Assembly: GCA_022705945.1 (NCBI GenBank) | Contig: JAKJDL010000005.1 | Span: 15,825 to 79,824, forward strand | Length of the DNA: 64,000 nucleotides | Direction of reading: 5' to 3' | DNA from: Candidatus Omnitrophota bacterium | Lineage (GTDB): Bacteria > Omnitrophota > Omnitrophia > Omnitrophales > Aquincolibacteriaceae | Part shown: piece after piece, positions 1 to 64,000 of the stretch | How positions within the stretch are numbered: the first letter of the stretch is position 1 | Layout: each line of letters starts with the position of its first letter | Position numbers and translations under genes: made by a program | Notes under the pieces: generated by a model | The model's input: only the letters and a program-made list of their open reading frames with translations | The model's database searches: none | What the model was told of the DNA's origin: nothing

Positions 1-768
1 GATGCTTTTCTCAAGAAATTCGTGAATGACGAAGGGGATGTGGATTATGCCGCGGCGCAAAGGGATGCTTCTTTGTTGAACGACTACCTCAAGAGTCTTG
101 CGGCTCAAAACCCCCTTGAAATCTCCTCGGAATGGCCCCGCGAAGAGGCTATGGCGTTCTGGATGAATGCTTACAATGCGGGAGTGATCAAAATTATTCT
201 CGATCACTATCCGGTACGTAGCATCGACCAGATCCCAAGTGCCTGGGATATGACGGTCATTCATGTCGGGCTTGAGCAGTATAGTCTCAACCAGATTCGC
301 GCGTCAAAACTGATTCAAAACTACCGCGATGAAAAGATCCATTTGGCTCTTTCATGCGGGGCCCGAAGTTGTCCCCGGCTTCACAGGGAGGCGTTCACGG
401 GAAGTAATGCGGAGGGGCGGATTTTTCTTGCCGCCCGTGAATTCTTGAACAATCCAGGTAACGTTCAGATTGTTCCGGGGAAAAGGAAGCTTTATCTTTC
501 GAGATTGTTTAAATGGTATGGCCGTGATTTCAACTTAGACTTCGGAACGCCCGAGCAGATAGGCAAATTTACAAGGGACGAGATGTCAATATTATCGTTC
601 CTCATCTACTACCTTGAGGATCTTGATAAAATTGAATATCTGGAGGGGGGGAAATATAAGATTGCTTATTTTCCGTTTGATTCCGCGCTGAATGATTGGA
701 AAGGGTCAGCTTCAACGAATCCGGGGTTGCCTGCGGGGGGTATCTCGCGCCCCTTGGAGACATCTTAG
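1..768 (+). CDS. DUF547 domain protein, 5'-truncated by the window edge (reading frame open from nt 1)
   Basis: Frame 1 is open from the first base. The conserved DUF547 core 'LALSCGARSCPRL' and family-like N-terminal region are present. Stop at 766-768. Confidence 0.6.
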   Translation, partial: DAFLKKFVNDEGDVDYAAAQRDASLLNDYLKSLAAQNPLEISSEWPREEAMAFWMNAYNAGVIKIILDHYPVRSIDQIPSAWDMTVIHVGLEQYSLNQIRASKLIQNYRDEKIHLALSCGARSCPRLHREAFTGSNAEGRIFLAAREFLNNPGNVQIVPGKRKLYLSRLFKWYGRDFNLDFGTPEQIGKFTRDEMSILSFLIYYLEDLDKIEYLEGGKYKIAYFPFDSALNDWKGSASTNPGLPAGGISRPLETS

Positions 769-858
769 ACTCCCCACAGACCCCCGCGCTATCTTGTTGT
801 CCTGATCTGTTATCCTAACCTATTTAAAATCAAACAGTTAGGATTTCCTCAAAAAGCA

Positions 859-887
859 TTGACAGGGCGGGTAGATTCCCATAAAAT
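859..887 (+). promoter_or_regulatory. Sigma70-like promoter upstream of rplU (TTGACA-17-TAAAAT)
   Basis: TTGACA at 859-864, 17-nt spacer, TAAAAT at 882-887, about 34 nt upstream of the rplU start. An inverted repeat TCCTAAC...GTTAGGA at about 806-845 may be an L21-leader-type structure. Confidence 0.5.
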
Positions 888-920
888 ACCGCCTTCTCTC
901 AGGGAAAAAAGGAGTAATTT

Positions 921-1241
921 ATGTCTATTTACGCAATTGTAGAAACAGGCTCCAAGCAGTATTGGGTTGAGCCTAAGTCCGTGCTGGACGTGGAGTTATT
1001 GGAAGGGGCGGAAGGCCAAAAAGAGGTTGTTTTGGACAGGGTTCTTTTCTTTACGGATGGAGCGAAAACCAGCGTCGGGACTCCGGTTGTTAAGGGGGCC
1101 CGGGTTGTCTGCGAAAACCTGGGTGCTGTGCGGGCTCCCAAAGTGATTCATTATCGTATGCGGCGCCGTAAGGCCTCTCGCCGCAAACACGGGCATCGGC
1201 AGGAACTCCTCCGGTTGCTCGTCAAAGAGATCAAGGCCTGA
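921..1241 (+). CDS. rplU: 50S ribosomal protein L21
   Basis: N-terminus '[25 protein letters not shown]' is the canonical L21 start. Size 106 aa, RBS AAAAAGGAG. Tandem TGA-TAA stop. Confidence 0.95.
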
Positions 1242-1266
1242 TAATCATTCGGTAGGTGAGGGGAAA

Positions 1267-1509
1267 ATGGCACATACAAAGAGTCAAGGTAGCAGTACTA
1301 ACGGGCGCGATTCAAACGCTCAAAGATTAGGCGTCAAGGTCTTTGGCGGTCAGAAGATTCGCGCGGGAGGCATTATTGTGCGCCAGCGGGGGACGCGTTA
1401 TCGTCCCGGGCAGCATGTTGGGATCGGCAATGATCATACTCTTTTTGCTAAAAAGGACGGGGTTGTCGAATTCAAGGCGAACAGATTCGTGCACGTTATT
1501 CCGGGTTAA
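1267..1509 (+). CDS. rpmA: 50S ribosomal protein L27
   Basis: '[29 protein letters not shown]' is the canonical L27 signature. 80 aa, immediately downstream of rplU. Confidence 0.95.
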
Positions 1510-1529
1510 TCTCCATTGTTAAGATGAAA

Positions 1530-1572
1530 AAGGCTAAAAAGCGAAACAGGCGCTTTTTAGCCTTTTTCTTTT
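1530..1572 (+). terminator. Rho-independent terminator after rpmA
   Basis: Inverted repeat AAGGCTAAAAAGCG ... CGCTTTTTAGCCTT followed by a T-rich run (TTTTCTTTTT). Confidence 0.6.
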
Positions 1573-1584
1573 TGGAGGCACTAA

Positions 1585-2556
1585 GTGCTGGTCGATAAAA
1601 TCCATTTGCTTGTTCAAGGGGGGCGCGGAGGTAACGGTTGCGAAAGTTACTTTCATCGGATTGACAGAAAAATTGTGCCGAATGGCGGCGATGGCGGCGA
1701 TGGCGGGAGCGTGATTTTTCGGGCGTCACGAAACGCACCCGGTCTGGATCGTCTTAAACTGAAGCAACACATTATTGCTCCAGCCGGTGCGCATGGGGGA
1801 GCCAACCATAAACGAGGGGCCTGCGGTGACGATCTTGTGGTCCTGGTTCCTGTCGGGACCTCGATCTATAACCGCATGAATCATCTTGCTATCCGTGATC
1901 TGAACCAGGATCAGGCAGAAGTGGTTGTGGCCCGCGGCGGCAAAGGCGGCGTCGGTAATATCGGTGACAAAAAGGCGACGGCCGGTGAGGACGGTGAGCA
2001 GATTGAGCTTGAGCTTGAATGCCTGCTTTCGGCGGATGTTTTCCTCGTTGGTTTACCCAACGCGGGAAAATCGGCTTTCCTTCACCGTTTGACCAAGGCC
2101 CATGTTGAAGGCAAGGAGTATCCGTTCTCGACTACCAGACCGGTACTCGGTGTTTATGAATACGATGATTATAAACAGGTCAATTTTTGTGAGCTTCCTT
2201 CGATTTTCGAAGGATCGACCAGGGGGAGGGGGCTCGGAACCGATTATCTGAAACACCTTGCGCATGCCAGGGTGATCCTCTATATGCTGGATGCGGTGCC
2301 GCAATTTGCCGAGTCGTTGCCGGACGGCTATCATACCTTGCGAAAGATTGTTCAGGAATACAATTCGGCGTTCCTGCAGATTCCCAGCGCGATAGTTGTT
2401 AACAAGATCGATTTGGCAGCAGATCCCGGGAAGATCCAGGAGGAGATGGAAAAACTTGGGCAGCTTTATTTTTTGATTTCCGTGCAAACGGGCGAAGGGA
2501 TAGAATCTCTTATGGAATTTATCAAGGAGCAGGTTGAAAGTGATCGGAATGCCTAG
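1585..2556 (+). CDS. obg: GTPase Obg/CgtA
   Basis: Obg N-terminal glycine-rich fold 'KIHLLVQGGRGGNGCESYFHR...PNGGDGGDGGSV'. G-domain 'VGLPNAGKSAFL'. Conserved rplU-rpmA-obg synteny. GTG start. Confidence 0.9.
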   Translation: MLVDKIHLLVQGGRGGNGCESYFHRIDRKIVPNGGDGGDGGSVIFRASRNAPGLDRLKLKQHIIAPAGAHGGANHKRGACGDDLVVLVPVGTSIYNRMNHLAIRDLNQDQAEVVVARGGKGGVGNIGDKKATAGEDGEQIELELECLLSADVFLVGLPNAGKSAFLHRLTKAHVEGKEYPFSTTRPVLGVYEYDDYKQVNFCELPSIFEGSTRGRGLGTDYLKHLAHARVILYMLDAVPQFAESLPDGYHTLRKIVQEYNSAFLQIPSAIVVNKIDLAADPGKIQEEMEKLGQLYFLISVQTGEGIESLMEFIKEQVESDRNA

Positions 2557-3667
2557 TCATATCAAGAATGCCAAACGGATCGTTGTCAAAATCGGGACCA
2601 GTATTCTGAGGACCCCCTCTGAAAGTTTTTCTCACAAGGAACATTTAAGGATTTGTGACGAGATTTATTCTCTGTTGAGGATGAAGAAGCAGCCTGTTGT
2701 TGTGAGTTCGGGAGCGATCGCTCTCGGCATGAAGTCTACCGGTATTAAAAAGCGCCCCAAAGAAATGCCGGCGCTTCAGGCTTGCGCCGCGATCGGTCAG
2801 GGGAAATTGATCGGCGCTTATGAGAGTTATTTTTTAAAAAAAGGGATTCATACGGCCCAGGTGCTGTTGACGCGGGATGGATTGGAAAACCGCAAGAGGT
2901 TTCTTTGCTCCCGGGACGCCATGCAGAAGCTGCTTGAAATGAACGTTCTGCCGATCGTCAACGAAAACGATACCGTGGCCGTCGAAGAGATCGCTTTCGG
3001 GGACAATGATATCCTTTCCGTCCATGTGGCCCACTTGGTGGGGGCAGATCTTCTCATTAATCTTTCGGATGCAGAGGGTTTTCTTCTCAAAGACGGCACG
3101 AGAGTCCGCGAAGTAACATCAGAAGATGAAATCGATACCAAGCTTCTGATGCATCTTTCGGATACCAGGCGTGAGGAAACGGTCGGCGGGATGCGTGCGA
3201 AGCTTGTTGCCGCCCGTGTCGCCATGCGCCTCGGGATTCCTTTTATGATCGTCAATGGCCACAGGCCGAATATCCTGAAGGAGATTCTTGACGGGAGTGA
3301 TGTAGGCACTTTTTTTATACCTTCCAAAGAAAAGAAAGACCAGCGGCGTAAATGGATTGCCTTTTCGGCGGTGCGCAAAGGGATTCTGACCGTGGATGAG
3401 GGGGCATTTGATGCCTTGGCAAACCGGCATAAAAGTCTTTTGCCCGGCGGGATTTCCAAAGTTCAGGGGAATTTTGAAGAAGGAGAAGTCGTTGAATTGC
3501 AGACCGCGGGGGGAAGAGTTTTCGGGCGAGGGGTCGTAAAGTACAACAGCAAGGATCTCGCGCGTATCATGGGGAAACGCACTGACCGGATCCGGGAGCT
3601 TTTGGGCCGTGAATCCTCTTGTGAAATTATTCATCGAAATGATCTTGTGCTATGGAGCGCACGATAA
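2534..3667 (+). CDS. proB: Glutamate 5-kinase with C-terminal PUA domain
   Basis: 'RIVVKIGTSIL' amino-acid kinase N-terminus and a PUA domain at the C-terminus. proA lies immediately downstream. The true start may be the ATG at 2549 (MPSHIKNAKRIVVKIG). Confidence 0.9.
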   Translation: MKVIGMPSHIKNAKRIVVKIGTSILRTPSESFSHKEHLRICDEIYSLLRMKKQPVVVSSGAIALGMKSTGIKKRPKEMPALQACAAIGQGKLIGAYESYFLKKGIHTAQVLLTRDGLENRKRFLCSRDAMQKLLEMNVLPIVNENDTVAVEEIAFGDNDILSVHVAHLVGADLLINLSDAEGFLLKDGTRVREVTSEDEIDTKLLMHLSDTRREETVGGMRAKLVAARVAMRLGIPFMIVNGHRPNILKEILDGSDVGTFFIPSKEKKDQRRKWIAFSAVRKGILTVDEGAFDALANRHKSLLPGGISKVQGNFEEGEVVELQTAGGRVFGRGVVKYNSKDLARIMGKRTDRIRELLGRESSCEIIHRNDLVLWSAR

Positions 3668-4938
3668 TGCGGGTTTTAAAGAAGAAATGGTGTGAGCTGC
3701 TTGATCGGAACCTTGTAAAAACGGGCACTGCTTCAAAAGCGGCCCAGCAGTGGACTCCCAGTTTTAAAAAGAAGCTTCTCCTCGATATGGCGCGCCGTAT
3801 CGAGTTACGCATCGCCCGGATTTTGAAAGAGAATGAAAAAGACGTCGCAAAAGCCAGAGCGGCGGGTTTGTCCGCAAGCATGATTGACCGACTTGTTTTG
3901 AATGAGCAAAGGATCCGGGCCATGGCAAGGGGAGTGCGGATGGTTGCGGATCTTGAGGATCCTATCGGGAGGACGATTAGTGCCTGGACGAGACCCAACG
4001 GCCTTAAGCTGACAAAGGTTTCTGTCCCCCTTGGAGTCATTTTTATCATTTATGAGTCGCGGCCGAACGTAACGGTTGAGTGCGCCTCGCTTTGTTTGAA
4101 AAGCTCGAATGCCGTCATTTTGCGAGGCGGACGGGAAGCCATGGCATCCAACCATGCGTTTGTCAGCCTTTTTCACGAGTCCCTGGAAAAATTTAAAGTA
4201 TCTCCCTATATCGTGAACCTTATCGGAATGACCGACTATGAGGCTGTCGATTATTTGCTTGAACAGGAAGGCCGAATTGACCTTGTGATTCCGCGAGGAG
4301 GCGAAAAGCTGATCCGCCGTGTTGTGGAGCGCTCCCGGATTCCGGTGGTCAAGCATTACCAGGGGATTTGTCATATTTATATCGATAAAAAAGCTAATTT
4401 GAAAAAGGCGTCGCGCATCGTTTTGAATGCAAAAGTTCAAAGACCGGGTGTTTGTAATGCAATGGAGACGCTTCTGGTGCACAGGACGATAGCCCGCAAA
4501 TTCCTGCCGGGGGTCGGTATCGCTCTGAAAAAGGTTGGCTGCGAGATCCGCGGTGATAAAACGACATGCAAGCTTCTGCCGTATGCGATCCCGGCAGCGA
4601 AAAAAGATTATGGCTGCGAGTTTCTCGATAAGATACTTGCGGTTAAAGTGGTTCGTGATATCGAAGAGGCGATCACACATATTGAAACTTACGGTTCCCG
4701 GCATACGGATGCGATCGTAACGGAGGACTCTAGAGCGGCAGAGATGTTTAAGCTGCGGGTCGATTCTTCATCGGTGATGATTAACGCCTCCACCCGGTTT
4801 GCAGATGGTTTTGAATATGGATTTGGAGCCGAGATCGGTATTTCCACCGATAAGATACATGCCCGCGGTCCGATGGGCCTTGAGGGCCTTACGTCTTATA
4901 AATATATTGTGGAAGGGCAGGGGCAGGTCAGGAATTAA
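3652..4938 (+). CDS. proA: Gamma-glutamyl phosphate reductase
   Basis: Aldehyde dehydrogenase-like ProA motifs ('VILRGGREA', 'IPRGGEKLI'). About 420 aa. Overlaps the proB stop. Confidence 0.9.
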   Translation: MERTIMRVLKKKWCELLDRNLVKTGTASKAAQQWTPSFKKKLLLDMARRIELRIARILKENEKDVAKARAAGLSASMIDRLVLNEQRIRAMARGVRMVADLEDPIGRTISAWTRPNGLKLTKVSVPLGVIFIIYESRPNVTVECASLCLKSSNAVILRGGREAMASNHAFVSLFHESLEKFKVSPYIVNLIGMTDYEAVDYLLEQEGRIDLVIPRGGEKLIRRVVERSRIPVVKHYQGICHIYIDKKANLKKASRIVLNAKVQRPGVCNAMETLLVHRTIARKFLPGVGIALKKVGCEIRGDKTTCKLLPYAIPAAKKDYGCEFLDKILAVKVVRDIEEAITHIETYGSRHTDAIVTEDSRAAEMFKLRVDSSSVMINASTRFADGFEYGFGAEIGISTDKIHARGPMGLEGLTSYKYIVEGQGQVRN

Positions 4939-4950
4939 AGTGGCAGACGC

Positions 4951-5535
4951 ATGAAAATAGGTATTCTTGGTGGGACGTTTGATCCGGTACATGTAGGCCA
5001 TCTTGCGCTTGCAACTTACGCGATCAAACAGTTCAAGCTTGATAAGGTTTTTTTTGTTCTTTCCGCGCGCCCTCCCCACAAACAAGCTGCCCGCCCGATG
5101 AGTTCGGTCCGTCACCGTTTAGCCATGCTCAAACTTGCGGTCGGGGATTCAAAAAAAATGATAGTGTCAAATCTGGAAGTGAGACGGCCCGGTCCCTCGT
5201 ATATGGTTCGGACGCTGAAAAAATTGAGGAAGATGTTCCCTCGGGAGAAACTTTATCTTGTCCTCGGCCAGGACTCGTATGGAAGTCTCAACCGGTGGCA
5301 CCGGCCGGACGAGATCAAGAAAATGGTCCGGTTTCTTGTTGCTAGGCGGCCCGGTTGTGTGGTTCCCAAACATGCCGGGACCCGGACTGCGTGGATCAGG
5401 ATGCCGCCCCTGGATATAGCATCTTCGAAGATTCGAAAGAACTTTGTCGTTAAGACGAAAGAAATGGAGATGCAACTGTCCCCGAAAGTTGCGGATTATG
5501 TGCGCCGACACCGTTTATACAGAAAGGGAATATGA
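4951..5535 (+). CDS. nadD: Nicotinate-nucleotide adenylyltransferase
   Basis: 'MKIGILGGTFDPVHVGHL' (the HxGH nucleotidyltransferase motif). About 190 aa. Confidence 0.9.
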   Translation: MKIGILGGTFDPVHVGHLALATYAIKQFKLDKVFFVLSARPPHKQAARPMSSVRHRLAMLKLAVGDSKKMIVSNLEVRRPGPSYMVRTLKKLRKMFPREKLYLVLGQDSYGSLNRWHRPDEIKKMVRFLVARRPGCVVPKHAGTRTAWIRMPPLDIASSKIRKNFVVKTKEMEMQLSPKVADYVRRHRLYRKGI

Positions 5536-6767
5536 ACGCTTCGTTTGAGTTTGTCCTTGTAGCGATTCTTTTCGTGTTTTCGGGATTTTTTTCTTCATCT
5601 GAAACCGCTCTTTTTTCACTTTCGAAACTTGATAAAAGAAAACTCAAAGAACAATATCCGCGTTTCTCAAAATGGGTTCTGGATCTTTTGGAGCAGCCGC
5701 GCAAAACTCTTGGGACCATTCTGATCGGCAACTTGATCGTGAACACACTCGCGACTACCGTCGCGACTTTTTTTGTGGTCGCAAACTGGGGAGAGAAACA
5801 TCTCGGCTTTGCGATGGCGGTTTTTACGGTGCTTTTGATCGTTTTTTGCGAAACGATGCCGAAGATTCTTGCGGTACGGAATAAAGTAAAGCTTTCGATT
5901 CTGGTCGCTTTACCGCTTAGAATTTTTGTTTTTCTTTTCACTCCCCTCCGCCTTTTGATGCGGTACGCAACCGAGAAAATTCTTTCGGTGATTGTTCGCG
6001 AGAAGATAGAGCAATCCGATATGATTTCAGAAAACGAGCTCAAGGTGCTGGTCAAGATCGGAGAGGAGGAGGGGGTTCTGGGGGGGCAGGAACGCCACAT
6101 GATCCAGAAGCTTCTGGATCTCGGTGAGCGGCCGGTCAAAGACATCATGGTACCCCGGACGGATATGGTTGCCCTCGACGTTGAAGACGGTCCGGAAAAA
6201 CACGATGAACTGATCAGAAAAGCGCACCACGAGCATATGCCGGTTTATGAGGGTTCGCTGGATAATGTTGTGGGTGTGGTGATGTCTCTTGACTATCTTT
6301 TGCACGAGCCGAGGCCGGCCGTGAAGGGGATTATGAAAAAACCTCTTTTTATACCGGAAAGTAAAAAGATCGATGATCTCCTGGAAACTTTTAAGGCGAA
6401 CAAGGAGTGGTTTGCGGTTTGCGTGGATGAATACGGGGGGACTGCCGGGATTGTTACCCAGGAGGATGTCCTGGAGGAGATTTTCGGGGAATTCTACGAC
6501 GAATATGAAAAGGTGGAAAATCCGATCCGGCGGCTTGGGGTGGATCTCTATATCGTGGAAGGGAAAGTTCCGCTCCAGGATTTTAATGACTATTTTTTGG
6601 CAAAACTTGAAGCTGAGGAAGCGTCGACGCTTGGCGGATATCTTTTGGAAAAAATGGGAGTTGTGCCCGTTAAAGAGGCGAAGTATGAGACCGAAGATTT
6701 TGAATTTGTGATCCAGTCAATGATCCGGCAGAGGATCCAGCACGTTCTCGTGAGAAAAAAAATATGA
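5532..6767 (+). CDS. CNNM/DUF21-CBS-CorC_HlyC family membrane protein (hemolysin/Mg-Co efflux-like)
   Basis: N-terminal four-TM DUF21 region, tandem CBS domains, and a C-terminal CorC/HlyC transporter-associated domain. Confidence 0.8.
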   Translation: MNASFEFVLVAILFVFSGFFSSSETALFSLSKLDKRKLKEQYPRFSKWVLDLLEQPRKTLGTILIGNLIVNTLATTVATFFVVANWGEKHLGFAMAVFTVLLIVFCETMPKILAVRNKVKLSILVALPLRIFVFLFTPLRLLMRYATEKILSVIVREKIEQSDMISENELKVLVKIGEEEGVLGGQERHMIQKLLDLGERPVKDIMVPRTDMVALDVEDGPEKHDELIRKAHHEHMPVYEGSLDNVVGVVMSLDYLLHEPRPAVKGIMKKPLFIPESKKIDDLLETFKANKEWFAVCVDEYGGTAGIVTQEDVLEEIFGEFYDEYEKVENPIRRLGVDLYIVEGKVPLQDFNDYFLAKLEAEEASTLGGYLLEKMGVVPVKEAKYETEDFEFVIQSMIRQRIQHVLVRKKI

Positions 6768-7717
6768 TCAGCCTGATGATAGTTTTTTTGTTGTCGCTTG
6801 CGCTCTCGGCGTTTTTCTCGAGCGCTGAGATGGCGTTTGTGTCTTCCAATAAGCTTCAGATCAGAGATATGGCCGAGAAAGGAGACCGTTCGGCTCGCGC
6901 CGTGATGGATCTTTACCGACAAAATCAGGATTTTCTCGCCGCGGTTTTGATCGGACATAATATTGTCAACATTACCGCTACCACGAACGCCGCTTATTTT
7001 TTTGATCATTATCTCGGGGTGAGCAATGAATGGCTTGTCCTTTCGGTGATGGCGCCGGTCCTGATCGTTCTGGGCGAGATGGTGCCGAAAGATTACGGCA
7101 GAATGCGCGCGGTTCCCTTTTTGCTGCGCCATGTTTTTGGGCTGCGGATGCTTCTTAAGGTCTGCTATCTCCCGGGCGTTGTTTTTTTTGGTGCGTTTCG
7201 ATTTTTATGGCCTTCTCTTAAAAAGCGCGAAAAAGAGGATCTTTTTGTCAGCGAGGGGGAGTTCCGGTCTCTGATCGAAGAAAGCACGCACCAGGGTATT
7301 GTCGGCGAGCAGGAAGAGAAGCTCATCCATACGATCCTGGATTTTGAAAGGATCCAGGTTGGCTCCGTTATGATCCCGGTGGATCAAATTTCCATGGTTA
7401 ATATTCAAAGCAACGTTAAGGATGTCAAGGTGTTGGCGCGGGAGCGTCGTTCGCGCATGATGCTTGTTTATGAGGAAATCCCGTCGATCGTTGTCGGTAT
7501 GATTTATGTTTTTGATCTTATATGGAAAGGGGATGAAGCGCAGGGGCTGCATGATTTTTTAAGAGCGCCGATTTTTATTTCCGAGGAGACTTCGATCGAA
7601 AAAGCATTTTTGACCCTCCAGCAAAAACGTCAATCCTACGCTGTCATCACCGCCCGCGGAGGAGATGTCAAGGGTGTGGTTCCTATCGAACGTTTACTTA
7701 TGTTCGAAAGGCATTGA
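6764..7717 (+). CDS. Second CNNM/DUF21-CBS membrane protein (paralog lacking the CorC_HlyC tail)
   Basis: Same DUF21 N-terminus pattern ('FFSSAEMAFVSSNK') plus a CBS pair. Overlaps the previous gene by 4 nt. Confidence 0.75.
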   Translation: MISLMIVFLLSLALSAFFSSAEMAFVSSNKLQIRDMAEKGDRSARAVMDLYRQNQDFLAAVLIGHNIVNITATTNAAYFFDHYLGVSNEWLVLSVMAPVLIVLGEMVPKDYGRMRAVPFLLRHVFGLRMLLKVCYLPGVVFFGAFRFLWPSLKKREKEDLFVSEGEFRSLIEESTHQGIVGEQEEKLIHTILDFERIQVGSVMIPVDQISMVNIQSNVKDVKVLARERRSRMMLVYEEIPSIVVGMIYVFDLIWKGDEAQGLHDFLRAPIFISEETSIEKAFLTLQQKRQSYAVITARGGDVKGVVPIERLLMFERH

Positions 7718-7923
7718 GCCGCTTGCCGGGTTCTATAACACATCAGTTTTTTTAAACTCGCCCAATTTCTTCAAATTTAAAATTTTCTGTTTTTCGGATT
7801 GTTTTCCCGGATTCCTCAATCTGGTGGCGTCTCTTTCCCGGCACGGTTCAAAACTATAAAGCTTTAGAAAGTCCGGTCGTTACATAAGTGTGATCTTATA
7901 CTGATACGAAGGAGACTCCGCCC

Positions 7924-9024
7924 TTGCGAGTTATCGCGATAACGAATCAAAAAGGGGGATGTGGTAAAACCACTACGAGCATTAATTTCTCCGCATGTCT
8001 GCATTTTTTGCAGAAGAGAGTTTTGCTGGTAGACCTTGACCCGCAGGGGCATTCGACTTGCGGCCTCGGGATCAAGACTCCCAAAGGGACCCCGACAATT
8101 TATGAGTTGTTGAGTCCGATCCAGGCCGTCCCACCGTCCATGACGCAGGTCATAAGATCCCTGTATCCCGACTTCGATCTGCTCCCGTCGAATGCTGCCT
8201 TAAATGCTCTCGAAGAAGAATGTAATTTCATGCCGAACAATCAGTTGCTCCTGAGAGAGCTACTGGCAAGGATCAAGGCACAGCATGCGCGGTATGATTT
8301 TGTTGTGCTGGATTGTCCGCCCAATCTCGGGATTTTGACTTGGAACGCTCTGAATGCGGCAGATGAGATTATTATTCCCGTTGAGCCATCTTTCTTTTCC
8401 CTGCACGGACTCGGGAAAATATCTGAAACGATCCAGGTGGTCAACCGGTCACGTTCGGTCCCCATTGAAGTTCATGCGTTGCTTACCATTTTCAACTCAC
8501 TGACCAGTTTCTCGCAAGAAGTTCACGATGAGGTCCGGGCTCATTTCAAAACGCAGCTTTTCCGGACCATCATCCATGAAAATGTAAGCTTGCGCGAAGC
8601 TGCAGCGGCGGGGCAAAGCATCGTTCAGTATGCTCCCGGATCGTCCGCATTTCAGGATTATCTGAATCTGGCGGTCGAATATCTTGAACGTGATTGGGAT
8701 CGGAAGCTTCCGTCGCAGGAGCTTGGGTGGCATAAAGTTTTTCAGAATCATTTTGCCCCCCGTTCAATGCCGGACGGTATTCTGTTTCAGTTCAGCAACA
8801 AGACCGCCGCAACGGTTGAAATAGCCGGGGATTTTAACCACTGGGTCCCGGAACCTTTGGTGCGGCGGAGCGATGACGGGCTTTGGCAGAAGATCATCCG
8901 TGTTGATATGAAAACCTTCCGTTATAAATTTATCGTGGACGGAGAGTGGCAGGTGGATCCGAGCCATCCGCTTCAAAAAGAAAACGCTTACGGCGGGCTG
9001 GATTCTTACGTGGAGCTGTCGTGA
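7924..9024 (+). CDS. ParA/MinD-family ATPase fused to a C-terminal AMPK-beta/CBM48-like glycogen-binding-type domain
   Basis: Deviant Walker A 'NQKGGCGKTT' and ParA fold through about aa 250. The C-terminus 'TVEIAGDFNHWVPEPLVRRSDDGLWQKIIRVDMKTFRYKFIVDGEWQVDPSHP' matches the AMPK1_CBM/CBM48 pattern. Confidence 0.75.
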   Translation: MRVIAITNQKGGCGKTTTSINFSACLHFLQKRVLLVDLDPQGHSTCGLGIKTPKGTPTIYELLSPIQAVPPSMTQVIRSLYPDFDLLPSNAALNALEEECNFMPNNQLLLRELLARIKAQHARYDFVVLDCPPNLGILTWNALNAADEIIIPVEPSFFSLHGLGKISETIQVVNRSRSVPIEVHALLTIFNSLTSFSQEVHDEVRAHFKTQLFRTIIHENVSLREAAAAGQSIVQYAPGSSAFQDYLNLAVEYLERDWDRKLPSQELGWHKVFQNHFAPRSMPDGILFQFSNKTAATVEIAGDFNHWVPEPLVRRSDDGLWQKIIRVDMKTFRYKFIVDGEWQVDPSHPLQKENAYGGLDSYVELS

Positions 9025-9833
9025 CGGGGGGAGCGAAAAAACTTATCCGGGGACTCAAGGATGTCTCCGCGCTCTTTGAATCCCCACAGCAGCCGGTGGT
9101 CAGAAAACTTTCGGACATTCAAATCCTCGGTGTGTCGAGCCCGGATGAGGATGATGATTCTTTGTTGCTTAATACCTATTTTGCTTCCCGAATGGCATCG
9201 GAATCAAAACCTTGTTCCTTGGTTTCACTTTTATCCCGATCTGCGGCCTCCTGTTCATGGCGCGGGGGAATGCAAAAAATAGAACCCTTCGGCCGGAATA
9301 TTAAAAGACATACTTTTTTCTGGGACGAGTTCCGGGAGGTGGTTGAGGCGGGAACGGGGCAGCCGTGGGTTTCCTGTGTTAGCCGGAGTATTTTTATGGA
9401 TTTCCAGTACCAGCATCTGGTCCATTATCCTCGCCTCCTGGAGATTTTGGACAAATGGATTCTTTTTTTGAAGCCCTCGGCGGAGTCGCTGACGGGAGGC
9501 TATAAAATGATTAAGGCTGGCTTGGCCCTGAATCCCCACCTGGAATGCTTTGTCCTGTTTCAAACCAAGGCGGATCCGCCGGCCGACAGCACGATCTTTG
9601 AAAAGTTTGCTGCGCTCGCTTCAAAATATTTAAAAATCCATTTGGGCTGGCTTGGGTGGCTCAATTTGAGTAACAGGGACCGTTTTTTTGAAGCGGAGTT
9701 AAATGTCGATCAGCTCCATTTTTGTCCGGCTCAAACGAGGTCGTCCCCGGAGCAGCTGGCTTTGGCTCATTGGATTGCCCGCGCGGAAGGTACAGGTGAA
9801 TTTTCGAGTTCGGAACGAAAGGTGTTTTCATGA
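9021..9833 (+). CDS. ParA-like paralog with degenerate P-loop (putative pseudo-ATPase); hypothetical
   Basis: GTG at 9021 overlaps the upstream stop. 'IQILGVSSPDEDDDSLLLNTYFA' aligns to the ParA 'VIAVASGKGGVGKTTTAANLA' with PDEDDDS in place of KGGVGKT. The remainder has no recognisable motif. Start uncertain (ORF open from 8946). Confidence 0.4.
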   Translation: MTGGAKKLIRGLKDVSALFESPQQPVVRKLSDIQILGVSSPDEDDDSLLLNTYFASRMASESKPCSLVSLLSRSAASCSWRGGMQKIEPFGRNIKRHTFFWDEFREVVEAGTGQPWVSCVSRSIFMDFQYQHLVHYPRLLEILDKWILFLKPSAESLTGGYKMIKAGLALNPHLECFVLFQTKADPPADSTIFEKFAALASKYLKIHLGWLGWLNLSNRDRFFEAELNVDQLHFCPAQTRSSPEQLALAHWIARAEGTGEFSSSERKVFS

Positions 9834-10366
9834 TTCTCGCGCGAGAACCAATGTCCCAGTGTAAGGTTTTTGATGCGGTAAGGACAACAGTGCAGGGTTT
9901 GCATCCCGGGCAGGAGTTTGACAGGGATGCGGCGAGTTATCCTCTTCTTTTCAAGAGTAATGATGAAAAAATCTGGGTGAGAGTCTTTTATCAGCCCATG
10001 CCGGATTATGATATCCGGGAGCTCAAGTACGAGATTGAGAAGTTAAAAAAAATGATAGCGAAAGATTCCCGGTTATATTTTTTCTATCCGAAGCTCGATG
10101 TCAACTTTATGCTGGCTCTCCGTGCAGCATATCACAATCTTGCTTTTTTTGAGTACGGCGGTATTTCCGAGATCGGAAAGGGCAAAGACGGTATCCGGGT
10201 TTGCAGGTGGGTGTCGGCATCTGAAATACCTCATAATGCTTCAATCGAAATTCGACTGCCTGCGGCGATAAAAACCAATCCCGGAGTTTTCCTCAGTTAC
10301 TCCCGGTTGTCTCAAGATGAAGTTACCGGACTGAACGATATTAGCCTGGAACTTGCAAGGTCGTAG
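9830..10366 (+). CDS. Hypothetical protein (third gene of ParA-like operon)
   Basis: 178-aa ORF with an overlapping start and no recognisable motif. Confidence 0.4.
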   Translation: MILAREPMSQCKVFDAVRTTVQGLHPGQEFDRDAASYPLLFKSNDEKIWVRVFYQPMPDYDIRELKYEIEKLKKMIAKDSRLYFFYPKLDVNFMLALRAAYHNLAFFEYGGISEIGKGKDGIRVCRWVSASEIPHNASIEIRLPAAIKTNPGVFLSYSRLSQDEVTGLNDISLELARS

Positions 10367-10425
10367 TTCCGGTCACAGATTTCTTCCTTGAAGGGGATTC
10401 GTATCTCTCTTATAATCACCGACCT

Positions 10426-11142
10426 ATGACCAATCCCGTAATTCAGAACCTTGAGAGCTTGAAAAGAGCGCAATCCCTTGATAGTGAGATCCATCAGACG
10501 CATGTGCTCCAGGGGGAGATTCCTGAAACCCGCGCCAGGTTGAATCAGGAACTTGAGCACAAGAAAACACGCCTGACTGATCTGGAAAAGACATGTAAAG
10601 AGCTTCAGCTGAAATTAAAAGAAAAGGAGTTGGAGCTGTCCCAGAAGGAAGGTCAGGTTAAGAAGCTTGACGGCCAGCTTTCCCAGGTTAAAACCAATAA
10701 GGAATATAGTGCGCTTCAGCAGGAGATTGCGTCTTTGAAGGCGGATAATTCGTTGCTTGAGGAAGAAATCATTAAAAAGATGGATGAGGTCGATGCCATC
10801 AAAGAAGAAGTGCTGAAAGAGAAAGAGCGGTTTGCCGAGGTTTCTAAATCTTATCAATCCCGGGATCAAGACCTCTCGATTCAGGAAAAAAATCTCCAAA
10901 ACCGTCTTCAGGAAATTATTAAGCAACGTGAAGAAATTGTCGCCCGGCTGCCGCCCGAAATAGGTGACCTTTATAACAGGATCGCCATGAAAAAAGAAGG
11001 TTTTGCCTTGGCCCCTGTCAATGGGGATGTTTGTAGCGCCTGCCAGATGCAACTTCGTCCCCAGGTTGTGAATGAACTGCAGTTAGGGGAGCAGATTATC
11101 ACTTGCGAAAACTGCTCCCGCATTCTTTTCTACGACGTGTGA
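10426..11142 (+). CDS. COG1579-type coiled-coil zinc-ribbon protein
   Basis: Long coiled-coil region followed by C4 zinc ribbon 'CSACQMQLRP...CENCSRILF'. TATAAT at 10405-10410 lies only 15 nt upstream of the ATG (possible leaderless transcript). Confidence 0.65.
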   Translation: MTNPVIQNLESLKRAQSLDSEIHQTHVLQGEIPETRARLNQELEHKKTRLTDLEKTCKELQLKLKEKELELSQKEGQVKKLDGQLSQVKTNKEYSALQQEIASLKADNSLLEEEIIKKMDEVDAIKEEVLKEKERFAEVSKSYQSRDQDLSIQEKNLQNRLQEIIKQREEIVARLPPEIGDLYNRIAMKKEGFALAPVNGDVCSACQMQLRPQVVNELQLGEQIITCENCSRILFYDV

Positions 11143-11296
11143 TCTTTTAGCCCCACCCCAGCTTTTCCCCTCTGTTGTCGGAGTTAGCTTACCCAAGCGT
11201 CAAGCTGAAACCCGATAGCTATTTCAATAGGCCCCTCAGGCGGTTTTTTAAAAATTGGTCCATTTCCCAAAATAATATCTGATCCCAAAAATAATA

Positions 11297-11367
11297 TTGA
11301 CACCCTATTAAGGGAGGACTATACTTGCGCCGATAATAAAGTGGGTGAAAGTGGGGGAAAGTGGTAA
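11297..11367 (+). promoter_or_regulatory. mra promoter (TTGACA-17-TATACT) followed by three MraZ-box direct repeats
   Basis: TTGACA at 11297-11302, 17-nt spacer, TATACT at 11320-11325. AAAGTGGGTG, AAAGTGGGGG and AAAGTGGTAA at 11338-11367 form three GTGG(G) repeats with 10-bp periodicity, the classic MraZ operator architecture. Confidence 0.6.
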
Positions 11368-11388
11368 GCGGGAAGGCAAACCAAAACA

Positions 11389-11826
11389 ATGTTCTACGGC
11401 GAATACGAACATATCGTTGACAGCAAAGGCCGCGTAATGATTCCTGCGAAGTTTCGTGAGATCTTCAAGGAACGTTACGTGGAAAAATTTTTCCTGACCC
11501 GCGGCCTGGACCAGTGTTTGTTTGTTTTCACGGAAGAACAGTGGAAGTCTGAAGAAAAGAAATTTCGCGAAATGCCTTATATCAAATCAGAAGCTAGAAC
11601 ATTTAACCGGCTTCTTTTTTCGAGCGCGTGTGAAGTAGTTTGTGATAAACAGGGGAGGATTCTTATTCCCGATTATCTTAAAGGTTATGCCGATGTGCAT
11701 TCCAATGTGGTCATCATCGGTGTTTCCAACCGCATAGAGATCTGGGCGAAAGAAAAGTGGTCTCAGTTTTTTGATAATAATAAAAACCGTTACGAGGAGT
11801 TGGCTGAAAAGCTGATCTCGGAGTAA
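11389..11826 (+). CDS. mraZ: Transcriptional regulator MraZ
   Basis: 'MFYGEYEHIVDSKGRVMIPAKFRE' and the duplicated MraZ fold. 145 aa. First gene of the dcw cluster. Confidence 0.9.
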   Translation: MFYGEYEHIVDSKGRVMIPAKFREIFKERYVEKFFLTRGLDQCLFVFTEEQWKSEEKKFREMPYIKSEARTFNRLLFSSACEVVCDKQGRILIPDYLKGYADVHSNVVIIGVSNRIEIWAKEKWSQFFDNNKNRYEELAEKLISE

Positions 11827-11839
11827 GAAAGGAGTTCTT

Positions 11840-12178
11840 ATGGTTTATCAAGCCAAGGTGCGATCAAGAGTCGAAGTGTTGCGGTTTGACGGTGACCTGA
11901 GTGTTCCGAGTATGATCAAGATGAAGGGACGCATGAAGCGCTTGCTGAACCGGAACCATAAAAGGCTTTTGCTGGACTTGAGTGAAACAAAGCGTGTGGA
12001 GTTGGCGGGTGTCGGTCTTTTGGTAGATCGTCTGCGCAAGGTTCGTGAACAAAAAGGCGATATCAAGCTTTGTAATCTCCGACCGGAAGTGGAAAGGACT
12101 TTCCGTTTGATAGGAGTGAACGGATTGATGGAGTCCTATCCCACTCAAGAAGAAGCGATCCAGAGTTTTGCATCATAA
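11840..12178 (+). CDS. STAS-domain protein (anti-sigma-factor antagonist-like)
   Basis: STAS/SpoIIAA-like pattern 'VLRFDGDLSV...KRLLLDLSETKRVELAGVGLLVDRL...LCNLRPEVERTFRLIGV'. Inserted between mraZ and rsmH. Confidence 0.6.
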   Translation: MVYQAKVRSRVEVLRFDGDLSVPSMIKMKGRMKRLLNRNHKRLLLDLSETKRVELAGVGLLVDRLRKVREQKGDIKLCNLRPEVERTFRLIGVNGLMESYPTQEEAIQSFAS

Positions 12179-13076
12179 GCCCGTTCTTTTAAACGAAATT
12201 ATTGAGTTGCTGGACCCAAAACCTGGCGCGATCGTTTTAGACGGCACGATCGGCAGCGGGGGACATGCGAAAGCTTTCCTTGAAAGGATCGGTCCGGAAG
12301 GGCGACTGATAGGTTTGGATCAGGATCCCGAGGCCATCTGTCGCTGTCGAAAGCTGTTGGGTGATGATCCTCGGGTGACGCTGGTGCAAAGGAATTTCAG
12401 GGATCTCGAGTTGGTATTGAACGATTTGAATATGACAAAGGTTGATCGGATATTGTTTGACATCGGGTTGTCGTCCGATCAACTCGCGGACTGCAAGCGC
12501 GGTTTCAGTTTCCAAACGGAAGGGGACTTGGACATGCGGATGAACCCGGCGGTAGGCAGTAAAGCTTCGGAGTATTTGATGACTCTCTCCGAAAAGGAAC
12601 TTGCCCGCGTTTTCTACGAATATGCCGATGAGCATCGATCCCGCCGTTTTGCGTCGGCCATCGTCCGTGAACGAAAAAAATCTCCAATCGTTACAACTTC
12701 GAGGCTTTGCCAAATCATCGAAAATTCCTTGCCCGCTTCCCATCGTTTTGAAAAAGGCAAGAGGCCGGTCGGAAACCGCCGGAATCAGTCGACAAAGGTT
12801 TTTCAGGCCTTGCGGATTTTGGTCAATGATGAATTCGGCGCGCTTCACGACGGCATGATTGCGGCCTGGAACCGTTTGCGTCCCGGGGGACGACTTGGAG
12901 TCATCAGTTTTCACTCGGGTGAAGACCGTATCGTTAAAGAAAAATTCCGTGATTATGTAAAAAATAGCGGCGGAGAACTTGTCACTCGGAAGCCGGTGAT
13001 TGCAAAACGTTCAGAGATCGTTGATAATCCACGAGCGCGCAGCGCAAAACTAAGGGTGATCGGGGTGCGGCCATGA
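12168..13076 (+). CDS. rsmH: 16S rRNA (cytosine1402-N4)-methyltransferase
   Basis: 'HKPVLLNEIIELL...DGTIGSGGHA' is the canonical RsmH/MraW N-terminus. About 300 aa. Canonical dcw position. Confidence 0.9.
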   Translation: MHHKPVLLNEIIELLDPKPGAIVLDGTIGSGGHAKAFLERIGPEGRLIGLDQDPEAICRCRKLLGDDPRVTLVQRNFRDLELVLNDLNMTKVDRILFDIGLSSDQLADCKRGFSFQTEGDLDMRMNPAVGSKASEYLMTLSEKELARVFYEYADEHRSRRFASAIVRERKKSPIVTTSRLCQIIENSLPASHRFEKGKRPVGNRRNQSTKVFQALRILVNDEFGALHDGMIAAWNRLRPGGRLGVISFHSGEDRIVKEKFRDYVKNSGGELVTRKPVIAKRSEIVDNPRARSAKLRVIGVRP

Positions 13077-13465
13077 AAGGGAGCGGAAAAATACTTAGCG
13101 GAATAGCCTGTCTTACCGTTCTGCTGCTTTTTTACGTGCATTTGCAGATATCGTCCGTTATTGTTTCGTTTGATCTGCATCGATCCTCTCAGGCTCTGGA
13201 AGAAAAACAAGAAGTGTTGCGCCGGCTTCAGTTTAATGTCGGCCAGTTGAAGGCTCCGCAGCTCCTGGAAGAAAAGATGAAAAAACATGATCTTGCTCTG
13301 GGCCTCCCGAACAAAGTCCAAGTGCTGGACGTTCCTTCCGTTCCTGATTTTTCGCGTATCGCAACTCAGGATGCGGCGGTGGATTCCTCTGTTGGGTCAT
13401 CCTTTTCGAGTATTTTCGGGCGTTTGATTCAGACCGCTCAGGCTAAAACCGACCTCCCGTCCTGA
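13073..13465 (+). CDS. ftsL: Cell division protein FtsL-like (small bitopic membrane coiled-coil protein)
   Basis: Single TM helix near the N-terminus, a coiled-coil segment, and the canonical position between rsmH and ftsI. ATGA overlap with rsmH. Confidence 0.55.
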   Translation: MKGSGKILSGIACLTVLLLFYVHLQISSVIVSFDLHRSSQALEEKQEVLRRLQFNVGQLKAPQLLEEKMKKHDLALGLPNKVQVLDVPSVPDFSRIATQDAAVDSSVGSSFSSIFGRLIQTAQAKTDLPS

Positions 13466-13468
13466 CGC

Positions 13469-15211
13469 ATGCGTGCGCAGTTCTCCAACAAGCGCTTTTG
13501 GTTCCTTTATACAACCTTATTTATCCTGTTCGGTCTTGTCATCTACCAGGTCATCCAGCTGACCTATTTTCATCAGTCCTCTCTTCTTGAGCTTGCCCAT
13601 CGGCAACATTACATTACCATCGACGTCCCGCCGGTTCGCGGATCTGTCACGGACCGGATCGGCAGGGAATTTGTCACAAATCTGAAGGTTCCTTCAATCT
13701 ATGCCATTCCCCGGATCATGAGCGCCGGGGAGAAAACAAGGTTTGCGGGTGATCTCGCAAAAATATTAAAACTTGATAAAACTTTCGTTTTGCGGCGTCT
13801 TGAGCGCGATAAAGCTTTTGTCTGGATTAAAAGACGTGTAAGTTTTGAAGAAGCTGAGGAGGTAAAAAAAATCGGCAATCCCGCTATCGGAATCACCGAA
13901 GAATATAAACGCTTCTATCCGCAAGGCACGACTCTCGCCAATGTTCTGGGGTTCTCAAATGTTGATAACCAGGGCCTTGAGGGAATCGAAATGGTGATGG
14001 ATGCTTATCTTCATGGCAAACCCGGCAAGCGGGTGACGAAGCGTGATGCCATGGGTCGCGAGATCAGGGCATTCGAGATCAAAACACTGCCCGCCGTGGA
14101 TGGGGATACCGTGATGCTGACGATAGATCAGCATATCCAGTATTTAACTGAAAAAGCGATGGACGCGGCCATGAAGCAATGGAAACCGCAATCGGCCTGG
14201 GCGATTGTTATGGATCCCAAAACGGGCGAGATAATTGCGATGGTCAATCGCCCTACTTTTGATCCCAATCAGTATGATAAATCAGTGACAGATTCAAGAA
14301 GGAACCGTGTGATCACGGATATGTATGAGCCCGGGTCTGTTTTCAAGATTGTGGCGGCAAGTGCGGCCTTGAATGAGGGGGTGGTGACCCCCGAAACCAC
14401 CTTTTTCTGCGAGAACGGAAAATGGAACTACGGGGTTAAATCCCTTCGGGATGTCCGATCCTACGGCACGTTGACCATGGAGCAGATCATTGTCAAATCG
14501 AGCAATATCGGAACGGTCAAAATTGCCTTAAAGCTTCATCGGGACAAATTTCAGGAATACATACGTAATTTTGGTTTCGGGTCCCTGACGGGGATCGATT
14601 TGAAAGGAGAGGCGCCGGGTTATACTCGCCCCCCGTCCCAATGGTCAAAAACCTCCCCCTACAACATTCCCATGGGACAGGAAGTGATGGTGACAGCCAT
14701 CCAGATGGCGACCGCGATGTCGGTGATTGCCAATGGGGGTTACCTGATCCGGCCTTATATTGTCTCCAAAATACAAGATCCTGCGGGCGTGACAATCAAG
14801 GAGAATGTTCCTGAAATCAGAAAGGTTGTGATTAAACCGGAGACAGCTGCGCTGATGCGAAAAATATTAACGAAGGTAGTGGAGGAAGGGACGGGCACCA
14901 AAGCCAAGATACCGGGTATCTCGGCCGGCGGGAAGACGGGAACCGCTCAAAAGGTGCTCCCGGGAGGAAAGGGATATTCTCATAGCGCTTATATATCATC
15001 TTTTATCGGTTTTGCACCGAGTGATAACCCGAGATATGTCATGTGTGTGGTGTTGGACGAGGCACGCCCCATGTATTACGGCGGAACAGTCGCTGCGCCG
15101 GTGTTTAAAGAGGTCATGGAAGCAGCCTTTCTGACGGAAGGGATCCGCCCCTCCAAAAAGACCGAAGCGCCCAAACCTCCGGAATCCACCGATCTTTCGA
15201 TGACCGATTAG
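13469..15211 (+). CDS. ftsI: Penicillin-binding protein 2/3-type transpeptidase (FtsI)
   Basis: N-terminal TM helix and PBP dimerisation domain. Transpeptidase motifs SVFK (SXXK), SSN and KTGT. Confidence 0.9.
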   Translation: MRAQFSNKRFWFLYTTLFILFGLVIYQVIQLTYFHQSSLLELAHRQHYITIDVPPVRGSVTDRIGREFVTNLKVPSIYAIPRIMSAGEKTRFAGDLAKILKLDKTFVLRRLERDKAFVWIKRRVSFEEAEEVKKIGNPAIGITEEYKRFYPQGTTLANVLGFSNVDNQGLEGIEMVMDAYLHGKPGKRVTKRDAMGREIRAFEIKTLPAVDGDTVMLTIDQHIQYLTEKAMDAAMKQWKPQSAWAIVMDPKTGEIIAMVNRPTFDPNQYDKSVTDSRRNRVITDMYEPGSVFKIVAASAALNEGVVTPETTFFCENGKWNYGVKSLRDVRSYGTLTMEQIIVKSSNIGTVKIALKLHRDKFQEYIRNFGFGSLTGIDLKGEAPGYTRPPSQWSKTSPYNIPMGQEVMVTAIQMATAMSVIANGGYLIRPYIVSKIQDPAGVTIKENVPEIRKVVIKPETAALMRKILTKVVEEGTGTKAKIPGISAGGKTGTAQKVLPGGKGYSHSAYISSFIGFAPSDNPRYVMCVVLDEARPMYYGGTVAAPVFKEVMEAAFLTEGIRPSKKTEAPKPPESTDLSMTD

Positions 15212-15250
15212 CTCACATCCGGGGATATTTCTTGTTTTTGTTTGCATTCG

Positions 15251-15279
15251 TTGAATCCCTCCCGGCAGGATGCTATAAT
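15251..15279 (+). promoter_or_regulatory. Promoter for tRNA-Pro (TTGAAT-17-TATAAT, with TGc extended -10)
   Basis: TTGAAT at 15251-15256, 17-nt spacer, gaTGcTATAAT at 15269-15279, about 100 nt upstream of the tRNA. Confidence 0.55.
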
Positions 15280-15378
15280 GCGCTCCCTTAATTTAAGAGA
15301 TGCTGAGATTCAGGAAGGACAGCCGATACTTCGCCATCATCCCGAAAATTTTGGCGGTTCTTTTAGTGGAAATTAGAT

Positions 15379-15727
<349 letters not shown>

Positions 15728-15930
15728 TTTCAGATTCAAGCACACAAAGCTCTAACCCTCGATCTACGGTTGTTGCTATAATTTCTGAATCCATAAGCCC
15801 TCCCGCTGATTAGTTTCATCGTGTTGTGAAATCCTTCGGTATCCCGTGGATTTTGTGAAGTGCCGCATTCTGACGATCTCTTGATCGAAGGATTCCGGGA
15901 TCCATCCCCGTGGGTTAAGAACTGCGAAAG

Positions 15931-15966
15931 GGGCTCCGGTCCCCAAAATGTCCGGAGCCTTTTTAT
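15931..15966 (+). terminator. Rho-independent terminator (GGCTCCGG-loop-CCGGAGCC-TTTTTAT)
   Basis: Perfect 8-bp GC-rich stem with a 12-nt loop, followed by TTTTTAT. First strong terminator downstream of the tRNA-Pro/repeat array. Confidence 0.65.
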
Positions 15967-16021
15967 GGTCCAAAATCGGTTAAAATATCGAAATTGTTGC
16001 GGCCAGGTTTTGATTGTGTCT

Positions 16022-16049
16022 TTGTGAGCCTGGGCGGATGTGCTATAAT
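16022..16049 (+). promoter_or_regulatory. Promoter upstream of rsfS (TTGTGA-16-TATAAT with TGc extended -10)
   Basis: 'tTTGTGAgcctgggcggatgTGcTATAATc'. -10 at 16044-16049. Confidence 0.45.
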
Positions 16050-16084
16050 CCCACAACTTTTTCATAGAAAGGTGAGCCAATACT

Positions 16085-16417
16085 TTGCAACCCAAACGAA
16101 TGGCTGCTTTGATTCGCGCGTTCGCGGATGATAAAAAAGCCGAAGACATCGTTGTTCTCGATATCTCGAAACTTTCAAGTGTTGCCCATTATTTCATCAT
16201 CACCCACGGCAACAACGACCGTCATGTCCGCGCGGTTGCCGATCATGTGATGGATGAAATGAAGAAAAGAAAGATGCCGGTTCTTCACGTCGAGGGGATG
16301 AAGGACGGCAAATGGGTGCTCTTGGACTTCGGGGCTGTGATCCTCCATGTCTTCTACAAGGAAACCCGCGAATTTTACGCCCTCGAGCGCCTGTGGGGCG
16401 AAGCGAAATGTATTTAA
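16085..16417 (+). CDS. rsfS: Ribosomal silencing factor RsfS (Iojap family)
   Basis: 'AEDIVVLDISKLSSVAHYFIITHGNNDRHVRAVADHV...WVLLDFGAVILHVF' is the Iojap/RsfS signature. TTG start with RBS AAAGGTGAG (alternative ATG at 16100). Confidence 0.85.
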   Translation: MQPKRMAALIRAFADDKKAEDIVVLDISKLSSVAHYFIITHGNNDRHVRAVADHVMDEMKKRKMPVLHVEGMKDGKWVLLDFGAVILHVFYKETREFYALERLWGEAKCI

Positions 16418-16490
16418 CCGGGGGGCTTGTATCTCGCGACTTCTCCCTCGTTTTGACGAGTTTCCGGTCCCTGGTTCCGGTTGTTAAAAC

Positions 16491-18149
16491 ATGAAATCAA
16501 AGGTCGAAGAAGTTCTCCGCGCCGCAGTCGAGTCATTGTGCAAGTCCCGGGGGGCCGAGAAGCCCGGTGGACTGACCTATGATCTCCAGCCGCCCAAGGA
16601 TTCCCGGCACGGGGACCTTTCCACGAATATTTCATTCAGGCTTTCAAAGATCCTTCGCCTTAAACCCGCCGAGATCGCCCAAACGATTGTTGCTTACATT
16701 GAAGACCTGGGTGAAGATTCGCCGGTTGAAGAATCCCGGATTGCGGGCGGAGGGTTCATCAATTTCAGGCTCCGGACCACCGATCTCGGGGCGCTTTTGC
16801 AAAATATCCACAAGGCGGGCCCTGCCTACGGCTGCTCGGATTACGGCAAAGGGAAGAAGGTTGTGGTCGAGTTCGTCAGCGCGAATCCGACAGGGCCTCT
16901 CACGATCGCACACGGACGCCAGGCCGCGGTGGGGGACGCGCTTTGTCGTATACTAAAGGCCACGGGACACGAGGTTTATCCGGAGTATTATCTGAACGAT
17001 GCGGGACGGCAGATGAGCCTGCTCGCACGTAGCGTCTGGGCGCGTTACAACGAGCTTCTCGGTATCGCCGTGCCCTTTCCCGAAGACGGCTATAAAGGCG
17101 ACTACATCCGCGAGATCGCGCGGACCATCATTGAAAAGGAAAAGAAGGACTCGCTCCTGAAGGATCCTGAAGACAAAGCGGTCGAATACTGCGGCCAATA
17201 TGCGGTAAAAGCGATGATGGCGTGGATCGAATCGGATCTCGCGAAAATGCGCGTCCGGTTTGACAATTATTTCAGCGAAAAGACGCTTTACGCGAAGGGG
17301 GCCGTAGAGCACGCGCTTGATGTGCTCAGGCAAAAGGGCTATCTTTTTGAAAGCGAAGGGGCCCTTTGGTTCCGTTCGACCGATTTCGGAGATGACAAGG
17401 ATCGCGTCGTAAAAAAGTCGACAGGGGAGTACACCTACCTCGCGCCGGATATCGCCTATCATCTTTCCAAATATGAGCGGGGATACAACATGATGGTGAA
17501 TTTTTGGGGCCCCGACCACCACGGTTATATTCCGCGTCTGAAGGCGGCTTGCCAGGCACTCGGTTATCCGCCGGAGGCGATCCATATCGGGATTGTCCAG
17601 CTGACGACGCTTTACCGGGAGGGGCAGCCGGTTAGAATGTCGACGCGGGCGGGAGAGTTTGTGACGCTTCGTGAACTTTATGAGGAAGCAGGCGTGGACG
17701 CGACGCGTTTTTTCTTTACGATGCGCCGCCAGGAAAGCCCCCTCGACTTCGACCTTGATCTGGCGAAAGAACAGTCCCAGGAGAATCCCGTTTACTATCT
17801 CCAATATGCGCACGCCCGCATCGCGAGCCTGCTGAAATTCGCGGATGAAAAAGTCACGCCCGAAGCCGATCTTGCGCTCCTGTCCTCGCAAGAGGAAATA
17901 GAGCTTATCCGCTGCCTTTCCCAGTTCCCGGATATGCTCATTGCTGCCAGCCGTTTGCTTGAGCCTTACCGTCTTGCGGATTATCTCCGGCAGGTCGCCG
18001 CATGTTTCCATAAGTTTTACTCGTTCCACCGGATCGTGAATGAGGATAAGGAACTGACGAAGGCGCGCCTTTTGCTTTCGGAAGCGACACGCATTGTGCT
18101 GCGCAACGGCCTGGAATTACTCGGCATTTCACAACCCGAGTCGATGTGA
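16491..18149 (+). CDS. argS: Arginine--tRNA ligase
   Basis: Class I aaRS with 'ANPTGPLTIAHGRQAAVGDAL' (HIGH region variant). ArgRS N-domain and C-terminal DALR anticodon-binding domain. About 550 aa. Confidence 0.9.
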   Translation: MKSKVEEVLRAAVESLCKSRGAEKPGGLTYDLQPPKDSRHGDLSTNISFRLSKILRLKPAEIAQTIVAYIEDLGEDSPVEESRIAGGGFINFRLRTTDLGALLQNIHKAGPAYGCSDYGKGKKVVVEFVSANPTGPLTIAHGRQAAVGDALCRILKATGHEVYPEYYLNDAGRQMSLLARSVWARYNELLGIAVPFPEDGYKGDYIREIARTIIEKEKKDSLLKDPEDKAVEYCGQYAVKAMMAWIESDLAKMRVRFDNYFSEKTLYAKGAVEHALDVLRQKGYLFESEGALWFRSTDFGDDKDRVVKKSTGEYTYLAPDIAYHLSKYERGYNMMVNFWGPDHHGYIPRLKAACQALGYPPEAIHIGIVQLTTLYREGQPVRMSTRAGEFVTLRELYEEAGVDATRFFFTMRRQESPLDFDLDLAKEQSQENPVYYLQYAHARIASLLKFADEKVTPEADLALLSSQEEIELIRCLSQFPDMLIAASRLLEPYRLADYLRQVAACFHKFYSFHRIVNEDKELTKARLLLSEATRIVLRNGLELLGISQPESM

Positions 18150-19087
18150 GCAGACCCGCCGTTCTTTTTATTGTCGGTCCTACGGCGTCCGGAAAGACGT
18201 CCCTTGCGTTTGGGCTGGCCAAACGGCTTGATGGGGAAATCCTTTCCGCGGATTCCATGTTGATTTACAAAGGGATGGATATCGGAACCGCGAAACCCTC
18301 ACCCGCCGAGTTAAAAAAAATTCCGCATCATGGCATCAACCTTGTTCCGCCATCCAAAAACTTTTCTGTTTTTGAATACAGGGAATATGCCCTTAAGGCG
18401 ATTCGTGATATTGTCTCCCGGGGGAAATTACCGATCGTTGCGGGCGGGACAGGATTTTATGTTCGTGCCCTTTTGGAAGGGCTGACGCCGCACCCCGGAC
18501 AGGATCCGGAAATACGAAGAAAACTGTCGCGGGAGGCCGTGTTGCGCGGCCCCGAAGTTCTCTACAGACGGCTTTTGAAGATTGATCCTAAAAGGGCAAA
18601 AGCCATCGGACCGCATAATGTCCGGCGGATTGTAAGAGCGCTTGAGATCTACCTGGTGTCAAAACGAAAACCGTCGGCACCCGTTCCCAAAAGCCCCGGG
18701 CTCCGGGCTCTGGGATTCCGGCCCAAGGTGATCGGACTCAATCGTGATCGGGCGGCGCTCTATGACGCGATTGCCCGGCGGGTTGACTCAATGTTTCGAA
18801 AGGGGCTCGTGGCTGAAGTGAAGCGGCTTTCGAGAAAAAAGATCTCATCAACGGCGCGACAGGGTGTTGGTTACAAGGAGGTTATGGAAGCGCTTCGTCG
18901 CAGTAAAAACGGCCGCGTGCCGCGCGAAGTGAAAGAAAATATCAAAAAAGCGACACGGCATTTTGCCAAGCGGCAGTGGACATGGTTTAAACGGGAGAAG
19001 GGGATCCGGTGGGTATGGTGGCCTGAAACCGCTTCGCTCCGAACGGTCCGGGACTTCATCCTGAACATGGTAAAAAATGAGATTTAA
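18146..19087 (+). CDS. miaA: tRNA dimethylallyltransferase
   Basis: P-loop 'FIVGPTASGKTSLA' and the MiaA family pattern. About 310 aa. Overlaps the argS stop. Confidence 0.9.
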   Translation: MSRPAVLFIVGPTASGKTSLAFGLAKRLDGEILSADSMLIYKGMDIGTAKPSPAELKKIPHHGINLVPPSKNFSVFEYREYALKAIRDIVSRGKLPIVAGGTGFYVRALLEGLTPHPGQDPEIRRKLSREAVLRGPEVLYRRLLKIDPKRAKAIGPHNVRRIVRALEIYLVSKRKPSAPVPKSPGLRALGFRPKVIGLNRDRAALYDAIARRVDSMFRKGLVAEVKRLSRKKISSTARQGVGYKEVMEALRRSKNGRVPREVKENIKKATRHFAKRQWTWFKREKGIRWVWWPETASLRTVRDFILNMVKNEI

Positions 19088-19155
19088 GATCTCTTTGATT
19101 CGCAATACCGCTTCAAACCGAAGCGGCGGAGCCGGTCCCTCGTATTGCACTGTGG

Positions 19156-20304
19156 ATGCGCAAAATGTCTGACCGTGTTTTTCTCGTGATCGTCAAAGGG
19201 CCGAAGATGAATGTCTCTGACGCGGATGCGGTTTTAACGGAGATGAAGGAGCTGACGGGATCCGCGAACGGTGTTTTGGTGGGCGAGACGCGCGCGAATA
19301 TTCCGGTTCCGAGCCCGAGCCATTACATTCGAGGAGGCAAGATCGAGGAGCTCCGGATTGCGACGCAAGAAACGAAAGCGAATGTCCTTATTTTCAGTGT
19401 GGACCTTTCGCCGGTTCAGGCCCGGAATATTGAAAATGAGATTCCTTGGGTTCGCGTGGTTGACCGAACCGGGCTCATTCTCGATATTTTCGCGCGAAGG
19501 GCTGTATCCAAAGACGGAAAGCTCCAGGTTGAACTCGCCCAGCTCCAATATCTTCTGCCGAGACTGGCCGGCAAGGGTGTGATCATGTCCCGGCTGGGGG
19601 GCGGCATCGGGACCCGGGGACCCGGAGAACAAAAGCTTGAAGTGGATCGCCGCAAGATCCGGAACCGGATCGAGCATATTAAAGGGCAGATCGAAAAACT
19701 TTCGAGACATCGGGCCCTTGTGCGAGAGGGGCGAAAACAAAAGCGTTTGCGGCAGATTGCGATCGTCGGCTATACGAATGCCGGCAAGTCAACGCTTCTC
19801 AATGCGCTGACCGGGGCGGATGCTTATGTCGAAGACCGTCTTTTCGCGACGCTTGATCCCAAAACAAGGGTCCGGGAGGAAAAAAACGAGAGCCCGATCC
19901 TCTTCACGGATACGGTCGGATTTATCCGTGACCTGCCGCATGGTCTCGTGAAAGCGTTTCATGCCACGCTTGAAGAAGCGGTCGAAGCGGACCTGGTTCT
20001 TATCGTGGTGGACGCTGCGGATGAGTTGGCACTCGAACACAAACATGTTGTGGACGGGGTTTTGAAGGAGCTTGGAGCGGAGTCCAGACCGAAACTAATC
20101 GCTCTCAACAAGCTGGATCTTCTTAATGACCAGCAAAAGGCGCGTGTCATGGACTTGTTCCCGGGAGCCTGCCCGATTTCGGCTGTTCAAAAACAGGGAC
20201 TCAGGGAGCTTGTCCGCGAGGCAAGAAAGCTTATTGAACTGGGTGAGGAGCTCAAGCTGTCCGGTCATCAAAATGGTGACGAAAACAATTCCGGCAATCG
20301 TTAA
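19156..20304 (+). CDS. hflX: GTPase HflX
   Basis: HflX N-terminal domain followed by G-domain 'GYTNAGKSTLLNALTG', DTVGF and NKLD. Confidence 0.9.
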   Translation: MRKMSDRVFLVIVKGPKMNVSDADAVLTEMKELTGSANGVLVGETRANIPVPSPSHYIRGGKIEELRIATQETKANVLIFSVDLSPVQARNIENEIPWVRVVDRTGLILDIFARRAVSKDGKLQVELAQLQYLLPRLAGKGVIMSRLGGGIGTRGPGEQKLEVDRRKIRNRIEHIKGQIEKLSRHRALVREGRKQKRLRQIAIVGYTNAGKSTLLNALTGADAYVEDRLFATLDPKTRVREEKNESPILFTDTVGFIRDLPHGLVKAFHATLEEAVEADLVLIVVDAADELALEHKHVVDGVLKELGAESRPKLIALNKLDLLNDQQKARVMDLFPGACPISAVQKQGLRELVREARKLIELGEELKLSGHQNGDENNSGNR

Positions 20305-20423
20305 ATTTTCCGAACGCCTGGTATGGAAATCAGAAAATGCCCATGATATACTTCACCGTCTTTTGCCCTCCTGAATTGATAGGAAAATCGGAGAATATCC
20401 TGAAATATTAACGAGAGAAAATT

Positions 20424-23297
20424 ATGGAGACCGCCATGACGAATTTGCCGAGCGTGGAACTTTATAAAGCGGGACAAGGGCCGTGGCTTGATACGATCAG
20501 CCGGCGACTGCTTCGTTCCGGCCAGCTCAAGAAATGGATTGAGGAGGACGGCCTGCTCGGGGTGACCTCCAACCCTTCGATTTTCCAGCAGGCGATCACT
20601 CAAGGGGACGGTTATGAGAAGGATATCCGGCGCATGCTTAAAAAAGGAGCCGCAACCCTTGAGATCTATGATGCCCTGACGGTTGCCGATATCCGGGAAA
20701 CCTGCGATCTTTTTCTTCCTGTTTTTGAAAGAACAAAAGGGGAACATGGTTTTGTGAGCCTCGAAGTTCTGCCGTGCCTTGCGGCGAATCCCGACGCGAC
20801 GATCCGCGAAGCGAAGAGGCTTTTCGCGGAGATCGGGCGTCCGAATCTTATGATCAAGGTTCCCGCGACCCCGGAAGGCGTCATTGCGGTCGAGTCGCTT
20901 ATTGCCGAAGGGATCAATGTCAATGTGACTCTGATTTTTTCACAGGCGAATTACCGTGCGGTTGCGGAAGCCTATCTTGCGGGACTTTCAAGGCTCGCCG
21001 CCCGGGGCGGCAAGCTCGCCGAGGTTCACTCGGTCGCGAGCGTTTTTGTGAGCCGGATCGACACGGATATTGATAAACAGCTTGATTTGAAGCTCGCGGA
21101 AGAGCACGACAGTTCACGCAGGGCCGGGCTTCAGGACCTAAAAGGGAAAGCGGCTCTCGCGAACACAAAGCTGATCTACCAGGAATTTAAAAAGATTTTT
21201 AGCACTGCGGCGTTTCTTTCGCTGAAGGAGCGGGGAGCAACGGTTCAAAAGGTCCTTTGGGGTTCGACAAGCACGAAGAATCCGGCCTATCCTGATCTGC
21301 TCTATGTCGAGAATCTTGTCGGGCGTGACAGCATAAATACGCTCCCGCAGGCTACCTGGGAAGCGTTGCTTGATCACGGGCAGATCCGCCCCGCGGCGGT
21401 CGAGGAAAATATAGAGGCTGCCCGGCAGGTTATTGCGGATCTTAAATCGAACGGAATCGACATCCATGCGGTTTGCGAAAGGCTCCAGAGGGAAGGGGTG
21501 AGGGCTTTTGTCCGGGCTTTTGAATCGCTGATGGCAGTCCTTGAAAAAAAGAACATTGGATTGATCCGTTCCGAGGGGGCGGTCAAGACATCCTACGTGC
21601 TTCCCGAAAGGACCCAAAAGGCTGTCCGGAACGCGGTAAAAGACTTTATGAAAAAAGATATACATGGCCGCTGGCTGGCAAAGGATCCGACGATCTGGAC
21701 GAATGATCCGGATCACCATAAAGTAATTCTGAACCGCCTCGGCTGGGTCGAGATCGTGGAAAAGCTTTCCGGACGGCTATATGAGATTGACCTTCTCCGT
21801 GAAAAAATCTTCCGCGAGAAAGTCCGTGATGTCGTGTTGCTTGGGATGGGCGGATCCAGCCTTGCGGCTGAAGTGATGTCGCTTATCCTGAAGAAGCCGC
21901 ACCATAAGACCGTTGGAGCGCCCAGGATGCGGTTCCATTTGCTTGATACGACGGATCCGCTCAGTATCGCGAAAGTTGATCGCGCGGTCAATTATGCCAA
22001 AACAGTGTTCGTGGTGGGGAGTAAATCCGGCTCCACGATCGAAACGCGCTCGCAGTATCAGTATTTTTTCAATGCCGTGAAAAAGTCATTCAGGGGCGAC
22101 GAAGATAAGACCGCCGGCAGGTTCGTGTTTGTGACCGACGAGGGTTCGCCTTTTGCCGAGATGGGAAAGTTGATGAATCTCGCAGGGCTTTTTCTGAACC
22201 CGTCCGACATCGGCGGACGTTATTCGGCCCTCTCGTTCTTCGGATATGTTCCCGCCGCGCTTCTTGGGATTGACATCCGGAAGATCACGAAGGATGCCCA
22301 TATCGCTCTCATGAATATGCGGAAGGAAAAAAACCTTACGAAGAACGAGGGAATCTATCTCGGTATCGTGCTCGGCGTGCTCGCGCTTCAAAGAAAGGAT
22401 AAGCTGACATTCTGGACTTCTCCCTCGCTTTCCTCTTTTGCGGATTGGGCCGAACAGCTGATCGCGGAGAGCACGGGCAAGGAAGGAAAGGGCATTGTGC
22501 CGGTCGTCGGGGAACCGCCGCTTGCTCTTGAACAGTATTCCGAAAACCGCGTTTTCGCGATTCTCCGTCAAAAAGGTGAAGATACGGCTCTTTGGTCCTC
22601 CCGGATCCGGGCACTCAAAGCCAGAGGATTTGCCGTTATTGACTGTGTTTGGGCGGACGGCGTGAACGTTGGCGGGGAATTCCTGAAATGGGAAATTGCT
22701 ACCAGTATTGCGAGCGCGCTTCTCGGGATTAACCCGTTCGATGAACCCAATGTGAAGGAATCGAAGGATATTACAGGCAGGATTCTCAAGGATATGAAAA
22801 AGAAAAAAAAGCTTCCCAGGCCCCAGTTGCTGCTCTCCGCGGGAAGTCCCAGGCTTTCTCCGGCCGAAAGGAAGGTCTTCGATAAGTTCTTCGGGAAACT
22901 GAAACCGGAGGGTTATGTGTCGCTATTGGCCTATATTGACCGGACAGCGGTATCCAGAAAATGTCTCCAGGCCCTTCAGAAAAAAATAGCGGCGAAGATT
23001 CGCGTGCCGGCCCTTTCCGGTTTCGGGCCCCGGTACCTTCATTCCATAGGACAGCTTTACAAGGGCGGACCGAAGAATGGGGCTTTTATAGAATTTTATG
23101 TCCGGGACACGATGGACCTGAAAGTTCCGGGGGAATTTTACGGGTTCAAACAGCTCAAGACCGCTCAGGCAATGGGGGATTATCTGGCGACTTCCAACAA
23201 GGGTTTGCCTGTGCTTGTGGTTGATCTTGGAAAAGATTCTGTCAAAGGCCTCAGGGCTTTTGGCTCGAAGCTCGGTGCGTTCTTTTTATTAAAATGA
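20424..23297 (+). CDS. Bifunctional transaldolase / glucose-6-phosphate isomerase fusion
   Basis: N-terminal roughly 370 aa transaldolase ('GVTSNPSIF', 'MIKVPATPEG'). C-terminal roughly 580 aa phosphoglucose isomerase (SIS domains 'VLLGMGGSSL'). One continuous 957-aa ORF. Confidence 0.85.
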   Translation: METAMTNLPSVELYKAGQGPWLDTISRRLLRSGQLKKWIEEDGLLGVTSNPSIFQQAITQGDGYEKDIRRMLKKGAATLEIYDALTVADIRETCDLFLPVFERTKGEHGFVSLEVLPCLAANPDATIREAKRLFAEIGRPNLMIKVPATPEGVIAVESLIAEGINVNVTLIFSQANYRAVAEAYLAGLSRLAARGGKLAEVHSVASVFVSRIDTDIDKQLDLKLAEEHDSSRRAGLQDLKGKAALANTKLIYQEFKKIFSTAAFLSLKERGATVQKVLWGSTSTKNPAYPDLLYVENLVGRDSINTLPQATWEALLDHGQIRPAAVEENIEAARQVIADLKSNGIDIHAVCERLQREGVRAFVRAFESLMAVLEKKNIGLIRSEGAVKTSYVLPERTQKAVRNAVKDFMKKDIHGRWLAKDPTIWTNDPDHHKVILNRLGWVEIVEKLSGRLYEIDLLREKIFREKVRDVVLLGMGGSSLAAEVMSLILKKPHHKTVGAPRMRFHLLDTTDPLSIAKVDRAVNYAKTVFVVGSKSGSTIETRSQYQYFFNAVKKSFRGDEDKTAGRFVFVTDEGSPFAEMGKLMNLAGLFLNPSDIGGRYSALSFFGYVPAALLGIDIRKITKDAHIALMNMRKEKNLTKNEGIYLGIVLGVLALQRKDKLTFWTSPSLSSFADWAEQLIAESTGKEGKGIVPVVGEPPLALEQYSENRVFAILRQKGEDTALWSSRIRALKARGFAVIDCVWADGVNVGGEFLKWEIATSIASALLGINPFDEPNVKESKDITGRILKDMKKKKKLPRPQLLLSAGSPRLSPAERKVFDKFFGKLKPEGYVSLLAYIDRTAVSRKCLQALQKKIAAKIRVPALSGFGPRYLHSIGQLYKGGPKNGAFIEFYVRDTMDLKVPGEFYGFKQLKTAQAMGDYLATSNKGLPVLVVDLGKDSVKGLRAFGSKLGAFFLLK

Positions 23298-23388
23298 CCG
23301 ATCGGGACTTGGCGGTGAAAGGTCAGAGAATCTGTTAAAGCAAACGGGATATTGGGCGAAAATACTATCTAAAAGGATTTGTCAGCCT

Positions 23389-24207
23389 ATGACCCATACG
23401 ACCCATTTTTTTTGTGCTGTTGCTTCTGCGCGCGGTGTTTTTCTTTCCATGATTGTGAGCGCCGGAATGTTTGTTTCGGGCTGTGCGTCGACTCCTTCGC
23501 AGCAAGCCAATATCATGCCCAATTTCAGGCCGGCCACGGCGTTGACAGTTAATCTTCCGGCGCCGACAACGGGAGGGATGCGTGATATTTACCATGTTGT
23601 CGGGCCCTATGAATCGTTGTGGCGGATTTCGACGGTCTATGGCAAGGATATGGAATCCATCATGAGGGACAATAATATTACGGACCCCTCAAAGCTCCAG
23701 AAGGGGCAAAGACTTTTGATTCGGAACACCTACGGACCGCGAGCGAACATCCCTCTTTTCCCGACGACGAGGTGGACGCATATCGTGATCCATCACACCG
23801 CAACCGATGTCGGAAATGCCTTTACGATCGATTCGCTGCATCTTAAACGAGGTTGGGAGCGGGGGATGGGGTATGACTTTCTGATCGATAACGGAACTCA
23901 CGGTAAGTCCATGGGACAGATTGAGGTCGGTCCGCGATGGCTGAAACAGCTCGACGGAGCCCACACAAAACAGGGAGATTGGAACAAAAAGGCCATCGGG
24001 ATAGCGGTGGTCGGTAATTACAGCCAGGAAAGTTTCCCCGCGGCCATGATGGACAATCTGGTTTTTCTTGTGGCCACTCTCAAGAATTTTTATCGCATTC
24101 CGGAACAAAACATCGTAGGTCACCGCGATGTCCCCGGTGCCGCGACCGAATGCCCCGGGAAAGTTTTCCCTTGGAACGAATTTAAACAGCGAGTGAGGAT
24201 GTACTAA
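23389..24207 (+). CDS. LysM-domain N-acetylmuramoyl-L-alanine amidase (Amidase_2/PGRP fold) lipoprotein
   Basis: Lipoprotein signal ('...VSGCAS'). LysM ('YHVVGPYESLWRISTVYG...LQKGQRLLI'). Amidase_2 core ('WTHIVIHHTATD...GYDFLID...GAHT'). Confidence 0.75.
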   Translation: MTHTTHFFCAVASARGVFLSMIVSAGMFVSGCASTPSQQANIMPNFRPATALTVNLPAPTTGGMRDIYHVVGPYESLWRISTVYGKDMESIMRDNNITDPSKLQKGQRLLIRNTYGPRANIPLFPTTRWTHIVIHHTATDVGNAFTIDSLHLKRGWERGMGYDFLIDNGTHGKSMGQIEVGPRWLKQLDGAHTKQGDWNKKAIGIAVVGNYSQESFPAAMMDNLVFLVATLKNFYRIPEQNIVGHRDVPGAATECPGKVFPWNEFKQRVRMY

Positions 24208-24654
24208 GGCATCCGTTTTTTTGTCACCCAAGCCCATAATCGATAAAACGGTTATGGGCTTTTCTTTTTTGCGGCCAAATCAGACGGCCGAAGAACGCCC
24301 CCCCGGATATATGCGGGATGTGCAGCGGGAATAATGTCTCCGGCGCTTTGGGGGGGGCCGGGATCAAGGCGATCCTCGCGGATCTGCGTCATCGTTCCGC
24401 CTCCTGATCGGGAACGGATCGTATTAAAACGTGTTGACGGGGGATTCATCTGCCGGCTTTTATCGGAAAGGGAACGAGAGATGTGTCGGTGTGTCAAAAA
24501 AACCGAAAAAAATTCAAGATTCCCCGAAATCATCCGTTAATTACATTGTCAAAAGCTTGTCTCAGCGCGTACTTGTTGGCTGAGCGGGTTGGCTTGCATG
24601 TCGGTGATGTGTTGGCTTTTAATGCCTGATCTTTAACGGAGCGCGGAGGATGTT

Positions 24655-24867
24655 ATGATCAATAACATGGTGTTATCGACCGAGATTGAGTGGATTGGCT
24701 ACGAACACAAACGGAACATGCTCCAGGTGGAGTTTATTGCCGGTCCCGTCTACCAGTATGACAATGTCCCCGAAAAGATATACGAGGATTTCCTGACGGC
24801 GCCTTCCCACGGCAGGTTCTTTGAGTCCAACATTAAGGGGAAATTCCTGAGCCGCAAGATTCGCTGA
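24655..24867 (+). CDS. KTSC-domain small protein
   Basis: 'IEWIGYEHKRNMLQVEFIAGPVYQYDNVPEKIYEDFLTAPSHGRFFESNIKGKF' matches the KTSC domain pattern. 70 aa. Confidence 0.6.
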   Translation: MINNMVLSTEIEWIGYEHKRNMLQVEFIAGPVYQYDNVPEKIYEDFLTAPSHGRFFESNIKGKFLSRKIR

Positions 24868-25047
24868 TCTTTTTCCGGCAGATTCCCCGATGTTCCCCGT
24901 TTTTTTCCTCTTTGTCCATCCCGGGAATATCGTTCAGTCCTGCGATCCGGTTTTCCAGCTTCAAAATGATGCCGATACGGAATCCGGCCTTTCACCCCAA
25001 GGATAAGAGTTTTTCTCTCAGCGCAGCTGATGATTTTTCGGTAGTTT

Positions 25048-26673
25048 TTGGCGTGGATTTTATTAAACTATGAGCTCATGACGCACGCTAATCATCATCC
25101 CCATCATTCCAAACCCAAACCGCGTGAACAGTGGGGAACCCGGATGGGTTTGATCTTTGCCATGGCTGCCAATGCAGTAGGGCTCGGTAACTTCCTCCGT
25201 TTCCCGGTCCAGTGTGCCGCAAACGGCGGCGGGGCGTTCATGATCCCGTATTTTATCGCCTTCATCCTTCTCGGAATTCCGCTTCTCTGGATTGAATGGG
25301 GGATAGGCCGTTTCGGCGGCAAATACGGTCACGGGACGACGCCGGGAATGTTCCATTACCTTTGGCGGCACCCTCTCGCCAAATATATCGGAGCGATCGG
25401 GATCGCGGTGCCGTTTTTGCTTGTGATTTATTACAACTATATTGTCTCCTGGACGCTCGCCTATAGCGTATTTTCGTTCACGGGAAAATATGCCGGAATT
25501 ACGACTTTCCAGGGTATGGCGGATTTTTTGGCGGCCTACCTGGGGAAGGTTTCCAACTCCCATTTCCCGACGATCGCTACCGCTTTTCTTTTTTTTCTGA
25601 TCTCTCACGGCTGTATGCTTTGGGTCATCGCGATGGGAGTGAATAAGGGGATAGAACGGCTTGTGCGAATCGCGATACCCATGATCATCGTTTTGGGTAT
25701 TATCCTTGTGATCAGGGTCCTTTTCGTCGGTACACCGGACCCTTCCATGCCGGGAAATAGCGTGGCGAACGGATTTGGTTACATCTGGAATCCGGACTTT
25801 TCGACTTTGAAAGACAGCAGGGTGTGGCTGGCGGCAACGGGGCAGATTTTTTTCACGTTGAGCGTGGGATTTGGCGCGATACAGACCTATGCGAGCTATC
25901 TCAAACCCAAGGATGACGTGGTGCTTTCGGGGCTTGCGACCTGTTCCATAAACGAGTTTTGCGAAGTGATCCTCGGCGGATCCATCGCAATCCCCGTTAC
26001 GTTCGCGTTTTTCGGTTTGGCCCAGACGCAGGCGGTAGCGGCCGGAGGGGCATTTGATCTCGGTTTTTTCGCGTTACCGATTATTTTCCAAAAGATGATG
26101 TTCGGTCAAATTTTCGGTGCCGTATGGTTTTTCCTTCTTTTTCTTGCCGGGATAACTTCCTCAATCGCGATGGCTCAGCCGATCATGGCTTTTTTCCAGG
26201 AGGAATTCCGCATGACGCGCCGGACGGCGGCGACTATCGTGGGGATTATGACGTTTTTCTTTACTCTGCCCGTGATTTTTTTCTTGAAGCACGGATTTCT
26301 CAACGAACTGGATTTCTGGATCGGGACTTTCGCGCTGGTCGTTTTCGCCATTATCGAAATCGTCCTTTTTATCTGGGTCTTCGGAGAGGAGAGAGCTTGG
26401 AAAGAGATCAATTCCGGCGCGGATCTGCGCCTGCCGCGCGCCGTGATCCGGATTATGAAATATGTGACCCTGACCTACTTGTCCGTGTTGCTGGTTTTCT
26501 GGCTTGTTCAGGACGGGGCTTCAATTTTTTTGATGAAGAATGTTTCCGCGGCCGATTATCCCTATATCTGGTTTGCCCGTTTCATGATCGTTGGAGTTGC
26601 CGCATTGATGGTTTTTCTTGTTCATATTGCCTGGCAGAGAAAACACCATATTCAGCGGCGGGTCCCGGGCTAG
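25048..26673 (+). CDS. Sodium-dependent transporter, neurotransmitter:sodium symporter (SNF) family
   Basis: NSS signature 'REQWGTRMGLIFAMAANAVGLGNFLRFP' and about 12 TM helices. 541 aa. The start may be a later Met. Confidence 0.85.
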   Translation: MAWILLNYELMTHANHHPHHSKPKPREQWGTRMGLIFAMAANAVGLGNFLRFPVQCAANGGGAFMIPYFIAFILLGIPLLWIEWGIGRFGGKYGHGTTPGMFHYLWRHPLAKYIGAIGIAVPFLLVIYYNYIVSWTLAYSVFSFTGKYAGITTFQGMADFLAAYLGKVSNSHFPTIATAFLFFLISHGCMLWVIAMGVNKGIERLVRIAIPMIIVLGIILVIRVLFVGTPDPSMPGNSVANGFGYIWNPDFSTLKDSRVWLAATGQIFFTLSVGFGAIQTYASYLKPKDDVVLSGLATCSINEFCEVILGGSIAIPVTFAFFGLAQTQAVAAGGAFDLGFFALPIIFQKMMFGQIFGAVWFFLLFLAGITSSIAMAQPIMAFFQEEFRMTRRTAATIVGIMTFFFTLPVIFFLKHGFLNELDFWIGTFALVVFAIIEIVLFIWVFGEERAWKEINSGADLRLPRAVIRIMKYVTLTYLSVLLVFWLVQDGASIFLMKNVSAADYPYIWFARFMIVGVAALMVFLVHIAWQRKHHIQRRVPG

Positions 26674-27029
26674 GTTTTATCCGGCCTCTATTGTTTTAAT
26701 CGATTCTCCTGCCGAAGTTTTTTCCCGTTGATTCTGCATCGCAGATGCTGCAATGAGGACATATTTGACTTTCCTTGTACTCTTCGCTGTTAGTGTATCA
26801 ATACAAATAATAACAGTTAATATAGCAAAAAATATCTTTATATAGCATTACCATATCAAAACAACTAAAATATACTTAATTATGACTTGCGCATTCAATT
26901 ATTTCATGGCATGTTTTAAGTAGAAGAAAACAAAGAAGATATGACAAAAATGGCAATTTTGTTAAAAAAATTGTGCTGAGGGTGTTTATTGTATAGGAGT
27001 TTCGTATCTTTAAAAAGGCCACATTTTTT

Positions 27030-30000
27030 ATGAAAAAAATAACCTGTCAAAAAAAAGGAATGGGAATGCGAGTTATTGCATTGACGGTCGCGCTGACTTT
27101 TACGATGTCGGGCGTGGCGATGCCGTCGCCTGCCGGGTCTCCGGTTGCCGCAGACTCCGTTCATCTGCCGTTTTCAATCGCCGATCTGACTATTCCCGCG
27201 GAATACGGCACCGTTCGATTGGGCCCTGAAGCGGATGGCGATCGCGGCAAATCAGGTTCCCCGTCCTCTTCCATTCCCTATTCTTCATCCCGCAGCATTA
27301 TTTTGATCCAGGATGCGCACGCGGTCAATGATGCTCAGGAAAATATCCGAAGGATCATTGATCACCTGCAGTCACGGCAAATGGCGGATCTGGTTTTGCT
27401 CGAAGGAGCGAAAGGAAAGCTCGATCCCGTTCTCTTAAGGACTTATCCCGACGCGCGGAGGCGGACGAAGGTGGCCTCGGAATATCTTGAGCGCGCTGAA
27501 CTTACCGGAGCCGAAGCCGCTGCCGTGCTGAATAATGCAGAAGGTTCTTTCGAGGGATTGGAGGATTGGCCGCTTTATTCCGAGAACTTTTTTGCCTATC
27601 AGGCCGCGCAAGATGAAAAATCGGATATCCATAGAAAACTCGCAGTTTTTCGAACCGAACTTGACCGGAAAAGCAGTTTGAAAATATCAGCCTCCCTCCG
27701 GGAATTCCTTAAGTATTGGAGCGATTTCCGTTCCGAACGTATCTCGCTCATGGATCTGCTTTTTTACCTTCAGAGATTCGCAACGCTTGGTAAAAAGGAT
27801 GCGGGTTATGACGAGCTTTCGAGACTTCTTGATTCTCTCGGTTATGAGAAATCCGGAGCGGGGCAGGCTCTTGAGCCGGCGGTCCGGCGCATTGCGGAAG
27901 AGTTTAAAAGTAAATTCACACGGGGGCTCAATGCCCGGGATCAAACGAATTTTATTATGAATTATCAGAGATTCATGACGGGGCAGATGTCGGCGGGAGA
28001 GATGCTGAGTTACCTCGTCCGGTTCGGTGCCGAGAGGGGGCATCAGCTGAAGATGACTCCGGAGATCAGGAGACTTCTCGGACACAGCCAGACACTCTCG
28101 GAGATCAAAGGGAGCCGTCTTTTCAACGAGCTAAACAGGTTTTTGCCCGAGGCCGCGGAAAGTCTTGTCCGGTCTCATGAGGAGCTCGGAATATTGCGGT
28201 CTTATGAAAAGCTCTTCATCCTTGAAAGCCTTGCTTCCCTCGAGCTTACCCACGAGATGCTTTTGCAGTATCAAAGAGAGCCTGAGGCTTATCTGGGGCT
28301 CACCGGAGATCCGGAGCTTGGGAAAAGTCTTGTTCCCGCGATCGAATTCTATCAGGCGGCTCTGCGCCGCGATTTGTCCTTTTATGAAAAAGTTCGCCGA
28401 ATCCCGGCGGAGGTGCGCACTGTGGTGCTTGTCGCGGGCGGATTCCATACGAACGGTCTTGAACGGCTCCTTCGGGAGAACGGCGAATCCTATGCCGTTA
28501 TCACGCCGAAGATCGCGTCACTCGCGGGCGCCGAGAATTATTTCAAAGTGATGGCGGGCGATCTCTCTTACAAGAAATATCTTAAAACGACCTATTACGA
28601 CGCGCTTATGAACCATGCCGTCCGGAAGCTTACCGAATCACTAAGCGAGCCGGAATTCCGGCAGACGGTCAAGCTTTGGCGTGACAACCTGATCCGCGAT
28701 CTTTCGGCGAAGGGACGTATCACGGACATTGGGAAATACACCCGCTACCTCGATGAACTGAACATTGTCTATGCCGAGCGCTTTGCCGGAGAACTGAAAC
28801 CGCGTTCAAGAGAGGACATTCTTGACTTCGTGAAAGTGCAGCTTGAGAAATTCAAAACGGAGGCGCTGCGGGCCGCAAGGAAACGGTTTGAAGATCAGCT
28901 TGCCGGGGTCGCTCCCGGGCTTCGGCAAATGACTGGCGAAAAAGAGTTCGGCGGAGCGGCCGCTACTGATCGGGCGACCTTTGGAACTCCGCTTGGTCTT
29001 GCTCCCGGGAATGCGGTGTTGAGGGCTGAGGCTCGCGGCGCAAATGTTCCGGAGCCGGTCGTGCCGGCCGCCGTGCCGGGACTCCGGACCCCACGTACCG
29101 GGAGAGAACTCACGATGCTTTCTGCGGTGGATGATTTGATGGCGAAATGGCAAAAAGAGCTGGCAAACGACGAAAAAAACAGGCTTGGACGAGCCGGCTT
29201 GATCCGCAAACGTTTGACGGAACTCGAGCGCCTGAAACGGATCGTGAATGATAAGGAAAAACTTACGGCCTATTTATGTAAATTCGACAGCCCGAGTGAT
29301 CTTCAGGTGCGCGTGCGGGAAGGGGTGATCAGCCGCCCGCTTCCCGCGGACGTTCGTTTTATCTACCTTGATCCTGAAAAATGGGAACATCAGATACTCT
29401 GGGAGCTGACGGGGCATGAGCGATCGGTGCCGGAAGGAATCGCCTGGCCGTTGATATGGCCTGACGGAAGTTCGACGCGTTTTGTTATCGTGAATAATCG
29501 CGAGAAGCCCGCTTTTAGCGAGATCCTCATTATGGCGCATGAACTTTCGCACTGCCGGAGCAATCTCCCGACAGCCGAGATGCCGTATTTTTTCAATCGT
29601 CTGCTGGAAGGTTATCAGCAGCAGAACGAATTTGAGACGCTTGTGGAATGGGCCGAGCTTGACAGTGATTTTGGGCGGTTCGTGAAAAAAGTATTGATCG
29701 GAGAATTGCCGGTGGGTTGGGGTGTTTGGGAGTGGGCGGTCAGGACCTTCAGTCCCGGAACTTCCAAAGAGGTTCGTTACGGGGCACTGCGCGATGTGCT
29801 GCAAAATGTTAACGGTTACAGTGCCGAAGCGGCCATGGCGGACGATGTGGCCCGTCAGTTTTCCGGAGGAGCGGCGCTTGGGAAATTCTTCATCGAAAAA
29901 GATATGTCTGCGATCCGTAACGCGCTTGGGAATGAGCGGGCGCGGCTGCTGGAGAGGCTCTTTGAGGGAGTGAAACAAACAGGACTTCGCGGAACTTCTC

Positions 30001-33000
30001 TTGAATCCGTCACAGGACTGCTGATCGCGATCGCACGCGAGCTTATCTTGATCCCCGATAGGGTCTTCCCGGCCGGACATGTGGTTTCGGACGAAATTCT
30101 GGAGCGCGTCATTTTGCTCCTGAAGGTCAGCGGGGAGGCGGCAAGTTCTTATCCTGCCCGTCCCGTCACGCTTGATGAGGCAAGCCTGAAACTTTTCGAG
30201 AGGATGCTCTTTGAAGGCGAAATACCGTCGCAGGATAAGCAGATCGAAGTTTCAGATCGAATGTCGCAAGCGCTGGTTGCGGCGTCCCGTTCCGAGTCCC
30301 GTGCGGGAGAGGACGGTGTTGTGCCGGCACAGACGCGAGGGATTCAGCCCGGGACTGCCCGCGTGAGAGTATGGCGGAAGATCGCGAATGTGTTTGGGAA
30401 AATTCGCGGCGTCCGCGTGTTCAGCAGCGCGGATCCGGCCGCTATCGTGGAAAGTGTCGCGGCTCACCTTCGCAACTGGAACCCTGAAAGGAGCGGCAAG
30501 GTTCTCTTTGTCGCGCGGATGCAAGGTTCAGTGATTCAATTTGCGCTGGCTCCCGAAAGGCCCCGGTTCGGCATTTTAAAGTTAAACATGGATCACGGGT
30601 CGTTAGCCTTGAGTTTACCCAGAAATGAAGATGATCCTGAAGATCATCTTGAGGCTTGGCGATACGGCTACGCGAGCGGCTTTCTGGACTTCACCGACAA
30701 CACATTCGTAATCGTTCCGGACATGCATCTTAAAAATTTGGCGGCGACTAATACGGAAAAGGCAACGGAACTCGAAAAACTTATGTACGTTGTTAACAAG
30801 ATCGTCAGCGGCTCGCTGAAAAGCGCCGGTAAAAATCCGGAAGAATGGAATCTGCCGGGAGAGTATCCTCTGATACGGAGCGAATTGAGGGGGGCTTTGC
30901 CTGCGGTAAAGCCTTTGATCTACGATAAGGAAAAAGAAGAGGAGTTTTATGAGCTGTGGGGCAATCAATTAAAACAGAGCGGAAATCGCGATGCGGATGC
31001 GCTGATTGAAATTGCCCGGAAGCTTCGCCGGGCGCGTCAGGTTATTCCTTATGAGGAGTTTTCACGCGAGATGCGGGAGGTGGGACCGAAGCTCCGGGAT
31101 GCGCTTGAGGGGCGAGGGCAATACGCCGTGATTTGGGGAGAACCTCATACGTCCCGCCGGTGGGCATGGTTTCACATCAAGGAAGGGCTCCGGGAACCGG
31201 CCGCGACAGTTTATGAGAATCAGATTGCCGAGGCTCGCAGCGTCTCGACTTTTGTGATCGTGGATGACGCGAGTTATAGCGGCACCCAAATCAGGGAAAC
31301 GATTGAGAAAATAGCAAAACATAATTCTCGAGCAAATATTATTGTCGCGGTCCCCTACATGACGAAACGGGCGCATTCGGTGATTCGTTCGAGGAAGGGA
31401 CTGCCCGAGGGTGTTTCGATCACGGTTTTGGATCATAAAAATATGCCGACGCTTTCTGAGCTTCTCACGGAAGAAGAGAATAAGCTGGTTGACATGAAGC
31501 GCAAGCCTCAAGAAGAAGAGGATCGGGCGAGTGCGAACAGGCGTTTTTTGGGAAGGGTGTTCATGGGGGGGGGAAGTGGAAAAGAATATGATATCTTCAA
31601 GTATGCCACGGTTACGCTCTTTGAACATAAAATAGCCGATTCCTGGTCGGTTTATCAACGCATCGCACATTTCTTTGATCCTGTGCGGCCGCCCTACAGG
31701 GACAAAGAAAGCGCCTATTATCAGGAAGAATCAAAACAGCTTGCTGACGGAAATGACGGTTCCGCCCGCAGTTCACCTGCGGCAAAACCTCCGAAAGAGT
31801 TTGGGGATGCTGAAAAACCCCGCTCGGAAATCAGGTCGGGAGGTGATAAGGGAGAAAATCCCCTGGAGGATTCCGTTGCGCCGCCCGTTTTTAAAGAGCC
31901 CACCAGTAGACGCACTCCTCAGTTGGCGCGTACAGAGCTCCGCACAGCCGGGCAACTCGAGCTGTTCGGCCCTGCCGAATTGTTACCGCACGGGACGGCT
32001 CGGGTGCGGGTCGATCCGCAAACGGTCATTGAACTGGCCGCGTCGCAGATTCGCGAAGGGGTTGAGCGAAATATTGTAAAATGGGATCCGGAGGCCGGGG
32101 AATACCGCGTGACCGGCCAGAATGCCCGGGACGGCCTTGCTGCCGTTAGGGCCGCCGCGAACCGGCGGGATTTTTCCGTCGGGGGTCAGGATGTAAGCCG
32201 TGAGGCCCTGATTGCGGGAATCCTGACCGGGAATTACATTTATCGGGAGGACCGCGAAGATATCGCTTCCGGAGGCGGTTCCGTCCGTTATTTCACAGCC
32301 CGTCCGGAATCGCGTAATGTGCGGCGCTCGGAAATGCGGCAAAAAAATATTGCGGAGGCACAGAGGCAGAAACTTCTGGATCAAGCCCTGAAGACTGTGG
32401 TCGATCGGGGATTGATGACGAAGGTTCAGGTTGAGCAGGCGCTGAAAGTTTCCGGGATTAAGTGGGTCGGTAAAAAGGAGGGTATGGAGCGTATCGGTCA
32501 GCTTCGCAAAACGGATCACGGCTATCTTGTCGAATTAAGCATGGAATGGGCCCAATTGCCGTACCAAAAAGAGTTCCGGACCGCAGCAAAAAAGGCCCGT
32601 CTCTCGGAGGCGGAACTCCTGGATCTGTTTGAAAATAAACTCGCTTATTCGTTGACGCGGTGTCTGACACAAGTAAGCGTTGAGGAATTCATTCATGCGT
32701 TCCATTTGCCCAAGATCTTTACCCGTGATGGGTCCCTGCCGTCGCGTACGGTCATTTTCCTGAAGGAAACGAGTTTGTTGCGCTCCAGACCCGAAGATGC
32801 CCAAAAGATCTTCCGGTTCGAGAAAGTGGTGGAACTTCTTCTTGCCCAAAGGGAAGGTTCCCCTCTCCGGGAGCTTGTCGAGCGAGGAAATTTTCACAAG
32901 AAACATGTCCGTTACATCGAAATGTTGCGGGAGATTACCGAAGAAGATTTCTATGGCAAGACCTTCCTGGGGGAACCGCTCTGGCTCGGACGCATTGGAA

Positions 33001-36000
33001 AGTTTCTGGATGACATCAAGGGAATCTACCTCACTTTATCCGAGAAACCCCAGGATTCGAGACCTTCAGGGTTGCCCCGCCGGGGTTTGCGTGACATGGG
33101 CGATTTTCTGGAGGTTTTGAGGATCCAACGTTGGCATCGCAACTTTGTTACCCATTGGCTCCCCGTCGAAAGTAGTCCTCACAAAGACTGGACCGTAAAT
33201 GGCACGGCCGACCTGGCAGGCCGGAAAGTTCCCGTGATTGCAAAAAGAAAATTCTCTGATTACTACAGCGCCGGCAATGTGGGAGCAATTCTTTCATCCC
33301 GTTTGCCGGGGAAGAAGACCTTGTTTCTAATGGAAACCCTCCGGAAGATTCATGGGGAATCTTTCGAGCCGAAGGACATTGAGCGCATTTATGTCCGTGC
33401 GCTTGGAGCGGGGACTCTAAAAGCCGGTTTTTATGTTATGGTCGGCACAAGCCGCGGTATTTTTGATTTTGCCCTCCTCTTGCCGCAATCCGAGGACGAT
33501 GATGATCATGTCCCCATCGGGTTTCTTTTGAAGGGGGAACTGGAGGTGCTGGAAAAATCTGCCCAACGTGATCCCGAATTGGGGATCCGGTCCGGAGCTT
33601 ATTTGCCTCCCAAAGGGACGAATCCGGGCGCATTAAGCGTTTCGTACGGGGGACGGGATCTTGAAAAAATGCTCCAGAACAACGATGAGCAGATCCTTCA
33701 AAGCGCTCGCCTCGCATTCCTTGAAAATGCGATCTCCCGTTACATCCGCAACATGTTCCGAATGGGCGGGTACCACATGGTTTCGGATTTTAAGCCGGCT
33801 AATACCGCGCATCTTGATCTCACCGTGCGCATCATTGATTACGGTATCCACTTCTACAGTGAAAAGATCGCCCAAGTTACGTTCATGATCAATACGCTTG
33901 TCGAGGGGAAGAGCGTTCTAGGTAAGGAATGGAGTTACCCGCCGGAAACAGATGACCGACAATATATTTTTAGCGGTATCTTGAAAACCTTTACGGGCAG
34001 TCATAAGCCCAGCGATGCCGACTATGCGTATTATCTCGGGCAAGGACTGGATTTTTTGCGCCAGATATATTCGGATCCGGATGGGGCGCTTACTCCCGCT
34101 TCAAAAAAAGAGTTGGAGAAATTTTTCCGTAACGTCGGGAAGATCGAAGTGACGGATATGTTTACTCCCTTGGCGACGACAGTTTCGGAAGGGGATTTTG
34201 AGGCGGTTGCCCGGGAGGCTGCGGCCTCAAACGCGAAAGAAAAGAGGCCCATTCGTTTTCCGGATGTCCGGAATCTTTCCCTGAAAGGGCAGGATTTGAG
34301 TTATGCACGCCTGGCACAGCGCTCCGGAGTATCAGTCCCCTCGGATTCGGAGAAAATGCCCGTAGGGGATGTGATCCGTGTCCTGGATTATATTTCACAG
34401 GATTATGCCATTCTTCCGGATGAGATCGTTCTGGACGTGCTTGCCGCTTGGGCTCGCCGCTTTCGGGTTAAGATGCCGGAACTTAAAAGCCGGGATCATT
34501 ACCGTGCCTTGATACGGACTTTGCGGGAATCTGCGGAAGCGGTGTCCGCGTCCGGGCGCACTTCGGTCGAGCGTTCAGTTACAGTTAAAGACGAAGATCG
34601 CGATTTCTATCATGAGTTGAGCTCCTTCCAGATCCAAAAGATCTTCGAACGATTCTCCGGCCAGGATGAGGACAAGATCTCGTCCGCCGAATTAGCCATG
34701 ATGCCCTATAGCCTCGAATTTGTACTGCTGGATGTATTGAAAAGCCGGCAAAAAGAGTTCAATCCGGCCCTTTCTGCCGCCTATAAAGCAGCACTCAAAA
34801 AGCAGCAGGCCATTTCTTTGCTGGTTCCCGACGGGACATCGAGTTCTCCCGATTCCCCAATCGCCTCATCCCGCAAAAAAGCTCGCTCGGAAATGCGAGA
34901 AGAAGATATAGCGGAGGCGCAAAGGGAAATTTCTGATCGCGCGGAGGTAACGGACCGAGCGGCCAACGCGAACGCCGGAGAGTATGATCTTCCAGGTCAG
35001 TACGCGGTCTCGGAGAATTTGAAAATGTTTGTAGCGGGTTTAAAGGAACATTATTCAGGACATCTATCCTCTCTTAAAGCGCTAGATCTCGCAACGGGTA
35101 CGGGATCGGTCGCTTTCGCGATGGCCTCTGCCGGTGTTGGCACGATCACCGCTCTGGACATCAACGAAGGTATGCTTAAGAGGGCCCAAAGGTCGTCGTC
35201 GGCTTCACCCAAAGTAGTGTTTCTTCAGGGCGATATCTTTAATGCGCGACAGGTCCTTGAACGTGCGGGTAGGGATACGATCTTCGACCTCATAACGATC
35301 GGATATACGCTTCACGCCTATAAGCCTGAGGACATTACGGAGCTTCTAGCAACGGCTCGCACGATGCTTTCGGAAGGTGGGCGGCTTGCGATTCTTGGCC
35401 GTGGTTTGGATGAGATCTACAACCGGCGAACGATGAGCGATTACCGGAGAATCCTCCAAAAAGCCGGATTCGATTTGATGACGGTCGAAGGCAGCAATCA
35501 CTTTACTCTTTGGGCATCGAGTCGGAGCGAGGAGCCTATTTCGGGCGAGTTAAAGCTTGGGCGTGAATCTCGGAGGAGAACAAACAAACTGCCGGTTCAC
35601 GCGCGGGCGGAGGTGCGGGCGGAGCGTGCTTCAATTAAAGAGGAGTTGAGCGATTTCAGGAGGCGTTTGAAAGCAATCGGAGATCTTCCCGAGGGAGTCC
35701 TTTATCCGAATTCGGACGCGTCTTACCAGATGGTGCGGAACGGGATCGTTCCGGTGATAACCGCGGGGAGCCGGGTTCTGGAAATCGGAACGGGAAGCGG
35801 TGTCGTGCTTGATCTGCTCGCGGATGCCGGGCGAAATCTCGCCGGACTTCATTTTGTAGGGACGGACAAGAACCCCGCCGCTGTGCGAACTGCCCGGCGG
35901 ATGTTACAGAGGTTCGGCAATGTGGAAATTCGGGAGGGGAGTCTGTTTGATCCCGTCATAGGTGAAAAATTCGACGTGATCTTCTGGAATCCTCCCTGGT

Positions 36001-37184
36001 TTGACGGCCAGTGGAAGGACGAAGAAGCCGGTGCGGATATGGTGGACGAGGACTACCGCACCGTCCGCCGTTTTCTTGAAGAGGCTCCGGCCCATTTGAC
36101 GGCGAACGGGAGGATTTTCATTTTGTTTCCGGTGAAATATTTTCCAAAATTAAAATCGCCCTATCCTTTTACTTTGCGCGACAGTTATACGAACGGCAAG
36201 AACCTTAAAATCGGTCTCTTCGAATACGATCCGATGGCGTCCCGGCGGTCGGGCTTCAGCGAATTGCCCAAAACAAAGCGGACCACGTTCGACGCAGGAC
36301 ATGAGCGGCGCTCGGAGGTGAGGCTGAAGGAAGTTAGTGACGGGTTAGAAGGGAAAATTGGAGCGCTGATGTCGGATTTCGGGAACCGGGAGGATCTGCG
36401 AGGGTATATCCTGAGCGATGATTTCCCGAAGGTGCTGCAATCGATGTTCGGGGAATTTGCGGACACGGCTGTTCTTTTGAGGAATATCCGGTTGTTCGTG
36501 AGCGGAATTGAATTGCCGGCCGAGGCCGAGACGAATCCGGAGATTGTCCGCATTCTGCCGTCAGCGATGGCGAAACTGATCCAGTCGCTTTCTGTAATCA
36601 AGGATCACTCTTACACGATCGGGGTGGAAGCCCCGTCATCGGGAGAGAAGACGGTGTTTATGGAACAGCTTCTCTCTGTCCTCTCGCAGCGCGCGGGACT
36701 CGTTAATGAAATCGCCGTGGCGGGACGTCTTGACGGGGAAGGACAAAGCAGTCTCAGGAAGTTGGAGATTGTCGTGCGGCCCGTGATCCCTAACCGTCCG
36801 TTTATCGCGAGGAACAACCAGACCGCTGTGCCGATGGTCGTCAGTTCGGCGGAAGCAGAGATTTCTTCGTTCAACGCGATCTTTCATCCGATCATGTCGG
36901 AGGCTGACGGTATGACTGATCCGTTTGTCCGGGAATATACCGATCTGCTGAAAGTGGTTGCGGCGATCCATCTGGCGGAGCTGACGACGCGAAATTCGAA
37001 ACTGCTAAACCAACCCCAATTGCTCAGAGCCGAACTTTTCAAGAGTCTTAATATCGCGGAGCGCGCGGAACTCCAGAACCTTATTCAAATGAACACCTCG
37101 GGCCGCGGCTTTACGATCTCGAGTGTGGCGGTGAAGATTTTCCTCGAAATGCAGGCCCGCGAGGCGATCCTGCGGGCGGCGTAA
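27030..37184 (+). CDS. Giant (3384 aa) signal-peptide-bearing multi-domain protein: zincin HExxH motif, PRTase-like motif, eukaryotic-like protein-kinase motif set, two class I SAM methyltransferase domains
   Basis: Single uninterrupted ORF. The likely real start is the ATG at 27066 (RBS AAAGGAA; signal peptide MRVIALTVALTFTMSGVAMP). Motifs read directly: 'IMAHELSHC' (HExxH), 'FVIVDDASYSGTQ' (PRPP-binding-like), 'LGAGTLKAG...HMVSDFKPANTAHL...RIIDYG...SYPPE' (kinase), 'LDLATGTGSV...VVFLQGDIF' (MTase motifs I/II), 'VLEIGTGSGVV...FDVIFWNPPWFDG' (NPPW amino-MTase). Confidence 0.7.
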   Translation: MKKITCQKKGMGMRVIALTVALTFTMSGVAMPSPAGSPVAADSVHLPFSIADLTIPAEYGTVRLGPEADGDRGKSGSPSSSIPYSSSRSIILIQDAHAVNDAQENIRRIIDHLQSRQMADLVLLEGAKGKLDPVLLRTYPDARRRTKVASEYLERAELTGAEAAAVLNNAEGSFEGLEDWPLYSENFFAYQAAQDEKSDIHRKLAVFRTELDRKSSLKISASLREFLKYWSDFRSERISLMDLLFYLQRFATLGKKDAGYDELSRLLDSLGYEKSGAGQALEPAVRRIAEEFKSKFTRGLNARDQTNFIMNYQRFMTGQMSAGEMLSYLVRFGAERGHQLKMTPEIRRLLGHSQTLSEIKGSRLFNELNRFLPEAAESLVRSHEELGILRSYEKLFILESLASLELTHEMLLQYQREPEAYLGLTGDPELGKSLVPAIEFYQAALRRDLSFYEKVRRIPAEVRTVVLVAGGFHTNGLERLLRENGESYAVITPKIASLAGAENYFKVMAGDLSYKKYLKTTYYDALMNHAVRKLTESLSEPEFRQTVKLWRDNLIRDLSAKGRITDIGKYTRYLDELNIVYAERFAGELKPRSREDILDFVKVQLEKFKTEALRAARKRFEDQLAGVAPGLRQMTGEKEFGGAAATDRATFGTPLGLAPGNAVLRAEARGANVPEPVVPAAVPGLRTPRTGRELTMLSAVDDLMAKWQKELANDEKNRLGRAGLIRKRLTELERLKRIVNDKEKLTAYLCKFDSPSDLQVRVREGVISRPLPADVRFIYLDPEKWEHQILWELTGHERSVPEGIAWPLIWPDGSSTRFVIVNNREKPAFSEILIMAHELSHCRSNLPTAEMPYFFNRLLEGYQQQNEFETLVEWAELDSDFGRFVKKVLIGELPVGWGVWEWAVRTFSPGTSKEVRYGALRDVLQNVNGYSAEAAMADDVARQFSGGAALGKFFIEKDMSAIRNALGNERARLLERLFEGVKQTGLRGTSLESVTGLLIAIARELILIPDRVFPAGHVVSDEILERVILLLKVSGEAASSYPARPVTLDEASLKLFERMLFEGEIPSQDKQIEVSDRMSQALVAASRSESRAGEDGVVPAQTRGIQPGTARVRVWRKIANVFGKIRGVRVFSSADPAAIVESVAAHLRNWNPERSGKVLFVARMQGSVIQFALAPERPRFGILKLNMDHGSLALSLPRNEDDPEDHLEAWRYGYASGFLDFTDNTFVIVPDMHLKNLAATNTEKATELEKLMYVVNKIVSGSLKSAGKNPEEWNLPGEYPLIRSELRGALPAVKPLIYDKEKEEEFYELWGNQLKQSGNRDADALIEIARKLRRARQVIPYEEFSREMREVGPKLRDALEGRGQYAVIWGEPHTSRRWAWFHIKEGLREPAATVYENQIAEARSVSTFVIVDDASYSGTQIRETIEKIAKHNSRANIIVAVPYMTKRAHSVIRSRKGLPEGVSITVLDHKNMPTLSELLTEEENKLVDMKRKPQEEEDRASANRRFLGRVFMGGGSGKEYDIFKYATVTLFEHKIADSWSVYQRIAHFFDPVRPPYRDKESAYYQEESKQLADGNDGSARSSPAAKPPKEFGDAEKPRSEIRSGGDKGENPLEDSVAPPVFKEPTSRRTPQLARTELRTAGQLELFGPAELLPHGTARVRVDPQTVIELAASQIREGVERNIVKWDPEAGEYRVTGQNARDGLAAVRAAANRRDFSVGGQDVSREALIAGILTGNYIYREDREDIASGGGSVRYFTARPESRNVRRSEMRQKNIAEAQRQKLLDQALKTVVDRGLMTKVQVEQALKVSGIKWVGKKEGMERIGQLRKTDHGYLVELSMEWAQLPYQKEFRTAAKKARLSEAELLDLFENKLAYSLTRCLTQVSVEEFIHAFHLPKIFTRDGSLPSRTVIFLKETSLLRSRPEDAQKIFRFEKVVELLLAQREGSPLRELVERGNFHKKHVRYIEMLREITEEDFYGKTFLGEPLWLGRIGKFLDDIKGIYLTLSEKPQDSRPSGLPRRGLRDMGDFLEVLRIQRWHRNFVTHWLPVESSPHKDWTVNGTADLAGRKVPVIAKRKFSDYYSAGNVGAILSSRLPGKKTLFLMETLRKIHGESFEPKDIERIYVRALGAGTLKAGFYVMVGTSRGIFDFALLLPQSEDDDDHVPIGFLLKGELEVLEKSAQRDPELGIRSGAYLPPKGTNPGALSVSYGGRDLEKMLQNNDEQILQSARLAFLENAISRYIRNMFRMGGYHMVSDFKPANTAHLDLTVRIIDYGIHFYSEKIAQVTFMINTLVEGKSVLGKEWSYPPETDDRQYIFSGILKTFTGSHKPSDADYAYYLGQGLDFLRQIYSDPDGALTPASKKELEKFFRNVGKIEVTDMFTPLATTVSEGDFEAVAREAAASNAKEKRPIRFPDVRNLSLKGQDLSYARLAQRSGVSVPSDSEKMPVGDVIRVLDYISQDYAILPDEIVLDVLAAWARRFRVKMPELKSRDHYRALIRTLRESAEAVSASGRTSVERSVTVKDEDRDFYHELSSFQIQKIFERFSGQDEDKISSAELAMMPYSLEFVLLDVLKSRQKEFNPALSAAYKAALKKQQAISLLVPDGTSSSPDSPIASSRKKARSEMREEDIAEAQREISDRAEVTDRAANANAGEYDLPGQYAVSENLKMFVAGLKEHYSGHLSSLKALDLATGTGSVAFAMASAGVGTITALDINEGMLKRAQRSSSASPKVVFLQGDIFNARQVLERAGRDTIFDLITIGYTLHAYKPEDITELLATARTMLSEGGRLAILGRGLDEIYNRRTMSDYRRILQKAGFDLMTVEGSNHFTLWASSRSEEPISGELKLGRESRRRTNKLPVHARAEVRAERASIKEELSDFRRRLKAIGDLPEGVLYPNSDASYQMVRNGIVPVITAGSRVLEIGTGSGVVLDLLADAGRNLAGLHFVGTDKNPAAVRTARRMLQRFGNVEIREGSLFDPVIGEKFDVIFWNPPWFDGQWKDEEAGADMVDEDYRTVRRFLEEAPAHLTANGRIFILFPVKYFPKLKSPYPFTLRDSYTNGKNLKIGLFEYDPMASRRSGFSELPKTKRTTFDAGHERRSEVRLKEVSDGLEGKIGALMSDFGNREDLRGYILSDDFPKVLQSMFGEFADTAVLLRNIRLFVSGIELPAEAETNPEIVRILPSAMAKLIQSLSVIKDHSYTIGVEAPSSGEKTVFMEQLLSVLSQRAGLVNEIAVAGRLDGEGQSSLRKLEIVVRPVIPNRPFIARNNQTAVPMVVSSAEAEISSFNAIFHPIMSEADGMTDPFVREYTDLLKVVAAIHLAELTTRNSKLLNQPQLLRAELFKSLNIAERAELQNLIQMNTSGRGFTISSVAVKIFLEMQAREAILRAA

Positions 37185-37301
37185 CGTACGTAACGTAATA
37201 GACACGAGGCACACGACGCACGTCTTATGGGCGCAGAGCCGCAGGGGAAAAGAAATTCCATGCGGTGTGCGATGTGCGGCATGTGTGTGGCCGTTTCAGT
37301 G

Positions 37302-37700
37302 TTACGCGGCACCGCCTTTTTCGATCATGATGTAGGTCTCCCAGTGCGGTTTCCAGTCCAGGATAACGCGGATGTGGAGCAGGGAATTCTCTTTCACGAC
37401 GAGACTTGGCGGGAACGCGTGCTTGTGCCAGCGGAAAAGGACGCTGTTCGTGACCGGTTCGATATCCATCGGCGAGGTCTTCACGAGTTGACCGTCCGGC
37501 AGTTCGTATTCCAGCACTTCTTTATGGAATTTCCTGTCCTTGCGCCAACACGTTACGGCATAGATCCGGTCGAAGTGGTGAGGGAACGAAGGAACATGAA
37601 TGTTGCTCAGAAGGCCGTCGGCTTTGTAGGTGTCCTGCGGGCCGGAATCAAAGCTCCGGCATATCATGAATTGTAAGAGGCGGATCGAATCGGTTTCCAT
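37302..37700 (-). CDS. Hypothetical protein (132 aa), convergent with the giant gene
   Basis: Minus-strand ORF with protein-like composition. The overlapping + strand ORF 37227..37676 is less protein-like. No motif recognised. Confidence 0.35.
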   Translation of the reverse strand: METDSIRLLQFMICRSFDSGPQDTYKADGLLSNIHVPSFPHHFDRIYAVTCWRKDRKFHKEVLEYELPDGQLVKTSPMDIEPVTNSVLFRWHKHAFPPSLVVKENSLLHIRVILDWKPHWETYIMIEKGGAA

Positions 37701-38373
37701 GGGTGTGCATACTAATGAAAACAGGGGCCGTTTTCAAGAAGAGTGAAGGGAGAATCGGCTGCCGCCGGCCGATTATGCTTGTTGAAGCGCCTCTTATAAA
37801 TGGCAGGAGCCAAATTTAATTCGCGAAATGCGGCACAGTCTTTCGGCCGGGGAGGTCCACAAACTTCTTGAGGCGGATCCCGGCAAGAGGTTGTCTGCGT
37901 CCTTCTTGCGGCAGTGCTGATCACGCCCGCGCTCAAGGAATTTATCGGGAACGGGATGATTTTCACCGTTATCCCGATCAATCCCGGCGTCGGATTCATT
38001 CAAGAGGCCAAGTTGCCGGCGCCGTTCCGGAATCTTTCGGAGATTTGTAACGGATTTTGACCGTTTTTTGCCCCTTTTCTCTTGAAAAATCTTTGTTCCC
38101 GTCATAGAATACGCTTCCGTTTGTACAACCTGATGTTCTTGCCCGAAGTTGTTCTCAACGACCTTGGTAGTCGAGGATTGCCCTGTCAGCGGATTGTCCG
38201 GCAGGTTTACCGGACCCCGCAATTGCGAGATCGTTTTGACCGTATGGAAAACACCGCGGGCGAGGCGTGTAGCTTCCGTTTCTGAACATGAAATGCAATA
38301 ACGCATTCAATCTTGTAGAAAGGCACCCATGACACCTCAAACGTTGGAAAAAGATCAATCCGGAGCCAAAAAA

Positions 38374-41300
38374 ATGAATAAAAGTTTTGCAACGATGGAT
38401 GCCAATGAAGCCGTCGCTTACGTCGCCTACCGCATTAATGAATGTATCGCGATCTATCCCATCACGCCGTCCTCGCCGATGGGTGAATGGGCGGACCAGT
38501 GGGCTTCGGAAGGAAAGAAGAACCTTTGGGGCACGATCCCTTCCGTCTCCGAGCTTCAGAGTGAAGGCGGCGCGGCGGGTGCCGTGCACGGCGCCCTTCA
38601 GCGCGGAGCTCTCACGACGACATTCACGGCGTCGCAGGGCCTTCTATTGATGATCCCGAACATGTATAAGATCGCCGGGGAGTTGACCCCCATGGCGATG
38701 CACGTGACGGCCCGTTCGCTGGCCGCGCACGCGCTCTCGATCTTCGGGGACCACGCTGACGTGATGGCGGTCCGCCAGACCGGTTTCGCGATGCTCGCCT
38801 CGGATTCGGTCCAGGAAGCCATGGACATGGCCCTGATCGCCCAGGCCGCGAGCCTTGAATCCCGCATTCCTTTTCTGCATTTCTTTGACGGGTTCCGTAC
38901 TTCCCATGAGGTCCAGAAGATCAGCGTTCTTTCCGAAGACCAGATCCGCGCGATGATTGACATGACAAAGGTGATGGAACACCGCGCCCGCGCGCTTTCC
39001 CCGGAAAACCCGGTCATTCGCGGCACGGCCCAGAACCCGGACGTCTATTTTCAGGCTCGGGAGACCGTCAATAAATTTTACAAAGCCTGCCCCGACATCG
39101 TTCAGAAGGTTATGGACAAGTTCGCGCAAGTGTCCGGCCGTCAGTACAGCCTGTTCGAATACAGCGGGCCGAAGGACGCCGAGCAGGTTATCGTGATCAT
39201 GGCTTCCGGCGTTGAAGTGGTCGAAGAGACCGTCAAGGCCCTTAGTTCGAAAGGCGCGAAGGTCGGCTGTCTCAAGGTATCGCTTTACCGCCCCTTTGAC
39301 GTCAAACGCTTCGTTAGTCTTCTTCCCGAAACCACCCAAAACCTCATCGTTCTTGACCGCACTAAAGAACCCGGCGCCGTCGGCGAGCCGCTTTATCTGG
39401 ATGTCGTCAGCGCGCTCCAGGAAGCGTCTCAGAACGGCTGGTCAGGGTTCAAGCAGACGCCGAAAATCTACGGCGGACGCTACGGGCTTTCGTCCAAGGA
39501 GTTCACGCCGGCCATGGTAAAGGGAATCTTTGATTGCTTTTCTTCCGGCAAGGGAAGGCACGGCTTCACGATCGGCATCAACGACGACGTGACGAACACG
39601 AGCCTTCCGTATGACCCCGCTTATTCGATCGAATCCGACAAGATTGTCCGGGCGATGTTCTACGGGCTCGGTGCCGACGGGACGGTCGGGGCGAACAAGA
39701 ACTCCATCAAGATTATCGGCGAGAACACGGACAATTTCGCCCAGGGATTTTTTGTGTATGACTCCAAAAAGTCCGGCGCGATTACGGTGTCGCACCTGCG
39801 GTTTGGTCCCGACCCGATCAACCTGCCGTATCTGATCAGCACGGCGGATTTCCTGGCGTGCCATCAGACCGTGTTCCTTGAAAAATATGACATGCTTCGC
39901 AACTTAAGGGCGGGCGGGACGTTCCTGCTGAACGTGCCGTGGGAGGCCGACAAGGTCTGGGAGAATATCCCGGTCGAAGTGCAGAAAGAGATCCTCGAAA
40001 AGAAGCTCAAGTTTTACGTGATCGACGCCTACAAGGTCGCTTCCGAAAGCGGCATGGGCATGAGGATCAACACGATTATGCAGGTTTGCTTTTTCGCGAT
40101 CTCGGGCGTGCTCCCGCGTGAGCAGGCGATAGCCGAGATCAAGAAGTCGATCCAGAAAACCTACGGTAAAAAAGGCGAGGAGGTGGTCAGGAAGAACCTC
40201 CAGGCTGTGGACATGACGCTTGCGCACTTGCACGAGATCAAGGTCCCGGCGGTTGCCGACAGCAAGGTCAGAAAGCGCCCGCCGGTTACCGGGGACGCGC
40301 CGAAATTCGTGAAAGATGTTCTCGGGGTCATTGTGGAAGGGCGCGGCGACGACCTGCCGGTTAGCGCGTTCCCGGTGGACGGCACGTTCCCGACCGCGAC
40401 GACGCAGTATGAGAAGCGTAATATCGCTCTCGAGATTCCCGTGTGGGAGCCCGAGCTTTGCATTCAGTGCGGGAAGTGCAACTTTGTGTGCCCGCACGCG
40501 GTGATCCGGATGAAGGCCTACGATCCGAAATATCTCGCGGATGCTCCCGAGGGTTTCAAATCTTCCGATGCGAAGATGCCGGTTTTTAAGGGCCAGAAGT
40601 TCACGATTCAGGTCGCGCCGGAAGATTGCACCGGCTGCGGCCTCTGCGTGGAAACGTGTCCTGCCAAGAGCAAGACTGATCCCGAGAAAAAAGCCATCAA
40701 CATGGCCTCCCAGCAGCCGCTCCGCGAACCGGAGAAGGTGAATTGGGCGTATTTCCAGAGCATTCCCGATTTTGATCGCACGAAGCTGAATACCGGGATG
40801 ATCAACCAGCAGCAGGCCATGCGACCCTTGTTTGAATTTTCGGGCGCCTGCGGCGGTTGCGGCGAGACGCCGTATGTGAAACTGATCTCGCAGCTTTTCG
40901 GTGACCGCGCCGTCATTGCCAACGCAACCGGCTGCTCCTCGATCTACGGCGGGAACCTTCCGACCACACCGTGGGCCAAGGATGCCAACGGCCGCGGGCC
41001 GGCTTGGGCCAATTCGCTGTTTGAGGATTGCGCGGAGTTCGGCTACGGGTTCCGTATGGCGATCGACAAACAGAAAGAATTTGCCTGTGAACTTTTGTTA
41101 AGACTTGGCGACAAGGTCGGAGCCGACCTCGCGAAGGCACTGATCGAAGCCCCGCAGAAGACCGAGGCGGACATCCAGGCCCAGCGCGGGCGTGTCGCGG
41201 AGCTCAAGAAAAAACTTGCTTCCGTTAGCCCGGATCCCGATGCCGCCCAGCTGCTTTCGCTGGCGGATGTGCTCGTCAAAAGGAGCGTCTGGAGTTTCGG

Positions 41301-41955
41301 CGGCGACGGTTGGGCCTATGATATCGGGTTCGGCGGTCTGGACCACGTGCTCGCTTCCGGAAAGAACGTGAATGTCCTCGTGCTGGATACGGAAGTTTAT
41401 TCCAATACGGGCGGCCAGGCATCGAAGTCCACGCCGCGTTCCGCGGTTGCGAAGTTCGCGATGGGCGGAAAGGCGTCCGGGAAGAAGAATCTTGGCTTGA
41501 TCGCCATGACCTACGGGAACGTTTATGTCGCGTCGATCGCGATGGGTGCCAACGACCAGCAGGCGCTCAAGGCGATCCTCGAGGCCGAAGCGTATGACGG
41601 GCCTTCCCTCGTGATTGCCTACAGCCATTGCATCGCGCACGGGATCAACATGACGACGGGGATGCAGGGCCAGAAGGCCGCCGTGGCTTCCGGCCAGTGG
41701 CTGCTCTATCGCTTTGATCCGACCAAGCTTGAGAGAGGGGAAAACCCGCTCACGCTCGATTCGAAGGCGCCGTCGGCACCGGTCGAACAGTTTATGATGA
41801 TGGAAAACCGCTTCAAGATGCTGATGAAAAGCAGGCCGGAACACGCGAAGGAGCTTTTCAAGCTCGCCCAAAAGGACGCGGATTACCGGTGGAAGCTTTT
41901 CGAGTATCTCGCGCAGGGGAAACCCCAGCCGGAGGCGCCCAAGGTTACCGCGTAA
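38374..41955 (+). CDS. nifJ: Pyruvate:ferredoxin (flavodoxin) oxidoreductase, single-chain PFOR
   Basis: Roughly 1190 aa. Two 4Fe-4S ferredoxin motifs ('CIQCGKCNFVCPHA', 'CTGCGLCVETCPA') and TPP-binding 'GGDGWAYDIGF'. Start taken at ATG 38374 (RBS GGAG). The ORF is open from 38329. Confidence 0.9.
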   Translation: MNKSFATMDANEAVAYVAYRINECIAIYPITPSSPMGEWADQWASEGKKNLWGTIPSVSELQSEGGAAGAVHGALQRGALTTTFTASQGLLLMIPNMYKIAGELTPMAMHVTARSLAAHALSIFGDHADVMAVRQTGFAMLASDSVQEAMDMALIAQAASLESRIPFLHFFDGFRTSHEVQKISVLSEDQIRAMIDMTKVMEHRARALSPENPVIRGTAQNPDVYFQARETVNKFYKACPDIVQKVMDKFAQVSGRQYSLFEYSGPKDAEQVIVIMASGVEVVEETVKALSSKGAKVGCLKVSLYRPFDVKRFVSLLPETTQNLIVLDRTKEPGAVGEPLYLDVVSALQEASQNGWSGFKQTPKIYGGRYGLSSKEFTPAMVKGIFDCFSSGKGRHGFTIGINDDVTNTSLPYDPAYSIESDKIVRAMFYGLGADGTVGANKNSIKIIGENTDNFAQGFFVYDSKKSGAITVSHLRFGPDPINLPYLISTADFLACHQTVFLEKYDMLRNLRAGGTFLLNVPWEADKVWENIPVEVQKEILEKKLKFYVIDAYKVASESGMGMRINTIMQVCFFAISGVLPREQAIAEIKKSIQKTYGKKGEEVVRKNLQAVDMTLAHLHEIKVPAVADSKVRKRPPVTGDAPKFVKDVLGVIVEGRGDDLPVSAFPVDGTFPTATTQYEKRNIALEIPVWEPELCIQCGKCNFVCPHAVIRMKAYDPKYLADAPEGFKSSDAKMPVFKGQKFTIQVAPEDCTGCGLCVETCPAKSKTDPEKKAINMASQQPLREPEKVNWAYFQSIPDFDRTKLNTGMINQQQAMRPLFEFSGACGGCGETPYVKLISQLFGDRAVIANATGCSSIYGGNLPTTPWAKDANGRGPAWANSLFEDCAEFGYGFRMAIDKQKEFACELLLRLGDKVGADLAKALIEAPQKTEADIQAQRGRVAELKKKLASVSPDPDAAQLLSLADVLVKRSVWSFGGDGWAYDIGFGGLDHVLASGKNVNVLVLDTEVYSNTGGQASKSTPRSAVAKFAMGGKASGKKNLGLIAMTYGNVYVASIAMGANDQQALKAILEAEAYDGPSLVIAYSHCIAHGINMTTGMQGQKAAVASGQWLLYRFDPTKLERGENPLTLDSKAPSAPVEQFMMMENRFKMLMKSRPEHAKELFKLAQKDADYRWKLFEYLAQGKPQPEAPKVTA

Positions 41956-41984
41956 TCACATATTAACCGAGTCCGAAAAAAACC

Positions 41985-44141
41985 GTGAGGAATGATGCAA
42001 TGAGCCCAAAGCCTGCCGCAGCCGCGTCCAGAAAAAAAGATCTTAAAGCACTGTTCGAGCCCCAGACGATTGCTGTGGTCGGCGCCTCGAGGCGAACGGA
42101 AGCGGTTGGTCACGCGATCTTGCGGAATCTCCTGAATACCGGTTACAAGGGGAAGATCTATCCCGTCAATCCCAAGGCGGACGAGATCCTTGGTGCCAGG
42201 TGTTTTCCGTCCGTGGGGGATGTCCCGGGAGTGATCGATCTGGCGATCTTCATCATTCCGAGTACCGGTGTTCCCGCAGAATTGGAGGCGTGCGCCAAAA
42301 AGGGCGCCAAAGCGGCAATCGTGATTTCGGCGGGTTTCCGTGAAGTCGGCGCCGAGGGATTAAAGCTTGAAGAGGAGGTCAGAAGGATCGCCGATCAATA
42401 CGGCATCGCGGTCCTGGGACCGAACTGCCTCGGCCTTATCAACAATGACCCGGCGCTCAGTATGAACGCGAGTTTCGCCGGTACGATTCCGAATCCCGGC
42501 AAAGTCGCGTTCGTGTCGCAGAGCGGCGCTCTGGGAACGGCACTGCTTGATTACGCGCGCGGCCAAAATATCGGTTTTTCGAAATTCGTGAGCCTCGGCA
42601 ACAAGGTCGGGGTGACCGAACTGGAAGTGCTTGAATACCTGAAGGATGATCCGAAGACGAGCGTCATTATCATGTATCTGGAAGATATCGTGCACGGCCA
42701 TGATTTTATCGAGATGGCGCACGAGATTACCGGCGATACCGCGACGACGAAACCGATCCTCGTGATCAAGTCCGGACGTACGAGCGAGGGCGCCAAGGCG
42801 GCGAGCTCGCACACGGGTTCCATGATGGGGGCCGATGAAGTTTACGACGCCGTGTTCGCGCAGTCGGGCGTGATGCGGATGAGTTCCGCGCTGGAGATGT
42901 TCGGTCTTGCCAATGTTTTCGCGAATCAGCCGTTAATGAGGGGGAATCGGGTCGCTATTGTCACGAACGCCGGCGGCCCCGGGATCATGGCCACGGATGC
43001 GTGCGTAAAAGCCGGCCTCAAGATGGCGGAAATGTCTCCGCAGACCGTTGCCAGGCTCAAGGAAAAACTTCCCCCTACCGCGAATTTTTCGAACCCGATC
43101 GACGTGATCGGTGATGCCCGGCACGACCGCTATGAACACGCGCTGCGCGCCGTGATCGCGGAGCCGAACGTGGACGGAGTGCTTGTTCTGCTCACGCCGC
43201 AGGCGATGACGGAGGCGGAAGCGACCGCGAAGGTCATCGTGGATCTGGACAAGAGTTCGGATAAAACGATTGTGACGTGCTTTATGGGGCATGCGGATGT
43301 CGAGGCGGGGGTGAAAGTCCTTAAAGAGAATAACATCCCTCATTATCATTTCCCGGAAGAAGCTGCCGGGGCGCTTGCCGCCGTAGACCGCTACCAGCAG
43401 TGGCTTAACCGCCGCCGCACCGGCGTAAAACATTATGACGCTGATCGGAACCGCGCCCAAAACGCCATCCGGATCGCTTCAAAAGCGGGCCGGAAGTTTT
43501 TGCCCATCCACGAGTCGATGGAGGTTTTCACCGCATACGGTTTTCCCGTCATTCCCTGGGCGTTTGTGAAGACCCAGGAGGATGCCTGGGAATCGGCCGT
43601 GAAGATCGGTTTCCCGGTGGTCATGAAAGTCGTCTCCCAGCAGATCATCCACAAGGTTGATGTGGGAGGCGTCCGGCTGAATCTGAATTCCGCCGAAGAC
43701 GTTCAGGCCGCGTTCCGTGACATTATGGCGGTCGGCGACAAGCTCAAGGCGAAGATTGACGGCGTATTCATGCAGCGCATGGCGCCGAAGGGCCGCGAGG
43801 TTATCCTCGGTATGAAGCGGGACCCGCACTTCGGGCCGATCCTGATGTTCGGTCTCGGCGGCATTTATGTCGAGGCTTTGAAGGACGTGACGTTCCGTGT
43901 CGCTCCGATCCGCGAGTTGAGCGCATACGGTATGGTCCGCGGTATTCGCGCGATCAAGTTGCTCGAAGGCGTCCGCGGAGAGCCCCGCGCCGATTTCCTC
44001 GCGGTTGAAGACTGCCTCAAACGGCTTTCACAGCTTGCCTGCGATCATCCCGAGATTGACGAAATTGACATCAATCCGCTTATGGTCTATGCTGAGGGCA
44101 AAGGCGCGGGCGTGATCGACGCCCGGATTATTCTTAAATAA
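41985..44141 (+). CDS. Acetyl-CoA synthetase (ADP-forming), fused alpha/beta (NDP-forming acyl-CoA synthetase)
   Basis: CoA-binding N-domain ('IAVVGASRR'), succinyl-CoA-synthetase-like ligase domain and a C-terminal ATP-grasp domain. About 710 aa. Alternative ATG at 42000. Confidence 0.85.
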   Translation: MRNDAMSPKPAAAASRKKDLKALFEPQTIAVVGASRRTEAVGHAILRNLLNTGYKGKIYPVNPKADEILGARCFPSVGDVPGVIDLAIFIIPSTGVPAELEACAKKGAKAAIVISAGFREVGAEGLKLEEEVRRIADQYGIAVLGPNCLGLINNDPALSMNASFAGTIPNPGKVAFVSQSGALGTALLDYARGQNIGFSKFVSLGNKVGVTELEVLEYLKDDPKTSVIIMYLEDIVHGHDFIEMAHEITGDTATTKPILVIKSGRTSEGAKAASSHTGSMMGADEVYDAVFAQSGVMRMSSALEMFGLANVFANQPLMRGNRVAIVTNAGGPGIMATDACVKAGLKMAEMSPQTVARLKEKLPPTANFSNPIDVIGDARHDRYEHALRAVIAEPNVDGVLVLLTPQAMTEAEATAKVIVDLDKSSDKTIVTCFMGHADVEAGVKVLKENNIPHYHFPEEAAGALAAVDRYQQWLNRRRTGVKHYDADRNRAQNAIRIASKAGRKFLPIHESMEVFTAYGFPVIPWAFVKTQEDAWESAVKIGFPVVMKVVSQQIIHKVDVGGVRLNLNSAEDVQAAFRDIMAVGDKLKAKIDGVFMQRMAPKGREVILGMKRDPHFGPILMFGLGGIYVEALKDVTFRVAPIRELSAYGMVRGIRAIKLLEGVRGEPRADFLAVEDCLKRLSQLACDHPEIDEIDINPLMVYAEGKGAGVIDARIILK

Positions 44142-44164
44142 TTCCGGAACCCTTCGGGTTTTTT

Positions 44165-44878
44165 ATGGGCGAGATCGAAAAGCTGAAATCGTTTGTCGAT
44201 AGCTTCCAGTATCGCGAAAAATATCTTGCCGCGATCGATCCGAAAAACGGCCGCTATCCTTTCATAACCATCTCCCGTGATACAGGCGCCGGAGGGCATA
44301 ATCTTGCCGACGCGGTTATGGCGCTGATCGATCAGGAAAAGAAAGATCCTCTTTTTCAGGACTGGCAGATTTGCGACCAGGAGATTTGTTCCAGACTCGC
44401 CCGGGATTCCAGGCTCAAGGTTTCGAGGGAGTCCCTCATCGTGACCGAGTATCGTTCGGCCACGGAAGATGTGCTGAGCCAGCTTTTGACGGGGGAGGCC
44501 TCGCAGGAAAAAATCGCTCGTAGAATGTTTGCGATGATGCGCGATCTTGCCGTTTACGGGAAATCAATCATCATCGGCCGGGGGGCCACGTGTCTTACCC
44601 GCAATCTGTCGTATGGTATTCATATCCGGCTTGTTGCCTCGCTTCCCTCCCGTATTTCGCTTATGATGAAGGCTCACGGGAAGGATGAGAAGTGGGCCCG
44701 CGAAAAGATCCGCGAACAGGATCGCGCCAAAGCGGCGTTCGTGAAAAACTTTTTTCATAAGGATATCCACGATCCGCTTTTGTATGACGCGATCTGGAAT
44801 ACGGACAGGATCGGGATTGACGAGATTGCTCGCATTCTTGTGAGCTGGATCAAGAACAAGGCGGCTCTCCCGAAGTAG
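44165..44878 (+). CDS. Cytidylate-kinase-like family protein (P-loop NTPase fold, degenerate Walker A)
   Basis: 'FITISRDTGAGGHNLADAV' resembles the cytidylate kinase-like family N-terminus. 237 aa. Confidence 0.5.
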   Translation: MGEIEKLKSFVDSFQYREKYLAAIDPKNGRYPFITISRDTGAGGHNLADAVMALIDQEKKDPLFQDWQICDQEICSRLARDSRLKVSRESLIVTEYRSATEDVLSQLLTGEASQEKIARRMFAMMRDLAVYGKSIIIGRGATCLTRNLSYGIHIRLVASLPSRISLMMKAHGKDEKWAREKIREQDRAKAAFVKNFFHKDIHDPLLYDAIWNTDRIGIDEIARILVSWIKNKAALPK

Positions 44879-45027
44879 CAGATTCTTTCACGTGTTTTTA
44901 TTTACGAATCCGTTCCTGATCCCCGTAAGGCCCGGGCCGCGCGATAAAAATAAATCCAAAATCACGATTGACACAAGGTAAATGTCTGATAGTTTATCCA
45001 CCACCTGTTGTGGGACGGCAAATCTCA

Positions 45028-45043
45028 ACTACAATATATTGGC
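45028..45043 (+). promoter_or_regulatory. Candidate NrdR box upstream of nrdD
   Basis: ACTACAATATATTGGC contains the perfect palindrome CAATATATTG, resembling the NrdR operator consensus (acaCwAtATaTwGtgt). About 35 nt upstream of the nrdD start. Confidence 0.35.
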
Positions 45044-45079
45044 TTTTTGCCGATATGAAAGGATAAAGGGGGAGTGAAC

Positions 45080-47113
45080 ATGTCTGAGCGGTTCCAGTCC
45101 AGAAAGATCACCAATATTCGAAAGCGCGACGGTTCCGTGATGCCCTTTGACGGGGTAAAGATCTATAACGCCATCGTTAAAGCGGGGCAGGCAACCGGCG
45201 ATTATGACGGCAGCGAGGCACAGCTCCTGACGCTGGCCGTGATCAAGGTTATCGATAACCGTTACGACCGTGGATTCCTGGATATCGAAGCAATCCAGGA
45301 TATCGTCGAACAGGTCCTGATTACTTCCAACTATCTTAAGACCGCCCGCGCGTATATCGTCTACCGCGAACAGCATAAAAAACTGCGCAGTGACAAAAAA
45401 ACGGTCGTTGACGTTGTCTCCTCGGTCAATGAATACCTCTACAAACAGGACTGGCGGGTGAACGCGAACGCCAATCAGGGATATTCGCTTGGCGGCATGA
45501 TTCTCAATATTTCGGGCAAGGTCATCGCGAATTACTGGCTCTCTCATGTTTATCCCGAAGAGGTCGCGAACGCGCACCGGCACGGCGACATTCATATTCA
45601 CGATCTCGATATGCTCTCGGGATACTGCGCCGGATGGTCCCTGAGGACATTGCTTCGCGAAGGTTTTAACGGTGTTCCCGACAAGGTCGAATCAGCCCCG
45701 CCGAAGCACCTGAGTTCCGCGGTCGGGCAGATGGTTAACTTCCTCGGCACCCTCCAGAACGAATGGGCGGGAGCGCAGGCGTTCTCGTCGTTTGACACTT
45801 ACCTCGCGCCTTATATCCGCAAGGACAAGCTTCCTTACGAAAAGGTGAAGCAGAGCATTCAGGAATTTATTTACAACCTGAACGTTCCGTCGCGCTGGGG
45901 CACCCAGACGCCGTTCACGAACGTGACCTTTGATTGGATTTGCCCGGAGGATTTGCGCGCGGAACATCCGATAGTAGGCGGTCAGGAGATGGAGTTCACC
46001 TATGGCGATCTTGGCGAAGAAATGGCCATGATCAACAAGGCTTATATCGAGGTGATGATGAAAGGCGACGCGAAGGGGAGGGTTTTCACGTTCCCGATCC
46101 CGACCTACAACATTACCCCGGATTTTGACTGGGATCATCCGAACTGCGAACCTCTTTTCGAGATGACCGCGAAATACGGGCTTCCGTATTTCCAGAACTT
46201 CCTCAATTCCGATCTCAAACCGAACCAGATCCGCTCGATGTGTTGCCGGCTGCAACTTGATCTCCGAGAGCTCCTCAAGCGCGGTAACGGCCTCTTTGGC
46301 TCGGCCGAACAGACGGGATCACTTGGGGTCGTAACTCTCAATTGCGCGCGTATCGGTTATCTCGCGAAAGGGGATGAGAGCGCTTTTTATAACCGGGTTG
46401 ACCATCTTCTTCATCTCGCGAAGACGAGCCTTGAGCTGAAGAGGAAGATCATCCAGAGACATATTGATCAGGGGCTTTTCCCTTACACGAGGCGTTATCT
46501 TGGAACGCTTCGGAACCATTTTTCAACGATCGGCGTGAACGGGATCAATGAATGTATCCGGAACTTCACAAACGACAAAGAGAACATCACGACCGAGGAA
46601 GGGTTTAAATTCGCGCTCAAGCTCCTTGATCATATCCGGATGAGAATGACCGAGTTCCAAACGGAGACCGGTCATCTTTATAATCTTGAAGCGACGCCTG
46701 CCGAGGGTGCGACCTACCGTTTTGCCAAGGAGGACATCAGGCGGTTCCCGGACGTTCTTCACGCGGGAACGGATGAGCGCCCGTATTACACGAACTCCTC
46801 CCAGCTCCCGGTGACCTTCACGGATGATCCTTTTGAGGCCCTGGAACGCCAGGAAGAGCTCCAGCGCCGTTACACCGGCGGGACCGTGCTGCATCTCTAT
46901 ATGGGAGAACGTGTTTCGTCGTCCGCGGCGTGCAAGGAGCTTGTGAGACGCGCTTTGGCCGGCTACAGGATTCCTTATATCACGGTCACTCCGACATTTT
47001 CGATCTGTCCGAAGCACGCGTATCTTCCCGGAGAACACGAGTTCTGTCCAAAGTGCGATGAAGAGCTTATTCGTGAAAAAATGCTCGCGTCGCAGACCCC
47101 GGCAGAATCCTGA
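45080..47113 (+). CDS. nrdD: Anaerobic ribonucleoside-triphosphate reductase (class III), large polypeptide ending after the Zn-ribbon and lacking the glycyl-radical loop
   Basis: N-terminal ATP cone ('KRDGSVMPFDGVKIYNAIVKAG') and NrdD core. C-terminal Zn-ribbon 'CPKH...CPKCDE', then a TGA stop. Start taken at ATG 45080 (RBS GGGGGAG). Confidence 0.85.
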   Translation: MSERFQSRKITNIRKRDGSVMPFDGVKIYNAIVKAGQATGDYDGSEAQLLTLAVIKVIDNRYDRGFLDIEAIQDIVEQVLITSNYLKTARAYIVYREQHKKLRSDKKTVVDVVSSVNEYLYKQDWRVNANANQGYSLGGMILNISGKVIANYWLSHVYPEEVANAHRHGDIHIHDLDMLSGYCAGWSLRTLLREGFNGVPDKVESAPPKHLSSAVGQMVNFLGTLQNEWAGAQAFSSFDTYLAPYIRKDKLPYEKVKQSIQEFIYNLNVPSRWGTQTPFTNVTFDWICPEDLRAEHPIVGGQEMEFTYGDLGEEMAMINKAYIEVMMKGDAKGRVFTFPIPTYNITPDFDWDHPNCEPLFEMTAKYGLPYFQNFLNSDLKPNQIRSMCCRLQLDLRELLKRGNGLFGSAEQTGSLGVVTLNCARIGYLAKGDESAFYNRVDHLLHLAKTSLELKRKIIQRHIDQGLFPYTRRYLGTLRNHFSTIGVNGINECIRNFTNDKENITTEEGFKFALKLLDHIRMRMTEFQTETGHLYNLEATPAEGATYRFAKEDIRRFPDVLHAGTDERPYYTNSSQLPVTFTDDPFEALERQEELQRRYTGGTVLHLYMGERVSSSAACKELVRRALAGYRIPYITVTPTFSICPKHAYLPGEHEFCPKCDEELIREKMLASQTPAES

Positions 47114-47239
47114 ACCGGTTTATTCGGGAGGACAGTTTGACATACAAGAAATATCAGGTGAACAAAGCCCGTCGAGCCGTTTGAAGCTCTCACGGAAAGG
47201 TGAACGTCGAAAAACCCGGACCGGGAAGGAGGAAGTATC

Positions 47240-47434
47240 ATGACGTTAGCGGAAGCGAAAGCGAAAGCGAAAGAAAAGATTATTCTCAAGGATGAAGAGA
47301 GGACCCGTTGCGAAGTCTGGACGCGCGTGATGGGTTATCATCGTCCCGTCGCGGGATTCAATGTGGGGAAAAAAGGCGAGTTTTATGAAAGGAAATACTT
47401 CAAGGAAGCCGCGTGCGACTGCGGAGCCAGGTGA
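47240..47434 (+). CDS. Stand-alone 64-aa NrdD C-terminal glycyl-radical domain protein
   Basis: 'TRVMGYHRPVAGFNVGKKGEFYERKYF' matches the NrdD glycyl radical motif (RVCGY...FNxGKxxE...R). Strong own RBS GGAAGGAGG 6 nt upstream. Separated from nrdD by 126 nt that contain several stops in all continuing frames. Confidence 0.7.
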   Translation: MTLAEAKAKAKEKIILKDEERTRCEVWTRVMGYHRPVAGFNVGKKGEFYERKYFKEAACDCGAR

Positions 47435-48158
47435 TCATCCGGAGCTTTGTGCCGTCCTTTCTGAAATACCTGTCGGTGGAATAACGCCGTTTACGACGAT
47501 AGACTTCCCCGGCCGTCTGGCCGGGGTTTTCTATCTCCAGGGCTGTGAGTGGCGGTGCCGCTACTGTTATAACTCCGAGTTCTGGAAGTTTGTCCCTGAT
47601 GCGACTTGTGTCTCTCCCGAAAAGATCCCGCATTTCCTCGAGTCCCGCCGCGGGAAACTGGACGGGATCGTTTTCTCCGGAGGAGAGCCGACCGCTCACC
47701 CCTCTCTCAAGAAATGGATCCGGGCGGTGCGTTCGCTCGGCTATCAGGTCGCGCTTCATACGAATGGCATGTATCCCGATCGTCTGGGAGAGGTTTTGCC
47801 TCTCTGTGACTGGGTCGGAATCGATATCAAGGCCCCGTTTGATCAATATGCCGATGTGACGATGCGTGAGGGGAGCGGGGCAGCAGCGAAGGCCGGTCTG
47901 CGGCGGATTCTTTCAAGTCATGTTCCTTATGAATGCCGCACGACCGTGCATCCGGATTTGTTGAAAAATGAAAGCCTGCTTCAGCTTGCCGGCGAGCTTC
48001 ATGATCTCGGGGTCAGAGAGTTTCACGTCCAGAGATTTCGACGGGAGGGATGTCCCGATCCGGAGCTTTGCGAAAGCAGTCGGCTCGGAGCCGTCATTTC
48101 GCCGGACCTGCAAGACCGGCTTAGAGCCATTTTCCCGAAATTGCAGGTACGCGGATAG
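47385..48158 (+). CDS. nrdG: Anaerobic ribonucleotide reductase activating protein (radical SAM)
   Basis: 'ITPFTTIDFPGRLAGVFYLQGCEWRCRYCYN' (CxxxCxxC). ORF open from 47361 (alternative ATG). Overlaps the glycyl-radical mini-gene in another frame. Confidence 0.85.
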   Translation: MKGNTSRKPRATAEPGDHPELCAVLSEIPVGGITPFTTIDFPGRLAGVFYLQGCEWRCRYCYNSEFWKFVPDATCVSPEKIPHFLESRRGKLDGIVFSGGEPTAHPSLKKWIRAVRSLGYQVALHTNGMYPDRLGEVLPLCDWVGIDIKAPFDQYADVTMREGSGAAAKAGLRRILSSHVPYECRTTVHPDLLKNESLLQLAGELHDLGVREFHVQRFRREGCPDPELCESSRLGAVISPDLQDRLRAIFPKLQVRG

Positions 48159-48407
48159 CCCTGGTGTGATACGCGAAGTTTTGAAGAATATATCCTCTTG
48201 TCGTGACGGTTTTTGCTTGCCGCTCGCCCACGCCTGCGATCCTCGCGCAGAATCTTGAGAAGTGAAATTCCGGTCATTCGGGAATGCGCATCGTTCGGGA
48301 TGACCGTGTTTTTGGCATCCCGCCAGAAAATCGGCAAGGCAAGAGTCGGGGTTCTGCCGTTTTTTTTGGGAACATGAGAAAGAATGTTTTAACAAGTTGA
48401 GGATTGG

Positions 48408-49742
48408 ATGTCGCGTTTAGTCAGGGATAAAGTGTTTTTGACGGTTTTTCGTATGGCGGTTCCGATGCTCGCCGGGACCTTCGCCATGAATATGTATAAC
48501 ATGGTCGATACGTGGTTTGTTTCCCGGTTGGGGACCCAGGCGCTGGCGGCGATGTCGTTTACTTTCCCGGTGGTGATGTTCGTCAGTTTTGTGATGCGGG
48601 GAGTGGGGACCGGCGCGATGACGGTGGTCGCCCACGCGCTGGGAAGACAGAAACATCAAGCCGCGGCGAGGATTACGACGCACGCCATTTTTCTGGCGTC
48701 GGGGATTTCGCTCATCCTGACGGGGGCCGGCCTGTTGACCTTTGAACCGCTGTTTCTCCGGCTGGGCGCTTCCGGGGAGGTGCTTGACCTGGCCCGGCAA
48801 TACATGACGATTTGGTATTGGGGGCTCATTTTCCGAGTTCTGCACATCATGCTGGCGGACATTATTATCGGGACAGGGGACAGCAGGACGGTGAGTTTTT
48901 TGATGGTCGGAGGGACGCTTCTGAATTGCGTGCTCGACCCGGTGATGATTTTTGGCTGGGGGTTTTTCCCGAGGATGGGGATCCGGGGAGCCGCGCTGGC
49001 GACGGTGATCGCCGAATTGTTTGTGATGGCGGCGGCGTATTATTTTGTCCACCGGAAATATCATTTAATCTCTTTCGCGGCTTACTCCCGGCGGCGAATG
49101 ATGGCATCCTGGTACAGGATTCTACAGATCGGATCGTCGGCGATGGTAAGCTCCGTCCTGACCCCGGTATCGGCCGCGATTGTAATCAGGATCGTCGCCG
49201 GTTTCGGACGGTCGGCCGTGGCCGCGGTCGGGGTCGCGGCCCGGATTGAAATGTTCGCATTTATGATTCCGATGACGGTCGGGATGTCCCTCGTCCCGTT
49301 TGTCGCGCAAAATTACGGGGCGAAACGTTTTGACCGGATCCGGACGGTGCGGAGGGGAGCGTTCATTTTCGCGCTCGCGTTCGGATTTGTGAGCGCCGGG
49401 ATTCTTCTGCTTATCGCGCGGCCCCTCGGACGGCTGTTTTCTTCGGATCCCGCCGTGGTGGATGTCCTGGTGCGTTATATTTACATCACCTGCTTCGGAT
49501 ACGGCTTCCTGGAAGTACACCGGTACGCGACGTTTTGCATGACCGGCATTCACCGGCCGATGATGGCCACCACCCTGAATGCCATTCGCGTTTTGGTCCT
49601 GATGATTCCGATGGCGTTTTTGGGGGCGAAATGGTTCGGCCTCTACGGAGTTTTCTGGGGGCGGTTGTTGACCGATCTCCTTGCGGCCGGAATCGGGATC
49701 ATCTGGTCGGGAAAAATTCTCAAAAAAATGATCCCCGAGTGA
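48408..49742 (+). CDS. MATE family efflux transporter
   Basis: 12-TM protein with MATE/NorM-DinF family periodicity. 444 aa. Confidence 0.8.
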   Translation: MSRLVRDKVFLTVFRMAVPMLAGTFAMNMYNMVDTWFVSRLGTQALAAMSFTFPVVMFVSFVMRGVGTGAMTVVAHALGRQKHQAAARITTHAIFLASGISLILTGAGLLTFEPLFLRLGASGEVLDLARQYMTIWYWGLIFRVLHIMLADIIIGTGDSRTVSFLMVGGTLLNCVLDPVMIFGWGFFPRMGIRGAALATVIAELFVMAAAYYFVHRKYHLISFAAYSRRRMMASWYRILQIGSSAMVSSVLTPVSAAIVIRIVAGFGRSAVAAVGVAARIEMFAFMIPMTVGMSLVPFVAQNYGAKRFDRIRTVRRGAFIFALAFGFVSAGILLLIARPLGRLFSSDPAVVDVLVRYIYITCFGYGFLEVHRYATFCMTGIHRPMMATTLNAIRVLVLMIPMAFLGAKWFGLYGVFWGRLLTDLLAAGIGIIWSGKILKKMIPE

Positions 49743-49801
49743 CCTTCCGACGCTGTGTTTCGTCAGAACAGGCCTTTTTCAAATTTAAAAAGCCGGGCGC
49801 T

Positions 49802-49940
49802 ATCCTTCCGCTAATTATGTAATGTGTCTCCGGTGTTCTGGGGTATAATTCCGCTTATGTCGAACGATCAGATCATGCCTTCCGGCTATCGAAAGCTTCT
49901 TGCGGAGATTGTCGGTCTCTATGATAGCGCGCGGCGGACG
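49802..49940 (+). repeat. Left 139-bp direct repeat (attL-like) carrying the promoter and first 41 codons of the DUF1016-nuclease gene
   Basis: Identical to 60429-60567 by direct comparison. Contains TGGGGTATAAT and an ATG at 49857. The downstream reading frame diverges after the repeat and terminates at 49988. Confidence 0.9.
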
Positions 49941-49977
49941 ACGCCGGACCTTCCGGATGACCCGTATTTCTTTTTAA

Positions 49978-50532
49978 AGGTCGTATGAGCATAGCGTTTC
50001 ACAGTTAAAATGCCCCGATCTTTACGCGGTGGCTTGTCTGGTGCTCGATTTTTTGAGTGTCCATCCCTTTAGAGACGGTAATGGCAAGGTGGGCAGGCTC
50101 TTGACGCTTCTTGCGCTCTGCCAGCACGGCTATATGGTCGGCAAACATATCAGCCTTGAACGCGTTATTGAGCAGTCAAAAGAAACATACTACGAAACGC
50201 TCAACAAGAGCTCGCAGAAATGACATGAGGCCAAGCATGATGTCATGCCGTGGTTCAATTATTTCCTCGGGACAGTGCTTGCGGCTTATAAGGAATTTGA
50301 AGAACGGGCAGAACAAATAAAACCCGGAAGGGGCGCCAAGACACAAATAGTAACACAGGTCATTGAGCGACAATCCGGCGAGTTTGCTATTTCTGAGATA
50401 CAACGCGAGTGTCCGGGCGTTAGTCGTCCAATGATTCGAGTGATTCTCGAAGAACTTCGAGCCAAGGGGAAGGTTGAGGTGCTCGGAACCGGTAGAAGTG
50501 CCCGATGGCGTAAACGTGATAATAAGTCGTGA
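49978..50532 (+). pseudogene. Fic/DOC family gene remnant: N-terminally truncated at the repeat boundary, with an in-frame TGA at 50221
   Basis: Fic motif 'HPFRDGNGKVGR' (HPFx[DE]GNG[RK]xxR). Two same-frame ORFs (50029-50223, 50245-50532) separated only by TGA. The upstream frame is open back to 49978, but no N-terminal Fic region is present. Confidence 0.7.
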
Positions 50533-50944
50533 AACGTGATAATAAACGTGATAACAACTGAAATGGCTCAATCGGCTCAGTGAGGGATAATAAATTGCTC
50601 AAGTTCCCCGGGAGCGGAAAGGGTTTAAGGGGGTAGGCGGGGCCAAGATTGCTCATATTCAGGCCGCGCTTGAAATCGGGCGGCGCTATCGACAAGGACG
50701 ATGTGTCCACCGGGAAGCAAAAGATCGCCTCTGCCAAGGATGTTGTTGATATATCATGCCACACCTCCGCGACCTCAAAACCGAGATGTTCAAGGTCATC
50801 TGTCTCCATTCAAACAATCGGATTATAGAAATCACAGATGCGATGTCCGGGAAGGTCCAAAAAGGCGTTTTGACGGACATGGATGGACATGATTTTACTG
50901 ACCTGCAATAGATATTCTTCTTGACTCTCAAGCGCACCACACTA

Positions 50945-51010
50945 AAATGTCCACTAATCGGAAATATCCACTAAATAGTGGACATTTAGGGAAAGTAGAC
51001 ATTTAGTAAT
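50945..51010 (+). promoter_or_regulatory. Palindromic operator-like repeats upstream of the wHTH gene
   Basis: 'TGTCCACTAA', 'ATCCACTAAATAGTGGACATTTAG' (perfect palindrome TCCACTA-AAT-TAGTGGA) and 'GTAGACATTTAG'. Repeated half-sites 35-95 nt upstream of the start. Confidence 0.55.
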
Positions 51011-51060
51011 ATCTTGGTTTACAGAGGGCCAAGTAAGGATTGAGTGAAGGAGTTGCTACG

Positions 51061-51735
51061 ATGAAAATACTTTTAGGGGATAAGGCGAACATAATTATAC
51101 GCGCCATGCTATCTCAACCCGATAGGAAATGGGTTGCCAGAGATTTTGAGAAAGAATTTGGCGTGGGGCGCGCGCATGCGGCAAAAGTATTATCAGAATT
51201 GCGCGCCAAGGGGTTTGTCGGAGGAGTCCGGTCTGGCAGGCTCGCGTACAGTATATTACAAAATAAAGAAGAACTTCTCGAGGAATGGCTTAAAGTCTAT
51301 AAGTTTGAGCTTAACGAAGCCCATCTTTATTATTCAACCCGAGAGGATATTCTTTCCCGGCTAAAGGAATATTTTGCGGGAAAGAAAGAGCCCAATCAAT
51401 ACGCACTGACGCTTCATACCGGAGCTAATCTCATTACCAGCTACGTGAATACGCAGACGATATATTGTTACTTGCCGGTAGCGGATTTCAAACGCGCCTC
51501 GCTAGACTTGCGGCAGGTGCTTGATTTGAAGGAATTAAAAACGGGCGGTAATTTCTATTTAATAAACCCATATTATCGAAGCGCCACATTTTTCAATGCC
51601 CAGGCGATCAAAGGCTACAACGTTGTTTCGAATCTCCAGCTTTATTTGGACCTCTACCATTATCCGCAGAGAGGCAGGGATCATGCCGAGTATTTACTCA
51701 AAACATTAAAAGGGGAAGGAAAGCCAATTGCTTAA
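51061..51735 (+). CDS. wHTH-domain protein, AbiEi-like putative antitoxin/transcriptional regulator
   Basis: N-terminal MarR/wHTH-like segment 'DFEKEFGVGRAHAAKVLSELRAKGFVGGVRSGRLAYSIL'. Start taken at ATG 51061 (RBS GAAGGAG); ORF open from 51040. Overlaps the downstream nucleotidyltransferase gene by 8 nt. Confidence 0.5.
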   Translation: MKILLGDKANIIIRAMLSQPDRKWVARDFEKEFGVGRAHAAKVLSELRAKGFVGGVRSGRLAYSILQNKEELLEEWLKVYKFELNEAHLYYSTREDILSRLKEYFAGKKEPNQYALTLHTGANLITSYVNTQTIYCYLPVADFKRASLDLRQVLDLKELKTGGNFYLINPYYRSATFFNAQAIKGYNVVSNLQLYLDLYHYPQRGRDHAEYLLKTLKGEGKPIA

Positions 51736-52519
51736 AGAATTCCCGGGAGAAAAACTTCTCATTAAAGTTATAGACGATCTGGCTGATTTTTTGCCGTACC
51801 TTGTTCTGGTCGGCGGTTGGGTGCCGTACATTTATGCCAAACACATGTGGAAAGACATCCCCAATATGGCAGTGACTACCGGAGATATTGATTTCGGTGT
51901 CGGAGATCATGATTTTAAAGGGAAGGATACCGTTGCTTCTCGGGTGCAACGATTGGGATATGGCGAGCGTCACGTTTCAATGGACAGATTGATTCCCTTT
52001 GTGCCTATTGTGAAAGATTCATCGGGAGATGCTAAAGCAGAGGTCGAATTTATTACCGATCCCAAGGTTTCCCGGAAAGTCATCAATAAGATCGTTGGTC
52101 AAGAGATCAAGATTAATGAAATCCGGCATTTCAGCCTGTTGCTTGGCTCTGTCATGCCGGTAAAAATGAACGGTAAGAGTATTCAGATACCGACAGAATC
52201 GATGTTTGTTTTCCATAAACTGCTGACGTTTGTGGATCGGGAAAATAAGGCTAAACTCAAGAAGGATCTTTATTACGTTTATTATATGATCAGATTCAGT
52301 CCGACAAAGGCGCAGCTTTGTGACGACGTGGTCGGCCTTATCAAAAAACTTAAAGAAGGCAGACAGGTCAAAGAGAATCTCAAAGAGTATTTTGCCAGCG
52401 TTGATTCGAAGGGGCCATTATTTGTTGAGCAGGAAAACGGCCCGGACGCTTATGTTGCGAACGTAAGAGAAGACGCGTTTGAAAAGTTCGGAGATATTCG
52501 GCGAAGGGTTGAGGAATGA
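51728..52519 (+). CDS. Nucleotidyltransferase-fold protein, AbiEii/DUF1814-like putative toxin
   Basis: 'LVLVGGWVPYIY...TGDIDFGV' fits the minimal nucleotidyltransferase GS/GG...DxD pattern. 263 aa. Translationally coupled to the wHTH gene. Confidence 0.5.
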   Translation: MLKEFPGEKLLIKVIDDLADFLPYLVLVGGWVPYIYAKHMWKDIPNMAVTTGDIDFGVGDHDFKGKDTVASRVQRLGYGERHVSMDRLIPFVPIVKDSSGDAKAEVEFITDPKVSRKVINKIVGQEIKINEIRHFSLLLGSVMPVKMNGKSIQIPTESMFVFHKLLTFVDRENKAKLKKDLYYVYYMIRFSPTKAQLCDDVVGLIKKLKEGRQVKENLKEYFASVDSKGPLFVEQENGPDAYVANVREDAFEKFGDIRRRVEE

Positions 52520-53120
52520 GAGCCTTCGCCATCGGTGACGTCCACGGCGCCTACAAGGCGATGATGCGGTGCTTTGAGCGTTCAAAGTTCGATTATAAGA
52601 AAGACCGCCCGATCGTGATGGGCGATGTTTGCGACGGGTATCCGGATGTCAGACAGCGCATTGATGAGTTATTAAAGATCAAGCATTGTGATCTGATCAT
52701 TGGAAATCATGATATGTGGGCGCTGGACTGGGCCTTGTGAGGCGACACCCCGGAGATATGGAGAAGCCAAGGCGGCGACCGGACAATGGCGTCGTATAAC
52801 GGCGGACCTATGCCGCAGGCGCACATCGACTTCCCAAAAACGGACATCTTTGGTTGGAACTTGGGAATAAACTTTTTGTCCATGCCGGTTTTGTGCCGGA
52901 TTTGCCATTGGAGCAAGATAGCGTTCAGGTACTTGTGTGGGACAGGTATTTACTCAAAGACGCGTGGGAAGCGGATAATTATAGACGGGAAGCGCAGATC
53001 ATAAAATATGACGACATTTTATCGGACACACGACAACAGAGCTTTATAGGACGCTTGAGCCGCTTCATGTTTGCAACGTGTGGGATTTGGACACCGGCGC
53101 CGGTTGGTCAGGCAAGCTGA
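52516..53120 (+). pseudogene. Fragmented calcineurin-like metallophosphoesterase (Ser/Thr phosphatase/ApaH-like)
   Basis: 'AIGDVHG...GDVCDGYP...GNHDMW' (motifs GDxHG, GDxxDRG-like, GNHD/E) in 52516-52740. The C-terminal 'LFVHAGF' piece is in another frame (52854-53120). At least two frameshifts or stops. Confidence 0.6.
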
Positions 53121-53353
53121 CGATTATGATGGATATTGATACAAAGGAATACTGGCAATCGGAGTTATCAAAAGATTTATACGGCGGGACACCGGGCAAT
53201 TTAGCTGGGACGAAATAATATGAACTACTGGTGGACATCGGGTGCGTTCACGAGAAATATAAGATCAAGCGAGAGGCCGGATGATACTTGTTCTTGAGTG
53301 AACGCCGGACACCGTCCGGCAACAGAAACCATAAGTCATGAAAGAGGTTTTAT

Positions 53354-54976
53354 ATGCAATGGATAGCGCCTGCAGAAAAGAATGAAGCGAACGATCTTCT
53401 GGAAAAACGGCTGTGGGACGCCGCCGATCAGCTCCGGGCTAACTCCGGCCTGACTTCAGCCCAATACTCCCAGCCCGTCCTTGGGCTTATTTTCCTACGG
53501 TTTACCGACAGCCGGTTCAAGGTCCAGCAGGCCAAGATAAAAAAAGCAGGTAAGACCTCCCGGCGCGGATCCCGCGTCGAAGATTCTGCCGCCTATCACG
53601 CCGAAGGCATCCTGTATCTGGCGCCCGGAGCCAGGTTCGACGAGCTCCTTTCATACCCTGAAGGCGGTAAAGGCGGAAAGTCGCTCGGCCAGGCGATCAA
53701 CGAAGCCATGAGGAATATCGAGCGTGATAACCCTCAACTCGCCGGTGTCCTTCCCAAGACCTACGAAACCTTCGAGGCTCGGATCCTTGCGGAGCTTCTT
53801 AAAGTTATTTCCACGATTCCGTCTGACCTTGAAGGCGACTCCTTCGGAAAGATCTACGAATACTTTCTGGGTGAATTTGCCATGACCGAAGGACAAGCCG
53901 GAGGAGAGTTCTACACGCCGACGGCTATTGTCCGGTTGATCGTCGAGATTCTCGAACCGTTCCATGGGCTTATCCTTGATCCTGCCTGCGGATCGGGCGG
54001 TATGTTCGTCCAAAGCGCTCGGTTTGTGTCAGAACACCGGAAGAATCCTTCGAGCGAAATCAGCATCCACGGACAGGAGAAAGTAGACGCCACAGTCCGC
54101 CTCTGCAAGATGAACCTCGCGGCGCACGGTCTTGAAGGAGACATCAAGCAGGCCATTACCTATTACGATGACCTCCACAAGAGCACAGGCCGGTTCGACT
54201 TCGTTCTCGCCAATCCTCCGTTTAACGTCAATGCCGTGGACAAGGAACGTCTCAAAAGTGACGTCGGCCCGGGCAAACGCTTCCCGTTCGGGTTGCCACG
54301 CACAGACAACGCGAACTATCTCTGGATCCAGCTGTTTTATTCGGCGCTGAACAGTAAGGGCCGCGCCGGTTTTGTGATGGCTAACTCCGCGTCTGATGCG
54401 CGCTCTTCCGAACAGGAGCTTCGCAAAAAGCTCATCGAAGACCGTGCTGTTGATGTGGTGATCGCTGTCGGGCCGAATATGTTCTACACCGTGACGCTCC
54501 CGTGCACGCTCTGGTTTTTGGATAAAGGGAAGAAGAAAACACCGCGAGCGGATACGGTTTTGTTCGTTGATGCGCGGCAAATTTATCGACAAATATCAAA
54601 GGCTCAAAGAGACTGGACTCCGGCGCAGATCAGTTTTATCTCCAATATTGTGCGGCTCTATCGTGAAGAAGAACCCGACTTTACCCTTGGCAGGGATGAA
54701 GCGGCCAAGCGGGTTTCCGAAGCCTTCGGAAAGAAACCCCAATACAAGGACATCCCAGGTCTTTGCAAGGTTGTGACGATCAAGCAAATTGAAAAACAGG
54801 GCTGGTCGCTCAATCCCGGCCGCTACGTTGGTGTTGCGCCCGGTGGAACCCTCAGCAACGAGGACTTCAAGGAGCAGTTTGAAACTCTGAACGAAGAACT
54901 TGAAACCTTGAATGTTCAGGCCCGCAAACTTGAGCAAACCATCGCTCGCAACGTGACGGAGATTCTAGAGGCATGA
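53354..54976 (+). CDS. hsdM: Type I restriction-modification system, DNA methyltransferase subunit
   Basis: HsdM N-terminal '[13 protein letters not shown]...VLGLIFLRF'. SAM motif '[11 protein letters not shown]'. Catalytic 'NPPF'. 540 aa. Confidence 0.9.
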
Positions 54977-56175
54977 CGAAGGTCGAGCTCCGCACAGTTC
55001 GAATTGGTGACTTGGGCCGCGTCATCACCGGCAAGACACCACCGAGCGCCTACCCAGAACTGTTCGGGGAGGAATTTCCGTTTCTTACCCCTACAGACAT
55101 TGACGGTGTTGCGCGTTACATCGAACCAGAACGCTTCCTATCGCTAAAGGGATACGATCACCAGCAACAACTGCTTCTTCCGCCGCGCTCTGTCTGTGTT
55201 GTTTGTATTGGCGCTACGATCGGCAAAGTCTGCATGACCAACAAGCCATCGTTTACAAACCAGCAAATCAACTCCGTCGTTGTGAACGAAAGGGAACATG
55301 ACCCCATTTTTGTTTACCACCTTCTTACGACCTTGCGCGATGAGTTGAAATTAAATGCTGGTGGCGCTGCGACGCCGATCATTAACAAGACAGCTTTTTC
55401 AGAGATCGAAATCAATGTCCCGACATTGCTGGAGCAGCAGCGGATTGCGAACATTTTGTCGGCTTACGACGAACTGATCGAGAACAGTCAGCGGCGCATC
55501 CGGATATTGGAGACGATGGCCCGTGCTCTTTACCGTGAATGGTTCGTCGATTTTCGTTTTCCCGGCCACGAAAAGCATCCCCTTGTTGCCTCATCCATTG
55601 GCAATATCCCCAAAGGCTGGGAGGTCAAAAAACTCAAGGATGTCGGTCGCCTCACAATGGGTCAGTCGCCCAAGTCAGAGTTCTATAACGAGACGGGAGA
55701 AGGTCAGCCATTCCATCAGGGGGTGACCGATTTTGGTGATCGCTTTCCAACCGACCGCTTGTTTTGCGCCATCGAGGGGCGCGTTGCTGAAGCTGGCGAC
55801 ATTCTGTTTAGTGTTCGTGCTCCCGTCGGACGCATGAACATTGCTGATAAGAAAATCATCATTGGTCGTGGCTTGTCCGCTATCCGAGATAACAACGGCC
55901 ATCAATCCTTTCTCTGGGAGCAGTTGCGCAACCGTTTTGCTAAAGAAGACATGATGGGTAACGGTGCAATCTTTGCAGCAGTAACAAAAGATGATATGCA
56001 AGGCATCGAGTTGCTTTGTCCGCCGCAATCACTCGTTGTGGATGCCGAGAAGCACCTTGTTTCGATTCACGAAAAAGTTAGCATTCTCACTCGCCAAATT
56101 CAAAACCTCCGCCGCACCCGCGATTTTCTTTTGCCGCGATTAATGTCGGGACAATGTAATCTTCAGGAGGTTTAA
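54973..56175 (+). CDS. hsdS: Type I restriction-modification system, specificity subunit (two TRDs)
   Basis: Overlaps the hsdM stop. Duplicated TRD architecture with conserved central and C-terminal coiled-coil repeats ('[29 protein letters not shown]', '[22 protein letters not shown]'). Confidence 0.85.
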
Positions 56176-56315
56176 GTCGTGGCTCTTCCGCACAGATTCA
56201 TTTTGATGGCGAGTTTTATTAACGAGGGAGCTTTTGAGGAATCGATTGAACAAAGTCTGACCCCCAATCGCGGGGGTGAAAGGAATACCAGGGGAAATTG
56301 AAAAGAGGAAATGAA

Positions 56316-56951
56316 ATGGCTTATATTTTTCTTGATGAATCGGGCGACCTAGGTTTTGATTTTACGAAAAAAGGAACTACCCAGTATTTTGTAATCACAC
56401 TGCTCTTTGCGGATCACAAACGACCTATCGAAAAATGTGTCCGCACGGTTCACGCGCACTTGCGCAAGAGATTCAGGCGAATAGGAGGCGTTCTCCACGC
56501 GTGCAAGGAGGAAGACGTTACACGGCAGAGATTGCTACGATGCCTGTCGCAAAAGAATTGTGCCGTTATGACAATTTATCTCAACAAGAAGAGAGTTTAC
56601 ACGCGCCTACAGGATGAGAAAGCGGTCCTTTACAATTATGTGACGAACATATTGCTTGACCGGATTTTTACGAAGAAATTGGTTTCCTCCGACGACATTC
56701 ATCTGATTGCCTCCAAACGGGAAACCAACAAATTCCTTAACGAAAATTTCAGGTCCTATTTGAGACGGCAAATGATTGTAAATCATACTCGCAAAATTGC
56801 GGTTGAAATTCGGACACCGGCTGAAGAAAAAGCCTTGCAAGCGGTGGATTTTGTGAGTTGGGCAATATTCCGAAAACCGGAATGGCGGGATGATGTTTAT
56901 TACAACACGATCAGGGGAAAGATTGTGGAGGAGAATCCGTTATTCCCCTGA
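56316..56951 (+). CDS. DUF3800-family protein inserted between hsdS and hsdR
   Basis: 'MAYIFLDESGDLGFDF' is the DUF3800 hallmark. RBS AAGAGGAAA. ORF open from 56298. Confidence 0.65.
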   Translation: MAYIFLDESGDLGFDFTKKGTTQYFVITLLFADHKRPIEKCVRTVHAHLRKRFRRIGGVLHACKEEDVTRQRLLRCLSQKNCAVMTIYLNKKRVYTRLQDEKAVLYNYVTNILLDRIFTKKLVSSDDIHLIASKRETNKFLNENFRSYLRRQMIVNHTRKIAVEIRTPAEEKALQAVDFVSWAIFRKPEWRDDVYYNTIRGKIVEENPLFP

Positions 56952-57160
56952 AAATGGTAAAGCCTCATTCGCTGTTTACGAGGAACCCTGCGGAACCCCA
57001 CGAATGAGGACTTACTTACCGCACAAACTATAGCATTTTATTCATGATGATGCAATGCGCTATTTGATTAAAAATTACAATGTAAACCTAAAAAAGCTCA
57101 AAAAAAGCAAAAAAAAGCTTTAACTAATTTAGACTCAATGAGTTACTATTTGACGGTTAT

Positions 57161-60100
57161 TTGATTGCTGGGAGACAACGAATGCCCCATGATTATTCCG
57201 AAGACCAACTTGTAGAGCAGCCGGCGATACGGCTCTTTAAGGAGCTTGACTGGGACACGACTTCAGCTCTTGAGGAAGTCCTTGGTCCAGGTGGGACGCT
57301 GGATCGTGAAACGAAGTCAGAAGTTGTTCTCATCTCCCGGTTGCGCGCAGTACTTGTCCGACTGAATCCCGCGTTACCACCTGAAGCCATCACAAGCGCC
57401 ATTGATGAACTGATTCGCAACCGTTCGGCGACGAGTCTTGCCGGCGCTAACCGCGAAGTCTCTGAGCTTCTCCGGGAAGGTGTAAAGGTTTCGGTTTCTG
57501 ACCGTGAGCACGGCGGGCAGAAGACGGAGAGAGTTCGGATCATTGATTGGGATAATCCCGCGTCCAACGACTTCCTTCTTGTCAGTCAGTTCACTGTAAC
57601 CGGGCCGTTATATACCTGCCGGCCGGATCTGGTGGGATTTGTGAACGGGATTCCGTTTGTGGTGATCGAACTGAAGAAGCCCGGCGTTCCTGTCCAGCAG
57701 GGGTTTGACGATAATCTGACCAGCTATAAACATCCGCAAAACGGTATTCCGCAACTCTTCTGGTATAACGCGCTCCTTATCGTCTCAAACGGCACGGACA
57801 GCCGTGTCGGGTCTGTTACGGCCGGATGGGATCATTTCGGGGAATGGAAACGCGTGAAAAGCGAGGCCGAACCACGCACGGTATCGCTTGAAAAGATGAT
57901 ACGCGGGACCTGCGCCAAAGAACGGCTGTTGGATCTAGCTGAAAACTTCACCGTCTTTTCGGAACAAAGAGCCGGGCTTTTGAAAATCTTGGCGCGAAAC
58001 CATCAGTATCTTGGTGTTAATAATGTGTTGTCGGCTCTTCAGGATGTCAAACGAAAGCACAGTCAGCTTGGTGTGTTCTGGCACACGCAAGGTTCGGGCA
58101 AGAGTTTTTCCATGGTCTATTTTTCTCAGAAGGTTCTGCGGAAGATACAGGGGAACTGGACTTTTGTCATAGTGACTGACCGGACGGAACTGGACGATCA
58201 GATCTACCGGACTTTCAAGGCGTGCGGTGCTACGAGCGAACATTGTCAGGCCGAAAGCTCCGCACATTTAAGACAGCTTCTTGGCGAGAATCACCGGTAT
58301 GTTTTTACTCTCATCCACAAATTCCGAACCGAGAACGGGACTCCTCATCCGATATTGAGCGATCGCAATGACATCATCGTGTTGACCGACGAAGCCCACA
58401 GGAGTCAATACGACACGCTGGCGCTCAACATGCGGACGGCTTTGCCCAACGCTTTGTTTCTTGCCTTTACCGGCACGCCGCTCATTAAGGGCGAAGAAGA
58501 ACGGACCCGTGAAGTCTTTGGTGATTATATTTCGGTCTATGACTTCCAGCAGTCGGTTGAGGACGGTGCGACTGTTCCTCTGTTCTATGAAAACAGGACG
58601 CCCGAATTAAGACTGAAGAACCCGGATCTGAATGACCAGATTTATGATCTGATCGATGAAGCGGGGCTGGATCCGGCTCACGAAGAACGGTTGGAGCAAG
58701 AGCTGGGACGGCAGTATCACATTATTACCCGCGATGACCGTCTGGATACGATTGCCCAGGACATTGTCCGAAACTTTCTGGGGCGGGGGTTTATCGGTAA
58801 GGCGATGGTCGTATCGATCGATAAGGCAACGGCGCTCCGGATGCATGACAAGGTCCGGAAGTATTGGGCGGAAGATCTCAAGAGAACACAGAAGGAATGG
58901 GATGAGATCACATCTTCCGGAGACAAGTATGATTCGGAAAAGAGGCGTGTCCTTGAAGAACGGTTGAAGCTGCTTAAAGAGACCGACATGGCCGTTGTGG
59001 TCTCGCCGGGGCAGAATGAGATCGAACAAATGAGAGCTCTCGGGCTTGATATCGTTCCGCACCGGGAGCGGATGAACAGAGAGCCTCTGGATGAGAAATT
59101 TAAGGACCCGAAAGATCCATTCCGGATCGTGTTCCTTTGCGCGATGTGGCTCACCGGTTTTGATGCGGAGTGTTGCTCGACTATTTATCTGGACAAGCCG
59201 ATGCGGAACCACACTTTGATGCAGACCATCGCCCGGGCGAACCGTGTTTTTCCCGGTAAATACAACGGTTTGGTCGTGGACTATGCGAATGTTTTTGCGT
59301 CCCTGGAGCGGGCGCTTGCGATTTACGGTAAGAGGAAAGGTGGAGAAAGGCCGGTCCGAGACAAGAAAAAGCTCGTTGAAAATCTCCGGAAGGCGGTTGA
59401 GGATGCGGTGAAGTTCTGTGATAAACACGGGGTCAGTATCAAGTCGATCGAAAAGATACCGGCCGGAACGATGGACAGGCTTACCGCTATTGCTGAAGCG
59501 GTTAACCCGCTCATTTCGCCGGATAAGGTGCGAAAGGACTTTTTCGCCGCAGAGAAGCTGGCAATGACACTTTATAACGCGGTTAAACCGGATCCGGTGG
59601 TCCTGGAATTTTCTTCCAGAATTAGCTGTCTTGCGACCATTGCGAATGTTATCCGGGAACGGACCGGCGGAAATGTTCCTGTCGATATCACGGCCATTAT
59701 GGGGGATATTAACCGCCTGCTTGATGAGTCGATTGAAGCTGAGGGCTTCAGGATCAGGGAAAAGACAGGTAGCGGGATCGAAGGCGTTATTGATCTCAGC
59801 CGGATTGATTTCGAGGCCCTGGCCAGGCAGTTCAAGAAATCCAAGTGCAAGAATCTGGGGCTGGAGTCGCTAAAGGCGGCGATCCGCGCCCAGCTGGAAC
59901 GTCTGATCCGGCTTAACAGGAACCGTGCTGATTATCTGGCTAAGTTCGAGGAGCTGATCGAGTCTTACAATGCGGGGAGCCGGAATATCGAGGAGTTGTT
60001 CAGGGAACTTCTGGTTTTCAGCCGGTCGTTGAATGAGGAAGAGAAGAGGCATGTTCGGGAAAACCTGAGCGAAGAAGAACTGACGATTTTTGATGTTCTG

Positions 60101-60379
60101 GTCCGCCCCGGTCCGGATCTTTCATCCGACGAGCGGGAGCAGGTCAAGAAGGTAGCCAGGGAGCTCCTTCAAAGGCTTCGGTCTTTATTTGTGATCAACT
60201 GGCGGGAAAGGGTTCAAACCCGAGCGCGGGTGGTGGAAGCCATCAAGGATGAACTGGATCGACTCCCGGGTGGATACACGCAAGACCTTTACCAGCTAAA
60301 ATGTTCAGCCGTGTTTGAGCATGTCTACGAGAGTTACTTTGGCGAGGGTAATAGCGTTTTTGTATCTTCGCAATCCTGA
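57161..60379 (+). CDS. hsdR: Type I restriction enzyme, R (endonuclease/translocase) subunit
   Basis: HsdR N-terminal nuclease region. SF2 helicase motifs ('HTQGSGKS', 'VLTDEAHRSQY', 'FTGTPL'). 1072 aa. Alternative ATG at 57182. Confidence 0.9.
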   Translation: MIAGRQRMPHDYSEDQLVEQPAIRLFKELDWDTTSALEEVLGPGGTLDRETKSEVVLISRLRAVLVRLNPALPPEAITSAIDELIRNRSATSLAGANREVSELLREGVKVSVSDREHGGQKTERVRIIDWDNPASNDFLLVSQFTVTGPLYTCRPDLVGFVNGIPFVVIELKKPGVPVQQGFDDNLTSYKHPQNGIPQLFWYNALLIVSNGTDSRVGSVTAGWDHFGEWKRVKSEAEPRTVSLEKMIRGTCAKERLLDLAENFTVFSEQRAGLLKILARNHQYLGVNNVLSALQDVKRKHSQLGVFWHTQGSGKSFSMVYFSQKVLRKIQGNWTFVIVTDRTELDDQIYRTFKACGATSEHCQAESSAHLRQLLGENHRYVFTLIHKFRTENGTPHPILSDRNDIIVLTDEAHRSQYDTLALNMRTALPNALFLAFTGTPLIKGEEERTREVFGDYISVYDFQQSVEDGATVPLFYENRTPELRLKNPDLNDQIYDLIDEAGLDPAHEERLEQELGRQYHIITRDDRLDTIAQDIVRNFLGRGFIGKAMVVSIDKATALRMHDKVRKYWAEDLKRTQKEWDEITSSGDKYDSEKRRVLEERLKLLKETDMAVVVSPGQNEIEQMRALGLDIVPHRERMNREPLDEKFKDPKDPFRIVFLCAMWLTGFDAECCSTIYLDKPMRNHTLMQTIARANRVFPGKYNGLVVDYANVFASLERALAIYGKRKGGERPVRDKKKLVENLRKAVEDAVKFCDKHGVSIKSIEKIPAGTMDRLTAIAEAVNPLISPDKVRKDFFAAEKLAMTLYNAVKPDPVVLEFSSRISCLATIANVIRERTGGNVPVDITAIMGDINRLLDESIEAEGFRIREKTGSGIEGVIDLSRIDFEALARQFKKSKCKNLGLESLKAAIRAQLERLIRLNRNRADYLAKFEELIESYNAGSRNIEELFRELLVFSRSLNEEEKRHVRENLSEEELTIFDVLVRPGPDLSSDEREQVKKVARELLQRLRSLFVINWRERVQTRARVVEAIKDELDRLPGGYTQDLYQLKCSAVFEHVYESYFGEGNSVFVSSQS

Positions 60380-60428
60380 GTGTACCGGGATCTATTCTCA
60401 AAGCCGCAAATTTCAAAAGCAAGATACC

Positions 60429-60567
60429 ATCCTTCCGCTAATTATGTAATGTGTCTCCGGTGTTCTGGGGTATAATTCCGCTTATGTCGAACGATCAGAT
60501 CATGCCTTCCGGCTATCGAAAGCTTCTTGCGGAGATTGTCGGTCTCTATGATAGCGCGCGGCGGACG
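60429..60567 (+). repeat. Right 139-bp direct repeat (attR-like), forming the 5' end of the intact DUF1016-nuclease gene
   Basis: Identical to 49802-49940. Confidence 0.9.
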
Positions 60568-61482
60568 CTGGTTCACGCGCACTGGGAGATCGGAAAGCGG
60601 ATTGTCCGGATTGAGCAGGACGGCGCCGCCCGCGCGGCTTACGGGGCGGGACTGCTTGTGAGGCTCTCTGAGGACCTGACCCGGGAAAGAGGAGTCGGGT
60701 TTTCGCCGAGCAGTATCAAGCGGTTCCGGCAGTTTTATCTGTTGCACCCAAAAGGTGCGCCGGCGCACCTTTTGACCTGGGCGCATCACGCGGAGCTTCT
60801 CACGGTCCGTGACCGAAAGACCCGGTTACTGCTCGAAAAACGCGCGGATGAGCAGGGGATGACCCGTGATGAACTGCGAAAGTTGATCCGCGAAAGGCGC
60901 GGAATTGGAAAAGGCGATCGGGGTGAGGTCGCTGACGGGACGCCCCTTGTCCCGAAAAAGGGACCGCTCGGCCTTTATCAGATCAGAAGCGGAGCTGACA
61001 TCGGGTGGCCGCGGTCCGGCGTGCTTGTTTTTGACCACGGGTTTCGTTTTTATGATGCGCTGGACGACACGCAGGCGCAAGGTCTCGCGGCGGGTGATTT
61101 TGTGGAGGAGCGGGACGGTAAGCTCGTGAAGGCGGATCAAGCGAAGCGGCCCGGTTATACCTACACGGCTTATTTGCAGGAGGTGATCGACGGGGACACG
61201 CTCCGGGTCGCGCTGGATGCGGGGCTTGGAGGAATTGCCCGTCAAAAGCTGCGCTTGCGCGGGATCGACTGTCCCGAGATCGATACGCCGGAAGGGAAGG
61301 CCGCGAAAGTGTTTGTCGAGACTGTCCTGGAGGAAATTTCCTCGATGACCGTTTACACCTCAAGGAATGCCACTCACGACCGCTATGAGGCGGATGTGTT
61401 TTTTAATGACCAAGACGGCCGGGAAGTTTTCCTGAACGGTCTTTTGCTGGACACGCGACACGCCGTCCGGATGAAGAGGTAA
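60484..61482 (+). CDS. DUF1016 (YhcG-like) N-terminal domain fused to staphylococcal-nuclease (SNase/thermonuclease) domain
   Basis: N-terminus 'YRKLLAEIVGLYDSARRTLVHAHWEIGKRIV...SIKRFRQFY' matches the DUF1016 N-terminal pattern. C-terminus 'VIDGDTLRV...RLRGIDCPE...GKAAKVFVE' matches SNase. The TATAAT lies only about 8 nt upstream of the ATG (possible leaderless transcript). ORF open from 60451 (GTG). Confidence 0.7.
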   Translation: MSNDQIMPSGYRKLLAEIVGLYDSARRTLVHAHWEIGKRIVRIEQDGAARAAYGAGLLVRLSEDLTRERGVGFSPSSIKRFRQFYLLHPKGAPAHLLTWAHHAELLTVRDRKTRLLLEKRADEQGMTRDELRKLIRERRGIGKGDRGEVADGTPLVPKKGPLGLYQIRSGADIGWPRSGVLVFDHGFRFYDALDDTQAQGLAAGDFVEERDGKLVKADQAKRPGYTYTAYLQEVIDGDTLRVALDAGLGGIARQKLRLRGIDCPEIDTPEGKAAKVFVETVLEEISSMTVYTSRNATHDRYEADVFFNDQDGREVFLNGLLLDTRHAVRMKR

Positions 61483-61483
61483 G

Positions 61484-61600
61484 ATGAAAGTGCTGTCAAA
61501 GACTTTCAGCTGCCCTGATTCCTGTTTATCTCAAGGGAGATCAGGACTGCAAAAGTCCCGGTAAATGAATGAAAGTATTATTGAAGACTTTCGGCTGGCC
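61484..61600 (+). promoter_or_regulatory. Two copies of an imperfect palindromic about 33-bp motif (TGAAAGT-N10-ACTTTCA) upstream of the DUF4062 gene
   Basis: ATGAAAGTGCTGTCAAAGACTTTCAGCTGCCC (61484-61516) and ATGAAAGTATTATTGAAGACTTTCGGCTGGCC (61566-61598). Confidence 0.5.
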
Positions 61601-61718
61601 ATTGGCCCCGCGTTTACACCCGCCTTTGCGCCATACTTTTTAAGCTCTACCCGTGAGCAGTTTGGTATAATCCGCAAAGGTTCGTGGCGTTTTTAATCGT
61701 GTGGCAGGGGAAGGCAAA

Positions 61719-63272
61719 ATGACCAAGCGCAAGATATTCATCAGCAGCGTTCAGAAGGAGTTCAAGGATGAGCGGGCCGCCTTGAGGGATTTTATCTCCG
61801 GCGATCCCTTGTGCAGGCGCTACTTTGACTGTTTTCTTTTCGAAGATATTCCCGCCCAGGACCGCAGGCCGGACGCCGTCTATATCGATGAAGTCAGGGA
61901 TTGCGATATCTATGTGTGTCTTCTCGGCAATGAATACGGAGCTGAAGATGCCCGCGGATCTTCGGCTACGGAGCGGGAATTCAGGGAGGCGACGGAGCGC
62001 GGAAAGACGCGGCTTCTTTTTGTCAAAAACACGACTGAAAAAGACCGTCACCCTAAAACAGCTAAATTGATCAACAGAGCCGGCAACGAGGTTATTCGCC
62101 GGAGGTTTTCCAACGCCCCGGAATTGATCTCGCAACTGTATGCAGCCCTTGTGCAGTATTTGGAGGAGCAGTGTCTTTTGCAGACCGTTCCGTTCGATGC
62201 TGCTTCCTGCCGCAATGCTGTTTTGGGCGACATTGACGAATCTGCCGTTGGGAATTTTCTTGAGGCTGCCCGGGCCGAACGCAAGTTCCCCTTGCCGCCA
62301 CGCACTTCGGCGAAAAAGCTTTTCACTCATTTGAACCTATTCAATAACGGCAAGCTGACGCATGCCGCGGTCCTGTTGTTCTGCAGGAATCCCCAGAAGT
62401 TCCGCGCCCTGTTATGTGCCGAGGTTAAATGTATGCATTTTCACGGGACCGAGGTGCAAAAGCCGATCCCTTCGTACCAAACCTACCGGGGAACATTGTT
62501 CGAACAGGTTGATGAAGCTGTTGATTTCGTGCTCGGTAAACTGGATCGCACGGTCACGCCCAGCAAAACCGCTGTTGCGAGCGATGTATCGTATGAGATA
62601 CCCAAAATGGTGATCCGCGAAGCAATCGTTAACGCGGTCGCGCATCGGGATTACACATCCAACGCAGGCGTTCAGGTCATGCTGTTTGCGGATCGACTTG
62701 AGATCTGGAACCCAGGGGCACTTCCTGAAGGGATGACGCCGGCGACCCTACGGAAAGCCCATGCCTCTGTGCCGAGAAACCCGCTGATCAGCGATCCGCT
62801 TTTCTGGGCGAGATACATTGAACGGGCGGGAACCGGAACGATCGACATGATCGCTCTGTGCAAGAAAATGAAGATCCCGGAGCCTTCGTTTCAGCAGCGG
62901 GGAGGTCAGTTCGTCCTGATAATCCGTCGCAAGAAGAAGGCCCCTCCGAAAGCCCGGCCCATCACCCACGAGGTTCAGGGACCAAGTCGGCACCAAGTCG
63001 GCACCAAGTTGGCACTAAGTCAGCACCAAGTTGAGATATTGCATAAGTGTCAGGCTGAGAGCAGGATAGCCGATCTCATGAAGATCACTGGGCGGACAGA
63101 TCGCACCAAGTTCAGGCATCAGGTGCTTAGTCCTCTCGCAGATGCGGGATTGATCGAAATGACGGTTCCTGACAAACCCCAAAGCAGTAATCAGAAGTAC
63201 CGGTTGACGGAAAAAGGGGTTGCGTATTTACAAGGGCGCAAAAGGGCTGCGTGCTTCACGGCAAAGTTGTGA
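61719..63272 (+). CDS. DUF4062 - AlbA_2 (Schlafen-like) - HATPase_c_4 - wHTH protein
   Basis: N-terminus 'KIFISSVQKEFKDERAALRDFI...CDIYVCLLGNEYG' (DUF4062 pattern). Central AlbA_2-like region. 'IREAIVNAVAHRDY' (HATPase_c_4). C-terminal wHTH. RBS GGGGAAGG. ORF open from 61701. Confidence 0.65.
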   Translation: MTKRKIFISSVQKEFKDERAALRDFISGDPLCRRYFDCFLFEDIPAQDRRPDAVYIDEVRDCDIYVCLLGNEYGAEDARGSSATEREFREATERGKTRLLFVKNTTEKDRHPKTAKLINRAGNEVIRRRFSNAPELISQLYAALVQYLEEQCLLQTVPFDAASCRNAVLGDIDESAVGNFLEAARAERKFPLPPRTSAKKLFTHLNLFNNGKLTHAAVLLFCRNPQKFRALLCAEVKCMHFHGTEVQKPIPSYQTYRGTLFEQVDEAVDFVLGKLDRTVTPSKTAVASDVSYEIPKMVIREAIVNAVAHRDYTSNAGVQVMLFADRLEIWNPGALPEGMTPATLRKAHASVPRNPLISDPLFWARYIERAGTGTIDMIALCKKMKIPEPSFQQRGGQFVLIIRRKKKAPPKARPITHEVQGPSRHQVGTKLALSQHQVEILHKCQAESRIADLMKITGRTDRTKFRHQVLSPLADAGLIEMTVPDKPQSSNQKYRLTEKGVAYLQGRKRAACFTAKL

Positions 63273-63559
63273 TTCATGAAGGCCGTATGGATTCTGACCG
63301 GGGGATGAAAGGCCTCAAGAGCTGTGTCTCCTTGGAAAAAGGGAAACGGAAGCACGGGGAAATGATATGATATGAAACTGAGAGCGAGCGGAATGCCGTG
63401 AATTTTCGAATTCGATGTGAAAATGATTGGCTGTGCAATCTTGGGAAATGGTTTTTAGCCTATCGACAGAAAGAAGAAGGGAATTAATATTGAGAAGAAC
63501 TTTAAAACAAAGACCTGAATAAAAGTGGTAAAAGATTTATTTCTAAAAAGGGGGGTGTT

Positions 63560-64000
63560 ATGGGAATGTTTTGTTTTCAATGTCAGGAAACTGCAAAAAA
63601 TATCGGTTGCGCGATAAAAGGAGTCTGTGGGAAGCCCGAAGAAACCGCTGGTTTGCAAGATTTGCTTATTGAAGTGTGTAAGGGGATTTCGTTTTTCGGC
63701 AGGCGCCTTAAGGAAATTGAATCGGTGGATAAAAAGTTTGGAAAATTCATTTGCCAGTCACTGTTTGTTACTATAACTAATGCCGCTTGGGATGATGACG
63801 CGATAATTGTTAGAATTAAGGAAGGCATTGCGGTCAGGAATGAGATAAAGAAGACTTTCTTGGATGCGCACAAAAAGAAATATGGGCAAGATTTTTCAGA
63901 AGTTTTTCCTGGTTGCGCGGTATGGAGCTTCGATAAAAAAGATGAGATCCTTGCAAAAGCCCAATCCGACGACCTCAGGATTAATGTCAACGACAATGAG
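63560..64000 (+). CDS. hcp: Hydroxylamine reductase / hybrid cluster protein, 3'-truncated by the window edge
   Basis: 'MGMFCFQCQETAKNIGC...GVCGK' is the canonical Hcp N-terminal cysteine cluster. RBS AAAAAGGGGGG. Open to the window end. Not in the ORF track because no stop lies within the window. Confidence 0.8.
   Translation, partial: MGMFCFQCQETAKNIGCAIKGVCGKPEETAGLQDLLIEVCKGISFFGRRLKEIESVDKKFGKFICQSLFVTITNAAWDDDAIIVRIKEGIAVRNEIKKTFLDAHKKKYGQDFSEVFPGCAVWSFDKKDEILAKAQSDDLRINVNDNE

Follow-up and report, generated by a model that had tools for sequence, protein, structure and literature searches.

What does a ParA-type ATPase act on when it is fused to a sugar-binding module, and what are the two genes that overlap it for? 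ParA/MinD ATPases place bacterial chromosomes, plasmids, carboxysomes, chemoreceptor arrays and division sites, and to our knowledge all characterised members that pattern a surface do so on DNA or membrane. The question is raised by three overlapping plus-strand ORFs at positions 7924-10366 of a 64 kb stretch of DNA (64,000 nucleotides; the window) from Omnitrophota, a lineage without cultured members whose cells are often ultra-small. Reading of the sequence showed all three to be present as first described. ORF1 (7924..9024, + strand) encodes a ParA-CBM48 fusion of 366 aa, identified by Pfam AAA_31 and AMPK1_CBM, and its TTG start codon lies 9 nt downstream of a Shine-Dalgarno-like AGGAG that was read from the sequence (7910..7914, + strand). 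ORF2 (9021..9833, + strand) encodes a pseudo-ATPase of 270 aa with a MinD/FlhG-like fold, and its GTG start shares nucleotides with the stop codon of ORF1 (GTGA). ORF3 (9830..10366, + strand) encodes a small accessory protein of 178 aa whose ATG overlaps the ORF2 stop (ATGA), as the third overlapping gene of the initial annotation. Each gene is coupled to the next by these overlaps. A mechanical reading of ORF2 begins at 8946; the true start is the GTG at 9021, a position chosen before and now borne out both by the GTGA overlap and by the homologues, all of which start there with M..KKLxRGLKD. Minus-strand ORFs within the interval measure 62-102 aa and are shadow ORFs.

ORF1, ORF2 and ORF3 are genuine genes under selection, because a homologue family was found for each of the three. 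ORF1 has more than 120 homologues with the same two domains at 56-81% identity, the ORF2 family comprises at least 208 representatives at 50% clustering, and ORF3 was recovered by direct matches and, with an HMM, in nearly all related loci. The named related loci belong to Omnitrophota without exception.

The ATPase of ORF1 is of the Soj type. Its ParA domain (residues 1-258; 7924..8697, + strand) was delimited by structure matches and residue conservation. The N-terminus reads MRVIAITNQKGGCGKTT, residues 1-176 match Pfam AAA_31 (E=1.3e-49), and a match to CbiA was also obtained (3e-15). The nearest solved structures are ParA 8ray (E=2e-50), Thermus thermophilus Soj (4e-42) and Helicobacter pylori Soj (1.6e-33). 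In the deviant Walker A motif, NQKGGCGKTT, residues K10, K15 and T16 are invariant (150/150 family members), as are D37 and D39 of Walker A' and D130 of Walker B (150/150). The view of the first gene as a canonical ParA/MinD ATPase, drawn originally from KGGCGKTT, is upheld by these results. As judged from the alignment, the catalytic residues of ORF1 are intact, and the protein is proposed to be an active, ATP-dimerising, Soj-derived ATPase.

The residues with which Soj holds DNA tell a different story. In H. pylori Soj (HpSoj), the DNA-binding lysines are K199, K227, K230 and K247 (PMC11229316). These align to Q198, E219, S222 and G239 of ORF1. Position 219, the equivalent of K227, is E or D in 139 of 150 family members, a charge reversal in 93%, and at position 222, the equivalent of K230, neither K nor R is found among the seven commonest residues in the family of 150. 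The positions that we take to be equivalent to Bacillus subtilis Soj R189 and R218 are likewise replaced. On this alignment, the canonical basic residues for non-specific DNA binding by Soj are lost in the ORF1 family. Two residues from a lost Arg/Lys, position 224 is an invariant K/R, which could still be in contact with DNA or ATP.

The C-terminus of ORF1 bears an AMPK-beta-type CBM48 (residues 284-364; 8773..9015, + strand), which was assigned by Pfam and phmmer. Residues 292-364 match AMPK1_CBM with E=2.2e-10 and 41.0 bits (cut-off 26.8), CBM_48 scores 24.5 bits (cut-off 22.4), and phmmer aligned the region to AMPK beta1/beta2 CBM structures at E=2.4e-7. The AMPK-beta/CBM48-type domain postulated in the initial annotation is supported by these matches, and the lack of any CBM48 or E-set match, which would have spoken against it, was not observed. 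In the numbering of the phmmer alignment, W100, K126 and W133 of AMPK beta1, which we take to be the main sugar contacts, correspond to W307, K335 and W342 of ORF1. W307 is conserved in 150/150 family members and K335 and W342 in 149/150 each. The alpha-glucan-binding site is predicted to be intact. The domain is of the same family, with the same three contacts, as the CBM of the AMPK beta-subunit and the CBM48 of glycogen enzymes, but its fusion partner is a ParA ATPase, in place of the kinase scaffold or glycoside hydrolase of those proteins. A literature search for ParA joined to CBM48 or to a glycogen-binding domain (PF16561) returned nothing relevant.

ORF2 is predicted to be a nucleotide-dead, catalytically dead protein of MinD/FlhG fold. 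Its predicted structure has the ParA/MinD (SIMIBI) fold and lies closest to FlhG/FleN. At the site of the would-be P-loop it carries GVSSPDEDDDSLLL, and the model together with hhalign delimits a degenerate acidic loop, SSPDEDDDS (residues 39-47; 9135..9161, + strand). In the model, beta1 (residues 33-39) is followed by a short loop of 4 residues and a helix (44-58). In a collinear hhalign alignment with ORF1, D42 of ORF2 faces the signature Lys, D46 the Walker A Lys and S47 Thr16. Neither GxxxxGK[ST] nor KGGxGK[ST] was found at the N-terminal position in 150 ORF2-family representatives. The acidic loop is only weakly conserved across the family. Of the earlier suggestion of a dead P-loop marked by PDEDDDS, the absence of Walker A is upheld and the exact string as a motif is not. 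TadZ/CpaE, with its atypical ATPase domain, and BcsQ differ from ORF2 in that they bind nucleotide; ORF2 is missing the whole glycine-rich loop and both lysines. FlhG differs as well: it is an active ATPase that has a Walker A motif, the DQAxxLR motif and a helix for membrane targeting, whereas ORF2 has no P-loop and another N-terminal motif, and the trio is found in no flagellar context.

It is important to note that the assignment of ORF2 relies on structure. Pfam and NCBIfam scans of ORF2 returned nothing, nor did Pfam on 81 ORF2 relatives, and the family profile searched against PDB reached FlhG at an E of only 0.005, over residues 144-215. Comparison of ORF2 with ORF1 by hhalign gave probabilities of 0.15%, 1.4% and 2.3%. 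Since this profile comparison was not significant, paralogy of ORF2 to the neighbouring ParA was dropped and the predicted structure was relied upon. The ParA-like paralog of the initial annotation is thus retained as a ParA/MinD fold, which appears in the model where its absence would have counted against the proposal, and is given up as a detectable paralogue of the adjacent gene.

The best-conserved stretch of ORF2 is not its body but a basic N-terminal peptide, KKLIRGLKDVSALF (residues 6-19; 9036..9077, + strand), which was recognised by family conservation and is proposed to activate ParA. Its family consensus is [RK][KR]L[KR]RGL[KR]D[ILV]SPLF. R10 is conserved in 126/130 sequences, L12 in 127/130 and F19 in 125/130, and residues 6-13, with 4-5 K/R, form the highest-information block of the family. 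The N-terminal motif of ORF2 is KKLKRGLKDISPLF. FlhG bears an N-terminal activator motif, DQAxxLR, for its partner NTPase FlhF (PMC12327844), and the ORF2 motif is unlike it. The ORF2 peptide instead has an L-x-R-G-L core in common with the N-terminus of ParB, a likeness seen by inspection of a short motif. H. pylori ParB begins MAKNKVLGRG; both L7 and R9 in it are conserved, and of the two R9 is essential (PMC11229316). When the profile of the ORF2 peptide was searched against PDB sequences, no ParB was recovered and chance matches to agmatinase (E=7) were, and Pfam and NCBIfam found in ORF2 no ParB domains, neither the ParB/Srx CTPase nor an HTH. Activators of ParA/MinD ATPases carry a positively charged N-terminal extension on an interaction domain, and as a general rule conservation is much higher in the ATPase than in the activator (PMC7993993). 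Measured against the window proteins, median identity is 73% for ORF1, 44% for ORF2 and 36% for ORF3. By analogy, the ORF2 peptide fits the general rule for these activators. The idea of ORF2 as an adaptor is strengthened because a ParB-like basic N-terminal peptide is its most conserved element. The 'DISPLF' portion of the peptide also loosely recalls beta-clamp or FtsZ C-terminal peptide motifs, a resemblance too weak to be used.

In the case of ORF3, conservation is concentrated at the opposite end. Residues 154-178 form a conserved C-terminal peptide, FLSYSRLSQDEVTGLNDISLELARS (10289..10363, + strand, an in-frame motif), with the pattern (R)L(S/T)xxE(I/V)xxLx(D/E)(L/I)(S/G)LxL. Besides the window, 27 related loci contain the pattern; in most it lies 3-7 residues short of the stop, and the distance can reach 16. 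The N-terminal domain was weakly modelled as a restriction-endonuclease-like (PD-(D/E)xK) fold, and an alignment of 9 ORF3 sequences held no conserved residues of the catalytic D...(D/E)xK motif. This domain is wholly absent in two loci: in L034 a 61-aa mini-ORF3 retains the C-terminal peptide, and in L035 (Ca. Taenariivivens) ORF2 carries the peptide as a C-terminal fusion. A role for ORF3 as a DNA-binding analogue of a centromere-binding protein is not favoured, because no conserved catalytic or basic signature was seen (family pI 5.4-9.2) and the domain is dispensable in these two lineages. A defence-system reading of ORF2 and ORF3 was also set aside; Pfam, NCBIfam and PADLOC scans of ORF3 were as empty as those of ORF2, and the synteny is of a housekeeping kind. 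The loss of DNA-binding residues in ORF1, the basic peptide of ORF2, the C-terminal peptide of ORF3 and the synteny throughout Omnitrophota are new points.

The trio looks like an undescribed cargo-positioning system on a sugar polymer. Our preferred reading, credible though somewhat short of probable, is that it is a ParA-type positioning module acting on cytoplasmic alpha-glucan (glycogen). We infer every interaction, ligand and cellular output of the following scheme. ORF1, ORF2 and ORF3 would constitute one translationally coupled operon and a self-organising positioning module. The ATP dimer of ORF1 would display two glycan-binding modules and grip cytoplasmic glycogen rather than DNA; it is placed there because the basic residues are lost and the CBM48 site is intact, and the glycogen idea is strengthened because sugar-binding residues are conserved in a protein that has lost the DNA-binding residues of Soj. 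ORF2 would be the cognate activator, its ParB-like peptide docking on ORF1 from a variable linker and triggering ATP hydrolysis, and its nucleotide-dead body would serve as an interaction or scaffold domain. The C-terminal peptide of ORF3 would bind ORF2, with the rest of ORF3 adding a lineage-variable domain. By repeatedly binding glycan in an ATP-dependent manner and letting it go when triggered by ORF2, ORF1 may then distribute or partition glycogen granules, or items tethered to them. Glycogen synthesis is encoded by most metagenome-derived genomes of Omnitrophota, and trehalose-only genera that lack glycogen are listed as well (PMC8542988).

The acidic pseudo-P-loop of ORF2, in which the alignment sets Asp/Glu against both Walker lysines, might also allow ORF2 to join an ORF1 monomer loaded with ATP in a pseudo-heterodimer with one site.

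Such a module would depart from known systems in its geometry. Classically, a ParA ATPase is attached to the matrix while its partner carries the cargo. If the ATPase is itself attached to what is presumed to be the cargo, the ratchet must be arranged in another way, for which there is no demonstrated precedent. McdAB of the carboxysome, PpfA/TlpT and ParC/ParP resemble the trio in pairing a conserved ParA-type ATPase with a fast-evolving partner that has a basic N-terminus, and in their dedication to a non-DNA cytoplasmic body, which for the trio is proposed. However, their ATPases bind the nucleoid and their partners the cargo, whereas ORF1 itself bears the putative cargo or matrix module and would have a polysaccharide as its ligand, and it is paired with a protein whose ATPase fold is degenerate. 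A glycogen-binding ParA, if true, would extend the surfaces or cargoes of these ATPases to a third kind, and active partitioning of glycogen granules in bacteria would become directly testable. The model would also give a role to three Omnitrophota genes that are hypothetical or mis-annotated. The ORF2 family is an unannotated pseudo-ATPase family and would extend the rule that ParA activators are basic N-terminal peptides on any scaffold. It is rather doubtful, though worth stating, that ORF1 is the first ParA-type ATPase to use a polysaccharide, in place of nucleoid or membrane, as its ATP-dependent surface or cargo, that ORF2 represents a new class of activator, and that storage-polymer granules are actively partitioned.

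The genomic setting of the trio offers a different answer, in which it regulates the cell cycle or division in the manner of MipZ or PomXYZ and the CBM48 is a sensor of glycogen as an energy reserve, not a cargo tether. The ORF1 gene was directly 5' of ORF2 in 40 of 40 related loci with contig coverage there, the stop and start overlapping or abutting, and in nearly all of them the ORF1 stop was 12-18 nt away from the ORF2 motif. With ORF3 detected in nearly all by HMM, the three-gene arrangement that was to be looked for in relatives is confirmed, and in related loci with covering contigs the order is conserved upstream of mraZ. The set mraZ-STAS-rsmH-ftsL-ftsI starts two genes past the trio in every locus whose contig is long enough. 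Omnitrophota have retained an FtsZ-based dcw set (PMC12283558), and FlhG and FleN, the closest structures to ORF2, are spatial and numerical regulators. PomXYZ of Myxococcus xanthus, which is linked to cell division, likewise consists of a conserved ParA/MinD ATPase and two poorly conserved, divergent partners, and it positions division (PMC7993993). ORF2 and ORF3 are nevertheless unrelated to PomX and PomY in sequence or fold, the Pom proteins have no CBM, and PomZ binds DNA. Both MipZ and PomZ require DNA binding, for which ORF1 has lost the residues, and no hint of an FtsZ-interacting element was seen in the trio. Moreover, the whole region from obgE-proB-proA-nadD-CNNM through ftsI is collinear throughout the phylum, so that the adjacency may be mere inherited order; because this dcw-proximal neighbourhood is housekeeping and collinear phylum-wide, the position of the trio says little about its function. 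Promoter-like sites 5' of the CdsZ-like gene (10/12 match) and of mraZ (11/12 match) suggest that the trio, the CdsZ-like gene and the mraZ region are separate transcription units. In the 246-nt gap 5' of mraZ, an Rfam scan found neither RNase P nor any other RNA. A division regulator is, on balance, unlikely.

Less likely again is a plain chromosomal Soj/ParA, with ParB encoded elsewhere, ORF2 as a second regulator that uses the same ParB-like peptide to compete, and the CBM48 as an accessory anchor. The close relationship of the ATPase to ParA/Soj structures (E=2e-50 to 1.6e-33), with its full deviant Walker A, A' and B set, and the likeness of the ORF2 peptide to the ParA-activating N-terminus of ParB are both in keeping with chromosomal ParABS (Soj/Spo0J), and JGI labels the ORF1 relatives 'chromosome partitioning protein'. 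However, the NCBIfam ParA_partition model (NF041546) scores ORF1 at 114 bits, below its cut-off of 180, and parB is absent from the 64 kb window and from the gene tables of four related loci. The trio locus has no ParB or parS, the HpSoj DNA-binding residues are replaced in ORF1, the central one with reversed charge, and ORF1 ends in a CBM48. Its partner, moreover, is a MinD-fold pseudo-ATPase and not a ParB/HTH CTPase.

Of similarly low likelihood is a CBM48-like domain that acts as a protein-protein module and binds no sugar in vivo, with ORF2 and ORF3 recognising an unrelated protein as cargo, since retention of all three sugar-contact residues in 149-150 of 150 sequences, at 53-81% overall identity, is hard to account for without selection for a ligand. 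AMPK-type CBMs do double as protein-interaction or regulatory modules, the AMPK beta CBM itself making regulatory protein contacts. The adjacent glycogen genes for which a search had been proposed were not found; both the conserved neighbourhood and the 64 kb window are free of glycogen-metabolism genes. The linker between the two domains of ORF1, LERxWxRxLPxxELGW...NHFGPR (residues 259-283; 8698..8772, + strand), stands out in the family conservation profile, which suggests that the CBM may pack on the ATPase and not swing freely. In L041, the most divergent locus, some 70 aa of low-complexity sequence nonetheless stand in place of this linker, a long tether that speaks against the protein-protein reading.

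A tblastn search of PLSDB plasmids with ORF1 matched the ParA part alone, with no fusion among them. Separately, the CBM part matched two Pseudoalteromonas chromids.

Three ORFs on the plus strand occupy window positions 7924-10366 and are joined by overlapping stop and start codons; the minus-strand ORFs within this interval are short shadow ORFs. ORF1 (7924-9024) begins at a TTG codon with AGGAG 9 nt upstream and has the N-terminus MRVIAITNQKGGCGKTT. ORF2 (9021-9833, 270 amino acids) starts at a GTG that overlaps the ORF1 stop as GTGA, and ORF3 (9830-10366, 178 amino acids) overlaps the ORF2 stop as ATGA. The mechanical listing of ORF2 starts at 8946; because 23/23 homologues begin at the GTG 9021 position with M..KKLxRGLKD, 9021-9833 is taken as the true ORF2. 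In nearly all related loci, 12-18 nt separate the ORF1 stop from the ORF2 motif, which argues that translational coupling of ORF1 and ORF2 is conserved. The best-supported reading of the trio, a composite and still tentative model, is that of a ParA/activator module with an ATPase that would bind cytoplasmic alpha-glucan instead of DNA.

The three-gene arrangement singled out in the initial annotation recurs in related genomes, with ParA-CBM48 directly upstream of ORF2 in 40/40 loci whose contig covers the position and ORF3 present in nearly all loci. Gene order in the window is obgE, proB, proA, nadD, two CNNM/CBS genes, the trio, a CdsZ/CT398-like zinc-ribbon gene, mraZ, a STAS gene, rsmH, ftsL and ftsI. 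As far as contigs reach, CNNM-CNNM-ParA_CBM48-ORF2-(ORF3)-CdsZ-mraZ-STAS was found in 5 metagenome and 36 species-representative genome loci. All named records with the trio are Omnitrophota; compared with the window proteins, median identity is 73% (ORF1), 44% (ORF2) and 36% (ORF3). Glycogen genes adjoining the trio, for which the initial annotation had suggested a search, were not found: the 64-kb window holds no glg genes, nor parB, ftsZ or minCDE. Location near the dcw genes would suit a division or cell-cycle regulator whose CBM senses glycogen, and published metagenome-derived Omnitrophota genomes have kept a set of division genes based on FtsZ (PMC12283558). Since collinearity across the phylum extends over the entire region, this proximity is weak functional evidence, and such a role is considered unlikely.

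Promoter-like sites lie ahead of both the CdsZ-like gene (matching at 10/12) and mraZ (at 11/12), which suggests that the trio is its own predicted transcription unit. The first, TTGAAG-17-TATAAT (region 10388-10425), ends 9 nt before the CdsZ-like start codon, and this mRNA may be leaderless or near-leaderless. The second, near-consensus site (11297-11325) lies in a 246-nt gap before mraZ (11143-11388) that has no Rfam match. The CT398/CdsZ-type gene itself (10426-11142), encoding a coiled coil and zinc ribbon, is 3' of the trio wherever the contig reaches and the gene was detected. In one metagenome Omnitrophota genome (locus L025, 7434-8648, minus strand), what by its sequence is a 404-amino-acid transposase-like ORF lies between ORF3 and the CdsZ-like gene; this junction can therefore be interrupted, as would fit separate transcription units.

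The ATPase part of ORF1 matches Pfam AAA_31 (residues 1-176, E=1.3e-49). Its nearest structures are chromosomal ParA/Soj proteins (8ray, 2e-50; T. thermophilus Soj, 4e-42; H. pylori Soj, 1.6e-33), as would equally be expected of an ordinary chromosomal Soj that has gained one more regulator; its NCBIfam ParA_partition score of 114 is under the threshold of 180. An alignment of 150 sequences combined the window protein with homologues from databases and orthologues from related loci. Invariant in it are the signature Lys10, Lys15 and Thr16 of Walker A, Asp37, Asp39 and Asp130 of Walker B, so the enzyme is expected to be active. Non-specific DNA binding by H. pylori Soj depends on four lysines, K199, K227, K230 and K247 (PMC11229316). 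These align with ORF1 Q198, E219, S222 and G239. Across the family, the K227-equivalent position is Glu or Asp in 139/150 sequences, neither Lys nor Arg is among the seven commonest residues of the K230-equivalent, and the K247-equivalent is mostly Gln, Asp or Glu; a caveat to this loss is an invariant K/R at position 224. We take the K230-equivalent to be B. subtilis Soj R218, and ORF1 position 193 to be R189. The ordinary Soj reading thus appears improbable.

The initial annotation of a CBM48/AMPK-beta-type C-terminus on ORF1 was borne out. AMPK1_CBM matches residues 292-364 (E=2.2e-10, 41 bits against a Pfam cut-off of 26.8), CBM_48 scores 24.5 bits (cut-off 22.4), and the module aligns with AMPK beta1/beta2 CBM structures (E=2.4e-7). 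The main glycogen contacts of the AMPK beta1 CBM are W100, K126 and W133. Counted through the alignment with the AMPK structures, they correspond to ORF1 W307, K335 and W342, conserved in 150/150, 149/150 and 149/150 sequences; a module that serves protein contacts only is accordingly quite unlikely. The inter-domain linker is highly conserved across the family, and the 438-amino-acid orthologue of the most divergent locus (L041, 4193-5509) has a low-complexity, Asn/Gly/Ser/Pro-rich insertion of ~70 residues in its place.

ORF2 and 81 relatives matched no family in Pfam, NCBIfam or PADLOC. An exhaustive profile search gave 208 cluster representatives, 151 of them with E<=1e-10, and a Walker A motif is missing from the expected place in all of the best 150. 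A confident AlphaFold model built from 23 sequences (pLDDT 81, pTM 0.77) has a beta strand at 33-39 that a four-residue loop connects to a helix at 44-58, a predicted P-loop topology without a P-loop. Foldseek matched this model to FlhG in the PDB (E=3e-8), and 50/50 top matches are of the MinD, ParA, NifH or Get3 class; the family profile also reached FlhG (E=0.005, residues 144-215), more weakly than the structural evidence. The earlier description of ORF2 as a ParA-like protein with a dead P-loop therefore stands as to fold and missing Walker A, and fails as to significant similarity to ORF1, for which hhalign found none. A permissive hhalign is collinear: the signature Lys pairs with D42, the Walker A Lys with D46, Thr16 with S47 and the Walker B Asp with the invariant D127. 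Conservation of the acidic loop is poor across the wider family.

The best-conserved element of ORF2 is its N-terminal peptide, [RK][KR]L[KR]RGL[KR]D[ILV]SPLF (R10 in 126/130, L12 in 127/130, F19 in 125/130), followed by a variable linker of ~13 residues. By analogy, the peptide fits known ParA/MinD activators, in which an N-terminal extension of positive charge is attached to an interaction domain and the activator is much less conserved than its ATPase (PMC7993993). In H. pylori, ParA is bound by the ParB peptide MAKNKVLGRG, in which Leu7 and Arg9 are conserved and Arg9 is essential (PMC11229316). Its likeness to ORF2 L8-x-R10-G11-L12 rests on inspection, since the peptide profile retrieved no ParB from the PDB. 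FlhG, the structure nearest ORF2, has an N-terminal motif that activates its partner NTPase, FlhF (PMC12327844), as is proposed for ORF2.

ORF3 matched no known family in Pfam or NCBIfam. Five homologues were found by direct search, and those 3' of ORF2 elsewhere are divergent orthologues. What they conserve is a peptide at the C-terminus, (R)L(S/T)xxE(I/V)xxLx(D/E)(L/I)(S/G)LxL, 3-7 residues from the stop in most loci (<=16), kept even where ORF3 is only 61 amino acids (locus L034). Ca. Taenariivivens baikalensis (L035) is without an ORF3 gene and has the peptide fused to the C-terminus of a 304-amino-acid ORF2, a Rosetta-stone link between the two proteins as read from sequence.

In the ParA/activator model, ATP-dimerised ORF1 would display two CBM48 modules, the basic ORF2 peptide would trigger hydrolysis and release, and ORF2's dead MinD/FlhG body, with the ORF3 peptide attached to it, would serve as a scaffold. 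Glycogen granules, or something placed relative to them, might be moved or patterned. The domain identities are held with high confidence and ORF2 is probably the activator of ORF1; the chances that the ORF1 ligand is alpha-glucan are about even, and granule positioning as the output is doubtful. Most published metagenome-derived Omnitrophota genomes encode glycogen synthesis (PMC8542988). A ParA ATPase with an activator working via a basic N-terminal peptide is already known; new are the predicted glycan-binding ATPase, whose DNA-binding residues are eroded, and the putative pseudo-ATPase activator. No paper tying ParA-type ATPases to CBM48 or glycogen was found in the literature, nor a ParA-CBM48 fusion in PLSDB plasmids, and databases name the trio proteins only "AAA family ATPase", "chromosome partitioning protein" or "hypothetical protein".

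Several other features of the window were observed. The STAS-domain (anti-sigma-antagonist-like) gene at 11840-12178 is an unusual insertion between mraZ and rsmH in an otherwise canonical mraZ-rsmH-ftsL-ftsI block of the dcw operon; it is conserved across Omnitrophota loci (L001, L003-L005 and most related loci). At 13469-16490 the dcw block ends with ftsI, and the division cluster is fragmented, since a tRNA (15379-15452), argS, miaA and hflX follow in place of mur, ftsW, ftsA and ftsZ. One 957-amino-acid ORF (20424-23297) fuses transaldolase (TAL_FSA) to phosphoglucose isomerase (PGI). A giant ORF (27030-37184, 3384 amino acids) has as its only recognisable domains two methyltransferase domains (residues ~2680-3030) and a weak PRTase-CE match (residues 1393-1473); a preprint reportedly describes giant genes in Omnitrophota (bioRxiv 10.1101/2023.11.21.568195). 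An island of defence or mobile appearance (51040-63272) carries an AbiEi-like antitoxin with a nucleotidyltransferase (AbiE-type pair), the type I R-M genes hsdM, hsdS and hsdR, between which lies a DUF3800 gene, as well as a DUF1016 gene and a DUF4062+HATPase_c_4+Fic-like_C protein.

What the first reader, a model, noticed from the sequence alone, without database searches (positions are those of the whole stretch)
27030..37184. 3384-aa secreted giant protein combining protease-, PRTase-, kinase- and methyltransferase-like modules
One uninterrupted 10.2-kb ORF with an N-terminal signal peptide. Enzyme motifs occur in this order:
- around aa 85-480, two GxxH-like motifs ('IQDAHAV', 'VVLVAGGFHTNG') plus 'LLEGA', reminiscent of the TraB/Tiki family
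- around aa 855, 'AHELSHC' (zincin HExxH)
- around aa 1410, 'FVIVDDASYSGTQ' (PRPP-binding-loop-like)
- around aa 2160-2330, a eukaryotic-like kinase set (Gly-rich 'LGAGTLKAG', non-RD catalytic loop 'SDFKPAN', 'DYG', 'PPE' at the correct spacings)
- around aa 2690-2800, a class I SAM MTase
- around aa 2900-3010, an amino-MTase with 'NPPW'.
Such a fusion is not a known protein family. It looks like a multi-activity effector or surface enzyme, of the kind reported as giant genes in some uncultivated lineages.
Basis: partly seen in the sequence, partly recalled or inferred. Interest (0 to 1): 0.85.

Follow-up and report, generated by a model that had tools for sequence, protein, structure and literature searches.

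The report
Mosaic multi-enzyme exported protein, Omnitrophota
The 3,384-residue gene is real and belongs to a large, undescribed family in the uncultivated phylum Omnitrophota: a conserved hydrolase-like "head" behind an export signal carries an ever-changing string of enzyme modules joined by a short Arg-Ser-Glu-x-Arg linker that may mark where the chain is cut.

Summary
The ORF (27030-37184, +) is uninterrupted in the window. Two SAM methyltransferases, a PRTase-CE-type module and a protein-kinase-like module hold up. The TraB/Tiki-like call is suggestive only, and the HExxH is at chance level.

It is not a one-off fusion.
- **Family:** the first 664 residues define a family in at least 127 public loci, nearly all labelled Omnitrophota, often with several paralogues per genome.
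- **Variable cargo:** about 20 genomes hold a gene of this family in the same housekeeping context. Flanking proteins are 63-84% identical and heads 40-48%, yet the window's cargo shares at most 11% with any relative.
- **Linker motif:** modules are separated by R-[S/A/T]-E-x-R in short hydrophilic linkers. It occurs 9 times here (0.4 expected), runs about 20-fold over shuffles family-wide, and never falls in a head. It coincides with homology-block ends and is conserved above its flanks.

My best reading is a Sec-exported, hypervariable multi-enzyme precursor, probably cut at the linkers, possibly by its own head. Export and cleavage are inferred, not shown.

One caveat: a near-identical public contig has TAA in place of the Glu codon of the linker at residue 1285.

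Multi-enzyme Omnitrophota giants are already described. The head, the linker code and the positional hypervariability I did not find described.

The parts
27030..37184 (+). Whole ORF, 3384 aa plus stop codon.
   Evidence: Residues 1290-3384 are identical to P0005 from an independent NCBI assembly.
27030..27149 (+). N-terminal export signal or signal anchor, about aa 1-40: MKKITCQKKGMGMR, then an 18-residue hydrophobic helix, then PSPAGSPVAA.
   Evidence: It is the only Kyte-Doolittle window above 1.6 apart from a borderline one at aa 990. The helix is conserved in homologues, followed by A-x-A sites. No signal-peptide predictor was available.
27150..29021 (+). Family-defining head domain, aa 41-664. 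An alpha/beta core (aa 84-186 and 432-512) is split by a helical insert of about 250 residues.
   Evidence: - Invariant in 35 diverse members: Q94 D95 A96 H97 Q103 E125 G176 E178 L223 F440 Y441 R447 G470 G471 H473 P493 Y504.
- Homologous heads occur in 127 loci.
- Weak Tiki-superfamily signals.
29022..29036 (+). Linker motif 1, RAEAR (aa 665-669), at the head/cargo junction.
   Evidence: It aligns with PPRSEVR of P0001. The first motif lies at aa 600-800 in 37 of 70 relatives that have one.
29022..30287 (+). Segment S2, aa 665-1086. An orphan module that contains AHELSHC.
   Evidence: No Pfam, NCBIfam or family homologue. The HExxH is at chance level.
30288..30875 (+). Segment S3, aa 1087-1282, an orphan module. 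It starts with linker motif 2, RSESR.
30876..31820 (+). Segment S4, aa 1283-1597, a phosphoribosyltransferase-like module. It starts with linker motif 3, RSELR.
   Evidence: - PF24390 PRTase-CE, E 4.6e-6, over aa 1393-1473.
- PADLOC PRTase_III-A, E 1e-5.
- 49% identical to L004 aa 1902-2190, whose two ends are also RSExR sites.
- Codon 1285 (30882-30884) is TAA in L130.
31821..32324 (+). Segments S5 and S6, aa 1598-1765. A 36-residue hydrophilic spacer between RSEIR and RTELR, then a 132-residue orphan module.
32325..34883 (+). Segment S7, aa 1766-2618. A large module that starts with RSEMR and holds a protein-kinase-like core.
   Evidence: - Homologous over about 680 aa (27-31% identity) to modules inside other giant proteins, P0006-P0010; three of these have the same head.
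- It is bracketed by a 42-nt direct repeat, 83% identical, at 32325 and 34884.
33321..34079 (+). Protein-kinase-like core of S7, aa 2098-2350. Key residues: G2128, K2131, E2170, D2253, N2258, D2270.
   Evidence: - These residues are invariant in 9 homologues.
- The AF2 model (pLDDT 62.5) has the order beta1-3, alphaC, beta4-5, then a helical lobe.
34884..35603 (+). Segment S8, aa 2619-2858, a class I SAM methyltransferase. It starts with RSEMR.
   Evidence: Methyltransf_25, _31, _12 and _11, E 2e-21 to 2e-17, over aa 2680-2790.
35604..36308 (+). Segment S9, aa 2859-3093, a HemK/MTS-type amino-methyltransferase with NPPW at aa 2987. It starts with RAEVR.
   Evidence: - PF05175 MTS, E 4e-14.
- HemK/PrmC-family models.
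- PDB release-factor glutamine MTase, E 1e-8.
- PADLOC mad2, E 3e-37.
- The module recurs at other positions in L072 (twice), L010 and L009.
36309..37184 (+). Segment S10, aa 3094-3384, a C-terminal tail domain. It starts with RSEVR.
   Evidence: No profile hit. It is homologous to the C-termini of 6 of the 32 other complete family proteins (L050, L088, L087, L037, L093, L094), and also to L098.

Best explanation
**What it is.** The gene encodes one member of an Omnitrophota family of exported 'head plus cargo' proteins.
- A Sec-type signal is followed by a conserved head of about 600 residues. The head is a divergent hydrolase-like domain, probably of the Tiki/TraB/ChaN/erythromycin-esterase superfamily, with invariant Asp-x-His, two Glu, Arg and Gly-Gly-x-His.
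- The head is followed by a string of autonomous modules.

**Modules here:**
1. Two orphan modules.
2. A PRTase.
3. A small orphan module.
4. An atypical protein-kinase-like enzyme.
5. Two SAM methyltransferases.
6. A shared tail.

Each module is preceded by a short hydrophilic linker carrying R-[S/A/T]-E-x-R.

**Evolution.** The locus is hypervariable. Positional orthologues keep the head and swap the cargo module by module, at the linkers.

**How it most likely works.** The chain is exported and then processed at the RSExR linkers. The head is the obvious candidate protease. Processing would release a strain-specific cocktail of enzymes. These enzymes need ATP, SAM or PRPP, so they would act inside another cell, that is, as effectors of a host-dependent bacterium.

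**Shown:** the ORF, family membership, module identities, motif enrichment and its placement at module boundaries, selection on the motif, and positional hypervariability.

**Inferred:** export, cleavage, the head as the protease, and effector function.
For: - **Family.** Head homologues occur only in Omnitrophota-type MAGs, in 59 genome loci and 68 metagenome loci, with several per genome. The ORFs run 1.4 to more than 4 kaa.
- **Motif enrichment.**
  - 9 sites in the window against 0.4 expected, reached by 0 of 1000 shuffles, and in no other window ORF of at least 100 aa.
  - Family-wide 1.67 per kaa against 0.085 in shuffles.
  - 0 sites in 81 heads; median spacing 278 aa.
- **Motif at module boundaries.**
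  - Homology blocks start within 30 aa of a motif in 47% of cases (random 14±3%).
  - They end near one in 32% (random 12±4%).
  - They contain one in 20% (random 49±7%).
  - S4 and its L004 homologue are bounded by motifs on both sides.
- **Linker character.** The hydrophobic fraction is 0.20-0.22 within ±10 aa of the motif, against 0.33 background.
- **Selection.** The motif is kept in 40% of aligned partners, while flanks are 27% identical.
- **Hypervariability.**
  - Tal-PGI, amidase and SNF upstream, and PFOR and ACS downstream, are conserved at 63-84% identity in about 20 loci.
  - The window's cargo shares at most 11% with any of 17 head relatives. Most other pairs share 0-20%.
- **Cargo census.** 57 Pfam families occur among 149 modules, including MTases, GT2, Fic, HATPase, kinase, acyltransferase, HEAT and an intein.
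- **Head.** It has invariant catalytic-type residues and Tiki-superfamily signals.
- **Module folds.**
Against: - There is no direct evidence of cleavage or export.
- Head-bearing proteins of distant clades (P0007, P0008, P0010, L116, L117 and others) keep the head's invariant residues but lack RSExR and any other enriched motif. The head therefore does not strictly require that motif.
- Synonymous-site bias at the motif hints at a nucleotide-level component or at shared descent. The first Arg is CGY in 82% of sites against 41% background; Ser is almost never AGY; the third base of codon 4 is G-rich. The longest DNA repeats in the gene lie on linkers.
- SAM-, ATP- and PRPP-dependent enzymes outside the cytoplasm have no cofactors unless they are delivered into a cell.
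Confidence: 0.45

Rival explanations
1. The protein is an uncleaved 'beads on a string' enzyme of the surface or periplasm. It works as one long chain, and RSExR is a structural or docking element of the linkers, for example a recognition site for a partner, chaperone or translocase, not a cleavage site.
For: - Motif placement in hydrophilic linkers and selection on it fit any protein-level linker function.
- Published Omnitrophota giants are discussed as possibly uncleaved.
- Distant head clades do without the motif.
Against: - A strict five-residue motif with two invariant Arg and one Glu is unusual for a passive spacer.
- The motif often sits directly at the head/cargo junction.
- Modules recur in any order and position. 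This argues that they function independently.
Confidence: 0.25
2. RSExR is mainly a nucleotide-level feature. A short conserved DNA sequence (CGY-KCN-GAR-NNG-CGN) would act as the homology patch or recombination site at which cargo cassettes are exchanged. The peptide would be a by-product.
For: - Synonymous-site bias at the motif.
- The three longest linker-associated direct repeats in the gene lie on motifs, and a 42-nt, 83% identical repeat brackets S7.
- Cargo is exchanged module by module, with breakpoints at motifs.
Against: - Information content sits at amino-acid-determining positions (1.0-2.0 bits). Synonymous positions carry 0.15-0.41 bits.
- Position 2 tolerates Ser, Ala and Thr, and position 4 many residues, as expected of a peptide motif.
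- 15 nt is short for homologous recombination.
- This rival is compatible with a protein-level role, so the two are not exclusive.
Confidence: 0.15
3. The single giant ORF is an assembly or consensus artefact. In the organism the locus is two or more genes, a 1284-aa head protein and a 2095-aa multi-enzyme protein.
For: The only difference from a public contig over 9,091 nt is a TAA at codon 1285. Some relatives have the head ORF separated from the cargo by a stop or a frameshift: L038, L045, L049, L104.
Against: - 32 relatives have complete uninterrupted head-plus-cargo ORFs of 1.4-4.0 kaa.
- The stop lies exactly in a linker, so either version keeps the modules intact.
- The window itself has no stop or frameshift.
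Confidence: 0.1
4. The protein is a cytoplasm-facing, membrane-tethered multi-enzyme. The N-terminal helix would be an anchor, not a cleaved signal, and the bulk of the chain would stay inside, where SAM, ATP and PRPP are available.
For: All identifiable modules use cytoplasmic cofactors.
Against: The positively charged N-terminus before the helix, and the A-x-A sites after it in homologues, predict export of the C-terminal bulk. This is an inference from the positive-inside rule; no predictor was run.
Confidence: 0.05

Closest known systems
Omnitrophota giant multi-enzyme proteins: 'Archaeovorins' (West-Roberts et al. 2023, bioRxiv 10.1101/2023.11.21.568195) and the 'multi-enzyme metabolic cluster' class (Nielsen & Lui 2026, bioRxiv 10.64898/2026.06.07.730766).
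   Same: - Same phylum.
- An N-terminal signal.
- Many unrelated enzyme domains tiled on one chain: methyltransferases, kinases, GTs, HATPase, HEAT.
- Mostly sequence-unique.
- Post-translational cleavage is suspected.
   Different: - Those studies cover proteins of at least 10-30 kaa with many TM helices, SecA-DEAD and C39 or S8 peptidase domains. This protein is 3.4 kaa with one N-terminal hydrophobic helix and none of those domains.
- Neither paper mentions the conserved head, a linker motif or positional hypervariability. West-Roberts et al. state that cleavage points are unknown.
MARTX toxins of Vibrio: multi-effector toxins that are autoprocessed between effector domains.
   Different: No RTX or glycine-rich repeats, no C80 cysteine protease domain and no type I secretion signal were detected. 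The linker motif differs: MARTX cuts after Leu. The candidate protease here is N-terminal.
Polymorphic toxin systems: a conserved N-terminal trafficking region with variable C-terminal toxins.
   Same: A conserved N-terminal part, hypervariable downstream cargo, several paralogues per genome, and a locus embedded in conserved flanks.
   Different: The cargo is many tandem enzyme modules, not one terminal toxin. No immunity gene was identified. No Rhs, filamentous haemagglutinin or PT-type domains were detected.
Tiki/TraB/PrgY/ChaN/erythromycin-esterase superfamily (for the head).
   Different: No hit reaches significance. A helical insert of about 250 residues splits the core. Foldseek found nothing. 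The catalytic activity is unknown.
Small atypical protein-kinase-like enzymes: Bud32/PRPK, WaaP, N-acetylhexosamine kinase (for S7).
   Same: The fold-level best matches. The catalytic loop D-x-K-P-x-N and the D-[YF]-G metal-binding motif lie at ePK spacing.
   Different: - No sequence-profile match.
- No conserved beta3 lysine. The invariant Lys sits in the glycine-rich loop (G-x-G-x-x-K), as in WNK kinases. That comparison is from memory and was not tested.
- The core is embedded in an 850-residue module.

Membership tests
Omnitrophota head-plus-cargo family (defined here by the N-terminal head) | Homologous head domain directly after an N-terminal hydrophobic signal. | tested here: met
   40-48% identity to positional orthologues and 21-33% to distant paralogues, with 17 invariant columns.
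Omnitrophota head-plus-cargo family (defined here by the N-terminal head) | Cargo modules separated by R-[STA]-E-x-R linkers. | tested here: met
   9 sites in the window; 56 of 81 relatives have at least 3. Distant clades of the head family lack the motif.
Omnitrophota head-plus-cargo family (defined here by the N-terminal head) | The same genomic position as orthologues in related genomes. | tested here: met
   Tal-PGI, amidase and SNF upstream, and a small ORF, PFOR and ACS downstream, in about 20 loci.
Tiki/TraB/ChaN/erythromycin-esterase superfamily (head) | Significant profile match to a member family. | tested here: not met
   Best E-values are 0.012 (PF04187), 0.033 (PF01963), 0.043 (PF18950) and 0.087 (PF05139), all below cut-offs. 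There was no PDB sequence hit.
Tiki/TraB/ChaN/erythromycin-esterase superfamily (head) | Conserved His, Glu, His (GxxH-type) catalytic constellation in the canonical order. | tested here: met
   D95-A-H97, E125, R447 and G470-G471-x-H473 are invariant in 35 sequences. Equivalence to Tiki residues is by motif order only.
Tiki/TraB/ChaN/erythromycin-esterase superfamily (head) | Fold match. | tested here: inconclusive
Protein-kinase-like superfamily (S7 core) | Bilobal kinase fold. | tested here: met
Protein-kinase-like superfamily (S7 core) | Catalytic loop D-x-K-x-x-N and a metal-binding D-x-G about 12-13 residues later. | tested here: met
   D2253, K2255, N2258 and D2270. D, N and D are invariant in 9 homologues.
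Protein-kinase-like superfamily (S7 core) | Profile match to Pkinase or another PKL family. | tested here: not met
   No Pfam, NCBIfam or PDB sequence hit, even with a 9-sequence profile.
Class I SAM-dependent methyltransferases (S8, S9) | Profile match above the curated cut-off. | tested here: met
   Methyltransf_25 scores 76.7 bits against a cut-off of 27. MTS scores 53.1 against 23.
HemK/N6-amino-methyltransferases (S9) | The (N/D)PP(Y/F/W) motif in motif IV. | tested here: met
   NPPW at aa 2987. HemK/PrmC models match at E 1e-16 to 1e-18 but far below their equivalog cut-offs, so the substrate is unknown.
Phosphoribosyltransferases, PRTase-CE type (S4) | Profile match and a PRPP-binding loop. 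| tested here: met
   PF24390 scores 27.1 bits against a cut-off of 27.0, which is marginal. The loop VIVDDASYSGTQ is at aa 1409-1420. The L004 homologue scores 30.5 bits.
Zincin metalloproteases (S2) | HExxH plus a third ligand in a recognisable zincin domain. | tested here: inconclusive
   HExxH is present once, at chance level (P 0.074). There is no profile hit and no homologue in which to test conservation.
Archaeovorin / dockerin-type Omnitrophota giant proteins (West-Roberts 2023) | Over 30 kaa, numerous TM regions, a divergent SecA DEAD domain, C39 or S8 peptidase. | tested here: not met
   3.4 kaa, one hydrophobic helix, and none of these Pfam domains.
MARTX toxins | RTX-type repeats and a C80 cysteine protease domain. 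| tested here: not met
   No such Pfam hit at E up to 1.
Proteolytically processed polyprotein | Demonstrated cleavage at defined inter-domain sites. | not testable with these tools
   Only indirect evidence: motif position, conservation and linker character.

The most novel reading that the evidence does not exclude
R-S-E-x-R is the cleavage code of a new kind of bacterial secreted polyprotein. A Tiki-like N-terminal autoprotease would cut a Sec-exported precursor at each linker. This would release a strain-specific, rapidly reshuffled cocktail of kinases, methyltransferases, PRTases, Fic enzymes and other enzymes, which Omnitrophota deliver to the cells they live on. The same code would then let the larger Omnitrophota giant proteins be parsed into their functional products.
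Probability: 0.25. Interest if true: 0.85.

Novelty: new variant of a known kind. Interest (0 to 1): 0.65.

Why it matters
- **Open question.** Omnitrophota are widespread, ultra-small and apparently host-dependent bacteria. Their huge multi-enzyme proteins are a recognised puzzle. Whether those proteins act as one chain or are cut up is stated as an open question, and the lack of known cleavage points blocked structural analysis.
- **What this family offers.** It is a tractable 2-4 kaa version of the puzzle. It has a conserved candidate processing domain, a simple sequence motif that marks module boundaries, and natural module shuffling at a fixed chromosomal site.
- **If the motif is a processing site.** The question becomes directly testable by peptide mapping or by in-vitro cleavage with the head. 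The motif would also give a rule for splitting such proteins into units for structure prediction.
- **Signature of the locus.** A hypervariable cargo in a housekeeping context is the mark of genes engaged in inter-organism conflict or host interaction.

Tried and rejected
**Searches that failed or found nothing**
- A full-length search of the 5.8-billion-protein index timed out.
- A search with aa 1771-2619 found nothing through the word index. Full HMMER later found 12 relatives.
- The exact-peptide scan of genome contigs with the whole protein found nothing. An alignment of the head was needed.
- Searching the index with a 35-sequence head alignment returned only the same four proteins, so the AF2 alignment for the head stayed shallow.
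- AFDB fold libraries were unavailable.
- The full 3384-aa product is not on record in the contig index.

**Tests that came back negative**
- Profile searches of the head (full and core-only) and of the kinase-like core against PDB sequences gave only noise.
- Foldseek of the head model gave only helical noise.
- I looked for a different linker motif in RSExR-negative clades and found none.
- I looked for other in-frame stops inside motifs in relatives and found none.
- The literature search for the motif, for 'polyprotein' with Omnitrophota and for PRTase-CE found nothing relevant.
- The promoter and terminator scan was uninformative.

**Ideas rejected**
- RSE-V/L/M-R as an internal Shine-Dalgarno or start signal. 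GAG is not preferred at the Glu codon (44% against 38% background), and only 2 of the 9 window sites read GGAGGTG.
- A phosphorylation motif. Ser is replaced by Ala in 23% of sites.
Full report
**1. The observation**

The window has an ATG-to-stop ORF at 27030..37184 (+), 3384 aa, with no internal stop.

The N-terminus (MKKITCQKKGMGMR, then an 18-residue hydrophobic helix) is the only clearly hydrophobic 19-residue window in the protein. Homologues keep it and follow it with A-x-A-type sites. No signal-peptide predictor was available, so export is an inference.

Surrounding genes are co-directional housekeeping genes: HflX, a transaldolase-PGI fusion, a LysM amidase and an SNF symporter upstream; PFOR, ADP-forming acetyl-CoA synthetase and NrdD downstream.

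**2. Domain calls**

| Call | Result |
|---|---|
| Class I SAM MTase, aa 2680-2790 | Clear; Pfam E 2e-21 |
| MTS/HemK-type MTase with NPPW, aa 2910-3032 | Clear; Pfam E 4e-14, PDB release-factor glutamine MTase E 1e-8, PADLOC mad2 E 3e-37 |
| PRTase, aa 1393-1473 | Confirmed at threshold; PF24390 PRTase-CE 27.1 bits against 27.0, PADLOC PRTase_III-A |
| Kinase | Supported at fold level only |
| Tiki/TraB | Suggestive only |
| Zincin (HExxH) | No support |

*Kinase.*
- Nothing in Pfam, NCBIfam or PDB sequences detects a kinase.
- Full HMMER against 1.84 billion representatives found 12 relatives of aa 1865-2545, all modules inside other large proteins.
- Their alignment keeps G2128, K2131, E2170, D2253, N2258 and D2270 invariant. 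The loop D-x-K-P-x-N and the motif D-[YF]-G lie at protein-kinase spacing.
- An AF2 model of the core (pLDDT 62.5) has the kinase strand and helix order.

*Tiki/TraB.*
- D95-x-H97, E125, E178, R447 and GG-x-H473 are invariant in 35 diverse heads.
- The most frequent Pfam families among sub-threshold hits belong to the Tiki superfamily. In the core-only scan, PF04187 matched 4 of 19 and PF18950 2 of 19, with PF05139 also present. PF01963 matched 2 of 35 full-length heads.
- Against this, the model is poor (pLDDT 59), Foldseek is blank, and profile searches against PDB sequences are blank.

*Zincin.* A single HExxH is expected in 7.4% of shuffles. The segment has no homologue or profile hit.

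**3.

- The first 665 residues have 46%-identical homologues only in Candidatus Omnitrophota, on short contigs that end inside the gene.
- An alignment of these found 59 loci in species-representative genomes and 68 in metagenomes. Nearly all are labelled Omnitrophota or 'uncultured bacterium', and several sit in one genome.
- In each locus the head opens a long ORF. There are 32 complete ones of 1.4-4.0 kaa, and many more run off the 10-kb flank.
- P0007, P0008 and P0010 (4.6-6.5 kaa) also carry the head.

**4. The cargo is mosaic**

- Outside the head, BLASTP of the window protein against 106 family members finds almost nothing.
- The exceptions are informative:
  - The PRTase module (aa 1283-1581) is 49% identical to L004 aa 1902-2190.
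  - The NPPW methyltransferase recurs at other positions in L072 (twice), L010 and L009.
  - The last 150-290 residues recur at the C-termini of L050, L088, L087, L037, L093 and L094.
- A Pfam census of 149 inter-linker modules from relatives gave 57 different families: HEAT, several MTases, GT2, Fic, HATPase_c, acyltransferase, Pkinase, FHA, an intein and dehydrogenases. Most modules matched nothing.

**5. The linker motif**

Reading the translation, I noticed R-[S/A/T]-E-x-R at nine places: aa 665, 1087, 1283, 1598, 1634, 1766, 2619, 2859 and 3094.

| Test | Result |
|---|---|
| Window count | 9 sites against 0.4 expected; 0 of 1000 shuffles reach 9 |
| Other window ORFs of at least 100 aa | Only one 120-aa stretch carries the motif |
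| 88 family proteins | 1.67 per kaa, against 0.085 in shuffles and 0.32 in other ORFs of the same loci |
| 81 heads (first 600 aa each) | 0 sites |
| First motif | At aa 600-800 in 37 of 70 proteins |
| Spacing | Median 278 aa |

- The other ORFs with three or more motifs are 5'-truncated tandem neighbours or frameshifted continuations of head ORFs.
- Consensus: Ser 73% and Ala 23% at position 2; Val, Leu or Met 61% at position 4; small residues before the motif and acidic residues after it.
- The hydrophobic fraction falls to 0.20-0.22 within ±10 residues, against 0.33 background.
- Homology blocks between family members start within 30 aa of a motif in 47% of cases (random 14±3%). They end near one in 32% (random 12±4%). 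They contain one internally in 20% (random 49±7%).
- Where a motif lies inside an alignment, the partner keeps a full motif in 40% of cases, although flanking residues are only 27% identical.
- Distant head clades have no RSExR and no other enriched motif.
- I found no paper that mentions this motif.

**6. A hypervariable gene at a fixed position**

- The neighbours Tal-PGI, amidase and SNF upstream, and a small ORF, PFOR and ACS downstream, are conserved at 63-84% protein identity in about 20 loci.
- The gene between them always starts with the head (40-48% identity to the window). It is 1.6 to more than 4 kaa long.
- Most pairs of 18 such relatives share 0-20% of their cargo, and rarely up to 60%. 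The window shares at most 11% with any.

**7. Unexplained details**

- **Synonymous-site bias.** Synonymous sites in the motif are biased.
  - The first Arg is CGY in 82% of sites, against 41% background.
  - Ser is TCN, almost never AGY.
  - The third base of codon 4 is G in 59% of sites.
- **DNA repeats.** The longest DNA direct repeats inside the gene lie on linkers. A 42-nt, 83% identical repeat brackets the kinase-like module. This fits shared descent of linkers, or a role of the linker DNA in cassette exchange.
- **The TAA variant.** NCBI contig JAPXSP010000006.1 matches window 30094-39184 with one mismatch. That mismatch changes the Glu codon of RSELR (codon 1285) to TAA.
  - A random substitution would hit one of the eight motif sites in that stretch about 1.3% of the time.
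  - Either way, the break would fall exactly between modules.

**8. Mechanism**

*Shown:* a modular exported-type protein with a conserved head, autonomous cargo modules, a selected boundary motif, and module-wise turnover at one locus.

*Inferred:* the chain is exported and cut at the linkers.

The head is present in every member, lies N-terminal to the first linker, has an invariant His/Glu/His/Arg set, and weakly resembles a superfamily that includes endopeptidases (Tiki, RRSP). That makes it the natural candidate protease.

The identifiable modules need ATP, SAM or PRPP. They would therefore work only inside a cell. Together with the hypervariability and the host-dependent lifestyle proposed for Omnitrophota, this points to delivered effectors.

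*Rivals:*
1. An uncleaved scaffold with a docking motif.
2. A mainly DNA-level recombination signal.
3. A split gene.
4. A cytoplasm-facing tethered enzyme.

**9. Relation to what is known**

- Giant multi-enzyme proteins of Omnitrophota are described for at least 10-30 kaa. Those papers suspect cleavage but state that cleavage points are unknown. They do not mention this head, the motif, or positional hypervariability.
- The protein fails the published Archaeovorin features: size, many TM regions, SecA-DEAD, C39 or S8 peptidase.
- It works most like MARTX or polymorphic-toxin logic but lacks their defining domains.
- I rate it a new variant of a known kind.

Noticed in passing
window 30882 (codon 1285 of the ORF); L130 789-791: The only mismatch between the window and NCBI contig JAPXSP010000006.1 over 9,091 nt turns the Glu codon of the RSELR linker into TAA. 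In that assembly the gene is split exactly at a module boundary.
   Followed up: partly
window 32325-32366 and 34884-34925: A 42-nt imperfect direct repeat (83% identical) encodes RSEMR-xxx-IAEAQR. It brackets the kinase-like module and is the longest direct repeat in the gene. Two further repeat families (D4, D10) also lie on linker motifs.
   Followed up: partly
family-wide, all RSExR sites (L003-L129): Synonymous-codon bias at the motif. The first Arg is CGC or CGT in 82% of sites, against 41% background. Ser is almost never AGY. At position 4, GTG and GCG are over-used (60% and 73%, against 31% and 32%).
   Followed up: partly
window 37302-37700 (-): A 132-aa ORF on the minus strand just downstream of the giant gene has no Pfam hit. 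The region is conserved (43-48% identity by tblastn of the overlapping + frame) at the same position in positional orthologues. NCBI calls the minus-strand gene in L130. The + strand ORF 37227-37676 is probably its shadow.
   Followed up: partly
window 53354-60379 (+): A type I restriction-modification system: HsdM (53354-54976), a probable HsdS (54973-56175, not scanned) and HsdR (57161-60379).
   Followed up: no
L004 1-9264; L044, L079 and L094 upstream ORFs: In several relatives a second RSExR-rich giant ORF, 5'-truncated by the locus edge, lies directly upstream of the head-bearing gene. This suggests tandem arrays of family members.
   Followed up: no
L038 5523; L045, L049 and L104: In some relatives the head ORF is separated from an RSExR-rich cargo ORF by an in-frame stop or a frameshift. 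These may be assembly errors, pseudogenes or genuinely split head and cargo genes.
   Followed up: no
alignment A3 (modules from relatives): One inter-linker cargo module in a relative matches Intein_splicing (E 1e-23) and two match Fic (E 2e-17). The cargo repertoire therefore includes self-splicing and AMPylation-type domains.
   Followed up: no
window 26700-27029: An AT-rich intergenic region of about 330 bp lies upstream of the giant gene (GC 0.47 for 26001-28000, against about 0.53 within the gene). This is consistent with the gene having its own promoter, but only weak consensus matches were found.
   Followed up: partly
window 20424-23297 (+): A 957-aa fusion of transaldolase and phosphoglucose isomerase domains, conserved in the orthologous loci.
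   Followed up: no

Follow-up and report, generated by a model that had tools for sequence, protein, structure and literature searches.

A class III ribonucleotide reductase encoded in two pieces: a large polypeptide and a predicted glycyl-radical mini-protein with its own translation start

Single-chain and divided relatives

The single-chain NrdD enzymes of phage T4, E. coli, Thermotoga maritima, Prevotella copri and Streptococcus thermophilus, with their NrdG activases, belong to the same Pfam and NCBIfam families as the genes studied here. They share with them an ATP-cone, a barrel, a zinc ribbon that precedes an RVxGY loop, and an adjoining gene for a radical-SAM activase. All enzymes that have been solved or studied biochemically keep the glycine loop within the chain, whereas in the split system it is a separate gene product, the break falling inside the usual glycyl radical domain, C-terminal to the zinc ribbon. 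To our knowledge, every structural or mechanistic account of class III ribonucleotide reductases (RNRs) and of glycyl radical enzymes places the radical glycine on the catalytic chain. Our literature search, which took in reviews and phylogenies of both groups, found no description of a split NrdD.

Other RNRs are made in two pieces. According to the part of PMC9669993 that cites Crona et al. 2015, the class II RNR of P. aeruginosa is split into NrdJa and NrdJb. As in the system described here, an RNR catalytic chain extends over two consecutive genes and the second carries a C-terminal functional module; unlike it, NrdJa/NrdJb is a B12-dependent class II enzyme without a glycyl radical, and its zinc finger lies on the second piece, whereas that of the split NrdD lies on the first. 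In Aeromonas phage Aeh1, the homing endonuclease gene mobE reportedly divides the class I nrdA gene in two (Friedrich et al. 2007). There too, a functional RNR large subunit consists of two polypeptides, but the case concerns class I, a single phage lineage and the insertion of a mobile endonuclease, whereas no gene occupies the spacer of the split nrdD, and this division is both old and widespread.

The original prediction likened the locus to GrcA (YfiD), the spare part of PFL. The grcA gene is separate and stress regulated, unlike the mini-gene, which sits between nrdD and nrdG. GrcA, which has a counterpart in Y06I of phage T4, is a small stand-alone unit of strand, Gly loop and helix that complements a large protein without its radical-loop piece (PMC8683613). 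The structured residues 61-127 of YfiD (PMC8683613) can be compared with the strand, Gly loop and helix modeled for the mini-protein. However, GrcA has a PFL-type glycine-radical domain, and no such domain was found on the mini-protein, for which Pfam gives PF13597 (NRDD) only and NCBIfam only NrdD models. GrcA has 127 aa and its N-terminal half is disordered, whereas the mini-proteins have about 45 to 65 aa. Cells with GrcA also make a complete PFL, and GrcA comes into play only once damage and trimming have occurred, whereas the large NrdD polypeptide never has the loop. The analogy is apt in form, but the mini-protein would be the sole radical site instead of a spare, because the large subunit is without a glycine loop of its own.

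The nrdD-large, nrdD-mini and nrdG genes

The locus lies within a window of 64,000 nucleotides, the whole stretch of DNA that was analyzed, and comprises three genes that we read as one operon. Its features are as follows.

45080 to 47113, plus strand: nrdD-large, class III ribonucleotide reductase catalytic subunit, 677 aa from the ATG at 45080
45113 to 45382, plus strand: ATP-cone, the allosteric activity domain of nrdD-large (PF03477, 1e-21, residues 14-103 in 679-aa numbering)
47006 to 47062, plus strand: zinc-ribbon motif C-P-K-H ... C-P-K-C, from the translation, aligning with C..H...CPVC of T. maritima NrdD
47114 to 47239, plus strand: intergenic spacer between nrdD-large and the mini-gene, exactly 126 nt
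47224 to 47232, plus strand: Shine-Dalgarno sequence of the mini-gene, GGAAGGAGG (contains AAGGAGG), 7 nt before the ATG
47240 to 47434, plus strand: nrdD-mini, predicted glycyl-radical subunit, 64 aa (Pfam NRDD, E = 2.7e-7, profile positions 532-562 of 562)
47255 to 47272, plus strand: (GCGAAA)x3 hexamer repeat, coding for AKAKAK in the variable N-terminal part of the mini-gene
47385 to 48158, plus strand: nrdG, radical-SAM activase of the NrdG2 type (TIGR02495 5e-52, Radical_SAM, Fer4_12)

Judged by sequence and structure modeling, this cluster would specify a functional class III RNR made of two polypeptides, a reading that we put at roughly 85% probability; the best reading is that the two-polypeptide state is obligate. 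The large ORF matches Pfam NRDD (PF13597) at 5e-179 over profile positions 2-529 of 562, NCBIfam NF006126 with 1133 bits (cutoff 548) over positions 3-658 of 684, and TIGR02487 with 486 bits against a cutoff of 326. Gene callers on locus L090 give nrdD-large 677 aa; a GTG at 45074 is an alternative start. By translation and Pfam, the protein contains the ATP-cone, the alpha/beta barrel and the zinc ribbon and is without the glycyl-radical loop. The zinc ribbon is its final conserved element and the C-terminus reads FCPKCDEELIREKMLASQTPAES before the TGA at 47111-47113, which bears out the claim that nrdD stops right after the ribbon. Its double-cysteine motif, RSMCCRLQL, resembles in sequence the double-cysteine type of finger loop described in PMC9669993 and lies outside the regions reached by local alignments.

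The mini-gene supplies what nrdD-large is without. Since the NRDD match of the large ORF stops at 529 and that of nrdD-mini resumes at 532, the two map to complementary, contiguous parts of the domain; NF006126 matches nrdD-mini at profile positions 649-683, and together the ORFs cover the whole NrdD family profile. The conserved core, LKDEERTRCEVWTRVMGYHRPVAGFNVGKKGEFYERKYFKE, includes the glycine loop RVMGYHRPV, in which G32 (codon 47333-47335) is the predicted radical glycine, and the C-terminal tail ends C-D-C-G-A-R. No second copy of the glycine loop was found within the 64-kb window. The core is invariant across 120 stand-alone mini-protein homologues. Over the 13 residues of CEVWTRVMGYHRP there are 513 synonymous codon differences versus 17 amino-acid changes, and nucleotide differences at codon positions 1, 2 and 3 number 807, 598 and 2022, a codon pattern indicating that the mini-gene is under strong purifying selection. 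Cysteine pairs in the tails were considered as a general thiol shuttle, an idea that was rejected because they are confined to 18 of 80 loci and so are not a general feature.

The loop-encoding ORF had been predicted to lie 126 nt downstream behind a strong ribosome-binding site, and both spacer length and Shine-Dalgarno sequence agree with this. The further claim that stops occur in every frame of the gap is incorrect: the mini ORF is in the frame of nrdD-large and four in-frame stops separate the two, but the +1 frame has no stop between 47058 and 47243, a stretch that takes in the entire spacer. A continuous protein would thus require two compensating frameshifts. The open +1 frame might suggest an error in sequencing or assembly, or a frameshifted pseudogene derived from a normally continuous nrdD, in which two indels could in principle restore a single ORF. 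We consider such an artefact or decay practically negligible as an explanation, since positions 47050-47300 are identical in four independently assembled contigs, the split is kept in complete genomes of cultured bacteria, and the mini-gene has its own ribosome-binding site in addition to its signature of purifying selection.

Recoding or splicing into one chain, whether by stop-codon readthrough, ribosomal bypass, a small intron or protein trans-splicing, gains some appeal from the frame that the two ORFs share in the window. Nevertheless, it is very improbable. The four in-frame stops speak against simple readthrough, which the original prediction also rejected, and so do the mini-genes of relatives, which lie in all three frames and overlap nrdD or begin up to 431 nt away. 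Nor is the spacer conserved among the closest relatives: in the alignment, about 105 nt are lineage specific, and loci L001 and L002 have an ATGA stop/start overlap instead (they are also 12 nt, or two hexamer units, shorter at the (GCGAAA)x3 repeat). The spacer matches no Rfam family at threshold and its predicted RNA fold is no more stable than that of shuffled sequence (z = +1.2), while neither ORF contains a Pfam intein domain, in line with the original rejection of an intron or intein. A search of the spacer for promoter-like or terminator-like sites or consensus sequences found none.

The mini-gene also overlaps the start of nrdG, as had been noted, by 50 nt with the start at 47385 chosen by gene callers (L089 and L092) and by 74 nt with the alternative ATG at 47361. 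The activase scores 176 bits against the NrdG2 model TIGR02495 (cutoff 131). Upstream of nrdD, no NrdR box matched at three or fewer mismatches.

Structure modeling is consistent with the two products forming one enzyme. With large and mini entered as one artificial single chain and alignment A2 as input, AlphaFold2 gave a joint model with a pLDDT of 92.2 and a pTM of 0.87, the mini core reaching pLDDT 92-96. In the numbering of this model (mini residue + 679), the mini part forms a strand at 704-708, the glycine at 711, a second strand at 713-715 and a helix at 721-729. The best Foldseek matches were single-chain class III RNRs, with E around 1e-30, and the model superposes on 9d3x, 8p23, 4u3e and 1hk8. 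In this high-confidence model, large and mini together would reproduce the intact NrdD fold, although AlphaFold may be echoing a learned fused NrdD fold, given the artificial single chain. A prediction for large plus mini from single sequence was unusable (pLDDT 36.8). A PDB sequence search with the C-terminal region and its natural linker gave no match, whereas a linker-deleted construct did match; the linker-deleted concatenation is colinear with residues 351-645 of the 651 of T. maritima NrdD and also with P. copri NrdD. The break comes after CPVCGK and before AKVDEYMRIVGY, in a variable linker on the surface that joins the zinc ribbon to the strand of the glycine loop.

Occurrence of the split in other genomes

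The original prediction treated the split as a peculiarity of this stretch of DNA and proposed a search of related genomes. That view did not survive the search: by tblastn and inspection by eye, the same nrdD split is present in 77 of 79 related genome loci. In these, the mini-gene lies in relative frame 0, 1 or 2 at spacings of -65 to +431 nt, nearly always starts with ATG, and in most cases has a GGAG-type ribosome-binding site at the same position. Taken with the purifying selection on the mini-gene and the conservation of the arrangement across phyla, this variability in frame and spacing upholds the central proposal of a class III RNR split to yield a separately translated mini-protein. 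In 80 of 84 loci the activase gene follows immediately 3' of the mini-gene and usually overlaps it, the median extrapolated spacing being -48 nt. The truly fused loci are L027 and L059 alone. L027 is nested among split forms, so that at least one lineage has re-fused.

Our estimate of prevalence draws on these genome loci and on a set of cluster representatives. Among 119 interpretable NrdD representatives near nrdD-large, 72 are without the glycine loop and 47 are fused, so in much of one major NrdD subfamily the radical glycine would sit on a peptide of roughly 60 residues. Four of six divergent loci sampled have a mini-gene of 43-63 aa with an NRDD match immediately 3'; three of these four came from the representative set and one was reached via its mini-protein. 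Adjacency of large and mini is not universal, because on two phage-like contigs no mini-gene was found within 2.5 kb of a Gly-less NrdD. Conversely, plasmid pALVIN01 of Allochromatium vinosum carries an extra stand-alone mini-gene in a phage-like region, and the 50 kb examined contain no large nrdD. A search for phage homologues of the mini-protein yielded none at E <= 1e-3.

The carriers span several phyla and number thousands of bacterial genomes, and by sequence the split class III RNR is a very widespread architecture. They include Cupriavidus necator H16 (on pHG1), C. metallidurans CH34, Paracoccus denitrificans, Bradyrhizobium and Ralstonia solanacearum, and many are facultative anaerobes or denitrifiers (Cupriavidus, Ralstonia, Paracoccus, Bradyrhizobium, Thiobacillus and Chromatiaceae). 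The thermophilic, strictly anaerobic Thermodesulfobacteriota Thermodesulfobacterium and Thermosulfurimonas carry it too. The summary of Siedow 1999 given in PMC2864759 describes the class III RNR of pHG1 as essential for complete denitrification by C. necator H16 and a pHG1-free mutant as growing very poorly on nitrate. As the pHG1 locus, in which the mini-gene is E6A55_RS33455, has the same split, this is indirect evidence that a split enzyme functions.

Proposed function and origin of the divided enzyme

We propose that the large subunit would provide the ATP-cone, the catalytic barrel and the zinc ribbon, while the mini-protein, translated from its own ribosome-binding site, would contribute a beta-hairpin bearing G32. 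The hairpin would dock in the barrel at the site of the C-terminal radical domain of single-chain NrdD, and NrdG would generate the glycyl radical on the mini-protein. Were oxygen to cleave the backbone at the radical glycine, only the mini-peptide would be lost and the large subunit could be recharged; damage would be limited to the peptide because the radical-bearing piece is cheap and separately made.

Whether this consequence explains why the split is kept is a separate matter. By analogy with GrcA, a replaceable radical cartridge is a plausible advantage of the split, oxygen cleavage costing only a 7-kDa peptide and fresh mini-protein recharging an intact large subunit, possibly after activation by NrdG off the enzyme. 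In its favor, the modeled mini-protein shares a beta strand, Gly loop and C-terminal helix with the structured half of YfiD, and YfiD rescues only PFL truncated of its own radical domain (PMC8683613), which corresponds to the native state of the large subunit. In addition, many hosts meet oxygen, the overlap of mini-gene and nrdG suggests production coupled with the activase, and the pALVIN01 orphan could be such a part. However, the orphan is a single anecdotal copy, fused and split forms are intermingled in the tree, and the oxygen argument is weakened because Thermodesulfobacterium, Thermosulfurimonas and Omnitrophota, all strict anaerobes, also carry the split. We therefore hold the replaceable cartridge only tentatively as the reason for the split, with the odds somewhat against it.

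Strictly anaerobic carriers, the re-fusion in L027 and the many close relatives with fused NrdD form the pattern expected of neutral, reversible fission, in which a stop and a start arose in a dispensable linker, the pieces still assemble, and the split drifts with no functional consequence. Such a neutral origin is a serious possibility, short of even odds. The linkers of fused close relatives measure about 10 to 35 residues, tails and spacers of split loci vary freely, and the numbers of split-type and fused representatives imply that both states are viable. Against neutrality, the split is held throughout nearly all related loci in several phyla, with very few reversions, and a cysteine eight residues N-terminal of the glycine occurs in 124 of 124 mini-proteins versus 16 of 47 fused NrdD representatives, sequences that are phylogenetically non-independent. 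This invariant cysteine may reflect a constraint that acts on the split form in particular.

A more speculative extension, which we consider doubtful, is that the mini-protein is a diffusible, exchangeable carrier: NrdG would charge the free peptide, which would plug into the Gly-less barrel and be swapped after oxygen damage or radical loss. Either the invariant cysteine or the C-x-C at the terminus may serve to fasten the peptide to the region of the zinc ribbon. If the carrier proposal is true, this would be the first case of a glycyl radical enzyme that natively carries its cofactor on a separate and consumable subunit, and mobile-element copies such as the pALVIN01 orphan would be true spare parts.

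The arrangement also bears on annotation. Genome papers name NrdD and NrdG alone and pass over the mini-gene between them, as for Rmet_5137 and Rmet_5139 in PMC2864759, and large-scale RNR phylogenies with a length filter would miss the absent domain. The carriers include genetically tractable denitrifiers and plant pathogens. If the pieces work as proposed, they would offer a minimal peptide substrate for NrdG biochemistry and a natural system for studying how an activase gains access to a buried glycine loop, since its substrate would be a free peptide, and they would make repair versus resynthesis of an oxygen-damaged anaerobic RNR testable.

A complete NrdD encoded by two consecutive genes

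The nrdD gene and the small ORF downstream of it together encode a complete NrdD, each with its own translation signals and both conserved. All genes of the locus lie on the forward strand, in the order cytidylate-kinase-like gene, nrdD, small ORF, nrdG and a MATE transporter gene:

Features of the split nrdD locus
44165..44878, +, cytidylate-kinase-like gene (PF13189), directly 5' of nrdD
45080..47113, +, nrdD, large subunit
47114..47239, +, spacer between nrdD and the small ORF, 126 nt
47224-47232, +, putative ribosome-binding site of the small ORF, GGAAGGAGG, followed by 7 nt and the ATG at 47240
47240..47434, +, small ORF (mini-gene)
47255-47272, +, hexamer repeat (GCGAAA)x3, coding for AKAKAK in the mini-protein's variable N-terminus
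47385..48158, +, nrdG, NrdG2 type
47414-47434, +, tail of the mini-protein, ...AACDCGAR, with C-x-C near the C-terminus

The nrdD ORF terminates after its zinc ribbon (...ICPKHAYLPGEHEFCPKCDEELIREKMLASQTPAES) at a TGA (47111-47113); it carries an ATP-cone and matches positions 2-529 of the 562-position Pfam NRDD profile. The small ORF, 64 aa from the ATG at 47240 (MTLAEAKAKAKEKIILKDEERTRCEVWTRVMGYHRPVAGFNVGKKGEFYERKYFKEAACDCGAR), matches positions 532-562, so that one family profile is divided between two ORFs without overlap. Of the 684 positions of NCBIfam NF006126, 3-658 fall in nrdD and 649-683 in the small ORF. The original prediction of a glycine loop encoded separately, 126 nt downstream, behind its own ribosome-binding site and overlapping the start of nrdG at its 3' end, is thus borne out. 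Its claim that the gap holds stops in every continuing frame does not stand: four stops intervene in the frame shared by nrdD and the small ORF, but the +1 frame is open over the whole spacer (a 61-aa ORF, 47058..47243).

An assembly artefact as the cause of the split is ruled out. The exact 64-aa mini-protein was found on ten contigs. Four of these, independently assembled, were compared with the window (two from NCBI MAG assemblies, two from Logan run assemblies), and their DNA is identical to it over 47050-47300. The spacer itself is not conserved. In the nearest relatives (L001 and L002, large subunits 91-92% identical to that of the window), the nrdD stop and the small-gene start overlap as ATGA, and ~105 nt of the window's spacer (roughly 47092-47196) are absent, an insertion in the window relative to these loci. 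Their hexamer repeat is 12 nt (two GCGAAA units) shorter, so the repeat in the window is a recent expansion. The spacer gave no match in an Rfam search, folds no more stably than shuffled sequence (z = +1.2), and showed no promoter or terminator consensus.

The PF13189 gene keeps its position in an independent assembly with an identical locus (L090, 1-639) and may link the locus to nucleotide metabolism. Upstream of nrdD (44969-45045), TTGACA, 16 nt and TAGTTT are followed by two imperfect palindromes, CCACCACCTGTTGTGG and CTACAATATATTGG, ~30 bp apart centre to centre, which look like tandem NrdR boxes; neither matches the NrdR box consensus within 3 mismatches. Within the nrdG coding region (47507-47526), a GC-rich hairpin runs into a T-rich stretch in the manner of a terminator. 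No other such site occurs in 44800-48500, where shuffled sequence would be expected to give 4.6, and the resemblance is probably due to chance.

Distribution of the split

We compared 80 related loci (70-92% identity) from contigs of one genome per species, spanning Omnitrophota, alpha-, beta- and gamma-Proteobacteria, Coriobacteriia, Fibrobacterota, Planctomycetia and Myxococcales. Among the 79 informative loci, nrdD was split in 77 and fused in 2. The small gene of the split loci lies in relative frame 0, 1 or 2, at spacings from a 65-nt overlap to a 431-nt gap, and nearly always begins with an ATG that has a GGAG-type motif before it. Given this pattern, neither readthrough, frameshifting or bypassing nor an intron or intein can be the general mechanism; for simple readthrough, and for an intron or intein in the gap, this had been argued from the window. 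In 80 of 84 loci nrdG follows directly 3', and its start usually overlaps the mini-gene; the extrapolated spacing has a median of -48 nt.

The arrangement occurs in cultured model organisms: in Cupriavidus necator H16 on plasmid pHG1 (genes of 676, 66 and 239 aa), in C. metallidurans CH34, Paracoccus denitrificans and Bradyrhizobium spp., and on 133 Ralstonia megaplasmids. RefSeq labels the large gene "ribonucleoside triphosphate reductase" and the small one "nrdD, anaerobic ribonucleoside-triphosphate reductase." At 90% identity there are 2950 mini-protein clusters of the window's type and a further 512 of a second type (CEVYSRVVGY), counts that reflect abundance and not proportion, with matches apparently only of about query length. 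The second type is found in Thermodesulfobacterium, Thermosulfurimonas marina, Thermodesulfatator, Caldimicrobium, Hydrothermota and a Pacearchaeota archaeon.

For an unbiased sample we took the large subunit's 150 best cluster representatives at 50% identity, 119 of which had a readable C-terminus. The glycine loop is missing from 72, which end 16-60 residues past the first zinc cysteine; in the remaining 47, all fused, the distance from that cysteine to the glycine is a constant 27-29 residues. Five divergent representatives lacking the glycine were traced to their contigs. Three (P0257, P0270 and P0265) have a 43-63 aa NRDD gene directly 3', and two on phage-like contigs (P0344 and P0360, on L093 and L094) have no glycine-loop ORF within 2.5 kb on either side. 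The NrdD proteins of these phage-like contigs have coiled-coil-like tails (...EYEKKLK...), and their radical loop may be encoded elsewhere in the phage or by the host. A Parachlamydiales locus, found through mini-protein P0042, is arranged like the three with an NRDD gene directly 3'.

Many NrdD representatives (P0241-P0390; L093, 567-3323; L095, 144-3188) are 1000-1800 aa long and match the query in 2-5 separate stretches, with breaks recurring near query residues ~276-279, ~384-417 and ~545-605. Their precomputed Pfam matches include Intein_splicing and LAGLIDADG, indicating that inteins are very common in this NrdD subfamily.

Constraint on the mini-protein and a joint model

Judged by its substitution pattern, the mini-gene appears to be translated and constrained. 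Its 13-residue core, CEVWTRVMGYHRP, shows 513 synonymous codon differences versus 17 amino-acid changes over 84 loci, and nucleotide differences at codon positions 1, 2 and 3 of the 41-codon core number 807, 598 and 2022. Met is the first residue in 118 of 120 stand-alone homologues. In this set the distance of the glycine to the N-terminus is 22-34 residues and to the C-terminus about 29-35, and roughly 25 of the positions surrounding it vary little or not at all. Cys24 (47309-47311), which precedes the radical glycine by eight residues, is conserved without exception in these 120 mini-proteins and in 4 of 4 divergent ones; fused representatives have T (20), C (16), A (5) or another residue there, and in one fused locus (L059) the equivalent cysteine lies 3 residues past CPKC, near the zinc ribbon. 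Cys24 may be a latch between the subunits.

Every Omnitrophota mini-protein has a C-x-C (or CCC) motif at its end, and some other lineages instead carry CC or CxC at the free C-terminus of the large subunit (such as ...HADCSC, ...STCCD and ...ACCSQH). Such cysteine pairs, present in the tails of 18 of 80 loci, look like the tails that act as redox shuttles in class I and II RNRs.

With the linker deleted, the concatenated large and mini sequences align colinearly with residues 351-645 of the 651-residue Thermotoga maritima NrdD (...CPVCGK--AKVDEYMRIVGYLVPV...) and also with Prevotella copri NrdD, placing the break between the zinc ribbon, retained on the large subunit, and the strand entering the glycine loop. 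Fused close relatives have a linker of ~10-35 residues here, so the break falls in a variable segment. We modelled the two chains with AlphaFold2, joined end to end as one chain, on an alignment of fused homologues, large subunits lacking the glycine, fused C-terminal fragments and stand-alone mini-proteins. The model (pLDDT 92.2, pTM 0.87) predicts the mini core (model residues 691-730, scores 92-96) as strand 704-708, Gly 711, strand 713-715 and helix 721-729. Foldseek groups it with the single-chain class III structures of Streptococcus thermophilus (9d3x), P. copri (8p23), T. maritima (4u3e) and T4 (1hk8); none of the solved class III structures is of a split enzyme. The mini-protein hairpin would dock in the barrel of the large subunit, NrdG would abstract a hydrogen from Gly32, and from there the radical would shuttle to the finger-loop cysteine, the route taken in other class III enzymes. 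The nrdDG locus of pHG1, which is split, reportedly cannot be dispensed with for complete denitrification (PMC2864759, citing Siedow 1999); this lends indirect functional support to a two-piece enzyme.

Origin of the split and relation to known systems

Oxygen cleaves glycyl radical enzymes, NrdD included, at the radical glycine, and many hosts of the split locus are facultative anaerobes. Both points favor the proposal, modelled on GrcA/YfiD, the autonomous glycyl-radical protein of PFL, that the mini-protein is a replaceable radical piece after oxygen damage, an idea we regard as somewhat less likely than not. By this analogy the split enzyme would work like "truncated PFL plus GrcA." The structured half of YfiD consists of strand, Gly loop and helix, and YfiD rescued PFL only after removal of PFL's own radical domain (PMC8683613), the native condition of the large subunit here; by Pfam, however, the mini-protein is no GrcA homologue. 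The proposal also gains from one orphan 69-aa mini-gene on Allochromatium vinosum plasmid pALVIN01 (77079-77288 of the record; L081, 3474-3683). Neither a large nrdD nor an nrdG is annotated in the 50 kb examined, and a mobile element may here be carrying a true spare. The orphan mini-gene adjoins a CHAP-domain gene, and the region is phage-like (siphovirus Gp157, ssb and integrases; L086). An oxygen-driven advantage sits poorly, however, with the split in strict anaerobes, with the many fused close relatives, and with the two fused loci, one nested among split forms (L027) and one branching deep (L059). Neutral, reversible fission of a tolerant linker accounts equally well for these observations, and we put it a little short of an even chance.

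By sequence and fold the split enzyme belongs to the class III family on every criterion but one, a defining trait: the glycine loop lies off the catalytic chain. The class II enzyme NrdJa/NrdJb is likewise an RNR in two consecutive genes (PMC9669993). We found no description of split NrdD in the open-access full text available, RNR and GRE reviews and phylogenies included; the chance that other sources, such as Siedow 1999 or RNRdb curation notes, already mention it is roughly one in three. A recent comprehensive RNR phylogeny ascribes a glycyl radical domain at the C-terminal end to class III enzymes and describes filtering of sequences by length. The C. metallidurans genome paper (PMC2864759) names NrdDG as Rmet_5137 and Rmet_5139. 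The number skipped is presumably the mini-gene (L083, CH34 megaplasmid, 3027-3635), indicating that the middle gene was overlooked in the literature. The split is real, and its reading as a two-polypeptide class III RNR is supported. Our results point to a widespread two-polypeptide architecture of anaerobic ribonucleotide reductase, apparently undescribed, and not to a quirk of one genome.
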